Part shown: piece by piece, positions 1 through 42,787 of the stretch
How the letters are laid out: every line of letters begins with the position of its first letter
How positions within the stretch are numbered: position 1 is the first letter of the stretch
From: Bdellovibrionota bacterium
GTDB taxonomy: Bacteria > Bdellovibrionota_C > UBA2361 > JBIKUX01
Assembly (NCBI GenBank): GCA_044347345.1
Contig: JBIKUX010000023.1
Coordinates: 1 to 42,787, forward strand
DNA length: 42,787 bases
Reading direction: 5' to 3'
Program-made: the position numbers and the translations under genes
The notes under the pieces: generated by a model
Seen by the model: the letters and a program-made list of their open reading frames with translations, nothing else
Told to the model about the DNA's origin: nothing
The model's database searches: none

Positions 1-44
1 CACTTTTTATTGTATTTCAGATTACAATAGTTAAACACCTGTTT

Positions 45-121
45 GGTGGGCGTAGCTCAATAGGTAGAGCACCGGATTGTGGTTCCGGTGGTTGTGGGTT
101 CAAGCCCCATCGCTCACCCCA
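45..121 (+). tRNA. tRNA-His (anticodon GTG) with G-1 and encoded CCA
   Basis: Acceptor stem GTGGGCG (46-52) pairs with CGCTCAC (111-117). The extra G45:C118 pair is typical of tRNA-His. Anticodon arm CCGGA-TTGTGGT-TCCGG, T-arm GGTTCAAGCC, CCA at 119-121. Confidence 0.97.
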
Positions 122-130
122 TTTATACCC

Positions 131-344
131 GCATCAGATGCACTGGATGCAGGTTTGTGATTTGACCTTCAGAACTCTCTGAAAAACCCCTTACTCTCTT
201 AATATTATTAGTGTTCCAGGGTGTCGGTGTTGCATCTTTCATTTTTGAGAAGTGCCTCGACATTTCAGGAAATGTCAGACTTTGGATGCAAAAAGGATGC
301 ATTTGCATCCTGGGGTATTTTGAAAAGTGGGTGCACAGGGTGCA
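131..344. promoter_or_regulatory. Left-end (attL-like) cluster of putative integrase arm-type sites, GG(A/G)TGCA
   Basis: GGATGCA at 145-151, 284-290 and 295-301; inverted TGCATCC at 304-310; GGGTGCA at 329-335 and 338-344; ATTTCAGGA at 262-270. The same motifs recur at the right-end cassettes. Confidence 0.65.
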
Positions 345-349
345 CTTTG

Positions 350-898
350 TTATTCTTTGAGTTTCCCACCCATATTTTGCGGCAACTTCTCTCTGAGAAG
401 GTCGAACTCTTCAGCAGTCAGCATGAGTTCTATATCTAACCCCTCTTTACGGGTGCTCTCCGCTTCTAAGAGCTTCGCTTTTAGGTTGCTTCTGATTTCG
501 GTCACCTTAGGGTTATCTACCTTCGGCGGTGTATTCTGATTTGTGTAGAGCTGCCACAGCTCAGCGATAGCGAGCTTAGGGTTATCACGAAATGAAGCGG
601 GTATACCTTTCCAGTATGCTTCATCGTCAGGGAACACTGCTACAAAGTCTTTAAGCACCGACCTGATGCGATTTCGATCAAGGTGTGGTTTCTCGGGGTC
701 TCTAGCGATCTCAAAGAAGAAGAACTGAACCAACTTATCTATAACGCTGGCAGAGGGGATCACCTTAGGGTTGCTCTGTATTCTCGACAAAACGTTCCTA
801 TCGCAGCCACTGCGCTCTGAAAGCTCTTTTAGGGTGATTTTTCGACCCTCCTTGGCCTCCAGTTTCTCTAATAGTTTCGCTAGGTTAAACCTGATCAT
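350..898 (-). CDS. XRE/Cro-like helix-turn-helix repressor with a C-terminal extension
   Basis: N-terminal ITLKELSERSGCDRNVLSRI HTH pattern; divergent from xis-int, as in phage and satellite switches. Confidence 0.75.
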   Translation of the reverse strand: MIRFNLAKLLEKLEAKEGRKITLKELSERSGCDRNVLSRIQSNPKVIPSASVIDKLVQFFFFEIARDPEKPHLDRNRIRSVLKDFVAVFPDDEAYWKGIPASFRDNPKLAIAELWQLYTNQNTPPKVDNPKVTEIRSNLKAKLLEAESTRKEGLDIELMLTAEEFDLLREKLPQNMGGKLKE

Positions 899-926
899 AA
901 AACAACAAAACGATGTAAGAAATGTC

Positions 927-956
927 TTGACACCGTGCTCTTTAATGAGTTATACT
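927..956 (+). promoter_or_regulatory. sigma70-type promoter for xis-int
   Basis: TTGACA (927-932), 18-bp spacer, TATACT (951-956). Confidence 0.6.
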
Positions 957-968
957 TATAATATGAGT

Positions 969-990
969 TGGGCAGTAAGCTTACTTCCCA
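969..990. promoter_or_regulatory. Palindromic operator candidate between repressor and xis
   Basis: TGGGcAGTAAGCTTACTtCCCA: perfect 12-bp core at 974-985 plus flanking TGGG/CCCA, just downstream of the promoter. Confidence 0.45.
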
Positions 991-1064
991 CTCTTAATAT
1001 GATTATAGCGCATTTCGGATGCCTAAGTCAAATACTTAAATGTTTTAAATGGGGTTGCTTGTAT

Positions 1065-1256
1065 ATGAACACCAACGAAGTAATAGGTTCTGAACTACTC
1101 ACCGCTGAAGATGCAGCAGACATGCTCTCAATGAGCGTTAACGCATTTCGCATCTTCGTTCACCGCTACGGTAGCAAGATCAAAAAAGTAAAACTCGGTA
1201 AGCGAAAGACCTTCTACTACAGGTCAAGCATTCTTGCGCTCCTGCAAGAATGCTAA
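1065..1256 (+). CDS. Excisionase / AlpA-MerR-like HTH protein
   Basis: From ATG 1065: MNTNEVIGSELLTAEDAADMLSMSVNAFRIFVHR...KVKLGKRKTFYYRSSI, a winged-HTH xis pattern directly upstream of the integrase. Confidence 0.75.
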   Translation: MNTNEVIGSELLTAEDAADMLSMSVNAFRIFVHRYGSKIKKVKLGKRKTFYYRSSILALLQEC

Positions 1257-1300
1257 CTCGCATCAGGTTTTTAGTTGTTTGTTTTTTTGAAGTTGTATTT

Positions 1301-2374
1301 ATGAGCATTAAAGTGATCACGAACGGTAAGAAAGTTAGATATGACGTGCAGGTATCAGCAAGACACCCGATTACAAGGAAACGTGAGTTTCTTCGCCGTC
1401 GTGCAGATAATAAATGGGCTGCACAGCAGTTAGAAAAAGAGCTTTACCAAGAGTTGAAAGCAAAACAGTCAGGTATTCAACTGCCTAGTTGGTTGCATCT
1501 TGTTGCAGCGTATGAAGCGCAGTGTCTCATCAATAAAGCAGCATCAACCAAGCACAACGAGCTTTCGATTCTTAGTCATCATGCAACCCCTCTGCTTCAT
1601 TCAAAACTTGTAAATCAGATCACAGAAGTAGACATCAGAGAAATACTGAATCGCATTGACCCTGAAAGATCATTGAGTCTGAAACATAACGTACGAAAAT
1701 GCATCGCAAATGTCTTTAACTATGCGCTTGAGTGTAGATACATCACTGATAACCCATGCAGAAGAATCAAGCTTGCAAAAATACCTGAGCCATCGCTCAA
1801 CATTCTCACCGATGAACAGATCAAAACCTTTTTAAAGAAAGCAGAAGAGACGGGTATGGAATGGTTTCCAATCTGGGCGATTGCAATCTACACGGGCCTT
1901 AGAAGTGGAGAGCTAATCTCTCTTCGTTATCGCCATATTGACCACAATCAAAGTAAGCCAGTTATCAAGGTTCAAGAGAGCTGGACAAAGCAAGGCGGAT
2001 ACAAACCTTTCACTAAGAATAAGCAGGTGCGCACAGTTCCAATGAACAAGGAAGTTCAGCGCATCATTGAAAAGCTAAGAGCAGACAACCCAAACAACTG
2101 TAAACCCGAAGATTTTATCTTACCGCAAATACCTACCTGGAAGCAGGGAGACGCAGCGAAAGACCTTAAAGCGTTTCTTCAGGGGTGTGGTTTGCCTGTG
2201 ATTAGATTTCATGACCTTCGTGCTTGCTTTATCAGTCAGTTGTTACTGGGTGGTGTCCAACCTTCAGTAGTAATGAAGATGGTGGGCCACGGCGACATGA
2301 AAACATTGATGCGTTATTGCAGGCACACTGGTTCAGATGTGCTGGGTCAGACTGATGTCTTGGATTTTTCTTAA
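1301..2374 (+). CDS. int: Tyrosine recombinase / integrase (alternative start 1250)
   Basis: Catalytic motifs YTGLRSGEL (R), TKNK (K), FHDLR (HxxR), MVGHGD (H), TLMRY (Y), with an N-terminal arm-binding-like region. Confidence 0.95.
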   Translation: MSIKVITNGKKVRYDVQVSARHPITRKREFLRRRADNKWAAQQLEKELYQELKAKQSGIQLPSWLHLVAAYEAQCLINKAASTKHNELSILSHHATPLLHSKLVNQITEVDIREILNRIDPERSLSLKHNVRKCIANVFNYALECRYITDNPCRRIKLAKIPEPSLNILTDEQIKTFLKKAEETGMEWFPIWAIAIYTGLRSGELISLRYRHIDHNQSKPVIKVQESWTKQGGYKPFTKNKQVRTVPMNKEVQRIIEKLRADNPNNCKPEDFILPQIPTWKQGDAAKDLKAFLQGCGLPVIRFHDLRACFISQLLLGGVQPSVVMKMVGHGDMKTLMRYCRHTGSDVLGQTDVLDFS

Positions 2375-2388
2375 ACTATTTAATAACA

Positions 2389-2742
2389 ATGGAGAATGCA
2401 GTGGATTACCCAGATTACCTACACTTGAAGAAGAAATACAGAAGGCTGAGAAAGGTACTTAAAGAATCTGAAGCCCAAGCACTTCAGCGAGGCAAGTCCA
2501 CGGAGATCGAGAAAGTTTTGCTCGACATAGTACAAGCTGCGCAGGTTCTTTACGTGAAAGGTCTCATCAAAGACACTCCAGAGGTGATCGTTTTCAAATA
2601 TTTGGTGGATTGGTGGTTCGACGATACGGTGAGTGAGTTTCTCGATGGTCAAACCCCTGAATGGTATCAGTTAACGAAAATCAATAGATCCAGTCTCATG
2701 GAGGCGCGGCAGGCACCAAAGGGCCACATCGACATGCGTTGA
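2389..2742 (+). CDS. Hypothetical protein, 117 aa, basic helical N-terminus
   Basis: ATG ORF starting 14 bp after the integrase stop, co-oriented. No family recognised. Confidence 0.6.
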   Translation: MENAVDYPDYLHLKKKYRRLRKVLKESEAQALQRGKSTEIEKVLLDIVQAAQVLYVKGLIKDTPEVIVFKYLVDWWFDDTVSEFLDGQTPEWYQLTKINRSSLMEARQAPKGHIDMR

Positions 2743-2766
2743 TAGAACTTGCAGGTATAGAGAATA

Positions 2767-2774
2767 TATAAATA
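2767..2774 (+). promoter_or_regulatory. TATAAATA box (T4-type late promoter consensus) upstream of the structured region
   Basis: Exact octamer in intergenic DNA immediately 5' of the hairpin-dense region. No convincing -35 seen. Confidence 0.45.
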
Positions 2775-2779
2775 GAAAG

Positions 2780-3330
2780 TAGTTAATAGCGCATTTCCGT
2801 TGTTTAACGAGATGTGGTGAAAATAACGACCTTGTCGGTGCGAGAAGTGCTGTCTTGGTATTCAGTTGGCAACTAATACCATTCTGGGCGAAAGCAAAGT
2901 AAGAGACTGTCGTAAGAGCCAGGGCTGCAAAGTTGGAAACGCAGCCTATAACGCTGTAATGCGTGTGGAGACTAACTCTCAATCAACCTGTTCAACACGA
3001 AGTAGGAGCCAACCTACCAAGTGCCACGGTCAATCTCTTTGCTGTGGATTTACACTTGCCGCTGGTGCTGAATAAGCATGTATGGCGTCGTAAAAGTGAG
3101 ACAGGCTTAACCGCCACTTCCCTCGCAAGAGGTTGCGCTTTAGAGATTGTGATGAAGGGACCCGTACGCAAACCCTGACACAATACACCCCATAGTAGGG
3201 TGTATTGTATCTCCCCGACGCAAACTGGAACTTATAAGACCTAAAAACAGGAACATGCACTTCGTAAGAAGTGCAATAGAACCGAACGAAGTGAGGTTCT
3301 ATGATTCAAGGGCTTCTAGGCCTTGTATGC
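2780..3330 (+). ncRNA. Putative large structured non-coding RNA (~550 nt); boundaries approximate
   Basis: More than 12 back-to-back stems, e.g. TGGTATT/AATACCA (2856-2881), GGCTGC/GCAGCC (2923-2946), CAAGTG-CCACGGT/GCTGTGG-CACTTG (3018-3058), CCTC-GCAA-GAGG (3121-3132), an 11-bp stem at 3180-3208, TGCACTTC-GTAA-GAAGTGCA (3256-3275). GNRA loops on the + strand. Loop 3031-3038 is complementary to 3142-3149. Confidence 0.65.
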
Positions 3331-3436
3331 AACCTCAACTTGCTCCACATCGGCTGATCATTTCCAGAGCCTATTAGGACTTATTCCAAGCCAGAAACTA
3401 AAGTCTTCAAATACCCGCCACTGAGTTGCTCCTCCT

Positions 3437-3444
3437 TATAAATA
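3437..3444 (+). promoter_or_regulatory. Second TATAAATA box upstream of the small-ORF operon
   Basis: Exact octamer 38 bp before ATG 3483, with an AAGGA RBS in between. Confidence 0.45.
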
Positions 3445-3482
3445 CACAAGAGATACATGTACCCCTTTAAGGAAAACGACTG

Positions 3483-3722
3483 ATGAGTAAGCCAAGATCA
3501 AAGACTGCACAGATCAGATTATTATTACCTGAAGATTGGATACCTGAACTTGATAACCTGGCAGCCTCAAGGTTCCTAACGCGCCTTGGACTGATCAGAT
3601 ATTATCTTCGTTTCAAGATGAATGAGGAACTGACAACTCTTGCAGAGCACTTCAAGCAAACTGAGCAAAACAGACTTACTCATCAGCGCCTTTCTCGTAA
3701 GATTGATGATTATCGGAGATAG
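3483..3722 (+). CDS. Ribbon-helix-helix (CopG/Arc-like) DNA-binding protein
   Basis: TAQIRLLLPEDWIPELDNLAASRFLTRLGLIRYYL fits the strand-helix-helix pattern; RBS present. Confidence 0.65.
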   Translation: MSKPRSKTAQIRLLLPEDWIPELDNLAASRFLTRLGLIRYYLRFKMNEELTTLAEHFKQTEQNRLTHQRLSRKIDDYRR

Positions 3723-3725
3723 ACC

Positions 3726-3923
3726 ATGGCAAAAGTTATTTCCAAAGCTGAAGCGATAAAAATCATTAATCAACTTGAGCCACTTGAGATCTTACATGAA
3801 GCACTTGATCGTAATGAAACCATGCCAGTCAAGCAGACCAAGTTAACAAGGTTCATCAACTTGATTCAAAAACAGATCAAGGATGAGCGCGACATTTTTT
3901 GGATTGCCATTAAAGTAAAGTAG
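3726..3923 (+). CDS. Small hypothetical protein, 65 aa
   Basis: Tightly packed between co-oriented ORFs (3-4 bp gaps). Confidence 0.6.
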   Translation: MAKVISKAEAIKIINQLEPLEILHEALDRNETMPVKQTKLTRFINLIQKQIKDERDIFWIAIKVK

Positions 3924-3927
3924 TAAG

Positions 3928-4296
3928 ATGAAATCTTTCCGTCAGATTATTCAAGGTCAAGCCGAAGCAAAGCGTTCCAATAAGACCATAAAAGAAAGTC
4001 TCATCGGGAAAGGTTTTTCCGCGGTTCAGAATCGTCAGCACCAGACACTTAGAACGCAAGCACTTTCCAAGCTTTCAGCTATACAGAGCGATTGCCGTTT
4101 GGCGATTCAAGAAGATGATGAGCGTAAGCGCGAGGAACATCTATTTCATTTAATCTTTGATCTCGCTGCCACGCTGAAGCTCTTCGCTGAGATGTCAACC
4201 TGCACCAATAATATCAGCGCCATGGCAGTGTTTGATCAGGAAAGTCTAAAGAGAGAACTTGCTCCTGTAATCAAGTCCATTACACAGAAGCGTTAA
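3928..4296 (+). CDS. Hypothetical helical protein, 122 aa; N-terminus MKSFRQII resembles T4-like capsid-targeting leaders
   Basis: Third gene of the small operon. The leader resemblance was judged by eye only. Confidence 0.6.
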   Translation: MKSFRQIIQGQAEAKRSNKTIKESLIGKGFSAVQNRQHQTLRTQALSKLSAIQSDCRLAIQEDDERKREEHLFHLIFDLAATLKLFAEMSTCTNNISAMAVFDQESLKRELAPVIKSITQKR

Positions 4297-4436
4297 AATC
4301 ACCTCACTTGGCTTTAGCCCGCCCAAATAGTCCATAACTCATCAAATCCATTGACCATTCCAGGTCTTAGTGGTTTACTACTACCGTTTCGTTTCTATTA
4401 AGACCTATTAGACAAACTGTGAAGGTAAGAAGGCAA

Positions 4437-4643
4437 ATGGAAGTACATGATGCAGCCGAGCAGTGGGTGTCTGTTGAGCAGATTGCTCAACACTTAAATG
4501 TGAAGGCGTTCACTATTTACAAATGGCTCGAACGTAAAGACATGCCTGCTCACAAGGTCGGAAGACTTTGGAGATTTAAGATTACTGAGATCGATGAGTG
4601 GGTGCGCCGCGGTGATGCTGGTGAAGAGAAGCCCAAGAAATAG
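4437..4643 (+). CDS. Excisionase-family (HTH_17) DNA-binding protein upstream of hsdM
   Basis: WVSVEQIAQHLNVKAFTIYKWLE...MPAHKVGRLWRFKITEIDEWV, the characteristic family pattern often found before type I R-M operons. Confidence 0.88.
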   Translation: MEVHDAAEQWVSVEQIAQHLNVKAFTIYKWLERKDMPAHKVGRLWRFKITEIDEWVRRGDAGEEKPKK

Positions 4644-4667
4644 TTTTAAAGTTGTGATGGAGCAAGC

Positions 4668-6152
4668 GTGATTACAGGTGAGTTAAAATCAAAGGTAGAT
4701 AAGGTCTGGGATGCTTTCTGGTCTGGTGGTATTTCAAACGGTCTTACCGTTATCGAGCAGATAACCTACCTTCTGTTTGTCCGTCGCCTTGATGAGCTTC
4801 ATACCGCAAGAGAGAAGAAAGCAAATCTTTTAAAGAAGCCGATAGAGGAACCAATCTTCCTAGATAACGATCAGGAGCAAAGACTTCGCTGGTCTAGATT
4901 TAAAGATTTAGGTTCACCTGAAAAGATGTATGAGCTTTTCAGAGATAAAGTTTTTCCATTCATAAAAGAAACCCTTCCGAATCGCCAATCAAGCGGCAAT
5001 GAAAGTGCATATGCAAAGTTCATGAAGGATGCGGTCTTTGTAATACCCACACCATCACTGTTTGCCCGTGTCGTTGACATGCTGAACGATATTCCGATGG
5101 AAGATAGAGATACCAAAGGCGATCTCTATGAATATCTTCTTTCAAAGATCGCATCTGCTGGAACAAACGGTCAGTTTAGAACTCCAAGACACATCATCAA
5201 AATGATGGTCGATTTAATGCAGCCAAAACCAGATGACATTGTGAACGACCCAGCTTGTGGAACCTGTGGTTTCTTAGTTGAGACTGGCGAGTATCTGCGG
5301 CGTGTTCATCCTGAAATATTTCACGATGAGAAGAAGAAAAATCACTTTAACAACAAACTCTTTTGTGGAACTGACTTTGACGCCTCTATGCTTCGTATTG
5401 GTGCCATGAATATGGTGCTGCATGGTGTTGAGAACCCACACATAGATCGTATAGATGCACTATCAGAATCAGGCAAAGGTAATCGTAATGCTTACACCTT
5501 AATCTTAGCTAATCCTCCATTCACTGGTTCATTAAACTATGACGAAGTATCCAGTGATCTGTTAGCTCTCAGTAAAACCAAAAAAACAGAGCTTCTTTTC
5601 CTTTCGCTTTTCTTGCAGCAGTTAAAGCCAGGTGGAAGATGCGCCTGCATTGTGCCTGATGGTGTTTTGTTTGGTTCTTCAAAGGCTCACGTTCAGATCA
5701 GAGAGTCATTAGTTGAAGGACACAAGCTTGAGGGAATCATCTCAATGCCGTCAGGTGTCTTTAAGCCTTATGCAGGCGTTTCAACCGCGATCATGATCTT
5801 TACTAAGACCAACTCAGGTGGAACTGATCATGTTTGGTTCTATGACATGGAAGCTGATGGTTTCAGCTTAGACGATAAGCGTGAACCTAAGCTTGAGAAT
5901 GATATTCCAGACATTCTTGAGAAGTGGGCGAAGAGAAATCCTAAGAAAGATACAGAGAGGAATGGTAAGGCGTTCTTTGTTCCGAAGAGTGAGATTGTTG
6001 AGAATAAATACGATCTCTCAATAAATCGGTACAAAGCGGTTGATCATCTTGAATCTTCGCATGATTCACCCACGATAATCCTTGATGAGCTTGAAAAACT
6101 TGAATCAGAGATTCGGCTTGAAATCTCCGCATTAAGGGAGTTGTGTCTGTGA
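4668..6152 (+). CDS. hsdM: Type I R-M methyltransferase subunit
   Basis: GQFRTPRHI, motif I DPACGTCGFL, motif IV NPPF. Confidence 0.97.
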   Translation: MITGELKSKVDKVWDAFWSGGISNGLTVIEQITYLLFVRRLDELHTAREKKANLLKKPIEEPIFLDNDQEQRLRWSRFKDLGSPEKMYELFRDKVFPFIKETLPNRQSSGNESAYAKFMKDAVFVIPTPSLFARVVDMLNDIPMEDRDTKGDLYEYLLSKIASAGTNGQFRTPRHIIKMMVDLMQPKPDDIVNDPACGTCGFLVETGEYLRRVHPEIFHDEKKKNHFNNKLFCGTDFDASMLRIGAMNMVLHGVENPHIDRIDALSESGKGNRNAYTLILANPPFTGSLNYDEVSSDLLALSKTKKTELLFLSLFLQQLKPGGRCACIVPDGVLFGSSKAHVQIRESLVEGHKLEGIISMPSGVFKPYAGVSTAIMIFTKTNSGGTDHVWFYDMEADGFSLDDKREPKLENDIPDILEKWAKRNPKKDTERNGKAFFVPKSEIVENKYDLSINRYKAVDHLESSHDSPTIILDELEKLESEIRLEISALRELCL

Positions 6153-7366
6153 ACGGAGAAAAGTATAGCTGGCAATGGGTGCGTAGCGGCGATGTCCTCG
6201 ATATTAGAGATGGCACACATGATACGCCTAAAAAAGCTGACCAGGGCTTCCCATTAATAACCTCCAAGAACTTATCAAAAGGGTTTATTGACTTTGCTGA
6301 GTCATATTTCATCAGCGCCCTAGATCATCAAGCAATCAAGAAGCGATCAGGTGTCTCAAGGGGGGATATTCTAATGCCCATGATTGGGACAATCGGAAAC
6401 CCTGTAATAGTGGACACGGAAGTTGAGTTCTCCATCAAGAATGTAGCTTTGTTTCGCAAAGAGGCTAGCCCATACGATGAAAGGTTTTTGTTTCATCTTC
6501 TCAAATCGCCGATAGTTGTACGGCAGCTTGACAAGGAGCAACGTGGTGGAACACAGAAGTTCGTTTCTCTTGGGAAGTTAAGAAATCTCGATCTACCGCT
6601 CCCTCCTCTCCCCGAACAAAAACGCATAGCAGTAGTCCTTGACAAAGCAAATGGCATTCGCCGAAAGCGTGAGAAAGCGATTGAGCTTACCGATTCATTT
6701 TTGAGGTCGATGTTTTTGGAGATGTTTGGGGATCCTGTTTCCAATCCAAAAAAATGGGACGTGATGAAAGTCGGAGAAGTTTGCGATTCGATTGTGCCAG
6801 GTCGGGATAAGCCGAAGAGCTTTACGGGAACTATGCCATGGGTTTTAAGCGATGATCTTAACCATGGTGATTTCACTTCTGTGTCGAAACAGCAGTTGGG
6901 ACTTACGGATGCAGAGATTACCGAAGTTCGAGCGCGAGTGATCCCCAAAGGCAGTGTCTTAATGACATGTGTTGGGAGACTAGGTGTTGTAAGTATTGCA
7001 GGCTGTGACTTGGTGATAAATCAGCAACTCCACAGTTTTCAATGTAAGCCAAAGATCAATAACCTTTTCCTTTGCGCGCTTCTTCCCTGGAGGAAGAAAT
7101 ACATGGAACAGCATGCCTCTGCGACAACGGTTCCTTACATGAACAAAACAACCTGCAACTCCATTCCTATAATAGTTCCACCCGTAGAACTTCAAAATCA
7201 GTTCGCCCGAGTGGCTTCGTCACACCTAACACTTAAAGCCAAACTGGGAAGTTCATTGCAAATGGCAGAGGCTCTATCAGCATCGCTATCCAAGAATCTA
7301 TTTGATGGAGTCACCGCAAGGGTTTCGCGTATTGCTCCATTAGAGGAGGCAGCACATGCTCTCTAA
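6143..7366 (+). CDS. hsdS: Type I R-M specificity subunit
   Basis: Two variable TRDs with conserved PLPPLPEQKRI, FLEMFGDP and VPPVELQNQF spacers; overlaps hsdM and hsdR. Confidence 0.95.
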   Translation: MSVNGEKYSWQWVRSGDVLDIRDGTHDTPKKADQGFPLITSKNLSKGFIDFAESYFISALDHQAIKKRSGVSRGDILMPMIGTIGNPVIVDTEVEFSIKNVALFRKEASPYDERFLFHLLKSPIVVRQLDKEQRGGTQKFVSLGKLRNLDLPLPPLPEQKRIAVVLDKANGIRRKREKAIELTDSFLRSMFLEMFGDPVSNPKKWDVMKVGEVCDSIVPGRDKPKSFTGTMPWVLSDDLNHGDFTSVSKQQLGLTDAEITEVRARVIPKGSVLMTCVGRLGVVSIAGCDLVINQQLHSFQCKPKINNLFLCALLPWRKKYMEQHASATTVPYMNKTTCNSIPIIVPPVELQNQFARVASSHLTLKAKLGSSLQMAEALSASLSKNLFDGVTARVSRIAPLEEAAHAL

Positions 7367-10300
7367 CTTCGACTTCATCCCACTTCAATGGTCAAAGCTA
7401 AAAGAAGATGCCTCCCACGCTGAGCAGTTTGCATTAACTCAGCCCCGCACTGCTGCCTTCTATGCAAGAAGAGCATTAGAAAAGATCGTTAACTGGCTTT
7501 ACGATTACGATAAAACCTTAAAGCGCCCATATCAGGATAATCTTGCAGCCCTTATTCACGAACCAACTTTTCAAAAACTAGTTTCACCTTCTGGTCTGTT
7601 TCAATATATCAGACTGATTCAAAAGATCGGCAATCAGGCTGCCCATAGCGATGTCCAGATCAGACAGTACGATGGAATCGAGATAGTAAAATCACTGCAT
7701 GGCGTACTCACTTGGGCGGTAAGACTCTATACCAAGGTTCAAGATTCTCCGACATTTAATAGCTCTCTGGTTCCATCGGTTGATGCCTCCACCGTTCTGA
7801 AAGAATCAAGAAGAACGATTGACGAGCTTCAAACTCGGCTTCAGTCAGAAGATGATCGCTATGAGCGAGAGCGTAAAGAACGACAAAAGAACGAAGAGGA
7901 AATAACCCGTCTTCAAAAAGAGATTGAAGAACTTAAAGCCCGAAATATTCAGAGGGTGAAAGAGATCCCCGAGATCATCACTGAGGCTGATACGCGCAAG
8001 TGGATTATCGATGTCATGCTCCGTGAAGCAGGTTGGGACAAGTTCGTTAATGCTAGAGATGTTGAATACCCTGTAAAAGGAATGCCGAACCCTAAGGGTG
8101 AGGGCTTTGTTGATTATGTGCTTTGGGGTGATGACGGTCTGCCACTTGGCATCGTTGAAGCAAAGAGAACAAGCAAAGACCCGATTGAGGGACAAAGACA
8201 AGCAGAGCTTTACGCAGATTGCCTCGAAAAAGAAACAGGTCAACGACCTATCATCTACTACACCAACGGTTATGAGATTTGGCTATGGGATGACAGGGTT
8301 TATCCGCCTAGACCAGTTCAGGGGTATGCAACAAAAGATGAACTACAACTACTGATTAATAGAAGAAAGATCAAAGGTTCGTTAAGAGATATTGAGCCAA
8401 ACAGAGACATAATAAACCGCCCGTATCAGATCGAAGCTGCTGCACGAGTAGTTGAACGTCTGGAGAACGAAAGACAAAGACGATCTCTCCTCGTAATGGC
8501 TACGGGTACGGGCAAAACCAGAATGAGCATCGCTGTTGTAGAGATGCTGATGCGCCAGAACTGGATTAAGAGAGTTTTATTCCTTGCAGATAGAACTGCG
8601 CTAGTTAAGCAGGCTAAAAAACGTTTTGCAGAACACCTGCCGAATGTTGGCGCTATCAATATCGTTAGCGAAACCGAGGAAGAAAATACTCGCTTGGTGT
8701 TCTCTACGTATCACTCGATGATGAATCTTATTGATGAATCAAAGAATGACGGCAAGAAGCGATTTGGTACGAACTTCTTTGATCTGATCATCATTGATGA
8801 AGCTCATCGATCTGTTTATCACAAGTTCAAAGCAATATTTGAATACTTCGATAGTTTGCTGATTGGTCTTACAGCAACTCCACGGTCTGAAGTGGGTAAG
8901 GACACCTACGGTCTTTTTAACTGTGAAAATAATGTTCCAACTCACTGGTACGAACTAGATCAGGCGATTGCAGATAAATATCTGGTGGAACCTAAGCCCA
9001 TTACGGTGCCAACAAAGTTCCATCGTGAAGGAATCAAGTACGATGAACTCACCCCTGACGAGCAGGAAGAGTATGAAGAGACTTTCTTTGATGATGAGAC
9101 TGGCACGATGCCAAAAGAGATTGAGCCTGCGGCATTAAATAGCTGGCTATTCAACAAAGACACCGTTGATAAGGTTCTCGCCCATCTAATGCAAAACGGC
9201 ATCAAGATCGAAGGTGGCGACAAGCTCGGAAAATCAATCATCTTTGCCAAGAATCACAATCACGCGATCTTTATTGAAGAGAGGTTTAACGTAAACTATC
9301 CGCACCTTGCAGGTAAGTTTCTTCGCGTCATTGATAATCAGGTCAAATATGCAGACACACTGATCGATGAGTTTGATGTAGCCACCAAAGACCCATTGAT
9401 TGCTGTCTCTGTTGATATGCTTGATACAGGTATCGACATTGAAGAGATAGTGAACCTTGTATTCTTCAAACGAGTCAAATCACGCACCAAGTTCTGGCAG
9501 ATGATTGGTCGTGGCACTCGTCTCTGTGAAGATCTCTTTGGTCCTGGGCAGGACAAGAAATGCTTCTATATCTTTGACTACTGTGAAAACTTTGAGTTCT
9601 TTGGCAAGAACCCGAAAGGCATAGAAGCTCAACCGCAAGAATCGATCAAAGAGAAGATATTTAAGCGAAGATTGCAGGTTGCAAGAATGCTTGATGCTGA
9701 TGCTAATAAATCAGTGGAGCTTTCAACTTTACATAAAGAGATACTTGATCAGCTCCACAATCAAGTCGCTACCGTCAACATTGAAAGCTTTGTAGTTAGA
9801 CCTCATCGCCGTTATGTAGAGCGATATATTGAACGAGATACCTGGGACAACTTAAAGCCGAATGACTATCACGATATTTCAAAGCATTTAAGCGGACTTC
9901 CTACACCTGATAGTGATGATGAGTTTGCAAGACGATTTGATCTACTTTGCTTAAACCTTGCTGTTTCATTCATTGAAGTAAGCAAGCGGCAAGAAGGCTA
10001 TAAAGAAAGCGTTGTTGATTTGGCGCGTTCACTTGAGAAGAAGAAAAACATTCCAGCAGTTGCAGCCAAGCTAGACTTTATCAGAACTATTCAGACTGAT
10101 GACTATTGGGAACACCTTAGCGTTCCTGCGATTGAGAAGCTACGAAAGGAGCTAAGAGAGCTTATCAAGTTTATTGATGCTGAAGGTGGATTAAGTCGGG
10201 TTTACACCAACTTTGAAGATGAGTTTGGTGAAGCTGTTGAAGTGCGAGAGTTTATCCCTGGCTATGGTGACCGTGAAAACTACCGACTCAAGGTGGAACG

Positions 10301-10739
10301 ATTTGTAAGAGAGCATCAAGACCACATCACCATTCGAAGGTTGATGCACAATAAGCCGATAACTTCTGGCGACATTCAGGGCTTTGAAGAGATCTTTTTC
10401 TCAGAGCAAGGCATCGGCGATAGAGATCAGTTTGAGAAGAACTTTGGTAAGCAGTCTCTAGGTCGATTCATTCGCTCAATAGTTGGTCTTGATCGAGATG
10501 CAGCCAAAGAAGCCTTCGGTGAGTTTCTTTCAGGCAAGAAGCTAGAAGCAGACCAGATCACCTTTATCAATCAGATCGTTGAACACCTTGTTAAGAATGG
10601 GGTGATGAACCCTGAGAGGCTGTTTGAACAACCATTTACAGATATTCACTCTGAAGGTTTGGCAGGTGTATTCCCCAATGATGCAGAACGTATTCTTGCG
10701 GTGATTGAGGATGTGAATAGGAGGGCTGAAGCAGCGTGA
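7356..10739 (+). CDS. hsdR: Type I R-M restriction subunit (EcoAI/EcoEI-like)
   Basis: VDY...IVEAKR nuclease motif, MATGTGKT Walker A, DEAHRS, QMIGRGTR. Confidence 0.96.
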   Translation: MLSNFDFIPLQWSKLKEDASHAEQFALTQPRTAAFYARRALEKIVNWLYDYDKTLKRPYQDNLAALIHEPTFQKLVSPSGLFQYIRLIQKIGNQAAHSDVQIRQYDGIEIVKSLHGVLTWAVRLYTKVQDSPTFNSSLVPSVDASTVLKESRRTIDELQTRLQSEDDRYERERKERQKNEEEITRLQKEIEELKARNIQRVKEIPEIITEADTRKWIIDVMLREAGWDKFVNARDVEYPVKGMPNPKGEGFVDYVLWGDDGLPLGIVEAKRTSKDPIEGQRQAELYADCLEKETGQRPIIYYTNGYEIWLWDDRVYPPRPVQGYATKDELQLLINRRKIKGSLRDIEPNRDIINRPYQIEAAARVVERLENERQRRSLLVMATGTGKTRMSIAVVEMLMRQNWIKRVLFLADRTALVKQAKKRFAEHLPNVGAINIVSETEEENTRLVFSTYHSMMNLIDESKNDGKKRFGTNFFDLIIIDEAHRSVYHKFKAIFEYFDSLLIGLTATPRSEVGKDTYGLFNCENNVPTHWYELDQAIADKYLVEPKPITVPTKFHREGIKYDELTPDEQEEYEETFFDDETGTMPKEIEPAALNSWLFNKDTVDKVLAHLMQNGIKIEGGDKLGKSIIFAKNHNHAIFIEERFNVNYPHLAGKFLRVIDNQVKYADTLIDEFDVATKDPLIAVSVDMLDTGIDIEEIVNLVFFKRVKSRTKFWQMIGRGTRLCEDLFGPGQDKKCFYIFDYCENFEFFGKNPKGIEAQPQESIKEKIFKRRLQVARMLDADANKSVELSTLHKEILDQLHNQVATVNIESFVVRPHRRYVERYIERDTWDNLKPNDYHDISKHLSGLPTPDSDDEFARRFDLLCLNLAVSFIEVSKRQEGYKESVVDLARSLEKKKNIPAVAAKLDFIRTIQTDDYWEHLSVPAIEKLRKELRELIKFIDAEGGLSRVYTNFEDEFGEAVEVREFIPGYGDRENYRLKVERFVREHQDHITIRRLMHNKPITSGDIQGFEEIFFSEQGIGDRDQFEKNFGKQSLGRFIRSIVGLDRDAAKEAFGEFLSGKKLEADQITFINQIVEHLVKNGVMNPERLFEQPFTDIHSEGLAGVFPNDAERILAVIEDVNRRAEAA

Positions 10740-11443
10740 TAGATGCACCCTCAACACACTGGATCGATCTAGTTGGTATAATCGAACTTGGGTTGGCACC
10801 AAACTCCACCGATGAGGAAAGGAAAGCTGACAAACAGTTTCCCCTGATCAGTTTAGAAGAAAAGTATCGTCAACATAAAAACTACGGCAGAATCATGGCT
10901 GCCTTAGTTGATCTAAAGCTTACATTTCATTTCTTTGCGAATGACTTTTCTTATGCTGGTGGAGTTTTCAACGAACAGCTCCATGAAAAAGTCTTGGCTG
11001 GAAGAACAGAAGCGCAGATCGTAGCCTCCAAGATTTTGTTTCTTCGATACCTCAATGCGTTTGTCCTTCGCTGTCGATCATTTTGGGATAAGGCAATGGG
11101 GCTAATGGTTTTGGCTCTGAATCAAGACGAGTATGAGAACTTTTTAAGCAGCCACAGTCGTAGAGCTGCTTTTAAAAAGGCAATGCAAAATCACTTAGCG
11201 GAGGAATCAGTAGCAAGTATAGACACTCTGATTGGTGTATTAGACGACAAGTTCAGAACTGCTGAGGCACATCAAACTGGAACGTTGAGAACGTGGATTT
11301 TTCACAAGTGGGATCCGAACCCGATTAATACTCCATTCGGTTATCTTCTAGGCATTTATAATCACACGTTTAAATATGCTGAACAGATATCGAAGTTATT
11401 ACTAGAAAATCGAATCATCCCTTCAGCACGCGAGCATTCATAG
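10736..11443 (+). CDS. Putative HEPN-like (Cthe_2314-type) ribonuclease / defence effector
   Basis: Helical-looking protein with SFWDKA and R-x4-H (RTAEAH); its start overlaps the hsdR stop (GTGA). Confidence 0.5.
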   Translation: MIDAPSTHWIDLVGIIELGLAPNSTDEERKADKQFPLISLEEKYRQHKNYGRIMAALVDLKLTFHFFANDFSYAGGVFNEQLHEKVLAGRTEAQIVASKILFLRYLNAFVLRCRSFWDKAMGLMVLALNQDEYENFLSSHSRRAAFKKAMQNHLAEESVASIDTLIGVLDDKFRTAEAHQTGTLRTWIFHKWDPNPINTPFGYLLGIYNHTFKYAEQISKLLLENRIIPSAREHS

Positions 11444-11452
11444 TGAGGCATT

Positions 11453-12343
11453 ATGGCAAAGGCAAAACTAGGCACATACTACCTCGCTAGAATCATCAAA
11501 GTGGGGTTGCTTGATGACACGAAGGTTATCGAGGCTCTCCAAAAGCCTCTACCTATTGTTCGTGGAACGCATGGTTGGACAATCACTAAGTTTCAGAAGT
11601 GTGAATGTGAAGGGCACGATTACTATTTTGCGAAACTAACTAAATATAAACCTGATGGCGAGGTCAGTGTTATTGACCATGAGAAGGGGGAAGAAGTCTC
11701 TCAAATAGAACCTGATCTAGTTGTTGCTTCGAGTCCATTTGTCTTCATCCCTAGTGAATCCGCATTCGCACATTTACATGTATGGAATCAAATAGGTGAA
11801 GATATATTCAAAGAGCGAATGGCTGAACTGATTATGGCAAAGCACCAACACTTTTTTGTCGATTGCTCACTCGAATCAATCGCAGATCTAAGAACGTTCC
11901 TGGTCAAGATTAAAGAACTTGAGCAAATCACCCACATCGCAGCCACCATTTTCCCGCCAAACCCGCTATTCAGTCCTGCATGGGAATCCTTGAAAGATTA
12001 CTTAAAGACACGAAAAACCGAGGAAATGAAAGTTGAAGAAAAGTCATCGCAGGCAATCAATACTGACCTTCCTGCAATAGTCTCTGAGGTTCTTGATTCA
12101 ACACTTTCTGAATCTACAACCAGGAATGCGCAGATCGGTGATGCTGCAATCTTGATGGCTGCTGATGGTTACGGAAGGGGTAAGATAGTTGGAACCAGGA
12201 CAGGACATCAAGTAACTGTTCGCACTTCGGAAGCAACCTTAAACTTTCAACTGGAAAAGGATCCGAATGCTGAACTTCTGTTCAAAAAGACCTTTGAGAT
12301 TTTACAAGATATGAATAAACGTAGAAATCTGAAGCACAAATGA
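11453..12343 (+). CDS. Hypothetical soluble protein, DUF4747-like; candidate defence protein
   Basis: 296 aa with FAKLTKY, SPFVF and IFPPNP segments. Family resemblance is from memory only. Confidence 0.5.
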   Translation: MAKAKLGTYYLARIIKVGLLDDTKVIEALQKPLPIVRGTHGWTITKFQKCECEGHDYYFAKLTKYKPDGEVSVIDHEKGEEVSQIEPDLVVASSPFVFIPSESAFAHLHVWNQIGEDIFKERMAELIMAKHQHFFVDCSLESIADLRTFLVKIKELEQITHIAATIFPPNPLFSPAWESLKDYLKTRKTEEMKVEEKSSQAINTDLPAIVSEVLDSTLSESTTRNAQIGDAAILMAADGYGRGKIVGTRTGHQVTVRTSEATLNFQLEKDPNAELLFKKTFEILQDMNKRRNLKHK

Positions 12344-12804
12344 AACAACTAACTGATGCTCTACGTTTCGTTGTCATTTCGCCTGAACTGTTGGTAATAG
12401 CTTCCCTATTGCTCATTGGCCACACCTATCCTGACTTAGCAACGGTAGTAGGCGACAAGCTGATTGCTAATACTGAGATTACATCGGTTCTTTTAGGGTT
12501 TCCGATTGCACTTTTTTTATGGACATATCCAGAAGCTAAGAGCATTTTATTTCCGAAAGACAATAACAAGGTCCTTATCGAATGGAATGATTATCCTCTT
12601 TTAAGAAACAGAGTCTATTACAGTCTCTTTCTGCAAATAGTATGTGTAGTGGCCTCTGCGATCTTGTTTCTCTTTAAGAGCGATATCGAATCTAGAATCT
12701 TTGCGGTAGGTCTAGTAATGATTCTAGGTGTGTTACTTTGTATCGCAATATCTCTTGCAATGGCTTCAATGCAGATTCGACAAATCATTGAAAAAGAAAT
12801 CTGA
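12340..12804 (+). CDS. Four-TM membrane protein coupled to the upstream gene
   Basis: Four hydrophobic stretches; ATGA overlap with the previous stop. Confidence 0.75.
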   Translation: MKQLTDALRFVVISPELLVIASLLLIGHTYPDLATVVGDKLIANTEITSVLLGFPIALFLWTYPEAKSILFPKDNNKVLIEWNDYPLLRNRVYYSLFLQIVCVVASAILFLFKSDIESRIFAVGLVMILGVLLCIAISLAMASMQIRQIIEKEI

Positions 12805-12833
12805 TGATTAGACTGTCGATTCAAGAAATGAGT

Positions 12834-12941
12834 ATTTCAGGACATTTCTAGGCTGGTCAAAAGTTGGATGCAAAAAGGCTGCAACGAAAATAAAGATCAA
12901 ATAATACCGATATATTAGACCCCTACAGATACTACACCCCA
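12834..12941 (+). repeat. attR-like right-end cassette, copy 1
   Basis: ATTTCAGGA (12834), GGATGCA-AAAA-GGCTGCA (12866-12883), AGATACTA-CACCCCA (ends 12941). Confidence 0.75.
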
Positions 12942-12976
12942 ACTTCGCTCGTTCGCTTCGCTCACGAGCTTCGTCG

Positions 12977-13253
12977 GGGCAAGCCCGATCATTACTCGAT
13001 GCAGTTGGAATCGCCAATAGCGAAGTTGGCTCCGACGAAGTCAGCTTTAGCTGACGAAGTCGAGCGGGCAAGCCCGACCATTACTCGATGCAGTTGGAAT
13101 CGCCAATAGCGAAGTTGGCTCCGACGAAGTCAGCTTTAGCTGACGAAGTCGAGCGGGCAAGCCCGATCATTACTCGATGCAGTTGGAATCGCCAATAGCG
13201 AAGTTGGCTCCGACGAAGTCAGCTTTAGCTGACGAAGTCGAGCGGGCAAGCCC
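12977..13253. repeat. Tandem repeat, 3 x 89 bp, with REP-like hairpins
   Basis: AAGCCC anchors at 12981, 13070, 13159 and 13248. Units are identical except T/C at 13078. Each contains CGAC-GAA-GTCAGC-TTTA-GCTGAC-GAA-GTCG and GGGC-AA-GCCC. Confidence 0.95.
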
Positions 13254-13315
13254 AAAAATCTTAATTCAATAGGCAACTTTCTCCGCAATTCTCCGATTAA
13301 TAGGTCGGAGGTCCC

Positions 13316-13555
13316 ATGCACATCGTCTATCTACTACGCAGCCAAAAAAATCCTAATAGAGTCTACGTCGGCTTATGCAGCAACATGAAAAACCGTCTCG
13401 CCGAACACAATGCAGGCGAATGCAAGACGACGACTGAAAATCGTCCTTGGGAGGTCGACATCGCCGTCTATTTTCGAGATGAAAAGAAAGCACATGCCTT
13501 TGAGCGATATCTCAAGACAGGTTCAGGTCGAGCATTCTCAAAGCGACATCTTTAG
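13316..13555 (+). CDS. Small stand-alone GIY-YIG nuclease (UPF0213/YhbQ-like)
   Basis: IVYLLRS...VYVG...RLAEHNAG...RPW...AHAFERYLKTGSGR; GGAGG RBS. Confidence 0.92.
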   Translation: MHIVYLLRSQKNPNRVYVGLCSNMKNRLAEHNAGECKTTTENRPWEVDIAVYFRDEKKAHAFERYLKTGSGRAFSKRHL

Positions 13556-13616
13556 TCTCAAGTAAAATGATGAGGTAATGACATTTTTGGGGGAAACCGC
13601 ATATGCTTGGCATCGT

Positions 13617-14785
13617 ATGCGAAAGTTGATCTTTACTTATTTTCTTCTTTGCCTGTTCTCGATTGACGGATTTTGTGACACGCCGCCAGCATTCCAAGAT
13701 CTAAAGAAGAAATTTTCCACTATTAATCAGCTTCGCTTTAGGTACTCCGAACATCACACGCCCACTTGAGTTGGTGTCGGATCCCCACCAGTACCTATGG
13801 TGCGGGATTTCAAAGCCAGTGTATCAGCCACTAAAACTGAAATATTTATAAAATATAGTAGCACCGCAACCGGACGTAACTGGGAAAATTCTGGGACTTT
13901 CATCTCGGATGGAAAGTATGAATGGAACTATCAAAAGCAAGGCGGGGAAATAATACGTCCTTTGTTTCAAAGCGACCGGTCGGATTTCAGGATGAGCTGT
14001 TAAAAAAAGTGGCTGCGTCTGCCCCCCAATTTAATAAACAGAAACCGAATTGCCTACCTTTTGAACAGCTCTTCGACCCTGAGCTTGGCTCTGTCTGGTC
14101 GCCCTTTAAGTTCTATGAAGATCTCAGATTGAGAAAGATAACATTTGAAGGGACCGATATCGCCAATGCAGAAGGTCTTCATCACTGAACTGTGCAGCCC
14201 GAGGAGGGTTGTAGAAGAATTGAGCTTTGGATTGATGATGTCGATGGAATGCCCACGAAGTTTGTCGCCTATAATCCATATAAAGGAGCCGAGGATCGAG
14301 TTGAGCACGTTGGCGTGTTTTCCGAAAAAGAAAAAAACATCTCATTTTCGTCGGATCTTTTCACTTTCGACCCGAAGAAATTTCCTGACGCACAGGTTTT
14401 AGAGATGGACGCCAACAAAAGCGCCGAGATGTTTGTTAATACGTTTGCGACGCCTGCGAAATTGGTTTTTGAATCCCTGTTCAAACCCGATGCTTCTTCG
14501 GTCAAGGAGCTAGAAGGAACCGGATCGGGTTGGTTTACCTACTCATATCACCTACGTTTCATATCAAATACTTTGCCGCCCTTGAAGAAACAGCTGGAAT
14601 TTACGTCGGGGGAGCCCAGCAAGGCTGTTGAGTTTTTTAAGGAATCTTTCCCGAAGGACACAAGGTTGCTTAGTGAAATTTCGCTACTTGAGCTGAAAGA
14701 GAATCATCAGGGCAAAAATCATTTCTGGGTTTTGCATAACCGAAAAAACAATGTGTTTTTCGTGCGTGCTTGGGGTGATGAATAA
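13617..14785 (+). pseudogene. Fragmented exported protein with a LolA-like region
   Basis: Signal-peptide-like start MRKLIFTYFLLCLFS, then four consecutive fragments broken by stops and frameshifts (ends 13769, 14003, 14188, 14785). SSDLFTFDPKKFPDAQVLE resembles the LolA-fold C-terminal motif. Confidence 0.5.
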
Positions 14786-14807
14786 TAAGATTTCCTCCTT
14801 TCAAGAA

Positions 14808-14915
14808 ATTTCAGGAGCTTTCAAAATTACACCAAAATTGGGTGCAAAAAGGATGCACGATTTCATAAAACCCAATAAAATCAAGGGGTTTAGAGGTGCC
14901 AGATACTCCACCCCA
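14808..14915 (+). repeat. attR-like right-end cassette, copy 2
   Basis: ATTTCAGGA (14808), GGGTGCA-AAAA-GGATGCA (14840-14857), AGATACTC-CACCCCA (ends 14915); same 32- and 69-bp offsets as copy 1. Confidence 0.75.
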
Positions 14916-15030
14916 GTATTGTCCCTTTGGGGAGTGTTTCGTTCACTTTGTTTTGTTCACTGCACGCAGCTTGGGGTTCGCCGTGGCGCTTAAAGCTATC
15001 GTGGCGCTTAAAGCTATCGCTCACCCCATT
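14916..15030 (+). repeat. ~115-bp segment homologous to 17317-17408, ending in a 15-bp copy of the tRNA-His 3' end
   Basis: ATCGCTCACCCCATT at 15016-15030 equals 109-123. Internal 18-bp tandem duplication CGTGGCGCTTAAAGCTAT at 14982-15017. Confidence 0.75.
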
Positions 15031-15074
15031 CATCCGATTTCACTCCCAACCATGCCTGCGGGTTTTCGGGCATA

Positions 15075-15668
15075 TCATCTTCGCATAATGAAAAAAGCGT
15101 AACTGAAATACTCAGAATACTGCTTAAAAATAGAGATCTCTCTTTTAGCAGCTTCGAGAGCACTTTCTGCCTCACTATTACCGCTCCATTCCGTTCGGTA
15201 TTTCGCAATCTCTTTCTCAAGATGATCGTAATAGTTTTCAGTCCAGGCAGTTTGTGGAAGTACAAAGTAATCAGTTAAATCAAGGTTAAGTTCAGAAATG
15301 ACCTTCAGCTTGTTTTCTATAGTGTCTATTTCAGGATATTCCTTCCAGAATTCCATTGCTTCTTGAGGAGGATCGGGCTTAAGCCACACGACCTCGCTCA
15401 CAGCTGCTGATCCCGCAGGCTTCAAGAGCGGTCTAATCTTCGATAAGCCATTTTTAAATCCCATCAGGTAAACAGAGCCCTCAGCCCAAACGAGATCGAA
15501 ACTTTCTGGCTCGAAAGTCATGTCGTTCATATCAGCTTGAACAACTTTCACTCTATCTGTGAATCCAGCTGCCGCTACGGTATCCTCAAGCCGTCAGATC
15601 ATTTCGGGCAGTAAATCGAGAACAGTGACCATGCCATTACAAACTTGTAACAGCTCGATAGTCTGCGG
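15075..15668 (-). pseudogene. Truncated class I SAM-dependent methyltransferase
   Basis: The frame extends upstream as PQTIELLQVCNGMVTVLDLLPEMI*RLEDTVAAAGFTDRVKVVQADM with an internal TGA (15594-15596). The SAM-binding motif I is missing, cut at the abiEii stop. Confidence 0.8.
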
Positions 15669-16526
15669 TTAATAGTCTCGTGAGAGAGATCTGAGCAGAA
15701 GTTCGATCTTCTCAATAACTGCTGCAAACTCTGCTGGCACATTCGCCTGGAACTCCTCCTCAAGAGCACCAATAAACCGCTTCCAGTTACGGCTCATCGT
15801 TTCTATTGCTTCTGAGTCGTATGATAGTGCTGTTGGGAGAGGTGTGCTGCGATGGTCAAAAACGGATCGGACGACTTCAGCGTGTTCCCGTGGATTAAAT
15901 TCAGCAAGTTGTGAAACCGCAATCAGATCATAGAAATCTTTCATTCTACTATTCGTACCACCTCGGTAAACGACCGCTTCCATCTTCTCAGCAAAGATAT
16001 ACGAGAGTGGGTATGCTTGAATTGATATTTCAGACTCAAAAAGTGGCTTGTCATTGAGAGCGAGTAGCGGCAGTGTTTTCTTCTCTGGCACGACTTGATC
16101 GCCTATACCGAGATCCATTCTGATCTTCGTTCTTGTTTGACCAAGACACGCTGTGGTTCTTACTTCATATCCTGGATAGTTCATATGCGGATGGCTCATC
16201 ACTTGTACTTCAAGCCCTTCAAAGGTGAAGCCATCGTCATAAGGCATCGATAGAATCTCCTCAATCAACGTTCGTATCGCTTGAACAGTTCCCTCGGTGC
16301 CAGTAAAAGAGAAATCAAGATCTATCGTCTCTCTCCCAAGACGTAAGTATTTGCCGAGCAAAAAGCCGCCTTTAAAAATAAAGTTTTCAAGCTTATCTGA
16401 ACGTGCGAGACGAGCGAGAAACCGCTCAAGCGCAAGCGCTTTCCACACATCATTAAAAGCTCTGTTTTGAGCTTTCGCTATCGCCTTGATTCTGTCTTTC
16501 AATGAGCGCTCAAGATTCTTGCTCAT
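15669..16526 (-). CDS. abiEii: AbiEii-family nucleotidyltransferase toxin (type IV TA)
   Basis: FIFKGGFLL, RETIDLDF, AEKMEA and NSRMKDFYDL motifs. Confidence 0.92.
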   Translation of the reverse strand: MSKNLERSLKDRIKAIAKAQNRAFNDVWKALALERFLARLARSDKLENFIFKGGFLLGKYLRLGRETIDLDFSFTGTEGTVQAIRTLIEEILSMPYDDGFTFEGLEVQVMSHPHMNYPGYEVRTTACLGQTRTKIRMDLGIGDQVVPEKKTLPLLALNDKPLFESEISIQAYPLSYIFAEKMEAVVYRGGTNSRMKDFYDLIAVSQLAEFNPREHAEVVRSVFDHRSTPLPTALSYDSEAIETMSRNWKRFIGALEEEFQANVPAEFAAVIEKIELLLRSLSRDY

Positions 16527-17116
16527 GTGGTAAATGCCTCCACATATTTTTCTATCGGCGTTTTGAGTTTCCGAGCATACTTCCTGAGCTTCACGAGATC
16601 AGGCTTCCCATGTTTCCCCGAGAGATATTCTTTGAGTGACTTAATGGCAGTTTCAGTTGTGAGAAAGCGAAATGAATCGACAAGCGTTCTTTCCTTATCA
16701 AAAATAGGTATGTTCACTGAGCCAATCTTCATGCGAGTACTTCCTGTTCTAACATCTCTCATCCTGATTATTTTTGTCTTCGGTCTTTTGGGAGCAAATT
16801 GTTCATTCGGTATGGCAATCCAGAACTGCCTTGGAATTTCCTCGGTGAGCTCGTAAAGAGCAAGTGCAGAGATGAGACAAACTCTTCCGTTGGGAATGCT
16901 TCGAGCAGTTGCTATGAGGTCTTCCCACTCAAGGGGAACTTCTTTGCGCGTCGATTCGTTTCCGCAATACACACCACGGCTAAGCTTCTCTACTTCTCCT
17001 TTCTTAACATAGTACGCGAGTAGGCTAGGGCTTACTCCAAGAGCGCGAGCTTCAGCGGCAGTAAAGCTTGGCTGTTTTAGGAGCTTTTTTATTCTGCTTA
17101 GAGCGGTCTTTGGCAT
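16523..17116 (-). CDS. abiEi: AbiEi-family antitoxin / transcriptional regulator
   Basis: N-terminal wHTH (LSRGVY), VCLISALALYELT, ERTLVD; overlaps abiEii by 4 bp. Confidence 0.9.
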   Translation of the reverse strand: MPKTALSRIKKLLKQPSFTAAEARALGVSPSLLAYYVKKGEVEKLSRGVYCGNESTRKEVPLEWEDLIATARSIPNGRVCLISALALYELTEEIPRQFWIAIPNEQFAPKRPKTKIIRMRDVRTGSTRMKIGSVNIPIFDKERTLVDSFRFLTTETAIKSLKEYLSGKHGKPDLVKLRKYARKLKTPIEKYVEAFTT

Positions 17117-17208
17117 CCTTGCAATTTAGCATATCTACTCAGCAAGCGTCAATGAGTAGGTATGTTAAAATGAAATGGTGTAACAGTGCGGAACAAGGAG
17201 CTTTTACT

Positions 17209-17408
17209 ATTTCAGGAGCTTTCAGAATTGTTCAAAAGTTGGATGCAAAAAGGATGCAACGAAAATAAAAATCCTGTATTCACAAGGGTTTAATGCTGTT
17301 TAGATACTCCACCCCAGTATTGTCCCTTCGGGGAGGGCGTTTTGTTCACTTTGTTTTGTTCACTGCACGCAGCGTGGAGTTCGCCGTGGCGCTTTTAAAC
17401 TATCGCTC
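17209..17408 (+). repeat. attR-like right-end cassette, copy 3, plus downstream homologous segment
   Basis: ATTTCAGGA (17209), GGATGCA-AAAA-GGATGCA (17241-17258), AGATACTC-CACCCCA (ends 17316), then GTATTGTCCCTT...TATCGCTC similar to 14916-15022. Confidence 0.75.
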
Positions 17409-17475
17409 GGCGCACAACACGTTTTACATTTAAGTAACGCTTGACACATTTGTTGAAATTATGACCGTTAAAAAC

Positions 17476-18340
17476 TCATTTCTTTAAGCCGTCGATATAA
17501 TCTGAAATCGACTTTTCGGTTGCCAACCAGTTACGAGCCTTTTTGTGCGCATCAATTTTTCCTTGTCGAGCTAGCAGGCTTAAATATTCCTGTGAGTAGG
17601 GGCACTTTTTGGCAGGAACAGATAATGGAACATATTCGCTACTTCCTAGAGCTCCACAACTCTCAAGATACAAATCAAGAGAGCGTTCCACAGCTTGTGC
17701 AATAAGCAAGACAAATTCTTTATAGTTGCCGCTGTTAGCCTGGTTGAGGGAGCGATAATACTGTTTTTATGTTGTTCTTTAAAATGATAGCTGGCGGATA
17801 GCCAAATTTAAAAAAGAGAAGATTCATTAACAATCGGGCGGTTCTCCCGTTTCCGTCAAAGAATGGATGGATCCAAACAAACCTATGATGAAATCTTGAT
17901 ATCAGCTCAACTTGATGAAGCTTGTCGGGGTTATCATTTGTGTATATCAATAGCTCCTTCATCAGGGCGCTGACCTTTATAAAATTAGGAGGGATGAAAT
18001 TTGCTCCTAGTATTCGGATTTGACCGTTTCTATATCGACCCGTGAATCCAGATTCAATATTCTCTAAAACCAAGCTATGAATGCTAAAAATATCTTTCTC
18101 ATTTAGAGTATACTTTGGTCTAGCCAGTTCCTCGACAAAGTAAATTGCTTTCTCATGGTTTTTTGCCTCAAAGTGCTCACGGAGATTTCTGCCCTTGATA
18201 GTTATTCCCTGCTCAAGAACCAATTGAGTTTCTTGCAACGTGAGAGTGTTGCCTTCGATAGCGTTTGAATTGTAGGTCCACTCGATAGCCAGTTCAGATT
18301 TAAGACGTTGTAATACTACTTGGGGTAGTGGGCGTAGCTT
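17476..18340 (-). pseudogene. Frameshifted, N-terminally truncated Fic-domain protein with C-terminal HTH
   Basis: HPFFDGNGRTAR Fic motif. The frame switches at the A5 run (+ strand T5 at 17764-17768) and continues as KQYYRSLNQANSGNYKEFVLLIAQAVERSL into ORF 17476-17709. The 5' end abuts kdpA-derived DNA. Confidence 0.85.
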
Positions 18341-19117
18341 CGCAAGTTGCGATAAAGCAGCTTGGAACAAACGGGGGCTTATACTTTAACGTTAATTTAG
18401 CTCACCCACTAGAGAATCCGACACCGTTGTCCAATTTAATTAAGCTCATCTCTATTCTTCTTATTTCTGGAGCGTAGCGTGTTGCTTTGCTTGCGGACGA
18501 CTCGTAAAGGATACGCGTCAGTCAAGGGGGGTAGCGTTATATTCTATCATGACCGCTGTGAGCCTTGTGGCAACGCTCTACACCCTCTACTTCGAGCAGT
18601 ATCCAACCCCAAAGCTATTCCCTGAGACGGTAGCGGAGTACTAGAGCCTACCTCAGAGATGCCTGGCTGTAATATGGAGGGTAAAGAAACACGGCTTGGA
18701 GAACAGACTCAAGCTTGTGGGCGGTGGCAACCACGGCGGCAAGTAACGGCTCAGTTAACCCCATGCACCACTCATACACACCATTTGGAGGACTCATTCC
18801 TCTAGCGATAATGCAACTTGGCGAAGTGATCTGTGGCGGTGTCGGCTCTAGTCTTTAGGAAGTGATCGCTTTTGTCCTCGTTACTGTCTTTATAGCGGGT
18901 ATTATGGTCGGACGTATGCTCTCGAGTATTTGGGCGAAAAAATCGACGTCTTTGACATCAAGATGGTTTCAGTAATTGTACTCATCCTGAGCGTTCTTGT
19001 GCTTGCGGGAGCCGCTCTTACTATTGCTGCATGGATAGGGAGTGCGCGTTGGTCTCCAACTCTGGCTCTTACGGCTTTACGCAAATCCTCTATGCTTACA
19101 CATTAATGGATAACAAC
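18334..19117 (+). pseudogene. kdpA: Decayed internal fragment of K+-transporting ATPase subunit A
   Basis: Manual translation across stops and frameshifts gives [93 protein letters not shown]; all are KdpA signature segments in the correct order. Confidence 0.88.
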
Positions 19118-19219
19118 TTCAGCAAAACTGCTCCCCTCAACCCCCAGGCAGATATTAGTGCTCGGCAGCTCCCCAGGTGCCCCCCGCCCGCCCCATACCA
19201 CAGATAAAGTCTGCACCGA

Positions 19220-19480
19220 GACCGCCCGCATGGTTTGCTAACGAGGGCATCCATATCCGCCAACAGTGTCGCCCCGAAAGCGTCGCCGAGATTGAGTCGG
19301 CGTACCAGCAAGCCGGAGTAACTGCCGAAGTTGTTGCCTTTATCGAGCGCATGGAAGAAGCTCTCGCCTGGGCTTACATAGTAGTAGTCACCCGAGCCCG
19401 AGCAGCATGAGAACGCGAGCATGAGAACGCGAATGTGGTAGTGCAGCGTGGTCAGGGGGTGGTTTTGGACGTAAGCGAGG
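19220..19480 (+). pseudogene. Decayed C-terminal fragment of a MurG-like glycosyltransferase
   Basis: AYQQAGVTAEVVAFIERMEEALAWAYIVVVTRA followed by EHENANVVVQRGQGVVL, matching the MurG C-domain pattern. A short duplication of AGCATGAGAACGCG is present. Confidence 0.65.
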
Positions 19481-19852
19481 AGGTGGATTCTCCACATTGT
19501 TAGAGCGACTACAAAATTTTATTTCGCTGCTTTTTAAAGATTATAGCAACTATCTACGCTCACCTGAGCAGAGTAGCACTAGCACCGTAGCGGAACTTAT
19601 TGCGCGTATTATCATAGATTTAGCTAAGTAGCGCTGCTTTGCGCGGCGCTCATTTTGCGCGAGAATCTACCTTTCAACTGAAAAGTGAAAGATGCACCAG
19701 GTGCATAATGCTGTGCTGTTTTAACTTACATTAGAAGCAAACATAGGTATAACTGGGACTGATATAGAAGACGCTTGTTGCTTTTGGGATTTTATAAGTA
19801 ACAACCGTAAGATCTACAAGAATGTTTGACCTCATTCAGGAGACGAGGAGTC

Positions 19853-22189
19853 ATGTCGACCGGTACACTTACACTTTCACCAGCTGCTGAAACTGCGCTC
19901 GTTGTTAATCAACAGAATTCTCCAGAAGAGTTGGCAAAAATTGAAGAAGCAAGGCAGCGGCTTATAGTCCAAGCTCAGGCCGAGCTCATTGGTCGTCCTG
20001 GAACAGTAGTTAAGTCTACTATTCTTCAGCTCAGGCCACCGACCGAGGGAATTGCACCTACTCCGCCTACCCCGGATACCATTGAGCCTCTGCGACCCTA
20101 TTCCTTGAAGGGGTTCCGTGGACAGACGGATAATTTCAGGAGAGACACTATTTTTTACGTAACAGTTGATGGGAAGGCAGTAGATGTTAGCCCTCAATCT
20201 CTTGAAAATGCTGGCTTAACTGCTGCAAAGCAACCCAATGATTGGGCGCTAAGTGTTGGAACCGCCACTAGCGGCGGTACGGCGACTGTGCCTATAGAAA
20301 AAATGGCGCAAGTTTTGGGGATCACGGTTAAGCAGGCCGAGGCTTTGGTGGTTCCAATATCAAAGCCCGAGCCGATCCCGCCGGGGGCTGTTTACGCTCA
20401 AGTGACGAAGGATGGCAAGGTAGTTGGGCATATACTCCTCAAAGAGCGACCGCCCGAGAAGATTGACGGAAACCCTGGTGATCCAGGAAAGCCGGGTACG
20501 CCTGGCAAAGATGTGACCGTGGCGGTTACTGCTAGCAGGGAGCAAACTGCACTCGGCCACGCACCTAGAGCACACTTGAACGCCGTACCAGGGGGCGGGG
20601 TCACAGGGGCAGCAGGGGTAGAGTTTAACTCAGGAGCGTTTGGTGGGGTCGCACAAGTTACTGCTAGCACTAACGTTTTAAACAACAAAGTAGAGCTTTT
20701 AGCTGGCGGGACATATCTGCTTTCCAATGGTAAGACAGCTAAGGATGTAGAAGGAACAGGTCAGTTGGTAGGTCAGGCGGGTTATCTGGTGACGGATGGA
20801 TTCAAGGTTGTTGGAGGCGCCTTCCAGCTTATTGACGCCCAAATAGGTGGTACAACGACGTCCATAGCCACGACTGTGGACGGTGAACCGATTGGCGAAA
20901 ATCTGTCAACCACCATTATTGCTGATGGCAACCCGGGTGGTCTTTACGCCGGTGTCAATGCAAGGTTCCAGCTTGGGACCAATACAGAGATAAAGACGCA
21001 AGCGACGGTAAATCAAACGCTTTGGGGCAATGACCCATATGGAACCCCAACACCGACCCTCCGTGGAGACGTCCAGCTGCAACAACACTTTGGTGATTTT
21101 AGTTTGGCTGCGGCTGCTGGAACCAGTTATCGGACCGGGGCTCTGCCTGAGGGCGCAACCCGCGCAAACTATAACCTATCCCTTGCTGCCTCGGTTGCTC
21201 TTGGCCCCAAGCCTGGTGGTTGGGAATCGGCAATAGTTGGTGGGGAGGCACCCGGACAGACGGGCCAAGTTGTGGTAACGCCGGAACTAACTGCCACTAC
21301 CATGAACCATAAGCAAGATGGTCCAAACCCGGATGTAGCTTGGTTAACGGCTTACCAAGTTCAGGTCACGGAAAAGGTGACCCAGGAACCTAATGGAACA
21401 TTCTCTGGGGCTTGGGTGGTGCAATTCCAGCCAAATGATATTCCAGGTGCTTCTGCACAAGCTTTACAGATCGGACCTGTGAGTGGGAAGTCTAGGGAGG
21501 AAATAGATGAAATGCGCGCTACCATCGAAGCCGCAGCTGATGGTTTCAATCCTAATCTGCAACGAAGTGGTGTAACCAGGAAGCTAATAGCTGATGATGC
21601 CGCCGTGGCTGCGCAGCTGCTAAGTACATTTCAAGAGAAGTTGCCAGGTGTTCCATTAGCTCCGATTGATGCTACTGCGGTTCCAACTGGTGACGAGATA
21701 TCTTCGAGTTTGGTGGCCGCTGAAGCTGCCAGTACCACCGCCGAAGTTGATGCGCAGCGAGCCCAGCAATTGGCTGTTATTCAACAAGCAACGGACGTAT
21801 TGGCGGCCGACGTAACTCGGCCCCTAACGCCTACTGAACTTGAACAGCGCAGAGCTGCAATAGCTGCACTTACCCCAGGCGGGATACACAGGGTTGTGAT
21901 AGGCACAGACGGCGAATTGCTGGCATCTCAGGCAGGGGTGCCAGTTGATCCGCAAAATATTATACCCGCAGCCGATCCGTTGCACTCAAAAGGCGTAGTT
22001 GGGAATGACCCAGTCCCTGATGGTGCTTTGGACCTCGTAGTAATGGGCGAAGACGGTATCCCAGTTGCTCCAGTGAGACCAGGATCTCTTCCGGGTCAAG
22101 TTCAGGCGGCTAGTCCGGTGGTGGGACAACCCGGTAAAGCGCGAGAGGAAAACCGGCTAACACTCCAGCAGGCTGGAGTGATTAGGTAA
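19853..22189 (+). CDS. Large hypothetical protein (~778 aa) with a central amphipathic beta-strand region
   Basis: GAGGAG RBS before ATG 19853; long uninterrupted ORF rich in A/G/T/V/P/Q; no signal peptide seen. Confidence 0.8.
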   Translation: MSTGTLTLSPAAETALVVNQQNSPEELAKIEEARQRLIVQAQAELIGRPGTVVKSTILQLRPPTEGIAPTPPTPDTIEPLRPYSLKGFRGQTDNFRRDTIFYVTVDGKAVDVSPQSLENAGLTAAKQPNDWALSVGTATSGGTATVPIEKMAQVLGITVKQAEALVVPISKPEPIPPGAVYAQVTKDGKVVGHILLKERPPEKIDGNPGDPGKPGTPGKDVTVAVTASREQTALGHAPRAHLNAVPGGGVTGAAGVEFNSGAFGGVAQVTASTNVLNNKVELLAGGTYLLSNGKTAKDVEGTGQLVGQAGYLVTDGFKVVGGAFQLIDAQIGGTTTSIATTVDGEPIGENLSTTIIADGNPGGLYAGVNARFQLGTNTEIKTQATVNQTLWGNDPYGTPTPTLRGDVQLQQHFGDFSLAAAAGTSYRTGALPEGATRANYNLSLAASVALGPKPGGWESAIVGGEAPGQTGQVVVTPELTATTMNHKQDGPNPDVAWLTAYQVQVTEKVTQEPNGTFSGAWVVQFQPNDIPGASAQALQIGPVSGKSREEIDEMRATIEAAADGFNPNLQRSGVTRKLIADDAAVAAQLLSTFQEKLPGVPLAPIDATAVPTGDEISSSLVAAEAASTTAEVDAQRAQQLAVIQQATDVLAADVTRPLTPTELEQRRAAIAALTPGGIHRVVIGTDGELLASQAGVPVDPQNIIPAADPLHSKGVVGNDPVPDGALDLVVMGEDGIPVAPVRPGSLPGQVQAASPVVGQPGKAREENRLTLQQAGVIR

Positions 22190-22216
22190 AAACCGTGAAT
22201 CGGTTCCTGATAACGT

Positions 22217-22246
22217 AAAAAAAGGGGGCAGAGTCCCCCTTTTTTT
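22217..22246. terminator. Bidirectional intrinsic terminator
   Basis: A7-GGGGG-cagagt-CCCCC-T7. Confidence 0.88.
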
Positions 22247-22364
22247 ATGGCAGCTACCGCATCGACTAAGAGGATTTACCATTTTTTATTGTTCTCCCCC
22301 TGGTTGTGCGACAACTTTTGGGTGCGGCAGATTAGGTGGATAGAGAAAGCTAGTGAGTATTATT

Positions 22365-24248
22365 ATGGCTGATACTGTTACAACGCCTGTTATTGGTGGT
22401 GGTGCTTTAGATGAAACCACACCTGGCGCTATGCTTCCACAGGCAAGCCCAGTTGCCACGTCGGAAGCTGTAACCCCGCCACCTCAACCGACGGGGGAAG
22501 TATTGACCCGCCGTGGGCAGGGGAGAATTCATGGCAGTGTGGGGGCGTCTCCGCAAGGTGCGACCCTACAGCTGATGTACACCACGCCGCAACGAGAGAC
22601 TCTATATCCAGACGGCGCCTCGCGCGCACAAACTCTTCAGTTCGGTGGCGGTTATGGTCAGAATGAGGGGCCAATTCTCACCTTCGGTTTGAATAATTCT
22701 AGTGTTGTTCCTGTTGATAGCAGCCCTGATAAACCGCAAACTCGCACCGATTCCACACAGGCTGGCTTGAGACTGTCTCTCGATGGCCCCGGGGTGTATG
22801 CTGAGAGAAAGTCTATATTAACTGGAGATGGGGGGGAAGAGCGTTCCAATTCAATCGGTGGCGTTTTAAGCTTTAACCCTAGTTTTTTTTATTCTAATAC
22901 AACTGCCGCCACTAATCCTGATGGTAGAACGGTGCTATCTCAAGGTGCCACAGCTAATAAACAACAGTTCGGGCTATCTCTTGGTCTAACCGGACCAGGT
23001 GTAATTTTTGGTGGTGTTCTAGACCAGGAAGAAAACCAATTTTATTCTATCGGGATAAACAGCAGGGGAATACCTGATAATGGCTCGCGTGGGGTTATTG
23101 GTAATGTTCTTGAAGTGCTGCCCTCTCCTCTCACGCTGACCCGTGTTAATGCACCTGATCATTACACAGCACAGTTCTCGTACCCGGTTTTTGATGAAAA
23201 TGGGCAAGTTGTGCGAATAGCAACTAACGGTGGGCTCACCGACCAATCGACAACTTTTAAACTGCTTTTTGGTATCGTTCCTGTCGTCTACACAAGTGGA
23301 CAGAGGGTTGGTGATGTAGTTCTTAGTGACGCAAACAAGCAACTGGTTGAGGTTTACAACCAATACGTCGCACCTGAGCAGGAACGTTTGGGAGACTTTC
23401 TATTAAATATAGCGGCTGTTTTTCCCCCAGAACAGTGGCCAACTCTACTTAATAATCCAGCGGCAGTTCCGCCGGAAATTCTAAGTGCGATACCAGGATC
23501 TGCGTCGGTTGACCCTGAAGGTATGGTGACTCCGGACCAACTGGTCGAACTTTTGATGCCGCAGGTTGAGGCATTGTATCGAGAGAGTTTGCCAGAGGCG
23601 TTTGCCACACCTGAAGTGGAACAGGAAAATCTTTCGCAGTTACGAGCGCTGGTTCTTGAGGCTGCACCGTATATAGTCCGACCGGTAGTGTTAGAGCCAG
23701 CGCAAGCTATCGCGCAGGAGGGGAATAGAGTTACTCCTTACTCAACTTTAGACCACAAATATGTGCTAGATGGAGGCCTCTCTTACAGCATCGTAGAAAG
23801 GGACGGGATAACTTATCTCGAGGTAGTTCCGGTGCTGACTGCTCAAGCCACTGAAACGGCAGACTTGGATTCCTATCAAGATGGACTTAATCGATCAAGC
23901 GCTAGGCCAGTTTATCATAGAGTTGGCCCAGTCACGAGTTTACGTGGCGAGCCTGTGGCTTTCCCGGTTGAGGCTGGCATGAGCTTAGCTGACGCGCAAA
24001 AATTCGTTCTAAACGACCCTGAACAGGCTGCAGTAATTCAAAGGCTTCTATCGGTTAGGCAGGAAGCGGTTGAAGAGTTATCAAGATTATTGCATACGTC
24101 GATAAATATGAACCAAGTTGTTGTAAATACCGCTGCCAAGGGTGATGAGCTTGCTGATTCAACCCAATTTAACCACGCCTTAGCAGCCTTTCTAGCGCGC
24201 GATCCTTCGGCGATAGATCTTGGCTTAAGACGTTACATCCCAGCGTAG
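22365..24248 (+). CDS. Large hypothetical protein (~627 aa), Gly-rich beta region plus acidic helical region
   Basis: Long ORF with a T/P-rich N-terminus and internal repeat GLRLSLDGPGV / GLSLGLTGPGV. Confidence 0.8.
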   Translation: MADTVTTPVIGGGALDETTPGAMLPQASPVATSEAVTPPPQPTGEVLTRRGQGRIHGSVGASPQGATLQLMYTTPQRETLYPDGASRAQTLQFGGGYGQNEGPILTFGLNNSSVVPVDSSPDKPQTRTDSTQAGLRLSLDGPGVYAERKSILTGDGGEERSNSIGGVLSFNPSFFYSNTTAATNPDGRTVLSQGATANKQQFGLSLGLTGPGVIFGGVLDQEENQFYSIGINSRGIPDNGSRGVIGNVLEVLPSPLTLTRVNAPDHYTAQFSYPVFDENGQVVRIATNGGLTDQSTTFKLLFGIVPVVYTSGQRVGDVVLSDANKQLVEVYNQYVAPEQERLGDFLLNIAAVFPPEQWPTLLNNPAAVPPEILSAIPGSASVDPEGMVTPDQLVELLMPQVEALYRESLPEAFATPEVEQENLSQLRALVLEAAPYIVRPVVLEPAQAIAQEGNRVTPYSTLDHKYVLDGGLSYSIVERDGITYLEVVPVLTAQATETADLDSYQDGLNRSSARPVYHRVGPVTSLRGEPVAFPVEAGMSLADAQKFVLNDPEQAAVIQRLLSVRQEAVEELSRLLHTSINMNQVVVNTAAKGDELADSTQFNHALAAFLARDPSAIDLGLRRYIPA

Positions 24249-24319
24249 ATCTGTGAAACAGAAAAGGTAAAACAAAAGTGACTAAGCATTAATTTTTAAT
24301 AATAAGGTAAGTACAAAAA

Positions 24320-25423
24320 ATGGGAACTGCAACTCATACAGCAACACAACATACGGAACCCGAAACGCCAGGTACTAGAAACCAAGATACGGTGCCGGCA
24401 GCACCGCTTGAAGATAAACAGGCGCGGGTGCTAGATACAAACGGGCAGGTATACTATGCCGTTTACGATCCTAGCAATCGGCTCATTAAAGTTGACGCTC
24501 TTGCTAACAGCTTAAACGACGGCGGATTTATCTTTCTTAATGACAAGGGTCAGGTAACGGGATTTACACCCGACCCTAAGGCAGCAATTTCCGAAGATGC
24601 GTTAAATGATTTAATCGCTCAACTCGGGTTGACCCGTGCGGCAGCACAGGAGCAGGTGCCATCACCACCACCACCACCTAGTGGCCAGGCTGACACATCG
24701 ACGGCTACTGACCTCACCCAAGCTCAGTATCTTACTGAACTTGCGAAGCTGACGAATGCAAGACAGTATTTAACTGAGATCGACGGAGTAACTTACCTAG
24801 CAACCTACTACCCGACAGAGCAAGCTGTAAAGTTGGTGCCTAACCGAGAGAACGAAACTTCCAAGGCTGAAATTGTTGTTTACTTCAACGTTGATGGAGA
24901 GGAGGTAACGGCTACCCAGAAAACAGTTGATGATGCTGGTAACATCGTGGACGACAGTTTGGCAAATCCAAAAGTCGCGGACACAGCACTCGCGACTAGA
25001 GTTTTGAGGGACCTTAAGGGGCTGTATGACTCGTTAGCGGGGGATGCAACAACGTCAGCTCCAGAAACGGCGCAGCAAACCGCAGGGGAAGCTCCCCGGA
25101 CTGTAGCTGAGTTATACGAGGTCCTTAGTGGCCCCGGAGCAGCAATACCTCTCTCAGTTCCTGGGGCGTCCGCAACCTTTGACCCTGCAACCAAGGTGGT
25201 AGTAGTTAATCGTCCAGATGAGGAACCAGTAGGTGTTTATTTTGCAACTAGTGACAACGGCCAGGCCGTGCCTGTAACATTGGTAGTAGATGCGGCGACG
25301 GGTCAGCTTGTTCTCGATGCAGAGAACAAGGCTAAGACTAGTGCTACATCTGTTCCTCCAGAGATTGCCAAAGCTATCTTCGATCAACTGTTAGCGAAGT
25401 ACGCTGAGATAAAACAGGGATGA
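24320..25423 (+). CDS. Hypothetical acidic protein (367 aa) with three divergent internal repeats
   Basis: YYAVYDPSNRLIKV / YLATYYPTEQAVKL / SATFDPATKVVVV, each followed by an (I/V)(F/Y)(L/F)..G motif, separated by P/T/A linkers. Confidence 0.8.
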   Translation: MGTATHTATQHTEPETPGTRNQDTVPAAPLEDKQARVLDTNGQVYYAVYDPSNRLIKVDALANSLNDGGFIFLNDKGQVTGFTPDPKAAISEDALNDLIAQLGLTRAAAQEQVPSPPPPPSGQADTSTATDLTQAQYLTELAKLTNARQYLTEIDGVTYLATYYPTEQAVKLVPNRENETSKAEIVVYFNVDGEEVTATQKTVDDAGNIVDDSLANPKVADTALATRVLRDLKGLYDSLAGDATTSAPETAQQTAGEAPRTVAELYEVLSGPGAAIPLSVPGASATFDPATKVVVVNRPDEEPVGVYFATSDNGQAVPVTLVVDAATGQLVLDAENKAKTSATSVPPEIAKAIFDQLLAKYAEIKQG

Positions 25424-25449
25424 AGCTTGCCTTAAGTACCTGTGCGACG

Positions 25450-26260
25450 CCCTAACTATCCCACCCTAATGACGCCCCCCGCCCGCGGTACTCCTGTCTA
25501 ACAGGAGTTTCCTACAAGAGAGAGGGGTTGGGGGGTGAAGAGGCTAGCTGGGTTTGGGTAGGCTAGTGAGCCGCTGGTTTATGAGCCGAGTGGTAAGATT
25601 ACTTATTTTAGGCTTTTTCCGACTAATGATGTGCAGGGGGAGCTCCGCGTGGGCGCACGTATGTTCGGCATGGTCGGGAGTTGTACGGTAAGGGGCTAGC
25701 AGACTTTGTTTGCGAAGGAGTTTGCGTGGCTCTGGGTAGGACTGTCGCAGGCCTTGATGGGATAGAGATCCGCGCGCTTCTAATTATAGGGCGCTAGCAA
25801 CATCTATCCGTGAACAGCAGGCTGATGTGATCTATTTTTTTGGGGGGGCGACCATCCAAAAAAACGGTGGGCAGCTTGCTATGATTCTGCGGGCGCTGCA
25901 GGTTACGGCACCCTTTATTACTTCAGATCGGTGTTTTGAACATGCGTTTATTAATCCGCTGGTGGGGACGTTTTGGAGGGAAATAGTTTCTCTACGTTTG
26001 GTTGACTACCGCCAGAACGACTTACCGGTAAAAGCAAAGTGTTTATTGACACCTACCGCGCAACTTTTGGGATACGGTCTGAAGCTTTTGCAATCTATGG
26101 CTACGAGTCGGCTAAGGTCGTTTTAGAGGGGTTGCGCCGTGCGGAACCTATTCTTCTTGACCGCCGCGCGATTATGACGGCGGTGCGCGAGTTGCGAGAT
26201 TTTCCGGGGAGGGAATCTTAGGGACTTCGAGCTTTGAGCCTAGTGGGGCGACATATCTTT
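25450..26260 (+). pseudogene. Decayed branched-chain amino acid ABC substrate-binding protein (LivJ/K-like)
   Basis: Fragments YFRLFPTNDVQG, YGKGLAD, ADVIYFFGG and FIDTYRATFG...AIYGYESAKVVLEGL occur in order across frameshifts. Confidence 0.7.
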
Positions 26261-26408
26261 AAATACTATGAGCCTTTATAGTCGTTGCGTGATTTTTGTA
26301 TCATGTCAATAACTACTTAGTTTGTGTGACTTTTACACTTTTACGAGCTTTGTGATAACAAAGCTTTATCGTTAGTTGATACTTGGCATAAGTGATTTTA
26401 AGAGTACT

Positions 26409-26735
26409 ATGTCAAAGCCTCAGCTAAATATCTCCTCGATGAATCCAAAATATTTTATAGAGCCTAAAAATACAAACTCTAATGAGCAGCGTTTTGCTTT
26501 ACCAGCTGTCGGCTCACAACCTCCTACAATGGGGCTAAAGGGGAGCCCACCACCTTCTCAAGACTCACCAACCCAAACAAAACCACCACCTTCACAACGA
26601 CCACCAGCTCCACCACCGGTGCAACCACCACCAGCACAGACACCACCAGGAACAGGAACAGACCTTCATGGCCCTAATATACCTAGGTGCGGTAGCTCTG
26701 AAGCAAATAATGCTCCTGCATGTAGGGGCTCTTGA
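26409..26735 (+). CDS. Proline-rich low-complexity hypothetical protein
   Basis: ATG ORF with repeated PPPSQ/PPPAQ units and two C-terminal Cys. Confidence 0.5.
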   Translation: MSKPQLNISSMNPKYFIEPKNTNSNEQRFALPAVGSQPPTMGLKGSPPPSQDSPTQTKPPPSQRPPAPPPVQPPPAQTPPGTGTDLHGPNIPRCGSSEANNAPACRGS

Positions 26736-26845
26736 GCCAAGCAGATGATGATAACTGCCTGTAATTGTCTCAGAGACGCTGTGTAGGAGCGAGAGAGCCA
26801 TGGGCGAGTGTTGGGTTACTCTAGTCCATGGCTTAAAGCAATTTC

Positions 26846-27538
26846 TCAAAACTGATATCCGATACCTACAATGAGAGAAAGATTTTCATAATCTACATCG
26901 TATGAGCCTCGGCTATTACTTAGTTCTGTTCCTGGAGCAGACATAAATCGACCCTCGCCGTAGAAGCGCCAACTGTCATTTAAAGGAACTTCGGCTCCAA
27001 GCATTGCTTGCCAGCCAAAGGCTTCATCTTCTAGGTCACCTTGATTATTTCCATTTACAAACTCAAGATCCCCGTCAATTTCCTGAAGATAGCCAATACC
27101 AAGACCCAAATATGGAGACCAGCTTTTTGCAATGTCAAAATAATAGTAGCCGTTTGCCATGATTGCCACCGACGCCAGATCACCGCTATCAATGAAAGTG
27201 GCACCTGAGGAATTCTTCACTTTGTCTATGTCATTGCTTCGGTAAGTATATTCAAGTTCGGCGGCGATATTCCTATTGAAACGGTATCCTCCAGCGATTC
27301 CCATTATTTGCCCTGTATCTAAATTCGCCTCACCAGAGGGGAAAGAGCTTGAGTTACTCCCATCAAAGTCTGAATCCAGAGCGAAGTTCAGCCCTCCCAT
27401 TAGCTTCAAAAACGTTCCTTGATAGTCTGTGTCATCGGCAAATGCTTGCCCTACGAGACCAAAGAGAAAAACCGTTCCCAGTAGCCAGCTAAATCTTGTC
27501 GCTCTACTCGCCTTCTCAATATTTCTCACCATCTTCAA
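26846..27538 (-). CDS. Outer-membrane beta-barrel protein (8-stranded OmpA/OmpW-like)
   Basis: Signal peptide ending AFA; GGYRF, ELEYTYR, MANGYYYF, PYLGLGIG; C-terminal GIGYQF. Confidence 0.9.
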   Translation of the reverse strand: MKMVRNIEKASRATRFSWLLGTVFLFGLVGQAFADDTDYQGTFLKLMGGLNFALDSDFDGSNSSSFPSGEANLDTGQIMGIAGGYRFNRNIAAELEYTYRSNDIDKVKNSSGATFIDSGDLASVAIMANGYYYFDIAKSWSPYLGLGIGYLQEIDGDLEFVNGNNQGDLEDEAFGWQAMLGAEVPLNDSWRFYGEGRFMSAPGTELSNSRGSYDVDYENLSLIVGIGYQF

Positions 27539-27659
27539 TCCTCCATATTTTAGAGTAAAATTGTTAGCGCTGGGGCAGGAGTGTACCGAACTTATTTACA
27601 GTTAAGTATTTGAAAATGTATTAGTGGTTAGAAAAATGCACGAATGGTAATCTTTCTTC

Positions 27660-28508
27660 ATGAATGAAACGCAAGGAGACACAATCAGTTGGTTTAACTC
27701 GACAGAAGTATCAGTTGAGAAATATTTCTTTTTTAGCTCATTGGCACTAATTATAATCTTTGCTTGGATGGAGCCCGTAGGGGCGGCAGGCATTGGATTT
27801 TGGCGAGGACTCCTGTTTTGGTCGATTCAGATCTCCATTTTAATACCACTGTTAATAGCTACCCAAAATATTATCGCTCCTTATCTGGATATTGGGAATT
27901 CAAAAGCGCCCTGGATACAAACGGTGCTTGCTGGTATGGTCGCCTCTCTTCTGTTTGTTCCGCTTGCGTACTCTCTTGATGTTCTTTTCGCTATTCCTGA
28001 TGACGCGACCGCGATGGGCCTTATACCTGGTTTACTTGATGAAGCCGCAGGTGTTCTTGTACCAGTTACCATCACTTGGTTGGCTCTAAATGCTCCCTGG
28101 ATCTACCAGTTAGATTTTTCAAGGAAAAAATCTAACGCCTCCAATCACACTCAGACAGAGAACGAAACAGTTTTCTCCAAAAACAAACATAGTCGATTTC
28201 TTCAGGAGCTACGAAGTCGAGCCTCTGGTGAGTTAGTTTCAATAAGCTCAGAGCTTCATTACCTCCGTGTCACCACCACCTGTGGCGAGGTTATGTTTCT
28301 CTATAATTTAAAGGATGCGATTGAAGAGCTACCTCCAGATTCTGGTGTGCAGATTCACAGATCTCACTGGGTATCCAAAAAACATGTGAAACAAGTTTTA
28401 AAGAAAAAGGGAAATGCAGAGTGCATTCTTTCTTGTGGCAAGAGCTTACCAGTCAGTCGGAGAAAGTATGCTGAGGTGAAAGAGTTACTCGCTTACAAAA
28501 TTCCTTGA
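27660..28508 (+). CDS. Membrane-anchored LytTR-family regulator
   Basis: About four N-terminal TM segments; C-terminal SELHYLRV, QIHRSHWV and LPVSRR LytTR motifs; divergent from the OMP gene. Confidence 0.9.
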   Translation: MNETQGDTISWFNSTEVSVEKYFFFSSLALIIIFAWMEPVGAAGIGFWRGLLFWSIQISILIPLLIATQNIIAPYLDIGNSKAPWIQTVLAGMVASLLFVPLAYSLDVLFAIPDDATAMGLIPGLLDEAAGVLVPVTITWLALNAPWIYQLDFSRKKSNASNHTQTENETVFSKNKHSRFLQELRSRASGELVSISSELHYLRVTTTCGEVMFLYNLKDAIEELPPDSGVQIHRSHWVSKKHVKQVLKKKGNAECILSCGKSLPVSRRKYAEVKELLAYKIP

Positions 28509-28517
28509 AATATCAGT

Positions 28518-28580
28518 ATGAAATTTGTAATGCTAGGAAGCTCTGGGTAAGTTGGAACTGTGCTTGCTCGTCATTTTTCA
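28518..28580 (+). pseudogene. N-terminal remnant of an NAD(P)-binding epimerase-like (TIGR01777-type) gene
   Basis: MKFVMLGSSG*VGTVLARHF: a Rossmann GxxGxxG start with an internal stop; the rest is absent. Confidence 0.5.
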
Positions 28581-28632
28581 TCAATAGAGTCATTAAGTAT
28601 ATTGTGCCCGGTAGAAGCAGACCTTCTTCTCC

Positions 28633-29040
28633 ATGAATGATATTTGTGAAACAGGTATGATTGGCAAATCAGGGCTTGTGATATTCGATGGCTCGTGTGG
28701 CGCTTGTTCGGCTTTTATTGGAGAGAGAAAAGCATTCTTTCAAAAATATGGATTTACCGTAGCACCACTTCAAGAAGATTGGGTTAGAGATGTTTCAGGG
28801 CTAGATAAAGAAACTTTACTCAAATCAATTCACCTCTATAAACCGAATGGAGATGTCGTTAAAGGTGTTGACTTCTTTCACTACGTTTCAAGTAAAGTTT
28901 GGTGGTTAACGCCCTTTAATCTATTGCTTGGTATCACTGTTCTTAAGCCGCTTTTCATTCTGATTTATGATGCTATTGCAAAGCGAAGGCAAAAAATCTC
29001 AAGAGTCTGTGGATTACAATCAAAAGCGCTTTTCAAGTAA
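28633..29040 (+). CDS. DCC1-like thiol-disulfide oxidoreductase (DUF393)
   Basis: VIFDGSCGAC (DxxCxxC), APLQ, YDAIAKRR. Confidence 0.88.
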   Translation: MNDICETGMIGKSGLVIFDGSCGACSAFIGERKAFFQKYGFTVAPLQEDWVRDVSGLDKETLLKSIHLYKPNGDVVKGVDFFHYVSSKVWWLTPFNLLLGITVLKPLFILIYDAIAKRRQKISRVCGLQSKALFK

Positions 29041-29645
29041 AAAAACTTTCTTTCCGTATTCTAGCCGAACCTTTCAATCGCTAAAAAAGCTCAGTAGCAC
29101 ACTAAATTTTATCAATAATGACCGAAGCTAGAGCTGCATGAGATTACAGAAAGAGAGTTGAATGAAACTAAGCTAGTTTTTGCTGTTTAAGCATATTAGC
29201 GCCGCTTATATTTATGATTGTGAGGTGTACCATTTTATTACGGAGGTTGTGTATTTACTGAATATGCAATGTCTGGGCAGATGAATCCATTCTTAGAGCG
29301 ATATTTTCCCCTAGGGTTATTTGAAATTGGCGAAGTGCAGAGTTCTCTTTTAGAAAAGTTTAGCGGTTAAGATCTATTATGGGGAGAATCTAGAAATCTT
29401 CAGAAGATTCCGATTACGAGTGCGATTCCGATGGGACAGAAAACTAGAATTGATGGTAAAAGTAAAAGTGTGTGGCTTTGCTTTTGAATGATTTATTAAG
29501 TTGGAAAAGATCCTTTAGAAAATCTGTGAAATCTAAGAAATAGAAGATGGATGGGAGATTTTACAAAACCGGCATTTTAGAGAGTTAGAAAGGAGTTCAA
29601 GCTAACATAGAATATTTTTGTGCTATCTTTGTGGGGCAGATGTTT

Positions 29646-29688
29646 GTATTTAGCCCATCGTGGTATTTAGCCTACCGTGATATTTAGC
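29646..29688. repeat. 17-bp-period imperfect direct repeat (three TATTTAGC cores)
   Basis: gTATTTAGCccatcgtg gTATTTAGCctaccgtg aTATTTAGC, 60 bp upstream of ORF 29749. Confidence 0.7.
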
Positions 29689-29748
29689 AGAAACTTTAGT
29701 AAATCAGAGTTAATTGATCTTTCGGTGATATTTAAACAATGAAAGCCT

Positions 29749-30312
29749 ATGAAACTTACCCAATCAGTCATCACCAAGCTAGTTGTTGCCATTACATGCG
29801 CTCTAGGAGTTACGATGATGTGCGCAAGGCCAGCAACTGCAATACCTCTAACTGAACAAGATTACCTTTCGTTTAACACCTCGACTCGGAATAGGGCTAA
29901 GGCAGAGAAGCGGTTCAGTCGAGCTATTCAGATTGTTTATGGTAATCAGGAGTTATTTAAGAACTATTTTGGCAGCCGTGGTTCTGCACTTAAACAGGTG
30001 ATTACTCTTCGAAGCTCCAGAGGTTCAATCACATTTCGGGGTACCGGTAACCAAAATATTACCTCGCTCGATTTGAACCAAAATGCACGTGTTGGAAAGG
30101 ACATCTTTAAAGTAGTAGTAGACAATGCGAGTTGCCAGATACGGAAGAAGGCACCTGAACCGTGTCAGGCTGAGATTCGTGTGATTAAGGGGAGGACTTC
30201 TATTTCAGATCGAATTATTGCTACCGGAAGTAATGGGATTCAGTATGATTCCGGTAGCATTGATGTTTCCAGTGGTTGGATTGTATTTCTTAGTGGTCAG
30301 TCTAAAAATTAA
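29749..30312 (+). CDS. Exported hypothetical protein
   Basis: Signal-peptide-like N-terminus ending PATA; basic, beta-rich mature part. Confidence 0.7.
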   Translation: MKLTQSVITKLVVAITCALGVTMMCARPATAIPLTEQDYLSFNTSTRNRAKAEKRFSRAIQIVYGNQELFKNYFGSRGSALKQVITLRSSRGSITFRGTGNQNITSLDLNQNARVGKDIFKVVVDNASCQIRKKAPEPCQAEIRVIKGRTSISDRIIATGSNGIQYDSGSIDVSSGWIVFLSGQSKN

Positions 30313-30496
30313 ATCAAGATCAGTCGCTACTTTAGTGTTGTATGATTGACGATATAAAAAGGGCATTTTCTCTTTAAATGTTAGTTTTACGGGTCACTAT
30401 TGGTACTTATATTGTTTGTATTATTGCGCTTACAGCACCTTTAGTTGTTCTCTGATCGAGAGTAGGCTTTAATACTAAAAAACTTGAGTTCAGACT

Positions 30497-31030
30497 ATGA
30501 GTAATATTGAGGTTCGTTCGATATCTTGCCTGGATTTGGCCAAATCAAAAGATAACACCCTTTTGCTTGATGTGCGCACTCCTGCTGAATTTGGCGACGC
30601 GCACATTGAGGGCGCAGTCCTCCATCCGCTAAGTGACCTCGATGCTCAGGTGATACAGCAACTTGCCGCCGGTAAAGATCGGTGTATCGTTGTGTGTCGT
30701 TCCGGTACTCGTGCACGTCAAGCCGCTGAAAAGCTAGTTAGTAGAATTTCGAATCTTTTAGTCTTGGAAGGAGGAGTATCAGCGTGGGAGAGCGCTGGTC
30801 TGCCCCTTATCAGAGGAAAAAAAGCAATTTCGCTCGAGCGGCAGGTGCGAATTGCCGCAGGTGCTCTTGTAGTTCTCGGTACATTACTCGGCACTTTTGT
30901 AAGTTCAATTTGGTACATCTTGAGCGCTTTTATCGGAGTAGGGTTAGTTTTTTCTGGGGTAACCGATACATGTGGAATGGCGATGGTTCTTGCAAGGATG
31001 CCTTGGAACAAAGCTCGCGGGCGGGTGTAG
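30497..31030 (+). CDS. Rhodanese-domain membrane protein (YgaP / DUF2892-like)
   Basis: LLDVRTPAEF, HIEGA, VCRSGTRA, LEGGVSAW, then LERQVRIAAG with two TM helices and DTCGM. Confidence 0.92.
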   Translation: MSNIEVRSISCLDLAKSKDNTLLLDVRTPAEFGDAHIEGAVLHPLSDLDAQVIQQLAAGKDRCIVVCRSGTRARQAAEKLVSRISNLLVLEGGVSAWESAGLPLIRGKKAISLERQVRIAAGALVVLGTLLGTFVSSIWYILSAFIGVGLVFSGVTDTCGMAMVLARMPWNKARGRV

Positions 31031-31108
31031 TTGTAGTTACCTCTCATCTATACAAAAAGGAACGAAGATCAATCAAAATTAAAATAAACATTAAGTAGTA
31101 GGCGCGTT

Positions 31109-32611
31109 ATGTTACTTCGTCAGATATTTGATCCCTATCTCGCTCAGTACGCTTATCTTGTCGGTTGCCAGCGTTCCGGCGAGGCTCTTATTATCGACCC
31201 TGAGCGAGATATTGACCAATACTACAGTCTTGCTGAAGAGAACGGCCTTATTATTACAGCAGTTGCAGAAACCCACATTCACGCTGATTTCGTTAGCGGT
31301 GGGCAGAACTTTGCAAATAATTCTATGATTCATCTCTATTTATCAGGAGAAGGAGGAGCTGATTGGTCTTATCGCTGGCCGGGCACCAGGCCTAATACTC
31401 ACATATTGCGAAATGGCGACTGTTTTACAGTTGGGCACATTAAGATAGAAGTTCTGCATACACCAGGACACACGCCAGAGCATATTTCATTTTTAATCAC
31501 GGATGTTGGGAGTGGCGCCACTGAACCAATGGCTCTTGTATCTGGCGATTTTCTCTTTGTTGGCGATGTTGGTCGGCCAGATCTTTTGGAGTCTGCGGCT
31601 GGAGTGAAAAATGTAATGGAGTCGTCGGCTCGCACACTGCAAGAGTCGCTTAAGGTACGTCTTGAGCCATTAGCTGATTTTCTGCAAATCTTGCCCGCTC
31701 ATGGAGCAGGTAGTGCATGTGGAAAAACTCTTGGCGCTGTACCTATGACTACTCTTGGCTACGAGCGACGCTTTAATCATGCGTTAAAGCTTGCAAATAC
31801 TGACTGTGAGAGATTTGTTACAGATATCCTGCAAGGTCAGCCGAATCCACCTCTCTATTTTGCGACTATGAAGAGAGTTAACAGAGATGGCGTTAAGGAG
31901 GTCACCGGTAGGTTACCGCTTGGCCGGCATCTATCTAGTGAGAGCTTTTCTGCCCTGTTTAGTGAGATGAGTGGTGACGGCGTTAGAGATAGGAAAGGAG
32001 CTAGTGAGAGTGACAGAGACTCAGCAATACAAGTGCTTGATGTTCGTATGAATCGAGAAGTTTACGACGCAGGCCATATTGCGCGAGCAATTTGGGCACC
32101 ACTTCGTTCGAGCTTTTTTTCAATGGCTGCCGGGTCGTTTTTAACTGAATCCAATCAGATAGTTTTAATTGTCGACCATGAAAGCGATGTTGACTTAGCA
32201 GCACGTCAGCTTTACCGGATAGGGTTGGATGGGCTTATTGGTTGGATGACGGCGAATGAAGCTGAAGTTGCTGGTCTACTTACCGTGCAGACAAAACGGA
32301 TCAAATTTGCTGATTTTGACCCAGTGCGTGCATGTTCTACTGGGGTGATAGTTGACGTTAGAACGACTGCTGAATTTGAAAAAAGTCATCTAAAAGGAGC
32401 TTACTCCATGCCGTATACTCGGTTAAAAGAGCATACTCAAGAGTTGCCGAGAGGCAAGACTCTTTTTGTGCACTGCGCTTCAGGTAAGCGCGCATCGCTT
32501 GCAACATCTTTCTTGGTATCAGAGGGGTTTGACGCTGTGCACATTGATGGAATTTTTGGCCAGTGTGGTGCTGGGAATAGTGGTGCTGGAAATAGTGGTG
32601 CTGGGCTTTGA
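31109..32611 (+). CDS. MBL-fold persulfide dioxygenase-rhodanese fusion (CstB-like)
   Basis: ETHIHADF, HTPGHTPEH, GDFLFVGDVGRPDL, PAHGAGSACGK; two rhodanese domains, the last with VHCASGKRA. Confidence 0.9.
   Translation: MLLRQIFDPYLAQYAYLVGCQRSGEALIIDPERDIDQYYSLAEENGLIITAVAETHIHADFVSGGQNFANNSMIHLYLSGEGGADWSYRWPGTRPNTHILRNGDCFTVGHIKIEVLHTPGHTPEHISFLITDVGSGATEPMALVSGDFLFVGDVGRPDLLESAAGVKNVMESSARTLQESLKVRLEPLADFLQILPAHGAGSACGKTLGAVPMTTLGYERRFNHALKLANTDCERFVTDILQGQPNPPLYFATMKRVNRDGVKEVTGRLPLGRHLSSESFSALFSEMSGDGVRDRKGASESDRDSAIQVLDVRMNREVYDAGHIARAIWAPLRSSFFSMAAGSFLTESNQIVLIVDHESDVDLAARQLYRIGLDGLIGWMTANEAEVAGLLTVQTKRIKFADFDPVRACSTGVIVDVRTTAEFEKSHLKGAYSMPYTRLKEHTQELPRGKTLFVHCASGKRASLATSFLVSEGFDAVHIDGIFGQCGAGNSGAGNSGAGL
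32563..32606 (+). repeat. 15-bp coding minisatellite (SGAGN units) at the gene's 3' end
   Basis: GTGGTGCTGG(G/A)AATA repeated about 2.7 times. Confidence 0.75.
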
Positions 32612-32699
32612 ATGACAAACGGCTTTAAATGGCTGTAATCTTTGTTTTGTGAAGAGTACCTCCTTACTTCTAGCTTAAATTGATTTTGCTTAAGTTAGC

Positions 32700-33281
32700 T
32701 TAGAGGTTCTTTATCATTTCGATAATCTGCAAAGCCTGTGCGGGTGAGAATCCACGATTATGAAACCATCTTAATTTACCTTCGGAGTCTAAAAGAGCAA
32801 CATGAGCGTTTCTCCCCCCTTCGTTGCCAAGAAATTCTCGAATCTTTGCGGCATCGTTATATACGGTTACAACCGCACCCCAATCTTCTTGAGGAATGCC
32901 TCTTCTCATACCTTCATTGATGAAGCTTTTTGCTAACCTTGCTCCTAAGCTCTCTATTGTAGGGACTTCTATCACGGTAATGTTTACTTTAAGTTGAAGT
33001 AAAGCGAGCATCCATCTATCAATATCAAACTGAGACTCTTGCTCGTAACCTACGAGTAGCAAAATTGGTTTGCCTAAGTAGTAATCTGGCAGAGTTACTG
33101 ACTCTCCACTTAATTTTTCGCCCTGTATTGTCGGAAATCTTGAACTAAGTGAGCTCGTTAAAAACTCTTGTTTAGTTCCAGAACAACCCAGACAAAGTAA
33201 AAGACCGCAAAAAAGAAGAAAAATCGAATTAACCCTGATCACAATGTTTTTCATACGCATATTTTGCTTCGCATTAAGCAT
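32700..33281 (-). CDS. Thioredoxin-like-fold (ATP10-like) putative lipoprotein
   Basis: Hydrophobic leader with CLGC lipobox; LSGESVTLPD...QFDIDRW and VALLDSEGKLRW; no CxxC in the mature part. Confidence 0.65.
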   Translation of the reverse strand: MLNAKQNMRMKNIVIRVNSIFLLFCGLLLCLGCSGTKQEFLTSSLSSRFPTIQGEKLSGESVTLPDYYLGKPILLLVGYEQESQFDIDRWMLALLQLKVNITVIEVPTIESLGARLAKSFINEGMRRGIPQEDWGAVVTVYNDAAKIREFLGNEGGRNAHVALLDSEGKLRWFHNRGFSPAQALQIIEMIKNL

Positions 33282-33454
33282 TTTGGTTTAGTTTAACCTA
33301 AACGTTATGCTACTTTAGTATTTCAAATGCCACCTTTATTTAACAGAGAGTAAAGCATTATGGCCTGTGTGACCGTTCTCTAAAACTCAATTTTTCCTTT
33401 AGCGATAAAAATATATTTAGACTTAGTGCTTACTAATTTTTTAGTTAGGTGTTT

Positions 33455-34960
33455 TTACGGTTTAATAAAAAAGTAACCTGCTCCGTCAATTGATTGTAAT
33501 TTAATGGTAAGCTTGTTTTTTTCTATATACTCGTTTACGGCTTGGCGAGAGCCTGTCCAAGTGCCGTAGTCATCAATGATACAAATGCCGCCTCTATTTA
33601 GTCTAGGATAGAGGTGCTCTAGTTCGTGTTTAGTGGAGCTGTACCAGTCTGTATCAAGCCTAAGTAAAGCTATTTCAGTTGGAGTATTATCATCCGGAAT
33701 CGTAGTTTCGACGGGTCCTTTAATGAAGTGTATAAATTGTGGTGGATAATATGTACGACTCAGGTTTTTTTGCACATCTTCAATAGGTGCAAATGCCCAA
33801 TAGTGGTTGTTTTTATCTTTTTGATGATTGCGCAGATACTCTGCAGCTAGTTTACCTGATGTTATATCGGCATCAGCCTCGGTAGGGGGAGTCATCCCCT
33901 CAAAAGTGTCGTACAGATAAATAGCACGATTGGTCACTCCATTACGCAAGAAGGTGAGTGCCGCAGTCATTGAATTTCCTCCACGCCATACTCCACACTC
34001 AACAAAAGCGCCCGATATGTTGTTTAGTAAAATATGTTCAACTGAGCTGATGGTGTTTAAAATTCTTGCTTCAGGTACCATCGTGAATTCTTTAACTGAC
34101 TCGATAATCATACGGTTACAGTCAGAGATAACGTTACTTTTTTCAGCTCTTTTTGTGCATATAAAATGCTGAAGTAGAATTGTATCTGAATTGCTCGCTT
34201 GAAAATTTGGCTTGTAGGGGGGTAGGCCAGAGTTTTTAGGAATGTAACTGAATCCGCTTCGGGTGAGCGCAAAATCCCAGTGAATATCGCTGTAAATTAT
34301 ATCTCCTAGGTATGGGTCGATTAAAATACCTGAGGCTGAAAATTGTTTTTCGTACTCTTTAAATTGCTTTGTATTTAACTCTTGTATGAGTTCACCTAAG
34401 TTTAGTTCCAAGAGTTCAATCCACCGATTAAAGGTAGGGGGAGTTTCATTAAGAATTACCAGAGTTCCTGAGGGATTAAGGACTCTGTATATTTCTTTTA
34501 AAAGGTCTAGCAGGTTAGGCGCGTGGTGCAGAGCTGAGCTAGAGACAACTAGGTCATAGTAGTGGTTATCAACTGGTAGCGGTGAAAACAAGCCATGAAT
34601 CGGAACTATTTTCTTTGAGTTTCCGTCTAATGCTTTAACGATAGAAGGAAGCATTCTTTGCAGAAGATTTTTATCGGCATCTAAGGCGTGGATTGTGTTT
34701 ATTGAGTCAAATTTGGAGAGCATTGCACTAAGCCAACCAGTACCGCAGCCTAAATCTAGAGCAATTAAATCTTTTCCGCGCGTTATCTCCTGCCATGGTA
34801 TTACTGATGTAGCTTCTTGGTAATTCCAGATATCTCGGTGGGCTTTGAGATGTTCTTCTGGGTCTGACCACATTAATTGGTATTGTGGGTAAAAGTTCTG
34901 AAGGGCTTGACCCCACTGAGCGGATTGAAGTTCCATCTGTTTGCTGAGCCACGAAAACAT
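33455..34960 (-). CDS. Fusion of a class I SAM methyltransferase and a TylF/MycF/NovP-family O-methyltransferase
   Basis: N-domain LDLGCGTGW and SALHH; C-domain FVECGVWRGG, YDTFEGM, LLRLDTDWYSST, IIDDYG. Confidence 0.88.
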   Translation of the reverse strand: MFSWLSKQMELQSAQWGQALQNFYPQYQLMWSDPEEHLKAHRDIWNYQEATSVIPWQEITRGKDLIALDLGCGTGWLSAMLSKFDSINTIHALDADKNLLQRMLPSIVKALDGNSKKIVPIHGLFSPLPVDNHYYDLVVSSSALHHAPNLLDLLKEIYRVLNPSGTLVILNETPPTFNRWIELLELNLGELIQELNTKQFKEYEKQFSASGILIDPYLGDIIYSDIHWDFALTRSGFSYIPKNSGLPPYKPNFQASNSDTILLQHFICTKRAEKSNVISDCNRMIIESVKEFTMVPEARILNTISSVEHILLNNISGAFVECGVWRGGNSMTAALTFLRNGVTNRAIYLYDTFEGMTPPTEADADITSGKLAAEYLRNHQKDKNNHYWAFAPIEDVQKNLSRTYYPPQFIHFIKGPVETTIPDDNTPTEIALLRLDTDWYSSTKHELEHLYPRLNRGGICIIDDYGTWTGSRQAVNEYIEKNKLTIKLQSIDGAGYFFIKP

Positions 34961-35932
34961 TTTTTTCCCCTGAGTGTTGGATCTATCTGAAAGTATGATT
35001 AGTTTTAATCAATATCTGTAGCGGATTATTATGTAGGTAGTCTCCGTAAACCTTTGCTCAGTATCAACAAACTGGTTAATAGAGTAAGAATTGAGTTTAA
35101 AAAATTGCCAGCGCAAAAATCTTTTGCATAGCTAAAATTGGTGTAGTAGCTAAATTAAAGAAGGTTACATCAGAAACAAACACGTGTATAACCGCGACCT
35201 ACATCAAAGAGCTTGATTATCCCTAAAGGCGTTAAGGGTTGTGGTTCTTGAATGACCGTTAATTGAAAGACCGTTATTCGCAAAATAACAGTTCATATTA
35301 ACATAATTGCTTAGTTAAAATTATTTAGCGTTCACTAAAACCGAAGCATTTGAGCATCCCGACTTGTTTCCAACTGGGTTACGGCAGCCGACTTGGAATG
35401 AAATTTTGAAAGCAGACTATACTGACCGCAAAGTTACCCTGAATGAACCTGAATGAAATTGTGCACGGAGTCATTTAGAATTTCTTGAAACATTAAGGTG
35501 CTGCTGATGGCTGGGTAGAAGCGCTACCAGGTGTATCACCGCAGGATTTTGTGAGCTATGGAAGGTAGTTTCATAACACCAGATTAGTTTCCTCAGCATG
35601 AAGGGGTGTTAAGCGAGTTAAATGAGAAATTTAATGAAGGTTGACTTGACCCGAGAATCTGTTTGCGGCTGAAACGGCAACAATCTTAAATAGTGGCTTA
35701 GTACCGACCACTCACCCCGAGGGTAGATGAGTTACCTTTGGCCTATGATGCTTTGATTGAAAAAGCCACCGGAAATCATAGCTAAGATTGAGAATCGTCA
35801 ACAAACTAATCCTCAAATAGATGGTAGCGTCGCTCCTCTCCCTTTAACTTCTACTGCGCAATCATTTAAGTTTATCGCATTTAGAAGATTATCGAATCCC
35901 CGCAGCCCTTTCTCCCGCCCGTCATCTTCCGA

Positions 35933-36760
35933 TTAACTTTCCTTACGCTTCAGAGAGCGCACAATTTTACTAAAAAGTCCGGTCAATATTGCCATCTCTC
36001 TTTCATCAAGTTCGAGTCTGCGAAATATCATTTTAACTAAGCCAGGAATTGGTGCTGGTGTACCTACTCGTAGAAACCCTGAGCTAACCATAGAATTATA
36101 AACTAAAGAGTCGAGGGTATCATAAGAGCTGAGCTTTGCACGGGGATGCCCCACTTGCTTATCTGGGTTGACATTGTTTTCAGGGGGACTTTGAGATTTT
36201 TCATCTTGTTTATTCTCATTTTGCAAGAAAAAGTCTCTTGATATTTCATATAAGCAAAGCAGCACCGCTTGGGCTAAATTAAAGGATGAGTACTCAGAGT
36301 AAGCGGGGATTCTTACCAAAGAACGGCAATATGTGACGTGTTCGTTTCTTAGGCCTGTATCTTCAGGCCCGAACATAACGGCAGTTTTAATCGTTTTGCG
36401 AGCACTGCAAAGCTCGGCACCCCATGAACTAAGCGTTGTGCCTATAAAAATATTTTTTTTGATGTCGCGCGCAGAAAATCCAACAACATCCTCACAGTCT
36501 GCCAGAGCTTCAGGTAGGCTACTGACAAAACGAGCATTATTAAAAACAATCTGACCTTCTTCTCGGGAGGTTATTGCGACACGTTTCGGATCAATATACC
36601 GTTTAGTGACGATTCGTAGATCAGAAAATTTAAGGTTACGCATAGCACGAGCAACCATACCCACATTTAGGTCATCGATTGGCTCAACTAAAACAACACT
36701 TACTAACGGAAGAGGTGTGTTACTATTATTCATAACTGGCCATATTAACGCCCTTCCCAA
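35933..36760 (-). CDS. trmJ: SPOUT RNA methyltransferase, TrmJ/TrmH family
   Basis: VVLVEP...NVGMVARAMRN, MFGPEDTGL, SFNLAQAV. Confidence 0.88.
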   Translation of the reverse strand: MGRALIWPVMNNSNTPLPLVSVVLVEPIDDLNVGMVARAMRNLKFSDLRIVTKRYIDPKRVAITSREEGQIVFNNARFVSSLPEALADCEDVVGFSARDIKKNIFIGTTLSSWGAELCSARKTIKTAVMFGPEDTGLRNEHVTYCRSLVRIPAYSEYSSFNLAQAVLLCLYEISRDFFLQNENKQDEKSQSPPENNVNPDKQVGHPRAKLSSYDTLDSLVYNSMVSSGFLRVGTPAPIPGLVKMIFRRLELDEREMAILTGLFSKIVRSLKRKES

Positions 36761-36823
36761 AGTGAGTCCAAATAAGAGAAAAAGATAAAGCGAAAAAATT
36801 TTGCTGGGTAAGGAGTTTATAGA

Positions 36824-37771
36824 ATGGTCACCTCACTAATCATAATTATTTTGAGTGTATTAGGGGTTCTGTTTATTATTCAACGAACTGCGATAATCAT
36901 CCCCCAACAAAGCGCCTACGTTATTGAAAGATTGGGTAAATATAGCAGAACTCTTGAGGCAGGCTTCCATATTTTATTGCCATTTATTGACACTGTGCGC
37001 ATTCGGCTATCTCTAAAAGAGATAGTGCTAGACACCCCTGAACAACAATGCATCACTAACGACAATGTGCAATTATACGCTGATGGTATTGTATACTTTC
37101 GAATTATAGATCCACATTTAATTGCTTACGGTGTAGATGATTACATCTACGCTCTGACGCAATTGTGTCAAACATCTCTTCGCAGTGAGATTGGCAAAAT
37201 TGCCTTAGATAAGACTTTTGAGGTAAGAGACCAACTTAACGATGCTGTAGTTCGCCATTTAGAAGGCGCTGTTGAGGCATGGGGGCTAAAGATTCTTCGG
37301 TATGAAATACAGTCTATAAGACCCTCGGCTGAGGTACTGGCGGCAATGGAGGAGCAAGCTAAGGCAGAGAGAAAAAAGCGAGCTGCAATTTTAGCCTCAG
37401 AGGGAGAGAAACAGGCTCATATAAATCAGGCTGAAGGAGAAAAATACCGGATAATTAGCGCCTCGGAAGCGGCCAGAGAGCGACAAATCAACGAAGCAAG
37501 GGGGCAGGCTGAAGCTATTCTCGCCCTCTCTCAAGCAAGTGCAGAAGGCTTAAGAGCCGTAGCCCAATCAGCACAAGAACCAGGAGGTGCAGAAGCGATG
37601 CAGCTTCGTGTAGCTGAAAAATTTATTACTGAATTTGGTAAAATCGCAAAGGAGGGTACCACCATCGTAGTGCCAGCAAACTTAGCTGATGTATCATCGA
37701 TGATATCACTCGCGAGTGAAATGCTTAATAGAGGTCGTAAAGGCTCACTTAAAGTTGTTGGAGACGGATAG
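36824..37771 (+). CDS. SPFH / stomatin-like (QmcA-type) membrane protein
   Basis: N-terminal TM; VIERLGKY, CITNDNV, LRSEIG, WGLKILRYEI, AERKKRAAIL. Confidence 0.93.
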   Translation: MVTSLIIIILSVLGVLFIIQRTAIIIPQQSAYVIERLGKYSRTLEAGFHILLPFIDTVRIRLSLKEIVLDTPEQQCITNDNVQLYADGIVYFRIIDPHLIAYGVDDYIYALTQLCQTSLRSEIGKIALDKTFEVRDQLNDAVVRHLEGAVEAWGLKILRYEIQSIRPSAEVLAAMEEQAKAERKKRAAILASEGEKQAHINQAEGEKYRIISASEAARERQINEARGQAEAILALSQASAEGLRAVAQSAQEPGGAEAMQLRVAEKFITEFGKIAKEGTTIVVPANLADVSSMISLASEMLNRGRKGSLKVVGDG

Positions 37772-37809
37772 TAAATAGAGAGATAATAATAGAGAAAAGG
37801 GAGATAAAA

Positions 37810-39012
37810 GTGGCAAAAGTGCTAATTGTGGGCGCTGGTGGAGTAGGAAATGTTGTTGCTCATAAATGTATTCAAGCGAAAAATCATTTTTCAGAGGTGA
37901 TGCTAGCATCTCGAACTAAATCAAAAGCTGATACTATCGCAGCTAGAATAAACTCACCGAGATTAACCACGGCTACAGTTGATGCGGATAATGTTAATGA
38001 TACTGTCAGTCTGATTCGCGCTTTTCAGCCGCAAATACTTATCAATGTAGCACTGCCTTATCAAGATTTACATCTCATGGAGGCGTGTCTTGCAACTGGC
38101 GTTCATTATCTCGATACGGCAAACTATGAGCCATTAGATGAGGCTAAGTTTGAGTATTCGTGGCAATGGGCTTATCAAGATCGCTTTAAGGAAAGAGGCA
38201 TCACTGCTATTCTTGGGTGCGGATTTGATCCAGGAGTAAGTGGTATATTTACAGCTTACGCTTTGAAACATCACTTTGCAGAAATTCATTACCTCGACAT
38301 AATTGATTGTAATGACGGAAGTCATGGTAAAGCATTTGCTACAAATTTTAATCCTGAGATTAACATCAGAGAGATAACTCAGCGGGGAAAATTTTGGGAA
38401 AACGGTGAATGGAAAGAGATAGATGCTCTCTCAGTGCACCGCTCTGTAAAATATCCAGATATTGGTGAGCGCGAGTCCTATCTTTTATTTCATGAGGAGC
38501 TTGAATCTCTCGTAAAGCATATCCCAACATTAAAACGTGCCCGTTTTTGGATGACATTTTCGCAGGAATACATTACCCACCTGAGAGTGTTACAAAATGT
38601 CGGCATGACTCGAATTAACCCCGTATTATTTGAGGGTCAACAAGTAGTACCTTTAAAATTCCTTAAAGCTGTGCTACCAGAGCCAGCGACGCTTGGGGAG
38701 GGTTATTCAGGCACAACTTCAATTGGTTGCCAAATTCGTGGAATCGGTAAAGACGGTAAAGAGCTTACTTATTTTATCTACAATAATTGTGATCACGCGG
38801 TTACATTTGCTGAAACAGGCGCGCAAGCCATTTCGTATACTACCGGAGTGCCAGCAATGCTCGGAGCTTCAATGGTAACTCGCGGAGTTTGGAATAAGCC
38901 CGGGGTATTTAATGTAGAGCAATTAGATCCAGACCTTTTTTTAGCTGAACTTGGGTCTTATGGATTGCCGTGGATTGAAAAATTAGGTTATCCACTCGAT
39001 TTTGCGAAGTGA
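37810..39012 (+). CDS. Saccharopine dehydrogenase family, carboxy(nor)spermidine dehydrogenase-like
   Basis: IVGAGGVG, INVALPYQD, YLDTANYE, GCGFDPG, FATNFNPEINIRE, SYTTGVPAM. Confidence 0.92.
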   Translation: MAKVLIVGAGGVGNVVAHKCIQAKNHFSEVMLASRTKSKADTIAARINSPRLTTATVDADNVNDTVSLIRAFQPQILINVALPYQDLHLMEACLATGVHYLDTANYEPLDEAKFEYSWQWAYQDRFKERGITAILGCGFDPGVSGIFTAYALKHHFAEIHYLDIIDCNDGSHGKAFATNFNPEINIREITQRGKFWENGEWKEIDALSVHRSVKYPDIGERESYLLFHEELESLVKHIPTLKRARFWMTFSQEYITHLRVLQNVGMTRINPVLFEGQQVVPLKFLKAVLPEPATLGEGYSGTTSIGCQIRGIGKDGKELTYFIYNNCDHAVTFAETGAQAISYTTGVPAMLGASMVTRGVWNKPGVFNVEQLDPDLFLAELGSYGLPWIEKLGYPLDFAK

Positions 39013-39053
39013 AAAAAAGTTCATAGTAAATCAACTGTAACTTTAAATATTTG

Positions 39054-39077
39054 AGCGGAGATGCTCAGCTCCGCTTT
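39054..39077. terminator. Hairpin between convergent genes, possible terminator
   Basis: AGCGGAG-atgctcag-CTCCGCT followed by a short T run. Confidence 0.45.
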
Positions 39078-39130
39078 GTGCTTCTACTGACTTTTACTAA
39101 AAGAGGTGAGTCACGATCTAACGTATGTCG

Positions 39131-40018
39131 TTAGTCGGAGATTAAAAATTGGAGGCCGTCGTAGGCAGGCTCTATGCTAGAGGGCAGAGTTGCTAGAAGG
39201 CTTTCATACTCGATGGAATGTGCCATATGAGTTAGGTAAGTTTTGTTTGGCTTTATTCGATTAGAAACAGCAATGGATTCTTTAACTGAAAAGTGAGTAG
39301 GGTGCGGCTCGTAGCGTAGTCCATCAATAAGTAATGTTGATACACCACTTAAATATGAGAATGAATCTTCTGGAATATAACTACAATCTGTAGCATAAAA
39401 AAAAGAGCCGATGCGATAACCAAATATCGGCAAATTACCATGAAAAATGGGTATCGCTTGGACTGAGATATCACCGATAATTATTGTTTCTCCTGGTAAA
39501 ATAACCTGTGGGCGCAGATTTGCTACTTTGCCACCCTCATGATGTTTAGCAGGTGAAAAAATATACGCAAACATTTTTTTGATTTCTTCCAGTGTTTGTT
39601 CGCTACCATAAACAGGTAGGCCATCTGGATGTGAAAAAGATAAGATTCGGAGGTCTTCAATACCTAGGACATGGTCAGCGTGAGCGTGCGAAAAAAAGAC
39701 ACCGTCTAGCTGCTTTATACCTGAAGTTAACGCTTGAGTTCTAAAATCTGGGGTTGCATCAAATAGAATTGACGAGCTAGCTGAGTTTGAGTCTAAAGAT
39801 TCAATACTTGATATCCATACAGATGAACGTAAACGGCGGTTGCGCGGATTATTTGATGAGCAAACTGCGCAATTACATCCAATAACAGGAACTCCAGTAG
39901 AGGTGCCGCACCCTAAGACGGTTACCTGTAGTGGGCTTTTCATACTTTTTTTGTTGCTAACATCACAAAAAGCATCGTGGTTAGGATGTTGGCGAATTTC
40001 CTCTTCTTTTGATATCAT
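39131..40018 (-). CDS. MBL-fold hydrolase, PhnP-like (likely start 39943)
   Basis: VLGCGTSTGVP, CNCAVC, SHAHADHVLG, YATDCS, LTHMAH, AYDG. Confidence 0.9.
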   Translation of the reverse strand: MISKEEEIRQHPNHDAFCDVSNKKSMKSPLQVTVLGCGTSTGVPVIGCNCAVCSSNNPRNRRLRSSVWISSIESLDSNSASSSILFDATPDFRTQALTSGIKQLDGVFFSHAHADHVLGIEDLRILSFSHPDGLPVYGSEQTLEEIKKMFAYIFSPAKHHEGGKVANLRPQVILPGETIIIGDISVQAIPIFHGNLPIFGYRIGSFFYATDCSYIPEDSFSYLSGVSTLLIDGLRYEPHPTHFSVKESIAVSNRIKPNKTYLTHMAHSIEYESLLATLPSSIEPAYDGLQFLISD

Positions 40019-40119
40019 AAAAGCCAGGTGCCTAAGCGTTCGTCATACATAATCAAGAGTATCACTTGCGTAAAGTCGATGATACCGGCGGTATGTAAGG
40101 AAAAATATGAGAGTATTCC

Positions 40120-40638
40120 ATGCACGGTGATGAAGTTCCAAGCGAAAAAGGATTTAGAGTAGTAGATAAACGGCGTTTCGATTCCTCGGGGAACGAAAAA
40201 CCTGAAAGCACTAGCGACAGTAATTTTCAACGAATTGAGGTGCCGCCAGTTTCTGAGAAACCAGCGGTAGGAAAGCGGGTAGAGAAAAGCGCTAATGAAG
40301 TCAATCACGAAAAAAAGAGAGCGCCTAAAGAAGCTATTGAAAATGAACCACCTCCCGCAGGATACGGAGCTCCTAGTGGTATAGATTTTTCGTCATTTGT
40401 AGTTTTTTTGGCTCAGCAGGCGGCCATTCAGCTTGGTTTAGATGGTGCTCAAGCTACCACAGCGGGGCAGGTTGATTTAGTGGGTGCCAAGCAAACAATT
40501 GATATTCTCGGTATCTTAAATGACAAAACTGTAGGTAATTTGGATACACAGGAAAAGGCTCTTTTAACTCAAGCGCTTCATGAGCTTCGAATAGCTTTTG
40601 TACAGGTGCAGACTGCTCAGACAAAACAGTTCAATTAA
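40120..40638 (+). CDS. DUF1844-like protein
   Basis: GFRVVDKRRF; IDFSSFV; AKQTIDILGIL..KTVGNL...E..LL...LHELR. Confidence 0.8.
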   Translation: MHGDEVPSEKGFRVVDKRRFDSSGNEKPESTSDSNFQRIEVPPVSEKPAVGKRVEKSANEVNHEKKRAPKEAIENEPPPAGYGAPSGIDFSSFVVFLAQQAAIQLGLDGAQATTAGQVDLVGAKQTIDILGILNDKTVGNLDTQEKALLTQALHELRIAFVQVQTAQTKQFN

Positions 40639-40655
40639 GAAGCGGTTCAATTAAG

Positions 40656-41159
40656 ATGAAAAGAGGAGCTTACTTAATCTTTTTTTTAACATGTGTAGTA
40701 GTTATCTGCTGTGATCAATGGAGTAAAACTCTTATTATCGAAAATATAGAGTATGGGGGTCGTCGAGATATCCTTCCTGGGTTTTTCTCGTTAACACTAA
40801 CTTTAAACAGGGGTGCTGCGTTTGGTCTTTTTGCTGGTATTGAAAATGATTGGATCAGGTACTCAGTATTAGCCATTTCCAGTGTAGTAGCGCTAGTTGC
40901 CGTTTTTTTTGTCGTGTTGAAAGAGTATAAGGGTGTACCAGCTGCTTTTTTGGCTTTAGGCGGCGTTGTAGGAGGAGCATTGGGTAACGCCATTGATAGG
41001 TTCCAGTTTGGTGGGGTAGTAGATTTCCTTGATGTATACTGGAGGGGATATCATTGGCCAGCATTTAATGTTGCTGACTCTTGTATATGCACTGGAGTAG
41101 GGCTGCTGTTACTTTTATCATTTCGCTCATCTGAGAGAAAAGAGCTACTCGTTCGTTAA
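40656..41159 (+). CDS. lspA: Lipoprotein signal peptidase II
   Basis: DQWSK, NRGAAFG, GALGNAIDR, VVDFL, WPAFNVADS. Confidence 0.97.
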   Translation: MKRGAYLIFFLTCVVVICCDQWSKTLIIENIEYGGRRDILPGFFSLTLTLNRGAAFGLFAGIENDWIRYSVLAISSVVALVAVFFVVLKEYKGVPAAFLALGGVVGGALGNAIDRFQFGGVVDFLDVYWRGYHWPAFNVADSCICTGVGLLLLLSFRSSERKELLVR

Positions 41160-41311
41160 GGCTATTTTCCTAGTGTATAGACACGCGTTAGTCTTTATGG
41201 TGTACATACTGACTGTTTTTGCATGTGTTAGCTGTGTAGTAATAAAATCATTTTGTGAGTTTTGAGCTTGTAGTTACAGATGTTTTTACAATGTTTGAGG
41301 TGGAGTTGACT

Positions 41312-41929
41312 GTGATAGAGTCAAATAACGTGAAAGAGTCAAAAAAAACCAAGAGCATAAGAGGCTCACTAGCTATTCTGGGTCTTGCTTTAATATCGTT
41401 TGGGTGTGAAAGCTACACTCCTAATAATCGTGACATCGGTCTTGCTACCGGTACTGCACTTGGTGCGGGTCTTGGAGCAATAGTTGGAAATCAAGTTGGC
41501 GATCCTGGTGAAGGGGTTGCAATTGGTGCGGCCGCAGGGGCTATTGCCGGTGGATTAATTGGTAATGCCCAAGATTCGCAAGAGGGTAGAACTCTTGAGC
41601 AAGAAGAGGTATTGAGGCGACAAGAGGCTGAGCTTCAGAGGCAGCAACGTGAGATAGAAGAGCTACGCCGGCAGAGGTATCAAGATAACTCTCTGAGGTC
41701 ATCATACAGTGAGGCTTATGGTGGACAGAGCGGTAAATCTGGAATAACTAGGTCTGCTGGAGCACCCGAATCTCGAGTCACAGGATCTCGAGTAACTGAG
41801 CGTACCTTAGATAGTAGTAGCTACGATTCATCTGGCGCCGTAGACGAACAAAAATACGAAAGTACTTATCCGAAAAGAAATGAGTCAACTTATCAAGACG
41901 AGGGAAGTCGTGACGACTATCGCTACTAG
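41312..41929 (+). CDS. Glycine-zipper lipoprotein
   Basis: GGAG RBS before GTG 41312; lipobox SFGC; GTALGAGLGAIVG...GAAAGAIAGGLIG; coiled coil. Confidence 0.85.
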   Translation: MIESNNVKESKKTKSIRGSLAILGLALISFGCESYTPNNRDIGLATGTALGAGLGAIVGNQVGDPGEGVAIGAAAGAIAGGLIGNAQDSQEGRTLEQEEVLRRQEAELQRQQREIEELRRQRYQDNSLRSSYSEAYGGQSGKSGITRSAGAPESRVTGSRVTERTLDSSSYDSSGAVDEQKYESTYPKRNESTYQDEGSRDDYRY

Positions 41930-42787
41930 AATTAATGGGTATTTTGTTCATAGTGTACATATAGCGACAGCGGTACTTTTTTTAGTCAGCCAGGCTGGAT
42001 GTGCCACAGAACCCGGCGAGACAACTGTTTTAGGAGGTGTGGCAGGAGCTACATTGGGTGCCGGGCTGGGTGCAATTATTGGTAACCAGATAGGCGACCC
42101 AGGCTCTGGTGTGGCAATTGGCGGTATAGCGGGTGGGTTAGCCGGTACTATGGTTGCTAACGAAATGGAATCCAGCAATCGAAAGCTTGCTCTCCAAGAA
42201 GAGATGACAAGGAGACAGCGAGAAACCTTAAATAGTCAACAAAAAGCTTTAAGCGAACTTCGTGCGCTTGATGATGACGGAAGTGGTGAGATTACTAAAT
42301 ATAAGAGCAGACAGTCTTTATTGCCTGATACTTGGAGCAGGTCGGCTTCGTATAAAGGGTCACCGAGTAGTACAAGGTCAGCCAGTAACAGCCAGTCATC
42401 CTCGGCCTCGGTAGGCTTTTCTTCGGCTTCGTCTGTGGGCGCTGCTGAATATAGTAGACCAGATAAAAGCTTATTTAGTGATAGCGGTGATGAAATAAAA
42501 GCTTCTCAAGTTGTGGCACCGGTGCAAAAAGCTGAAAAAAATTCCGTTTCACGTCCTTCAAGTATATTTTCACCGGTAAATTCAGAAAAAATTGACGTTA
42601 TACCTGATACTCAAGAAGAATCCCAAAAAAAGCAGGAAGAAGACGCTTTGGCAAAAGAAAAGGTTGATAACAAGGCTTCTCCTGTTATTAGTAAGAAGAA
42701 AGTAGCGCCTCCTTATGAACCTCCGAAGGATAAGAGCACAGCCTTTTCATCTTCAGCCTTTTCATCTTCAGACTCCTCGTCTTCATC
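41910..42787 (+). CDS. Second glycine-zipper lipoprotein with a Ser-rich tail, runs off the window end
   Basis: Not in the ORF track. GTG 41910 follows GAGGGAAG; QAGC lipobox; GATLGAGLGAIIGNQIGDPGSGVAIGG; no stop before 42787. Confidence 0.85.
   Translation, partial: MTTIATRINGYFVHSVHIATAVLFLVSQAGCATEPGETTVLGGVAGATLGAGLGAIIGNQIGDPGSGVAIGGIAGGLAGTMVANEMESSNRKLALQEEMTRRQRETLNSQQKALSELRALDDDGSGEITKYKSRQSLLPDTWSRSASYKGSPSSTRSASNSQSSSASVGFSSASSVGAAEYSRPDKSLFSDSGDEIKASQVVAPVQKAEKNSVSRPSSIFSPVNSEKIDVIPDTQEESQKKQEEDALAKEKVDNKASPVISKKKVAPPYEPPKDKSTAFSSSAFSSSDSSSS

Follow-up and report, generated by a model that had tools for sequence, protein, structure and literature searches.

The late promoters of phage T4, which are read by the gp55 sigma factor with the gp33 co-activator and the gp45 sliding clamp, are formed by the octamer TATAAATA, spanning -13 to -6 from the start of transcription, and have neither a -35 element nor conserved sequence upstream of it. 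Satellite P4 offers a precedent for carrying promoters of a helper's late class, as its late promoters are of the same class as those of its helper P2; they need an upstream activator site and sigma-70. The rolling-circle plasmid pMV158 has a control module of CopG (RHH) and RepB (HUH), and among non-coding RNAs, ROOL and GOLLD are large structured bacterial RNAs of mobile elements and ColE1 RNA II is a pre-primer. The PICMI are minimalist satellites of virulent phages, known from Vibrionaceae, and their replication is described, in the sections of the paper drawn on here, as consistent with rolling circle and with headful-packaged concatemers (PMC10803314).

We describe two exact copies of the T4-type octamer, again with no -35 element and no upstream conservation, which lie not on a phage, as the T4 late promoters do, but on a chromosomal integrative island of Bdellovibrionota, in a host order in which no gp55 homolog was found among 91 genomes. 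The source is a freshwater Bdellovibrionota genome, and the window (the whole stretch of DNA analyzed, 42,787 nt) holds a mobile island of 12.8 kb that is integrated in a tRNA-His gene and extends from about 115 to 12934. The features of this region are as follows.

46..121, + strand: tRNA-His gene (GTG), the integration target (ARAGORN; Rfam tRNA, 65.9 bits)
109..126, no strand: attL, the left junction, an 18-nt repeat of the tRNA 3' end with a second copy at 15016-15033
350..898, - strand: repressor-like HTH (Cro/C1-type) gene, 182 aa (Pfam HTH_3, 23.7 bits with a cut-off of 23, and HTH_19; phrog_8, phrog_6223)
927..956, + strand: xis-int promoter of the sigma-70 type, TTGACA-18-TATACT, 11 of 12 consensus positions matched
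1065..1256, + strand: xis-like HTH_17 protein, 63 aa (Pfam HTH_17, E 1e-4, below the cut-off; beside int in seven relatives)
1301..2374, + strand: tyrosine integrase (Pfam Phage_integrase, 72.6 bits, and Phage_int_M)
2389..2742, + strand: 117-aa ORF in a variable region (no match in Pfam, PHROGs, NCBIfam or PADLOC)
2767..2774, + strand: box 1, exact TATAAATA without a -35, at the 5' edge of the structured RNA
2775..3303, + strand: core of a conserved structured non-coding RNA (pair counts from nine members; fold z -3.2; last conserved hairpin at 3276-3302)
3329..3436, + strand: conserved spacer with a hairpin region (CAACTTGCTCCACATCGG...), found also in some Rep-type and other relatives
3437..3444, + strand: box 2, exact TATAAATA without a -35, 46 nt before the ATG (3483) of the 79-aa RHH-like gene
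3451..3458, + strand: AGATACAT, an element conserved 6-12 nt downstream of box 2 (comparison with relatives)
3483..3722, + strand: RHH-like protein, 79 aa (alignment; no Pfam match)
3726..3923, + strand: 65-aa protein (alignment; model with pLDDT 86.5, two helices; no fold match)
3928..4296, + strand: 122-aa protein, a predicted long two-helix hairpin (alignment; model with pLDDT 79.9)
4437..4643, + strand: HTH_17/excisionase-family protein, MAD1-like, at the head of the cargo (Pfam HTH_17, 51.5 bits; PADLOC mad1)
4668..10739, + strand: Type I restriction-modification cargo, hsdM, hsdS and hsdR (Pfam N6_Mtase, HsdM_N, Methylase_S, ResIII, EcoEI_R_C, HSDR_N)
10736..12804, + strand: three ORFs of 235, 296 and 154 aa (no match in Pfam, PHROGs, PADLOC or NCBIfam)
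12928..12941, no strand: right-hand boundary of the element of 12.8 kb (join of 114 to 12935 in the empty-site contig)

The island proves to be a discrete insertion, as a preliminary description of this DNA had proposed for the unit 122-12941, and a polymorphic one: a metagenome contig (run X11) represents the empty site, with position 114 joined to 12935, 12820 nt skipped and 7 ambiguous bases. That description also looked to a circular or concatemeric form of the unit, and the DNA contigs of four runs contain no such junction. The island is present in lake time-series metagenomes and viromes. The int, xis-like and repressor-like genes are of the satellite type and lie on a small island devoid of virion genes; Pfam and PHROGs gave no structural-gene matches on it, including none to the terminase and capsid families said earlier to be missing, and genes for capsid redirection or packaging (sid, cpm, terS, ppi, etc.) have no family match in Pfam, PHROGs or NCBIfam. 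No primase or Rep initiator was found in the window or in its genome. The earlier statement that the element has no replicase thus stands for the window but not for the family, which is not replicase-free because a small HUH Rep-like gene is present directly behind box 1 in about half of the relatives. The protein encoded at 4437..4643 scores 65 bits against NCBIfam MAD1 (cut-off 80) and 54.9 bits against TIGR01764, and the 117-aa ORF has no relative in the other loci. Whichever sigma factor reads the boxes, these comparisons define a family of tRNA-integrated islands with restriction-modification cargo.

The resemblance to PICMI, as far as the sections of that paper drawn on here describe them, lies in the small integrative island with few core genes, defence cargo and no capsid-remodelling genes; PICMI, however, integrate next to fis and are activated through AlpA, whereas the present island is in tRNA-His and has no sequence relation to them (PMC10803314). 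By analogy, the Rep-bearing relatives could use a PICMI-like rolling-circle and headful route. The phrase "late promoter" is absent from the text of the PICMI paper in the form in which it was available (PMC10803314).

Both boxes (2767-2774 and 3437-3444, + strand) are exact, as first reported, and the reverse copy noted with them lies at 13843-13850 on the - strand. By number alone the octamers in the window are not significant, in keeping with the original caution that a few should occur by chance: three were found with 1.58 expected, and 22 of 100 shuffles had at least three. The whole genome (2.53 Mb, both strands) has 234 copies, of which 72 are intergenic. In host upstream windows the octamer occurs 12 times in the forward and 17 times in the reverse orientation (30th among 56 octamers of equal composition), a comparison with little or no power because TATAAT is likewise unbiased in those windows (53 versus 58).

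It is the conservation of their position in relatives that raises the boxes above chance. Conservation of both boxes in homologous elements had been set beforehand as a test, and a comparison of 26 loci, 18 of them a discovery set and eight more distant ones a test set located once the pattern was already known, clearly bears it out. In front of the RHH-like gene, 18 of the 26 have an exact box 2; seven others keep TAAATA and differ at the first two bases, and one locus has no box. In the discovery set the exact copies (13 of 18) lie 39-51 nt before the RHH start and the remaining five loci have CCTAAATA (two loci), GCTAAATA, GATAAATA and CATAAATA, while in the test set five of eight are exact, one reads CATAAATA, one reads AATAAATA and one is without a box. 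Variation in box 2 therefore touches nothing but the first two bases. T4-like phages are reported to show the same pattern: according to the passages used from two papers, the T at -13 is poorly conserved and variants occur likewise at the first two positions only, including the CTAAATA of Aeh1 (PMC1524935, PMC2988020). Exact box 1 copies are present in 15 of the 26 loci (12 of 18 and three of eight), 580-1120 nt upstream of box 2, and they lie either at the RNA 5' edge or about 47 nt before the Rep-like start codon (L016, L020, L021, L036 and L039); overall, box-to-start-codon distances are 39-56 nt. The distal box is missing from operon loci L017, L023 and L024, and box 2 from L064. The related loci total about 229 kb, in which the two slots account for 26 exact + strand copies and only five exact copies lie elsewhere, four of these on the - strand. 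Position and strand are thus kept at box 2 in 25 of 26 loci and at box 1 in 15 of 26 while the flanks diverge, counts that overstate independence because many of the loci are closely related (L040 equals L041, L021 is close to L039, L022 is close to L036, and L058, L061, L062 and L066 form a group). The idea that the two boxes are chance AT-rich octamers, for which the window count could be cited, is already refuted by these comparative data and retains a negligible probability.

The boxes are very probably promoters, to judge from their spelling and placement. The reported lack of a -35 element extends to the family, as the best TTGACA match at 31 boxes is 2-4 of 6 positions, no better than background, and TG at -15/-14 occurs in none of the 31; the upstream columns carry little information and nothing is conserved there. 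In no case among 33 boxes does the sequence drift towards TATAAT, A stands without exception at both candidate -7 positions, and the invariant spelling fits no sigma-70 -10 register with both A at -11 and T at -7. The xis-int promoter, by contrast, is a normal one, as had been said (TTGACA-18-TATACT at 927-956), and in relatives with xis the corresponding promoter matches TTGACA/TATAAT at 10-11 of 12 positions in all eight loci, with T as the last -10 base. The boxes are thus probably read by something other than plain sigma-70, and since TATAAA matches the sigma-70 -10 in five of six positions, weak reading by the host is also possible.

T4 late promoters have no counterpart of the conserved AGATACAT that follows box 2, and box 1 lacks it as well. 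The composite TATAAATA-N6-10-AGATACA occurs eight times in 91 genomes, seven times at the box 2 position; the remaining copy falls by coincidence in coding sequence, at the start of infA. AGATACAT could be the 5' end of a transcript or an operator and, being foreign to the T4 late promoter, it points to an additional element-specific reader, for example the RHH-like protein.

Because the boxes spell a T4-type late promoter and have no -35, TGn or upstream conservation, we propose that they are read in the gp55 manner; among specific candidates a phage gp55-type late sigma ranks first, albeit with chances that we place a little below even. The boxes would then be conserved special-class promoters for the non-lysogeny half of the 12.8-kb island: box 1 would drive a slot occupied here by the ~550-nt structured RNA and in many relatives by a small Rep-like gene of the HUH rolling-circle type, box 2 would drive the RHH-like/65-aa/122-aa operon, and transcription would start about 6 nt downstream of each box, while the lysogeny module (repressor, xis and int) would use ordinary sigma-70 promoters. 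An infecting virulent phage would supply a gp55-family sigma with which the host polymerase could read the boxes, and since gp55 would be needed, the module would be silent until then. This strict dependence on an infecting phage is tentative, and we regard it as a plausible arrangement that has somewhat less than an even chance of being correct. The logic would be shared with P4, in that a parasitic integrative element carries promoters of the helper-late class that are switched on by the helper's late regulators; P2 and P4 promoters, however, need an upstream activator site, whereas the present boxes have no conserved sequence upstream and would be read by a replacement sigma.

No member of the gp55 family (phrog_234) was found in 90 of 91 genomes of the order, and the sole match, of 26.6 bits, is weak and falls within a 564-aa frame, so a gp55-type factor would have to come from outside. 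We know of no T4-like phage of Bdellovibrionota. Our literature search on such phages returned only a dwarf-myovirus paper, available in part, and a preprint on Bdellovibrionota chromatin has no promoter motif information. In IMG/VR the RHH profile has no relative and the 65-aa profile no match, and the two matches to the RNA-hairpin pattern are both chance occurrences in coding sequence. Cultured phages gave no DNA match to 2767-4296 and no tblastn match to the Rep-like protein, and the genome has no CRISPR array and hence no spacer route to a phage. If a phage late sigma does read the boxes, then a chromosomal island is wired directly to the T4-type late transcription switch, a sensing route of which a narrow literature search found no description for satellites or defence islands, and T4-type phages that infect Bdellovibrionota are indicated. 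A more elaborate scenario, improbable when taken as a whole, is that the family represents satellites or infection-triggered defence elements of virulent, gp55-encoding T4-type myoviruses of freshwater Bdellovibrionota, in which the late sigma would fire an initiator (HUH Rep, or the ~550-nt RNA as a protein-free pre-primer like ColE1 RNA II) together with the operon of small helical proteins, and the amplified or concatemeric island would be packaged by the phage headful or would block the phage.

Other readings of the boxes have to be weighed against this proposal. They might be sites of cleavage or recombination by an HUH protein, on either side of a cassette whose content (Rep, RNA or another gene) can be exchanged, and not promoters at all, as HUH nick sites are often short AT-rich words and the segment between the boxes is the part that differs among relatives. 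The homology breakpoint between the window and a Rep-type relative (G015, L016) is, however, at 3329 and not at box 2, several loci have box 2 only, there is no Rep of the REP_ORF2-G2P-like family in the window or its genome, and the promoter-like spacing of 39-56 nt to start codons is kept, all of which makes such sites very improbable. We consider it rather unlikely that no phage factor is involved and that the boxes are host sigma-70 promoters with a -10 alone (TATAAA), weak or supercoiling-dependent, under autoregulation by the RHH-like protein at AGATACAT and perhaps under the island repressor too. RHH proteins commonly autoregulate, AGATACAT, conserved behind box 2 within +1 to +12, might serve as operator, and both the five-of-six match to the -10 consensus and the many octamers of the host genome suit such promoters; they are difficult to square with the total lack of drift towards TATAAT and the invariant A at -7, with the absence of a -35 or TGn to compensate, with the full -35/-10 and T at -7 that xis-int keeps in eight of eight loci of the very same elements, and with a box 1 that lacks AGATACAT.

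A specificity factor that is not T4-like, be it a host alternative sigma, an island-encoded factor or one from another helper, could also read the boxes, possibly with the 65-aa or 122-aa protein providing positive feedback. To our knowledge no factor outside the gp55 family has this octamer specificity, nothing is conserved upstream of the boxes for an activator to bind, and the octamer shows no orientation bias in host upstream windows in the low-power test described above; a factor of this kind therefore seems unlikely, even if the operon proteins are without a known family or fold match and the 122-aa protein is a predicted long helical hairpin with a conserved acidic turn, a shape shared by some polymerase-binding factors. 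The host side could contribute such a factor, in that about one-third of the mapped attack-phase promoters of B. bacteriovorus have no assigned motif in the part of the study drawn on here (PMC3627812).

The comparison also defines the three-gene RHH-like/65-aa/122-aa operon, which lies ahead of the restriction-modification cargo. The RHH-like protein has a conserved N-terminal pattern compatible with RHH, and its best PDB profile match is the EndoAI antitoxin at an E of only 0.16. The 122-aa protein has 84 cluster representatives at E<=1e-3, and its acidic turn is conserved in the alignment; fold searches with this protein and with the 65-aa protein gave no match at E<=1e-3, the matches to the former being generic helical hairpins. 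None of the operon proteins has a match in PADLOC, NCBIfam or PHROGs. The relatives resemble pMV158 in pairing a small RHH-like with an HUH Rep-like protein beside a hairpin-rich non-coding region, a likeness that rests on weak RHH and HUH scores; gene order and promoters differ, the present element is integrative, and in the window an RNA takes the place of Rep.

The slot behind box 1 looks like that of a replication initiator. In the relatives that have Rep-like proteins there, H-x-H is invariant in eight of eight aligned and a tyrosine lies within DYLLK in the main group; five of nine match Pfam PF23343 (REP_ORF2-G2P) at E 3.5e-5 to 2.2e-4, all under the 27.8-bit cut-off, and NCBIfam and PHROGs gave no match for them. 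In the window, box 1 sits instead at the 5' edge of a 708-nt stretch that has no conserved reading frame, and a protein-coding interpretation of it was rejected, as frame offsets shift at intervals of 30-100 alignment columns and all frames are interrupted by stops (8-17 per frame). No Rep remnant was found in the window RNA by tblastn with the upstream proteins of relatives. The RNA is about 550 nt long with good covariation among its nine members. It is defined here as a new structured RNA, and the slot driven by the putative box 1 promoter holds either it or a Rep gene. A search of 1-14500 against Rfam 15 gave, the tRNA aside, no match for 2775-3482 at E up to 1, and gathering-score matches to the structured RNA are absent in a search of the whole window. 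Like ROOL and GOLLD it is non-coding, 500-650 nt long, rich in conserved helices and carried by a mobile element, but it has no Rfam match to either at E up to 1; like ColE1 RNA II it occupies the replication-initiator place upstream of an origin-like region.

That region, the spacer 3329..3436, is 86% identical to its counterpart in L003 (G015; identical in place to L016), a locus with a Rep gene where the window has the RNA, and it may be an origin or a leader. Interpretation of the structured region as a single-strand origin was set aside because structure and Rep gene are alternatives, not partners, in these elements. In relatives the hairpin region has the form CAACTTG...CCACATCGG. Positions 1005-1026 and 2786-2807, the latter inside the RNA, share a 12-nt match, ATAGCGCATTTC; by our own estimate about eight such pairs are expected by chance per 16 kb.

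The island lies in a genome of 2.53 Mb (completeness 95.8%), and its relatives are MAGs that carry the label Bdellovibrionota or Bdellovibrionales. It is a discrete insertion in tRNA-His that is missing from some cells, since a lake metagenome contig (run X11) passes directly from position 114 to 12935, skipping 12,820 nt with 7 ambiguous bases; this bears out the unit proposed earlier at 122–12941. The contigs of four metagenome runs show no circular junction. The island is laid out as follows.

46–121, tRNA-His at the window start (ARAGORN, Rfam)
350–898, − strand, HTH repressor-like gene, 182 aa
927–956, xis-int promoter, TTGACA-18-TATACT
1065–1256, xis-like gene
1301–2374, tyrosine integrase gene
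between the integrase gene and the non-coding stretch, orphan ORF, 117 aa
2775–3482, non-coding stretch, 708 nt, without conserved reading frame
directly 3′ of this stretch, small genes of 79, 65, and 122 aa
3′ of the three small genes, excisionase-family/MAD1-like HTH gene
distal part, complete type I restriction-modification system, then three ORFs of unknown function

The preliminary description had reported two + strand copies of the octamer TATAAATA, one − strand copy and the TTGACA/TATACT promoter of xis-int, and all were found as described, the octamers at 2767–2774 (+; box 1), 3437–3444 (+; box 2, ahead of the 79-aa "RHH" gene) and 13843–13850 (−). Its caution about chance was also sound; three copies compare with 1.58 expected, 22 of 100 shuffles contain at least three, and the whole genome has 234 (72 intergenic). 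The window count alone means nothing; the case for the boxes rests on comparison with relatives. Loci encoding the 79-aa protein were taken from same-order genomes, one genome per species, and metagenomes, giving a discovery set of 18 (including the window) with sequence 5′ of the gene (L030, a match at a contig end, was left out). A test set of eight more distant loci with upstream sequence came from a profile search of a phylum sample (124 genomes, 18 matched) run after the pattern was seen (L065, at a contig start, was left out). Box 2 is exact on the coding strand in 13 of the 18 discovery loci, 39–51 nt 5′ of the start codon, and reads CCTAAATA in L023 and L038, GCTAAATA in L020, GATAAATA in L024, and CATAAATA in L037. 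It is exact in five test loci (L058, L059, L061, L062, and L066) and reads CATAAATA in L060 and AATAAATA in L063; L064 lacks it and has TATATACA at that position. Thus box 2 is exact in 18/26 loci, differs only in its first two bases in 7/26, and is absent from one. A number of the loci are closely related to one another (L040 = L041, L021 ∼ L039, L022 ∼ L036, L023 ∼ L038, and the L058/L061/L062/L066 group), so the independent lineages number nearer a dozen. The upstream flanks of box 2 carry little information, and most loci have a second element, AGATACA(T), 6–12 nt 3′ of it.

A second exact box lies 580–1120 nt 5′ of the RHH gene start in 12 of 18 discovery and three of eight test loci, or 15/26; the preliminary description had proposed conservation in homologous elements as a check, and both boxes have it. 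The L022 and L038 contigs end before this position, so box 1 cannot be judged there; L019 has TATATATA-type variants, and L017, L023, and L024 have no distal TATAAATA within one mismatch. The rest of these loci, about 229 kb in all, contains just five further exact copies, and four of these are on the opposite strand. The original observation stands, on firmer ground than could have been foreseen when it was made.

What follows box 1 is of two kinds. It lies about 47 nt 5′ of a 204–258-aa ORF in L016, L020, L021, L036, and L039 and shortly 5′ of a 173–176-aa ORF in L040–L042. The proteins, probably small rolling-circle initiators of HUH type, share an invariant H-x-H (8/8 aligned), and five of nine tested have sub-threshold matches to Pfam REP_ORF2-G2P (E 3.5e-5 to 2.2e-4). 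In the window, L018, L035, L037, L058, L061, and L066, box 1 instead opens a non-coding stretch, and no member of this Rep family occurs in the window's genome. That the stretch is a decayed Rep was rejected, as the relatives' upstream proteins have no match there. In L017 and L023 a 144–161-aa protein with a weak acetyltransferase-like PHROG match is encoded in the interval from the Rep-like gene to box 2; L038 has spacer and box spelling in common with them, on a contig too short to show such a gene. A conserved hairpin region at 3340–3365, also present in L017, L018, L019, L023, and L038, starts CAACTTG(A/C)TCCACATCGG; it may be a candidate nick site of the Rep-like proteins, because the phiX174 gene A origin sequence opens with CAACTTGAT. 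The repressor/xis control region (1005–1026) and the first 30 nt 3′ of box 1 (2786–2807) have 22 nt in common at 82% identity, with a 12-nt exact core, ATAGCGCATTTC; this could be an operator, although chance alone is expected to give a match this large in 16 kb.

No Rfam family matches the non-coding stretch at E up to 1, and a coding reading was rejected, the frame shifting every 30–100 alignment columns with 8–17 stops per frame. The stretch folds better than shuffles (z −3.2). An RNAalifold structure of 90 pairs from five sequences has 87.9% of cells paired (32–40% with slid partners) and both sides changed at 23 pairs (versus 3–5), reached by 0/500 shuffles, and a 64-pair structure of the core, which aligns with four more distant members (L058, L061, L062, and L066), has 83.9% pairing (versus 35–40%) and 24 double-change pairs (versus 5–9); the counts are favoured in that each structure was derived from the alignment on which it was counted. 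G-U pairs occur several times on the + strand, in keeping with a transcript of + sense. As judged from these alignments, the stretch is a predicted structured RNA family. With box 1 lying ahead of a Rep gene in some loci and of this RNA in others, position suggests that the RNA may act as a replication initiator that needs no protein, much like ColE1 RNA II. L062 (G057:C52) has an in-frame TAA in the RHH gene, has lost box 1 and keeps box 2; RHH gene and box 1 look like they are decaying together.

Accounts of T4 late promoters (PMC1524935, PMC2988020) give the consensus TATAAATA at −13 to −6, perfect at 32 of ∼50 sites and with A at −13 at nine, describe these promoters as lacking a −35 and assign their specificity to gp55 alone; in relatives of T4 the T at −13 is poorly conserved, and Aeh1 uses CTAAATA. 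The octamer is also discussed in the literature for ViI-like, rV5-like, and jumbo phages. Variants of the island boxes carry C, G, or A as first base and, in three loci, C as second, the two positions that also vary in T4-type late promoters. Of 91 genomes of the order, 90 lack the gp55 family (phrog_234, taken from T4 gp55), and the sole match (26.6 bits) lies inside a 564-aa frame. The one promoter motif reported as mapped in B. bacteriovorus, of FliA type (TTAAG-N16-CCGATA; PMC3627812), is unrelated to the octamer. Since the best TTGACA match of 31 boxes at 16–19 nt spacing in two registers (2–4/6) equals that of random positions in the same loci, TG at −15/−14 is found at 0/31 and drift to TATAAT at 0/33, while the xis-int promoter of the same elements scores 10–11/12, its −10 hexamer ending in T, in 8/8 loci, promoters of two classes appear to be at work in these elements, an ordinary kind serving lysogeny/excision and an octamer without a −35 serving the initiator slot and small-gene operon.

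On this comparative evidence the boxes are in all likelihood real promoters, and plain sigma-70 probably does not serve their class. A phage-supplied late sigma factor, which would read both boxes, is tentatively the single most likely mechanism, favoured because to our knowledge the gp55 family is the only reader with this octamer specificity. The interpretation offered earlier, that these units are expressed only when a T4-like phage brings this factor, is plausible and now sharply testable. By the searches run, the module is absent from IMG/VR and cultured phages, and a CRISPR array, which might have pointed to a phage, is absent from the genome. By analogy, the nearest known life style would be that of PICMI, minimalist islands with defence cargo that can be satellites of virulent phages and can be packaged as concatemers, as described in PMC10803314.

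A −10-only sigma-70 promoter under RHH control is a doubtful alternative; no register of TATAAATA combines A at −11 with T at −7, the two positions where sigma-70 is strictest. Less likely again is a host or element factor not yet known. It is very improbable that the boxes are cleavage sites of the probable HUH proteins found behind box 1, as homology with a Rep-type relative breaks at 3329, not at box 2.

The 79-aa protein resembles RHH proteins only weakly. The 65-aa protein has two helices in its model and the 122-aa protein (3928–4296) a long two-helix hairpin with a conserved acidic turn, E-[DE]-D, then K-[RK] (122-aa alignment A3); neither has a fold match. The modelled hairpin resembles, in shape alone, factors that extend into the secondary channel of RNA polymerase. 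Cluster representatives of the 122-aa family number 84 among 1.84 billion proteins. Downstream, the cargo slot is variable and defence-like; L018 (G060:C63) has no restriction system there and carries an HTH gene, a 121-aa ORF, a 200-aa reverse-transcriptase-like fragment (RVT_1), and an RNase_T-like exonuclease gene.

To the right of the island, the tRNA 3′ end is repeated at 15016–15033 (17/18 nt match 109–126), and run X9 has a back-join of 14828 to 12857; together these suggest another small element or remnant of ∼2 kb (12942–15033), closed by that repeat. A region of higher G+C (0.51–0.56 against a background of about 0.43) at 19000–25500 has no rRNA by Rfam. Three tandem copies of an 89-nt unit (99–100% identical) lie at 12977–13253, just right of the right junction and 5′ of a GIY-YIG gene (13316–13555). 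A 50-nt segment ending TTGGATGCAAAAAGGNTGCA occurs at 252–301, 12834–12883, and 14808–14857 (70–74% identity), each copy within about 200 nt of a tRNA 3′-end copy; these may be arm sites for the integrase, or tandem islands at a single att site may have left them.

Follow-up and report, generated by a model that had tools for sequence, protein, structure and literature searches.

A conserved, doubly pseudoknotted RNA-like element beside a regulatory operon in integrative islands of Bdellovibrionota

Introduction

What, if anything, is specified by the 740-bp gap at positions 2743-3482 of a tRNA-integrated island is the question raised by the window analysed here, that is, the whole 42,787-nt stretch of Bdellovibrionota DNA. 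An earlier reading of its letters (the original prediction) had seen no credible gene in this gap and sixteen potential stems, and had proposed an undescribed class of large, pseudoknotted RNA carried by a mobile element. To our knowledge, few bacterial non-coding RNAs exceed ~400 nt and have complex conserved folds, and each such large RNA that we know to have been characterised so far is a ribozyme, the core of an RNP or an unexpected RNA assembly.

Results

Genomic setting of the gap

The window carries a tRNA-His gene (46..121, + strand; Rfam search of the window) that is the integration target of the island, and a repeat search revealed a duplication of its 3' end (109-126) at 15016-15033, which bounds an island of ~15 kb. 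In island order, an HTH repressor-like gene (350-898, - strand) is followed by a small HTH gene, the tyrosine integrase of the island (1250..2374, +; Pfam Phage_integrase, E=5e-20) and a 117-aa ORF (2389..2742, +), which is the upstream neighbour of the gap and is not conserved at the other loci described below. Beyond the gap lie the gene for a 79-aa protein (3483..3722, +), for which weak leads point to a possible ribbon-helix-helix (RHH) fold, and, in the same operon, those for 65-aa and 122-aa proteins (3726..4296, +). A 74-aa HTH protein of the excisionase family (4419..4643, +; 54.7 bits against a cut-off of 28.8 for the NCBIfam excisionase domain) is encoded next, upstream of the type I restriction-modification (RM) cargo genes (4668-10739). 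This protein also resembles MAD1 of the methylation-associated defence system, at 65 bits and under the cut-off of 80, and is near-identical between islands that differ in cargo.

Searches of Pfam, PHROGs, NCBIfam, the PDB (by sequence) and the ESM Atlas returned no function for the 79-, 65-, 122- and 117-aa proteins. Relatives of the 79-aa protein come from Bdellovibrionota or Bdellovibrionales MAGs and are absent from the viral contigs searched. The family of the 122-aa protein has 13 members only among 5.8 billion proteins, suggesting that the whole module is lineage-restricted.

Elsewhere in the window, a gene-poor stretch of the island holds three near-identical tandem copies of an 89-nt unit (12977-13253; 99-nt copies with a 10-nt overlap). 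Repeated segments with the core TTGGATGCAAAAAGGATGCA are located at 259-301, 12841-12883, 14815-14857 and 17216-17258, and a repeat of roughly 90 nt at 14901-14991 and 17302-17394; their arrangement suggests that several islands, or att-like remnants, lie one after another on the 3' side of tRNA-His. AbiEii/AbiEi (15669-17116, -) and a Fic protein (17735-18370, -) are encoded in the segments that follow.

Homologues and distribution

In BLAST-type searches of sets of 61, 91 and 124 genomes from the order or phylum of the window, the core of the gap was detected at 71-74% identity in two further genomes (G060 and G022), which, together with the source of the window, represent three different families of one order. 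An exact-pattern scan of metagenome contigs yielded nine loci with a sole homologue among them (L026, 71% identity), and plasmid and phage collections gave no DNA match. When all 124 genomes of the phylum were scanned with a covariance model of the central domain of the element (R1), the three copies already known scored 166-173 bits, and four further full-length matches appeared at 27.6-33.8 bits, namely in G057, G078 and G074 and at another locus in G060. The four are readily aligned with one another and, judged by their sequences, are a diverged subtype B; the window, G060, G022 and L026 make up subtype A. Altogether, the eight copies were found in 6 of 124 genomes and one metagenome contig, all of them from one small phylum of lake MAGs (Bdellovibrionota). 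An R1 match of 25 bits (G067) could not be aligned and was treated as false, and two of only 21-22 bits (G055 and G123) were left as doubtful.

A 26-base pattern common to both subtypes occurs in five stretches of a 185,579-species collection, all from Bdellovibrionota MAGs, and has zero matches in viral contigs, where three motif scans likewise returned nothing fitting the RNA model. Scoring of L041-L169 with R1 returned L127 alone, the second G060 copy, apart from a doubtful match of 17.9 bits. A loose genome pattern had at least 120 matches, with GC-rich chance matches among those listed. Seven of the ten viral contigs matching a loose motif (L160, L161, L164, L166, L167, L168 and L169) contain an identical 52-nt span; they probably share some conserved sequence, and none fits the RNA model.

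Extent, coding potential and strand

Homologue conservation and helices delimit an RNA-like element of ~525 nt in subtype A (2780..3305, +), its 5' end inferred from a promoter-like box and its 3' end from where conservation stops. An ORF check bore out the absence of a credible gene from the gap, and each motif quoted in the original prediction was found in its place. None of the four subtype A copies interrupts the frame 2866-3075, but its start and stop positions differ, no ORF has a common extent among the copies, and variable columns are distributed over the three codon positions as 29/66, 31/66 and 40/70. Indels among these copies measure 1, 3, 8 and 32-37 nt. The 37-nt insertion of G022 consists of two extra hairpins, and L026 has a hairpin ~33 nt larger at another site, within a region of two variable hairpins (2951..2980, +). 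Hairpin insertions of this sort are typical of structured RNAs. At the level of sequence comparison, 2780-3305 is confirmed as a conserved, non-coding and strongly structured element.

Folding energy agrees with this assignment. On the + strand, 2780-3330 reaches -172.4 kcal/mol, as compared with -153.8 +/- 6.6 for 100 dinucleotide shuffles (z = -2.81; 0/100 as good), the comparison by which the original prediction was to be judged, and two homologues give z = -3.38 and -4.95. The - strand of the same stretch has z = -3.59; since both strands score, energy demonstrates structure and cannot assign the strand. The + strand is indicated by the G-U or U-G pairs present in 29 of the 319 cells of the eight-sequence table for the central domain (hand count), because the opposite strand would have A-C mismatches in their place, and also by hairpin P1 of the 5' domain, composed largely of G-U pairs, and by the constant co-orientation with the downstream operon.

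Central domain and pseudoknot PK2

In the four subtype A sequences, the central domain (3001-3154) forms 41 pairs in seven helices, with 98.8% of cells paired and six pairs changed on both sides; 0 of 500 shuffles match this pairing or covariation, and slid controls are 35-47% paired. When all eight sequences are considered, in an alignment fitted to nested helices by R1 in which helices Hc and Hf of subtype B are shifted slightly out of register and two rows begin inside Ha, 42 pairs are formed with 95.6% of 319 cells paired and 20 compensatory pairs, a level attained by 0 of 500 shuffles, versus 34-49% paired and 1-5 pairs changed on both sides in slid controls. As there are only eight sequences in two tight groups, and the pairing statistics ignore kinship, these compensatory changes represent few independent events.

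The domain opens with hairpin Ha (3002..3017, +), which reads GUAGG/CCUAC or GCGGG/CCCGC, and GCGAG/CUCGC in subtype B. It is followed by a composite stem (3018..3058, +) with compensatory pairs, in which an outer stem (3018-3023/3053-3058) encloses hairpin Hb (3024-3029/3042-3047); the outer stem (CAAG.../...CUUG) is present in every copy, with a U-A to C-G change. Hairpin Hc (3065..3079, +) has a GUGCU/AGCAU stem and, in three copies, a GAAA loop. In the three-way junction beyond it (3084..3139, +), helix Hd (3084-3088/3135-3139) closes He (3094-3119) and Hf (3121-3132, GCAA loop). A longer-range closing helix had been suggested here, GCGTCG/CGACGC (3085-3090/3216-3221), and had to be given up: L026 joins the 5' side of the window with the 3' side of G060, and these sides cannot pair, 3084-3088 pairing with 3135-3139 instead.

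The pseudoknot of the original prediction, which we term PK2, joins CAAUCUCU in the Hb loop (3031..3038, +) to AGAGAUUG (3142..3149, +) and is borne out by full covariation between the subtypes. In the eight-sequence alignment its 8 pairs, 3 of them compensatory, are 96.9% paired, although PK2 had been left out of the model that aligned the sequences. The strands read AAUCUCU/AGAGAUU in subtype A versus UUGUGUU/AACACAA in subtype B, so that three of the eight pairs flip (UA/AU, CG/GC and CG/GC); within subtype A only one-sided G-U wobble changes are seen. Near the 5' end of subtype B (L034-L036 and L040), an invariant 11-nt ACAUAGCGACC is complementary to the PK2-forming region of the Hb loop; both sides are invariant, and their pairing is a possible alternative conformation.

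The 5' domain, PK1 and the 3' domain

The 5' domain begins with hairpin P0 (2792..2814, +), variable or absent in homologues, and hairpin P1 (2836..2852, +; GGUGC/GUGCU), whose several G-U pairs form on the + strand only. A three-way junction follows (2853..2906, +), in which Pa (2853-2856/2903-2906) closes P2 (2857-2880, +) and P3 (2883-2901, +; GAAA loop and tandem G-A); compensatory pairs among the subtype A copies number 3 in Pa, 6 in P2 and 4 in P3. Hairpin P4 (2923..2946, +) has an invariant stem and a conserved 12-nt loop. This loop contains GUUGGA (2932..2937, +), which pairs with UUCAAC (2991..2996, +) in what the alignment indicates is a second pseudoknot, PK1, beyond the one originally predicted: the strands are GUUGGA/UCCAGC in G060 and GUUGAA/UUCAAC in G022, with 1 compensatory pair. 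With its helices registered by hand on the subtype A alignment, the 5' domain comprises 33 pairs in these four sequences, with 131 of 132 cells paired and 14 compensatory pairs, as compared with 37-45% paired and 0-3 compensatory pairs in slid controls. The 5' domain of subtype B has no confident alignment to that of subtype A and its helices were read by eye; a PK1-like arrangement was recognised in this way, with a loop GAUGGA opposite UCCAUC just 5' of a conserved ACGA.

Three hairpins of the 3' domain are found in both subtypes with differing sequences. Hg (3180..3208, +) has another sequence and the same structure in subtype B, with a repeated CGYAAAC motif on its flanks; Hh (3256..3275, +) has a GUAA loop in the window and C-GAA-G in other copies; and Hi (3276..3302, +) carries an 11-nt loop, GAACGAAG(U/A)GA, kept in subtype A but for one variable base. 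From its pseudoknots and conserved junctions, the RNA is predicted to adopt a compact tertiary structure.

The sixteen stems with which the gap had been tiled fared unequally. Ten recur in homologues, conserved or with compensating changes (2856-2881, 2923-2946, 3002-3017, 3018-3058, 3066-3078, 3094-3119, 3121-3132, 3180-3208, 3256-3275 and 3276-3302). Three (2791-2815, 2951-2964 and 2968-2980) are kept in position only, each copy having a hairpin of some sort there in a sequence that cannot be aligned. The remaining three lack conservation: a better-supported helix overlaps 2827-2837, only two of the four subtype A copies could form 3156-3176, and 3307-3325 occurs in the window only.

Promoter-like boxes, operon and modular context

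Upstream of the element lies a promoter-like box, TATAAATA (2767..2774, +), which is exact in six of the eight copies, variant in G022 and missing in L034. A second TATAAATA box, accompanied by AGATACA, forms a promoter-like region of the RHH operon (3437..3457, +), which is also kept in islands without the RNA-like element. A simple scan found neither a sigma-70 consensus promoter nor a 3' intrinsic terminator, and an independent RNA gene is therefore not told apart from a leader on these grounds. The 24 sequencing runs on record for this stretch are all of DNA. Between the element and the operon box, an inverted repeat ATCCAC-N7-GTGGAT (seen in L002, L004, L014 and L015; ~3333-3352 in the window) is kept in most loci and degenerate in the window and in L011; by its sequence and place, it is a likely operator. 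Separately, the 12-mer ATAGCGCATTTC occurs both at 1005-1016, in the leader of the small HTH gene 5' of the integrase, and at 2786-2797, at the 5' end of the RNA; a window this large would be expected to contain 12-nt repeats by chance. A similar AUAGCG is found near the 5' end of subtype B RNAs.

All eight copies adjoin, on its 5' side and in the same orientation, an RHH-like gene for a 78-79-aa protein, at an estimated distance of roughly 130-220 nt. Two small ORFs come after this gene, and then, in the window, L026 and the subtype B locus L170, the excisionase-family HTH gene; in G060 an XRE-type HTH gene replaces it, and the contig of G022 stops before that position. The cargo, of defence type and variable wherever it was visible, ranges from type I RM (window) to an SNF2-like helicase (L026), methyltransferases (L170), and an RT-like gene with type III RM (G060). 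In the last of these, the RT-like protein is apparently split over two ORFs (RVT_1, E=2.3e-7), and the cargo at 5825-8483 of locus L029 (G060:C63) includes the XRE HTH gene, a 458-aa RNase_T-like exonuclease and the type III RM system; the RT and the exonuclease may constitute a defence system.

Conversely, the upstream neighbour of the element is different at every locus, and the proteins encoded there have no mutual similarity, which speaks against the partnership with the 117-aa protein that had been proposed. The proposed link to the downstream small proteins holds as far as adjacency and co-orientation go (8/8), but the operon is also present without the RNA: the islands L011, L014 and L015 have the same operon and promoter-like region and no RNA-like element, indicating that the RNA is dispensable for the operon. 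In L026, a subtype A element stands beside small proteins resembling those of subtype B loci. This mixture indicates that RNA and operon recombine as modules and argues against a tightly co-evolving RNA-protein pair.

The closest RNA-less island is L011, whose integrase is roughly 85% identical (by eye) to that of the window. There, the slot that in the window contains the 117-aa ORF and the RNA is taken by a 258-aa protein (1930-2706) with an HxH-type motif (by eye) and sub-threshold matches to rolling-circle Rep-like proteins (Pfam E=0.04-0.07, PHROG E=0.005).

Comparison with catalogued RNA families

The element matches no family of Rfam 15 (4227 models, including tmRNA, RNase P, group I/II introns and riboswitches). 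In the whole window, tRNA alone passes the gathering threshold; with permissive filters, the best match in 2600-3600 is mir-374, at 22 bits against a 54-bit cut-off; and six homologous loci gave only a weak tRNA-Sec-like match located elsewhere. The strong Rfam match that, according to the original prediction, would have removed the novelty was not seen, and this agrees with its remark that no hallmark of tmRNA, RNase P or group I/II introns is visible. ROOL (RF03087, 574 positions) has no match at E<=0.001 in the whole genome of the window (G000), in a search that had no positive control, as 14 control genomes gave none either. GOLLD is absent from the Rfam results for the window and the six loci, obtained with a library in which the presence of a GOLLD model is unconfirmed. 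A full-text search of the literature retrieved no description of such an RNA, and our claim of absence is limited to the texts covered by that search and to Rfam 15. Within these bounds, homologue conservation, compensatory changes and the lack of an Rfam match support the proposal of an undescribed large, pseudoknotted RNA class on a tRNA-integrated mobile element. Its placement among structured non-coding RNAs follows from compensatory helices in excess of the controls, in few lineages and in alignments that were model-fitted or hand-registered.

Discussion

We consider that the + strand of ~2780-3305 probably, although far from certainly, specifies a member of an uncatalogued family of large non-coding RNAs tied to the regulatory module of the island. 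Conservation, + strand, helices and both pseudoknots are demonstrated by the comparative analysis. The family would consist of compactly folded RNAs of ~500-530 nt, carried by integrative islands of a small Bdellovibrionota-like phylum, with a 5' domain (a hairpin, a three-way junction and a hairpin with the PK1 loop), a central domain (hairpins, a second three-way junction and PK2) and a 3' domain of three hairpins. The RNA would be transcribed from its own TATAAATA box in the direction of the RHH / small-protein / excisionase-like operon, and we infer that it acts within this regulatory (excision/induction) module, most likely modulating it as a stably folded RNA or a scaffold of RNA and protein rather than as a sequence-specific antisense RNA.

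The element might alternatively be a long structured 5' leader of the RHH/excisionase-like operon, with transcripts from the upstream box running through it into the operon and its fold controlling their elongation, processing or stability in cis. Its position immediately 5' of the operon and in the same orientation in 8/8 copies, with no intrinsic terminator found between the two, would be expected of a leader. However, the operon has a TATAAATA/AGATACA box of its own and an operator-like inverted repeat between the RNA and the ORF, both of which are also present in islands without the RNA, and no alternative terminator/antiterminator pairing was found. Moreover, ~500 nt with two pseudoknots far exceeds the needs of any leader known to us, and we regard this explanation as unlikely, if worth keeping in mind.

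A self-contained accessory RNA could also have settled as cargo in a variable slot of the island, where it might be a ribozyme, might prime replication in place of a protein replication module, or might serve in defence or counter-defence. The segment between integrase and operon carries unrelated genes in each island, among them the 258-aa protein of L011 with its weak Rep-like matches, and the many invariant unpaired stretches together with the pseudoknots would recall catalytic or ligand-binding RNAs. Yet the Rep-like matches are not significant, the element is always at the operon-proximal end of the slot, and neither a cleavage site, an R-loop-type G-rich tract nor iterons were seen (the gap 2743-3482 contains no iterons or tandem repeats that we could find), so that we hold such an RNA to be rather improbable. 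Similarly doubtful, on the same sequence-based footing, is a bolder idea, according to which this is a new large, doubly pseudoknotted RNA class with an activity of its own (a ribozyme, or an RNA-only or RNP machine) that forms a swappable module of integrative defence islands and possibly replaces a protein gene of sister islands, for example by initiating replication once the island has been excised.

Such islands may be single-stranded during replication or transfer, and the conserved fold could in principle be one of DNA, namely a single-strand origin, a transfer origin or a packaging site folding as the single-stranded + strand. G-T wobbles and compensatory changes would equally keep such a fold, and by energy the - strand folds at least as well. 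Nevertheless, no Rep or relaxase was recognised in the RNA-bearing islands, so that Rep does not co-occur with the element as a rolling-circle single-strand origin would have it, and the lone Rep-like candidate sits in the element-less L011, where a single-strand origin would predict the reverse; RNA is the better fit to the size, the two long-range pseudoknots, the GNRA loops, the tandem G-A and the promoter-like box, and a role at the DNA level appears very unlikely. A decayed or unusual protein-coding gene is scarcely credible, since the frame 2866-3075, though open in 4/4 subtype A copies, has differing starts and stops, near-even variation over codon positions, indels of 1, 8 and 32-37 nt, and changes that are paired across helices.

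For an element of this size, the comparative support for a folded RNA, including two covarying pseudoknots, is unusually clear. Its very narrow known distribution limits its general impact until a function is found; the defined context of an integrase island with defence cargo and a regulatory operon makes that function testable by deletion or surrogate expression. More broadly, uncultured lake relatives of predatory bacteria carry RNA families that are missing from Rfam.

Among known systems, the ColE1 RNA II pre-primer and the single-strand origins of rolling-circle replicons are likewise non-coding, strand-specific structures of several hundred nucleotides, and the slot of our element holds a possible replication gene in another island; in the present case, however, neither origin features nor an antisense RNA or a Rep partner came to light. 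The immunity leader of phage P4, with its CI RNA, offers a parallel in setting, being an untranslated structured region 5' of a regulatory operon in a tRNA-integrated integrase element with defence cargo. The CI RNA of P4 is a small molecule that base-pairs with leader repeats, whereas the element described here has no Rfam match and forms a duplex with the operon leader that is no better than those of shuffles; antisense pairing was rejected on the basis of this crude unrestricted duplex test (8 shuffles each). HEARO / OMEGA-type and bridge RNAs are also structured, pseudoknotted RNAs located near a recombinase in a mobile element, but here there is no adjacent IscB/TnpB/IS110-type gene and the integrase is not a constant neighbour. 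A guide-RNA role was likewise set aside, as complementarity to the att core amounts to one 8-mer (2.6 expected by chance per shuffle) that is not conserved in G022 (by eye). Finally, ROOL and GOLLD differ from the element in that neither sequence nor structure gave a match (with the presence of the GOLLD model unconfirmed) and in that the host here is an integrase island and not a prophage. They are nonetheless alike in exceeding 500 nt, in having many helices and in being carried by mobile DNA; GOLLD was reportedly first seen in lake metagenomes and is said to occur near tRNAs.
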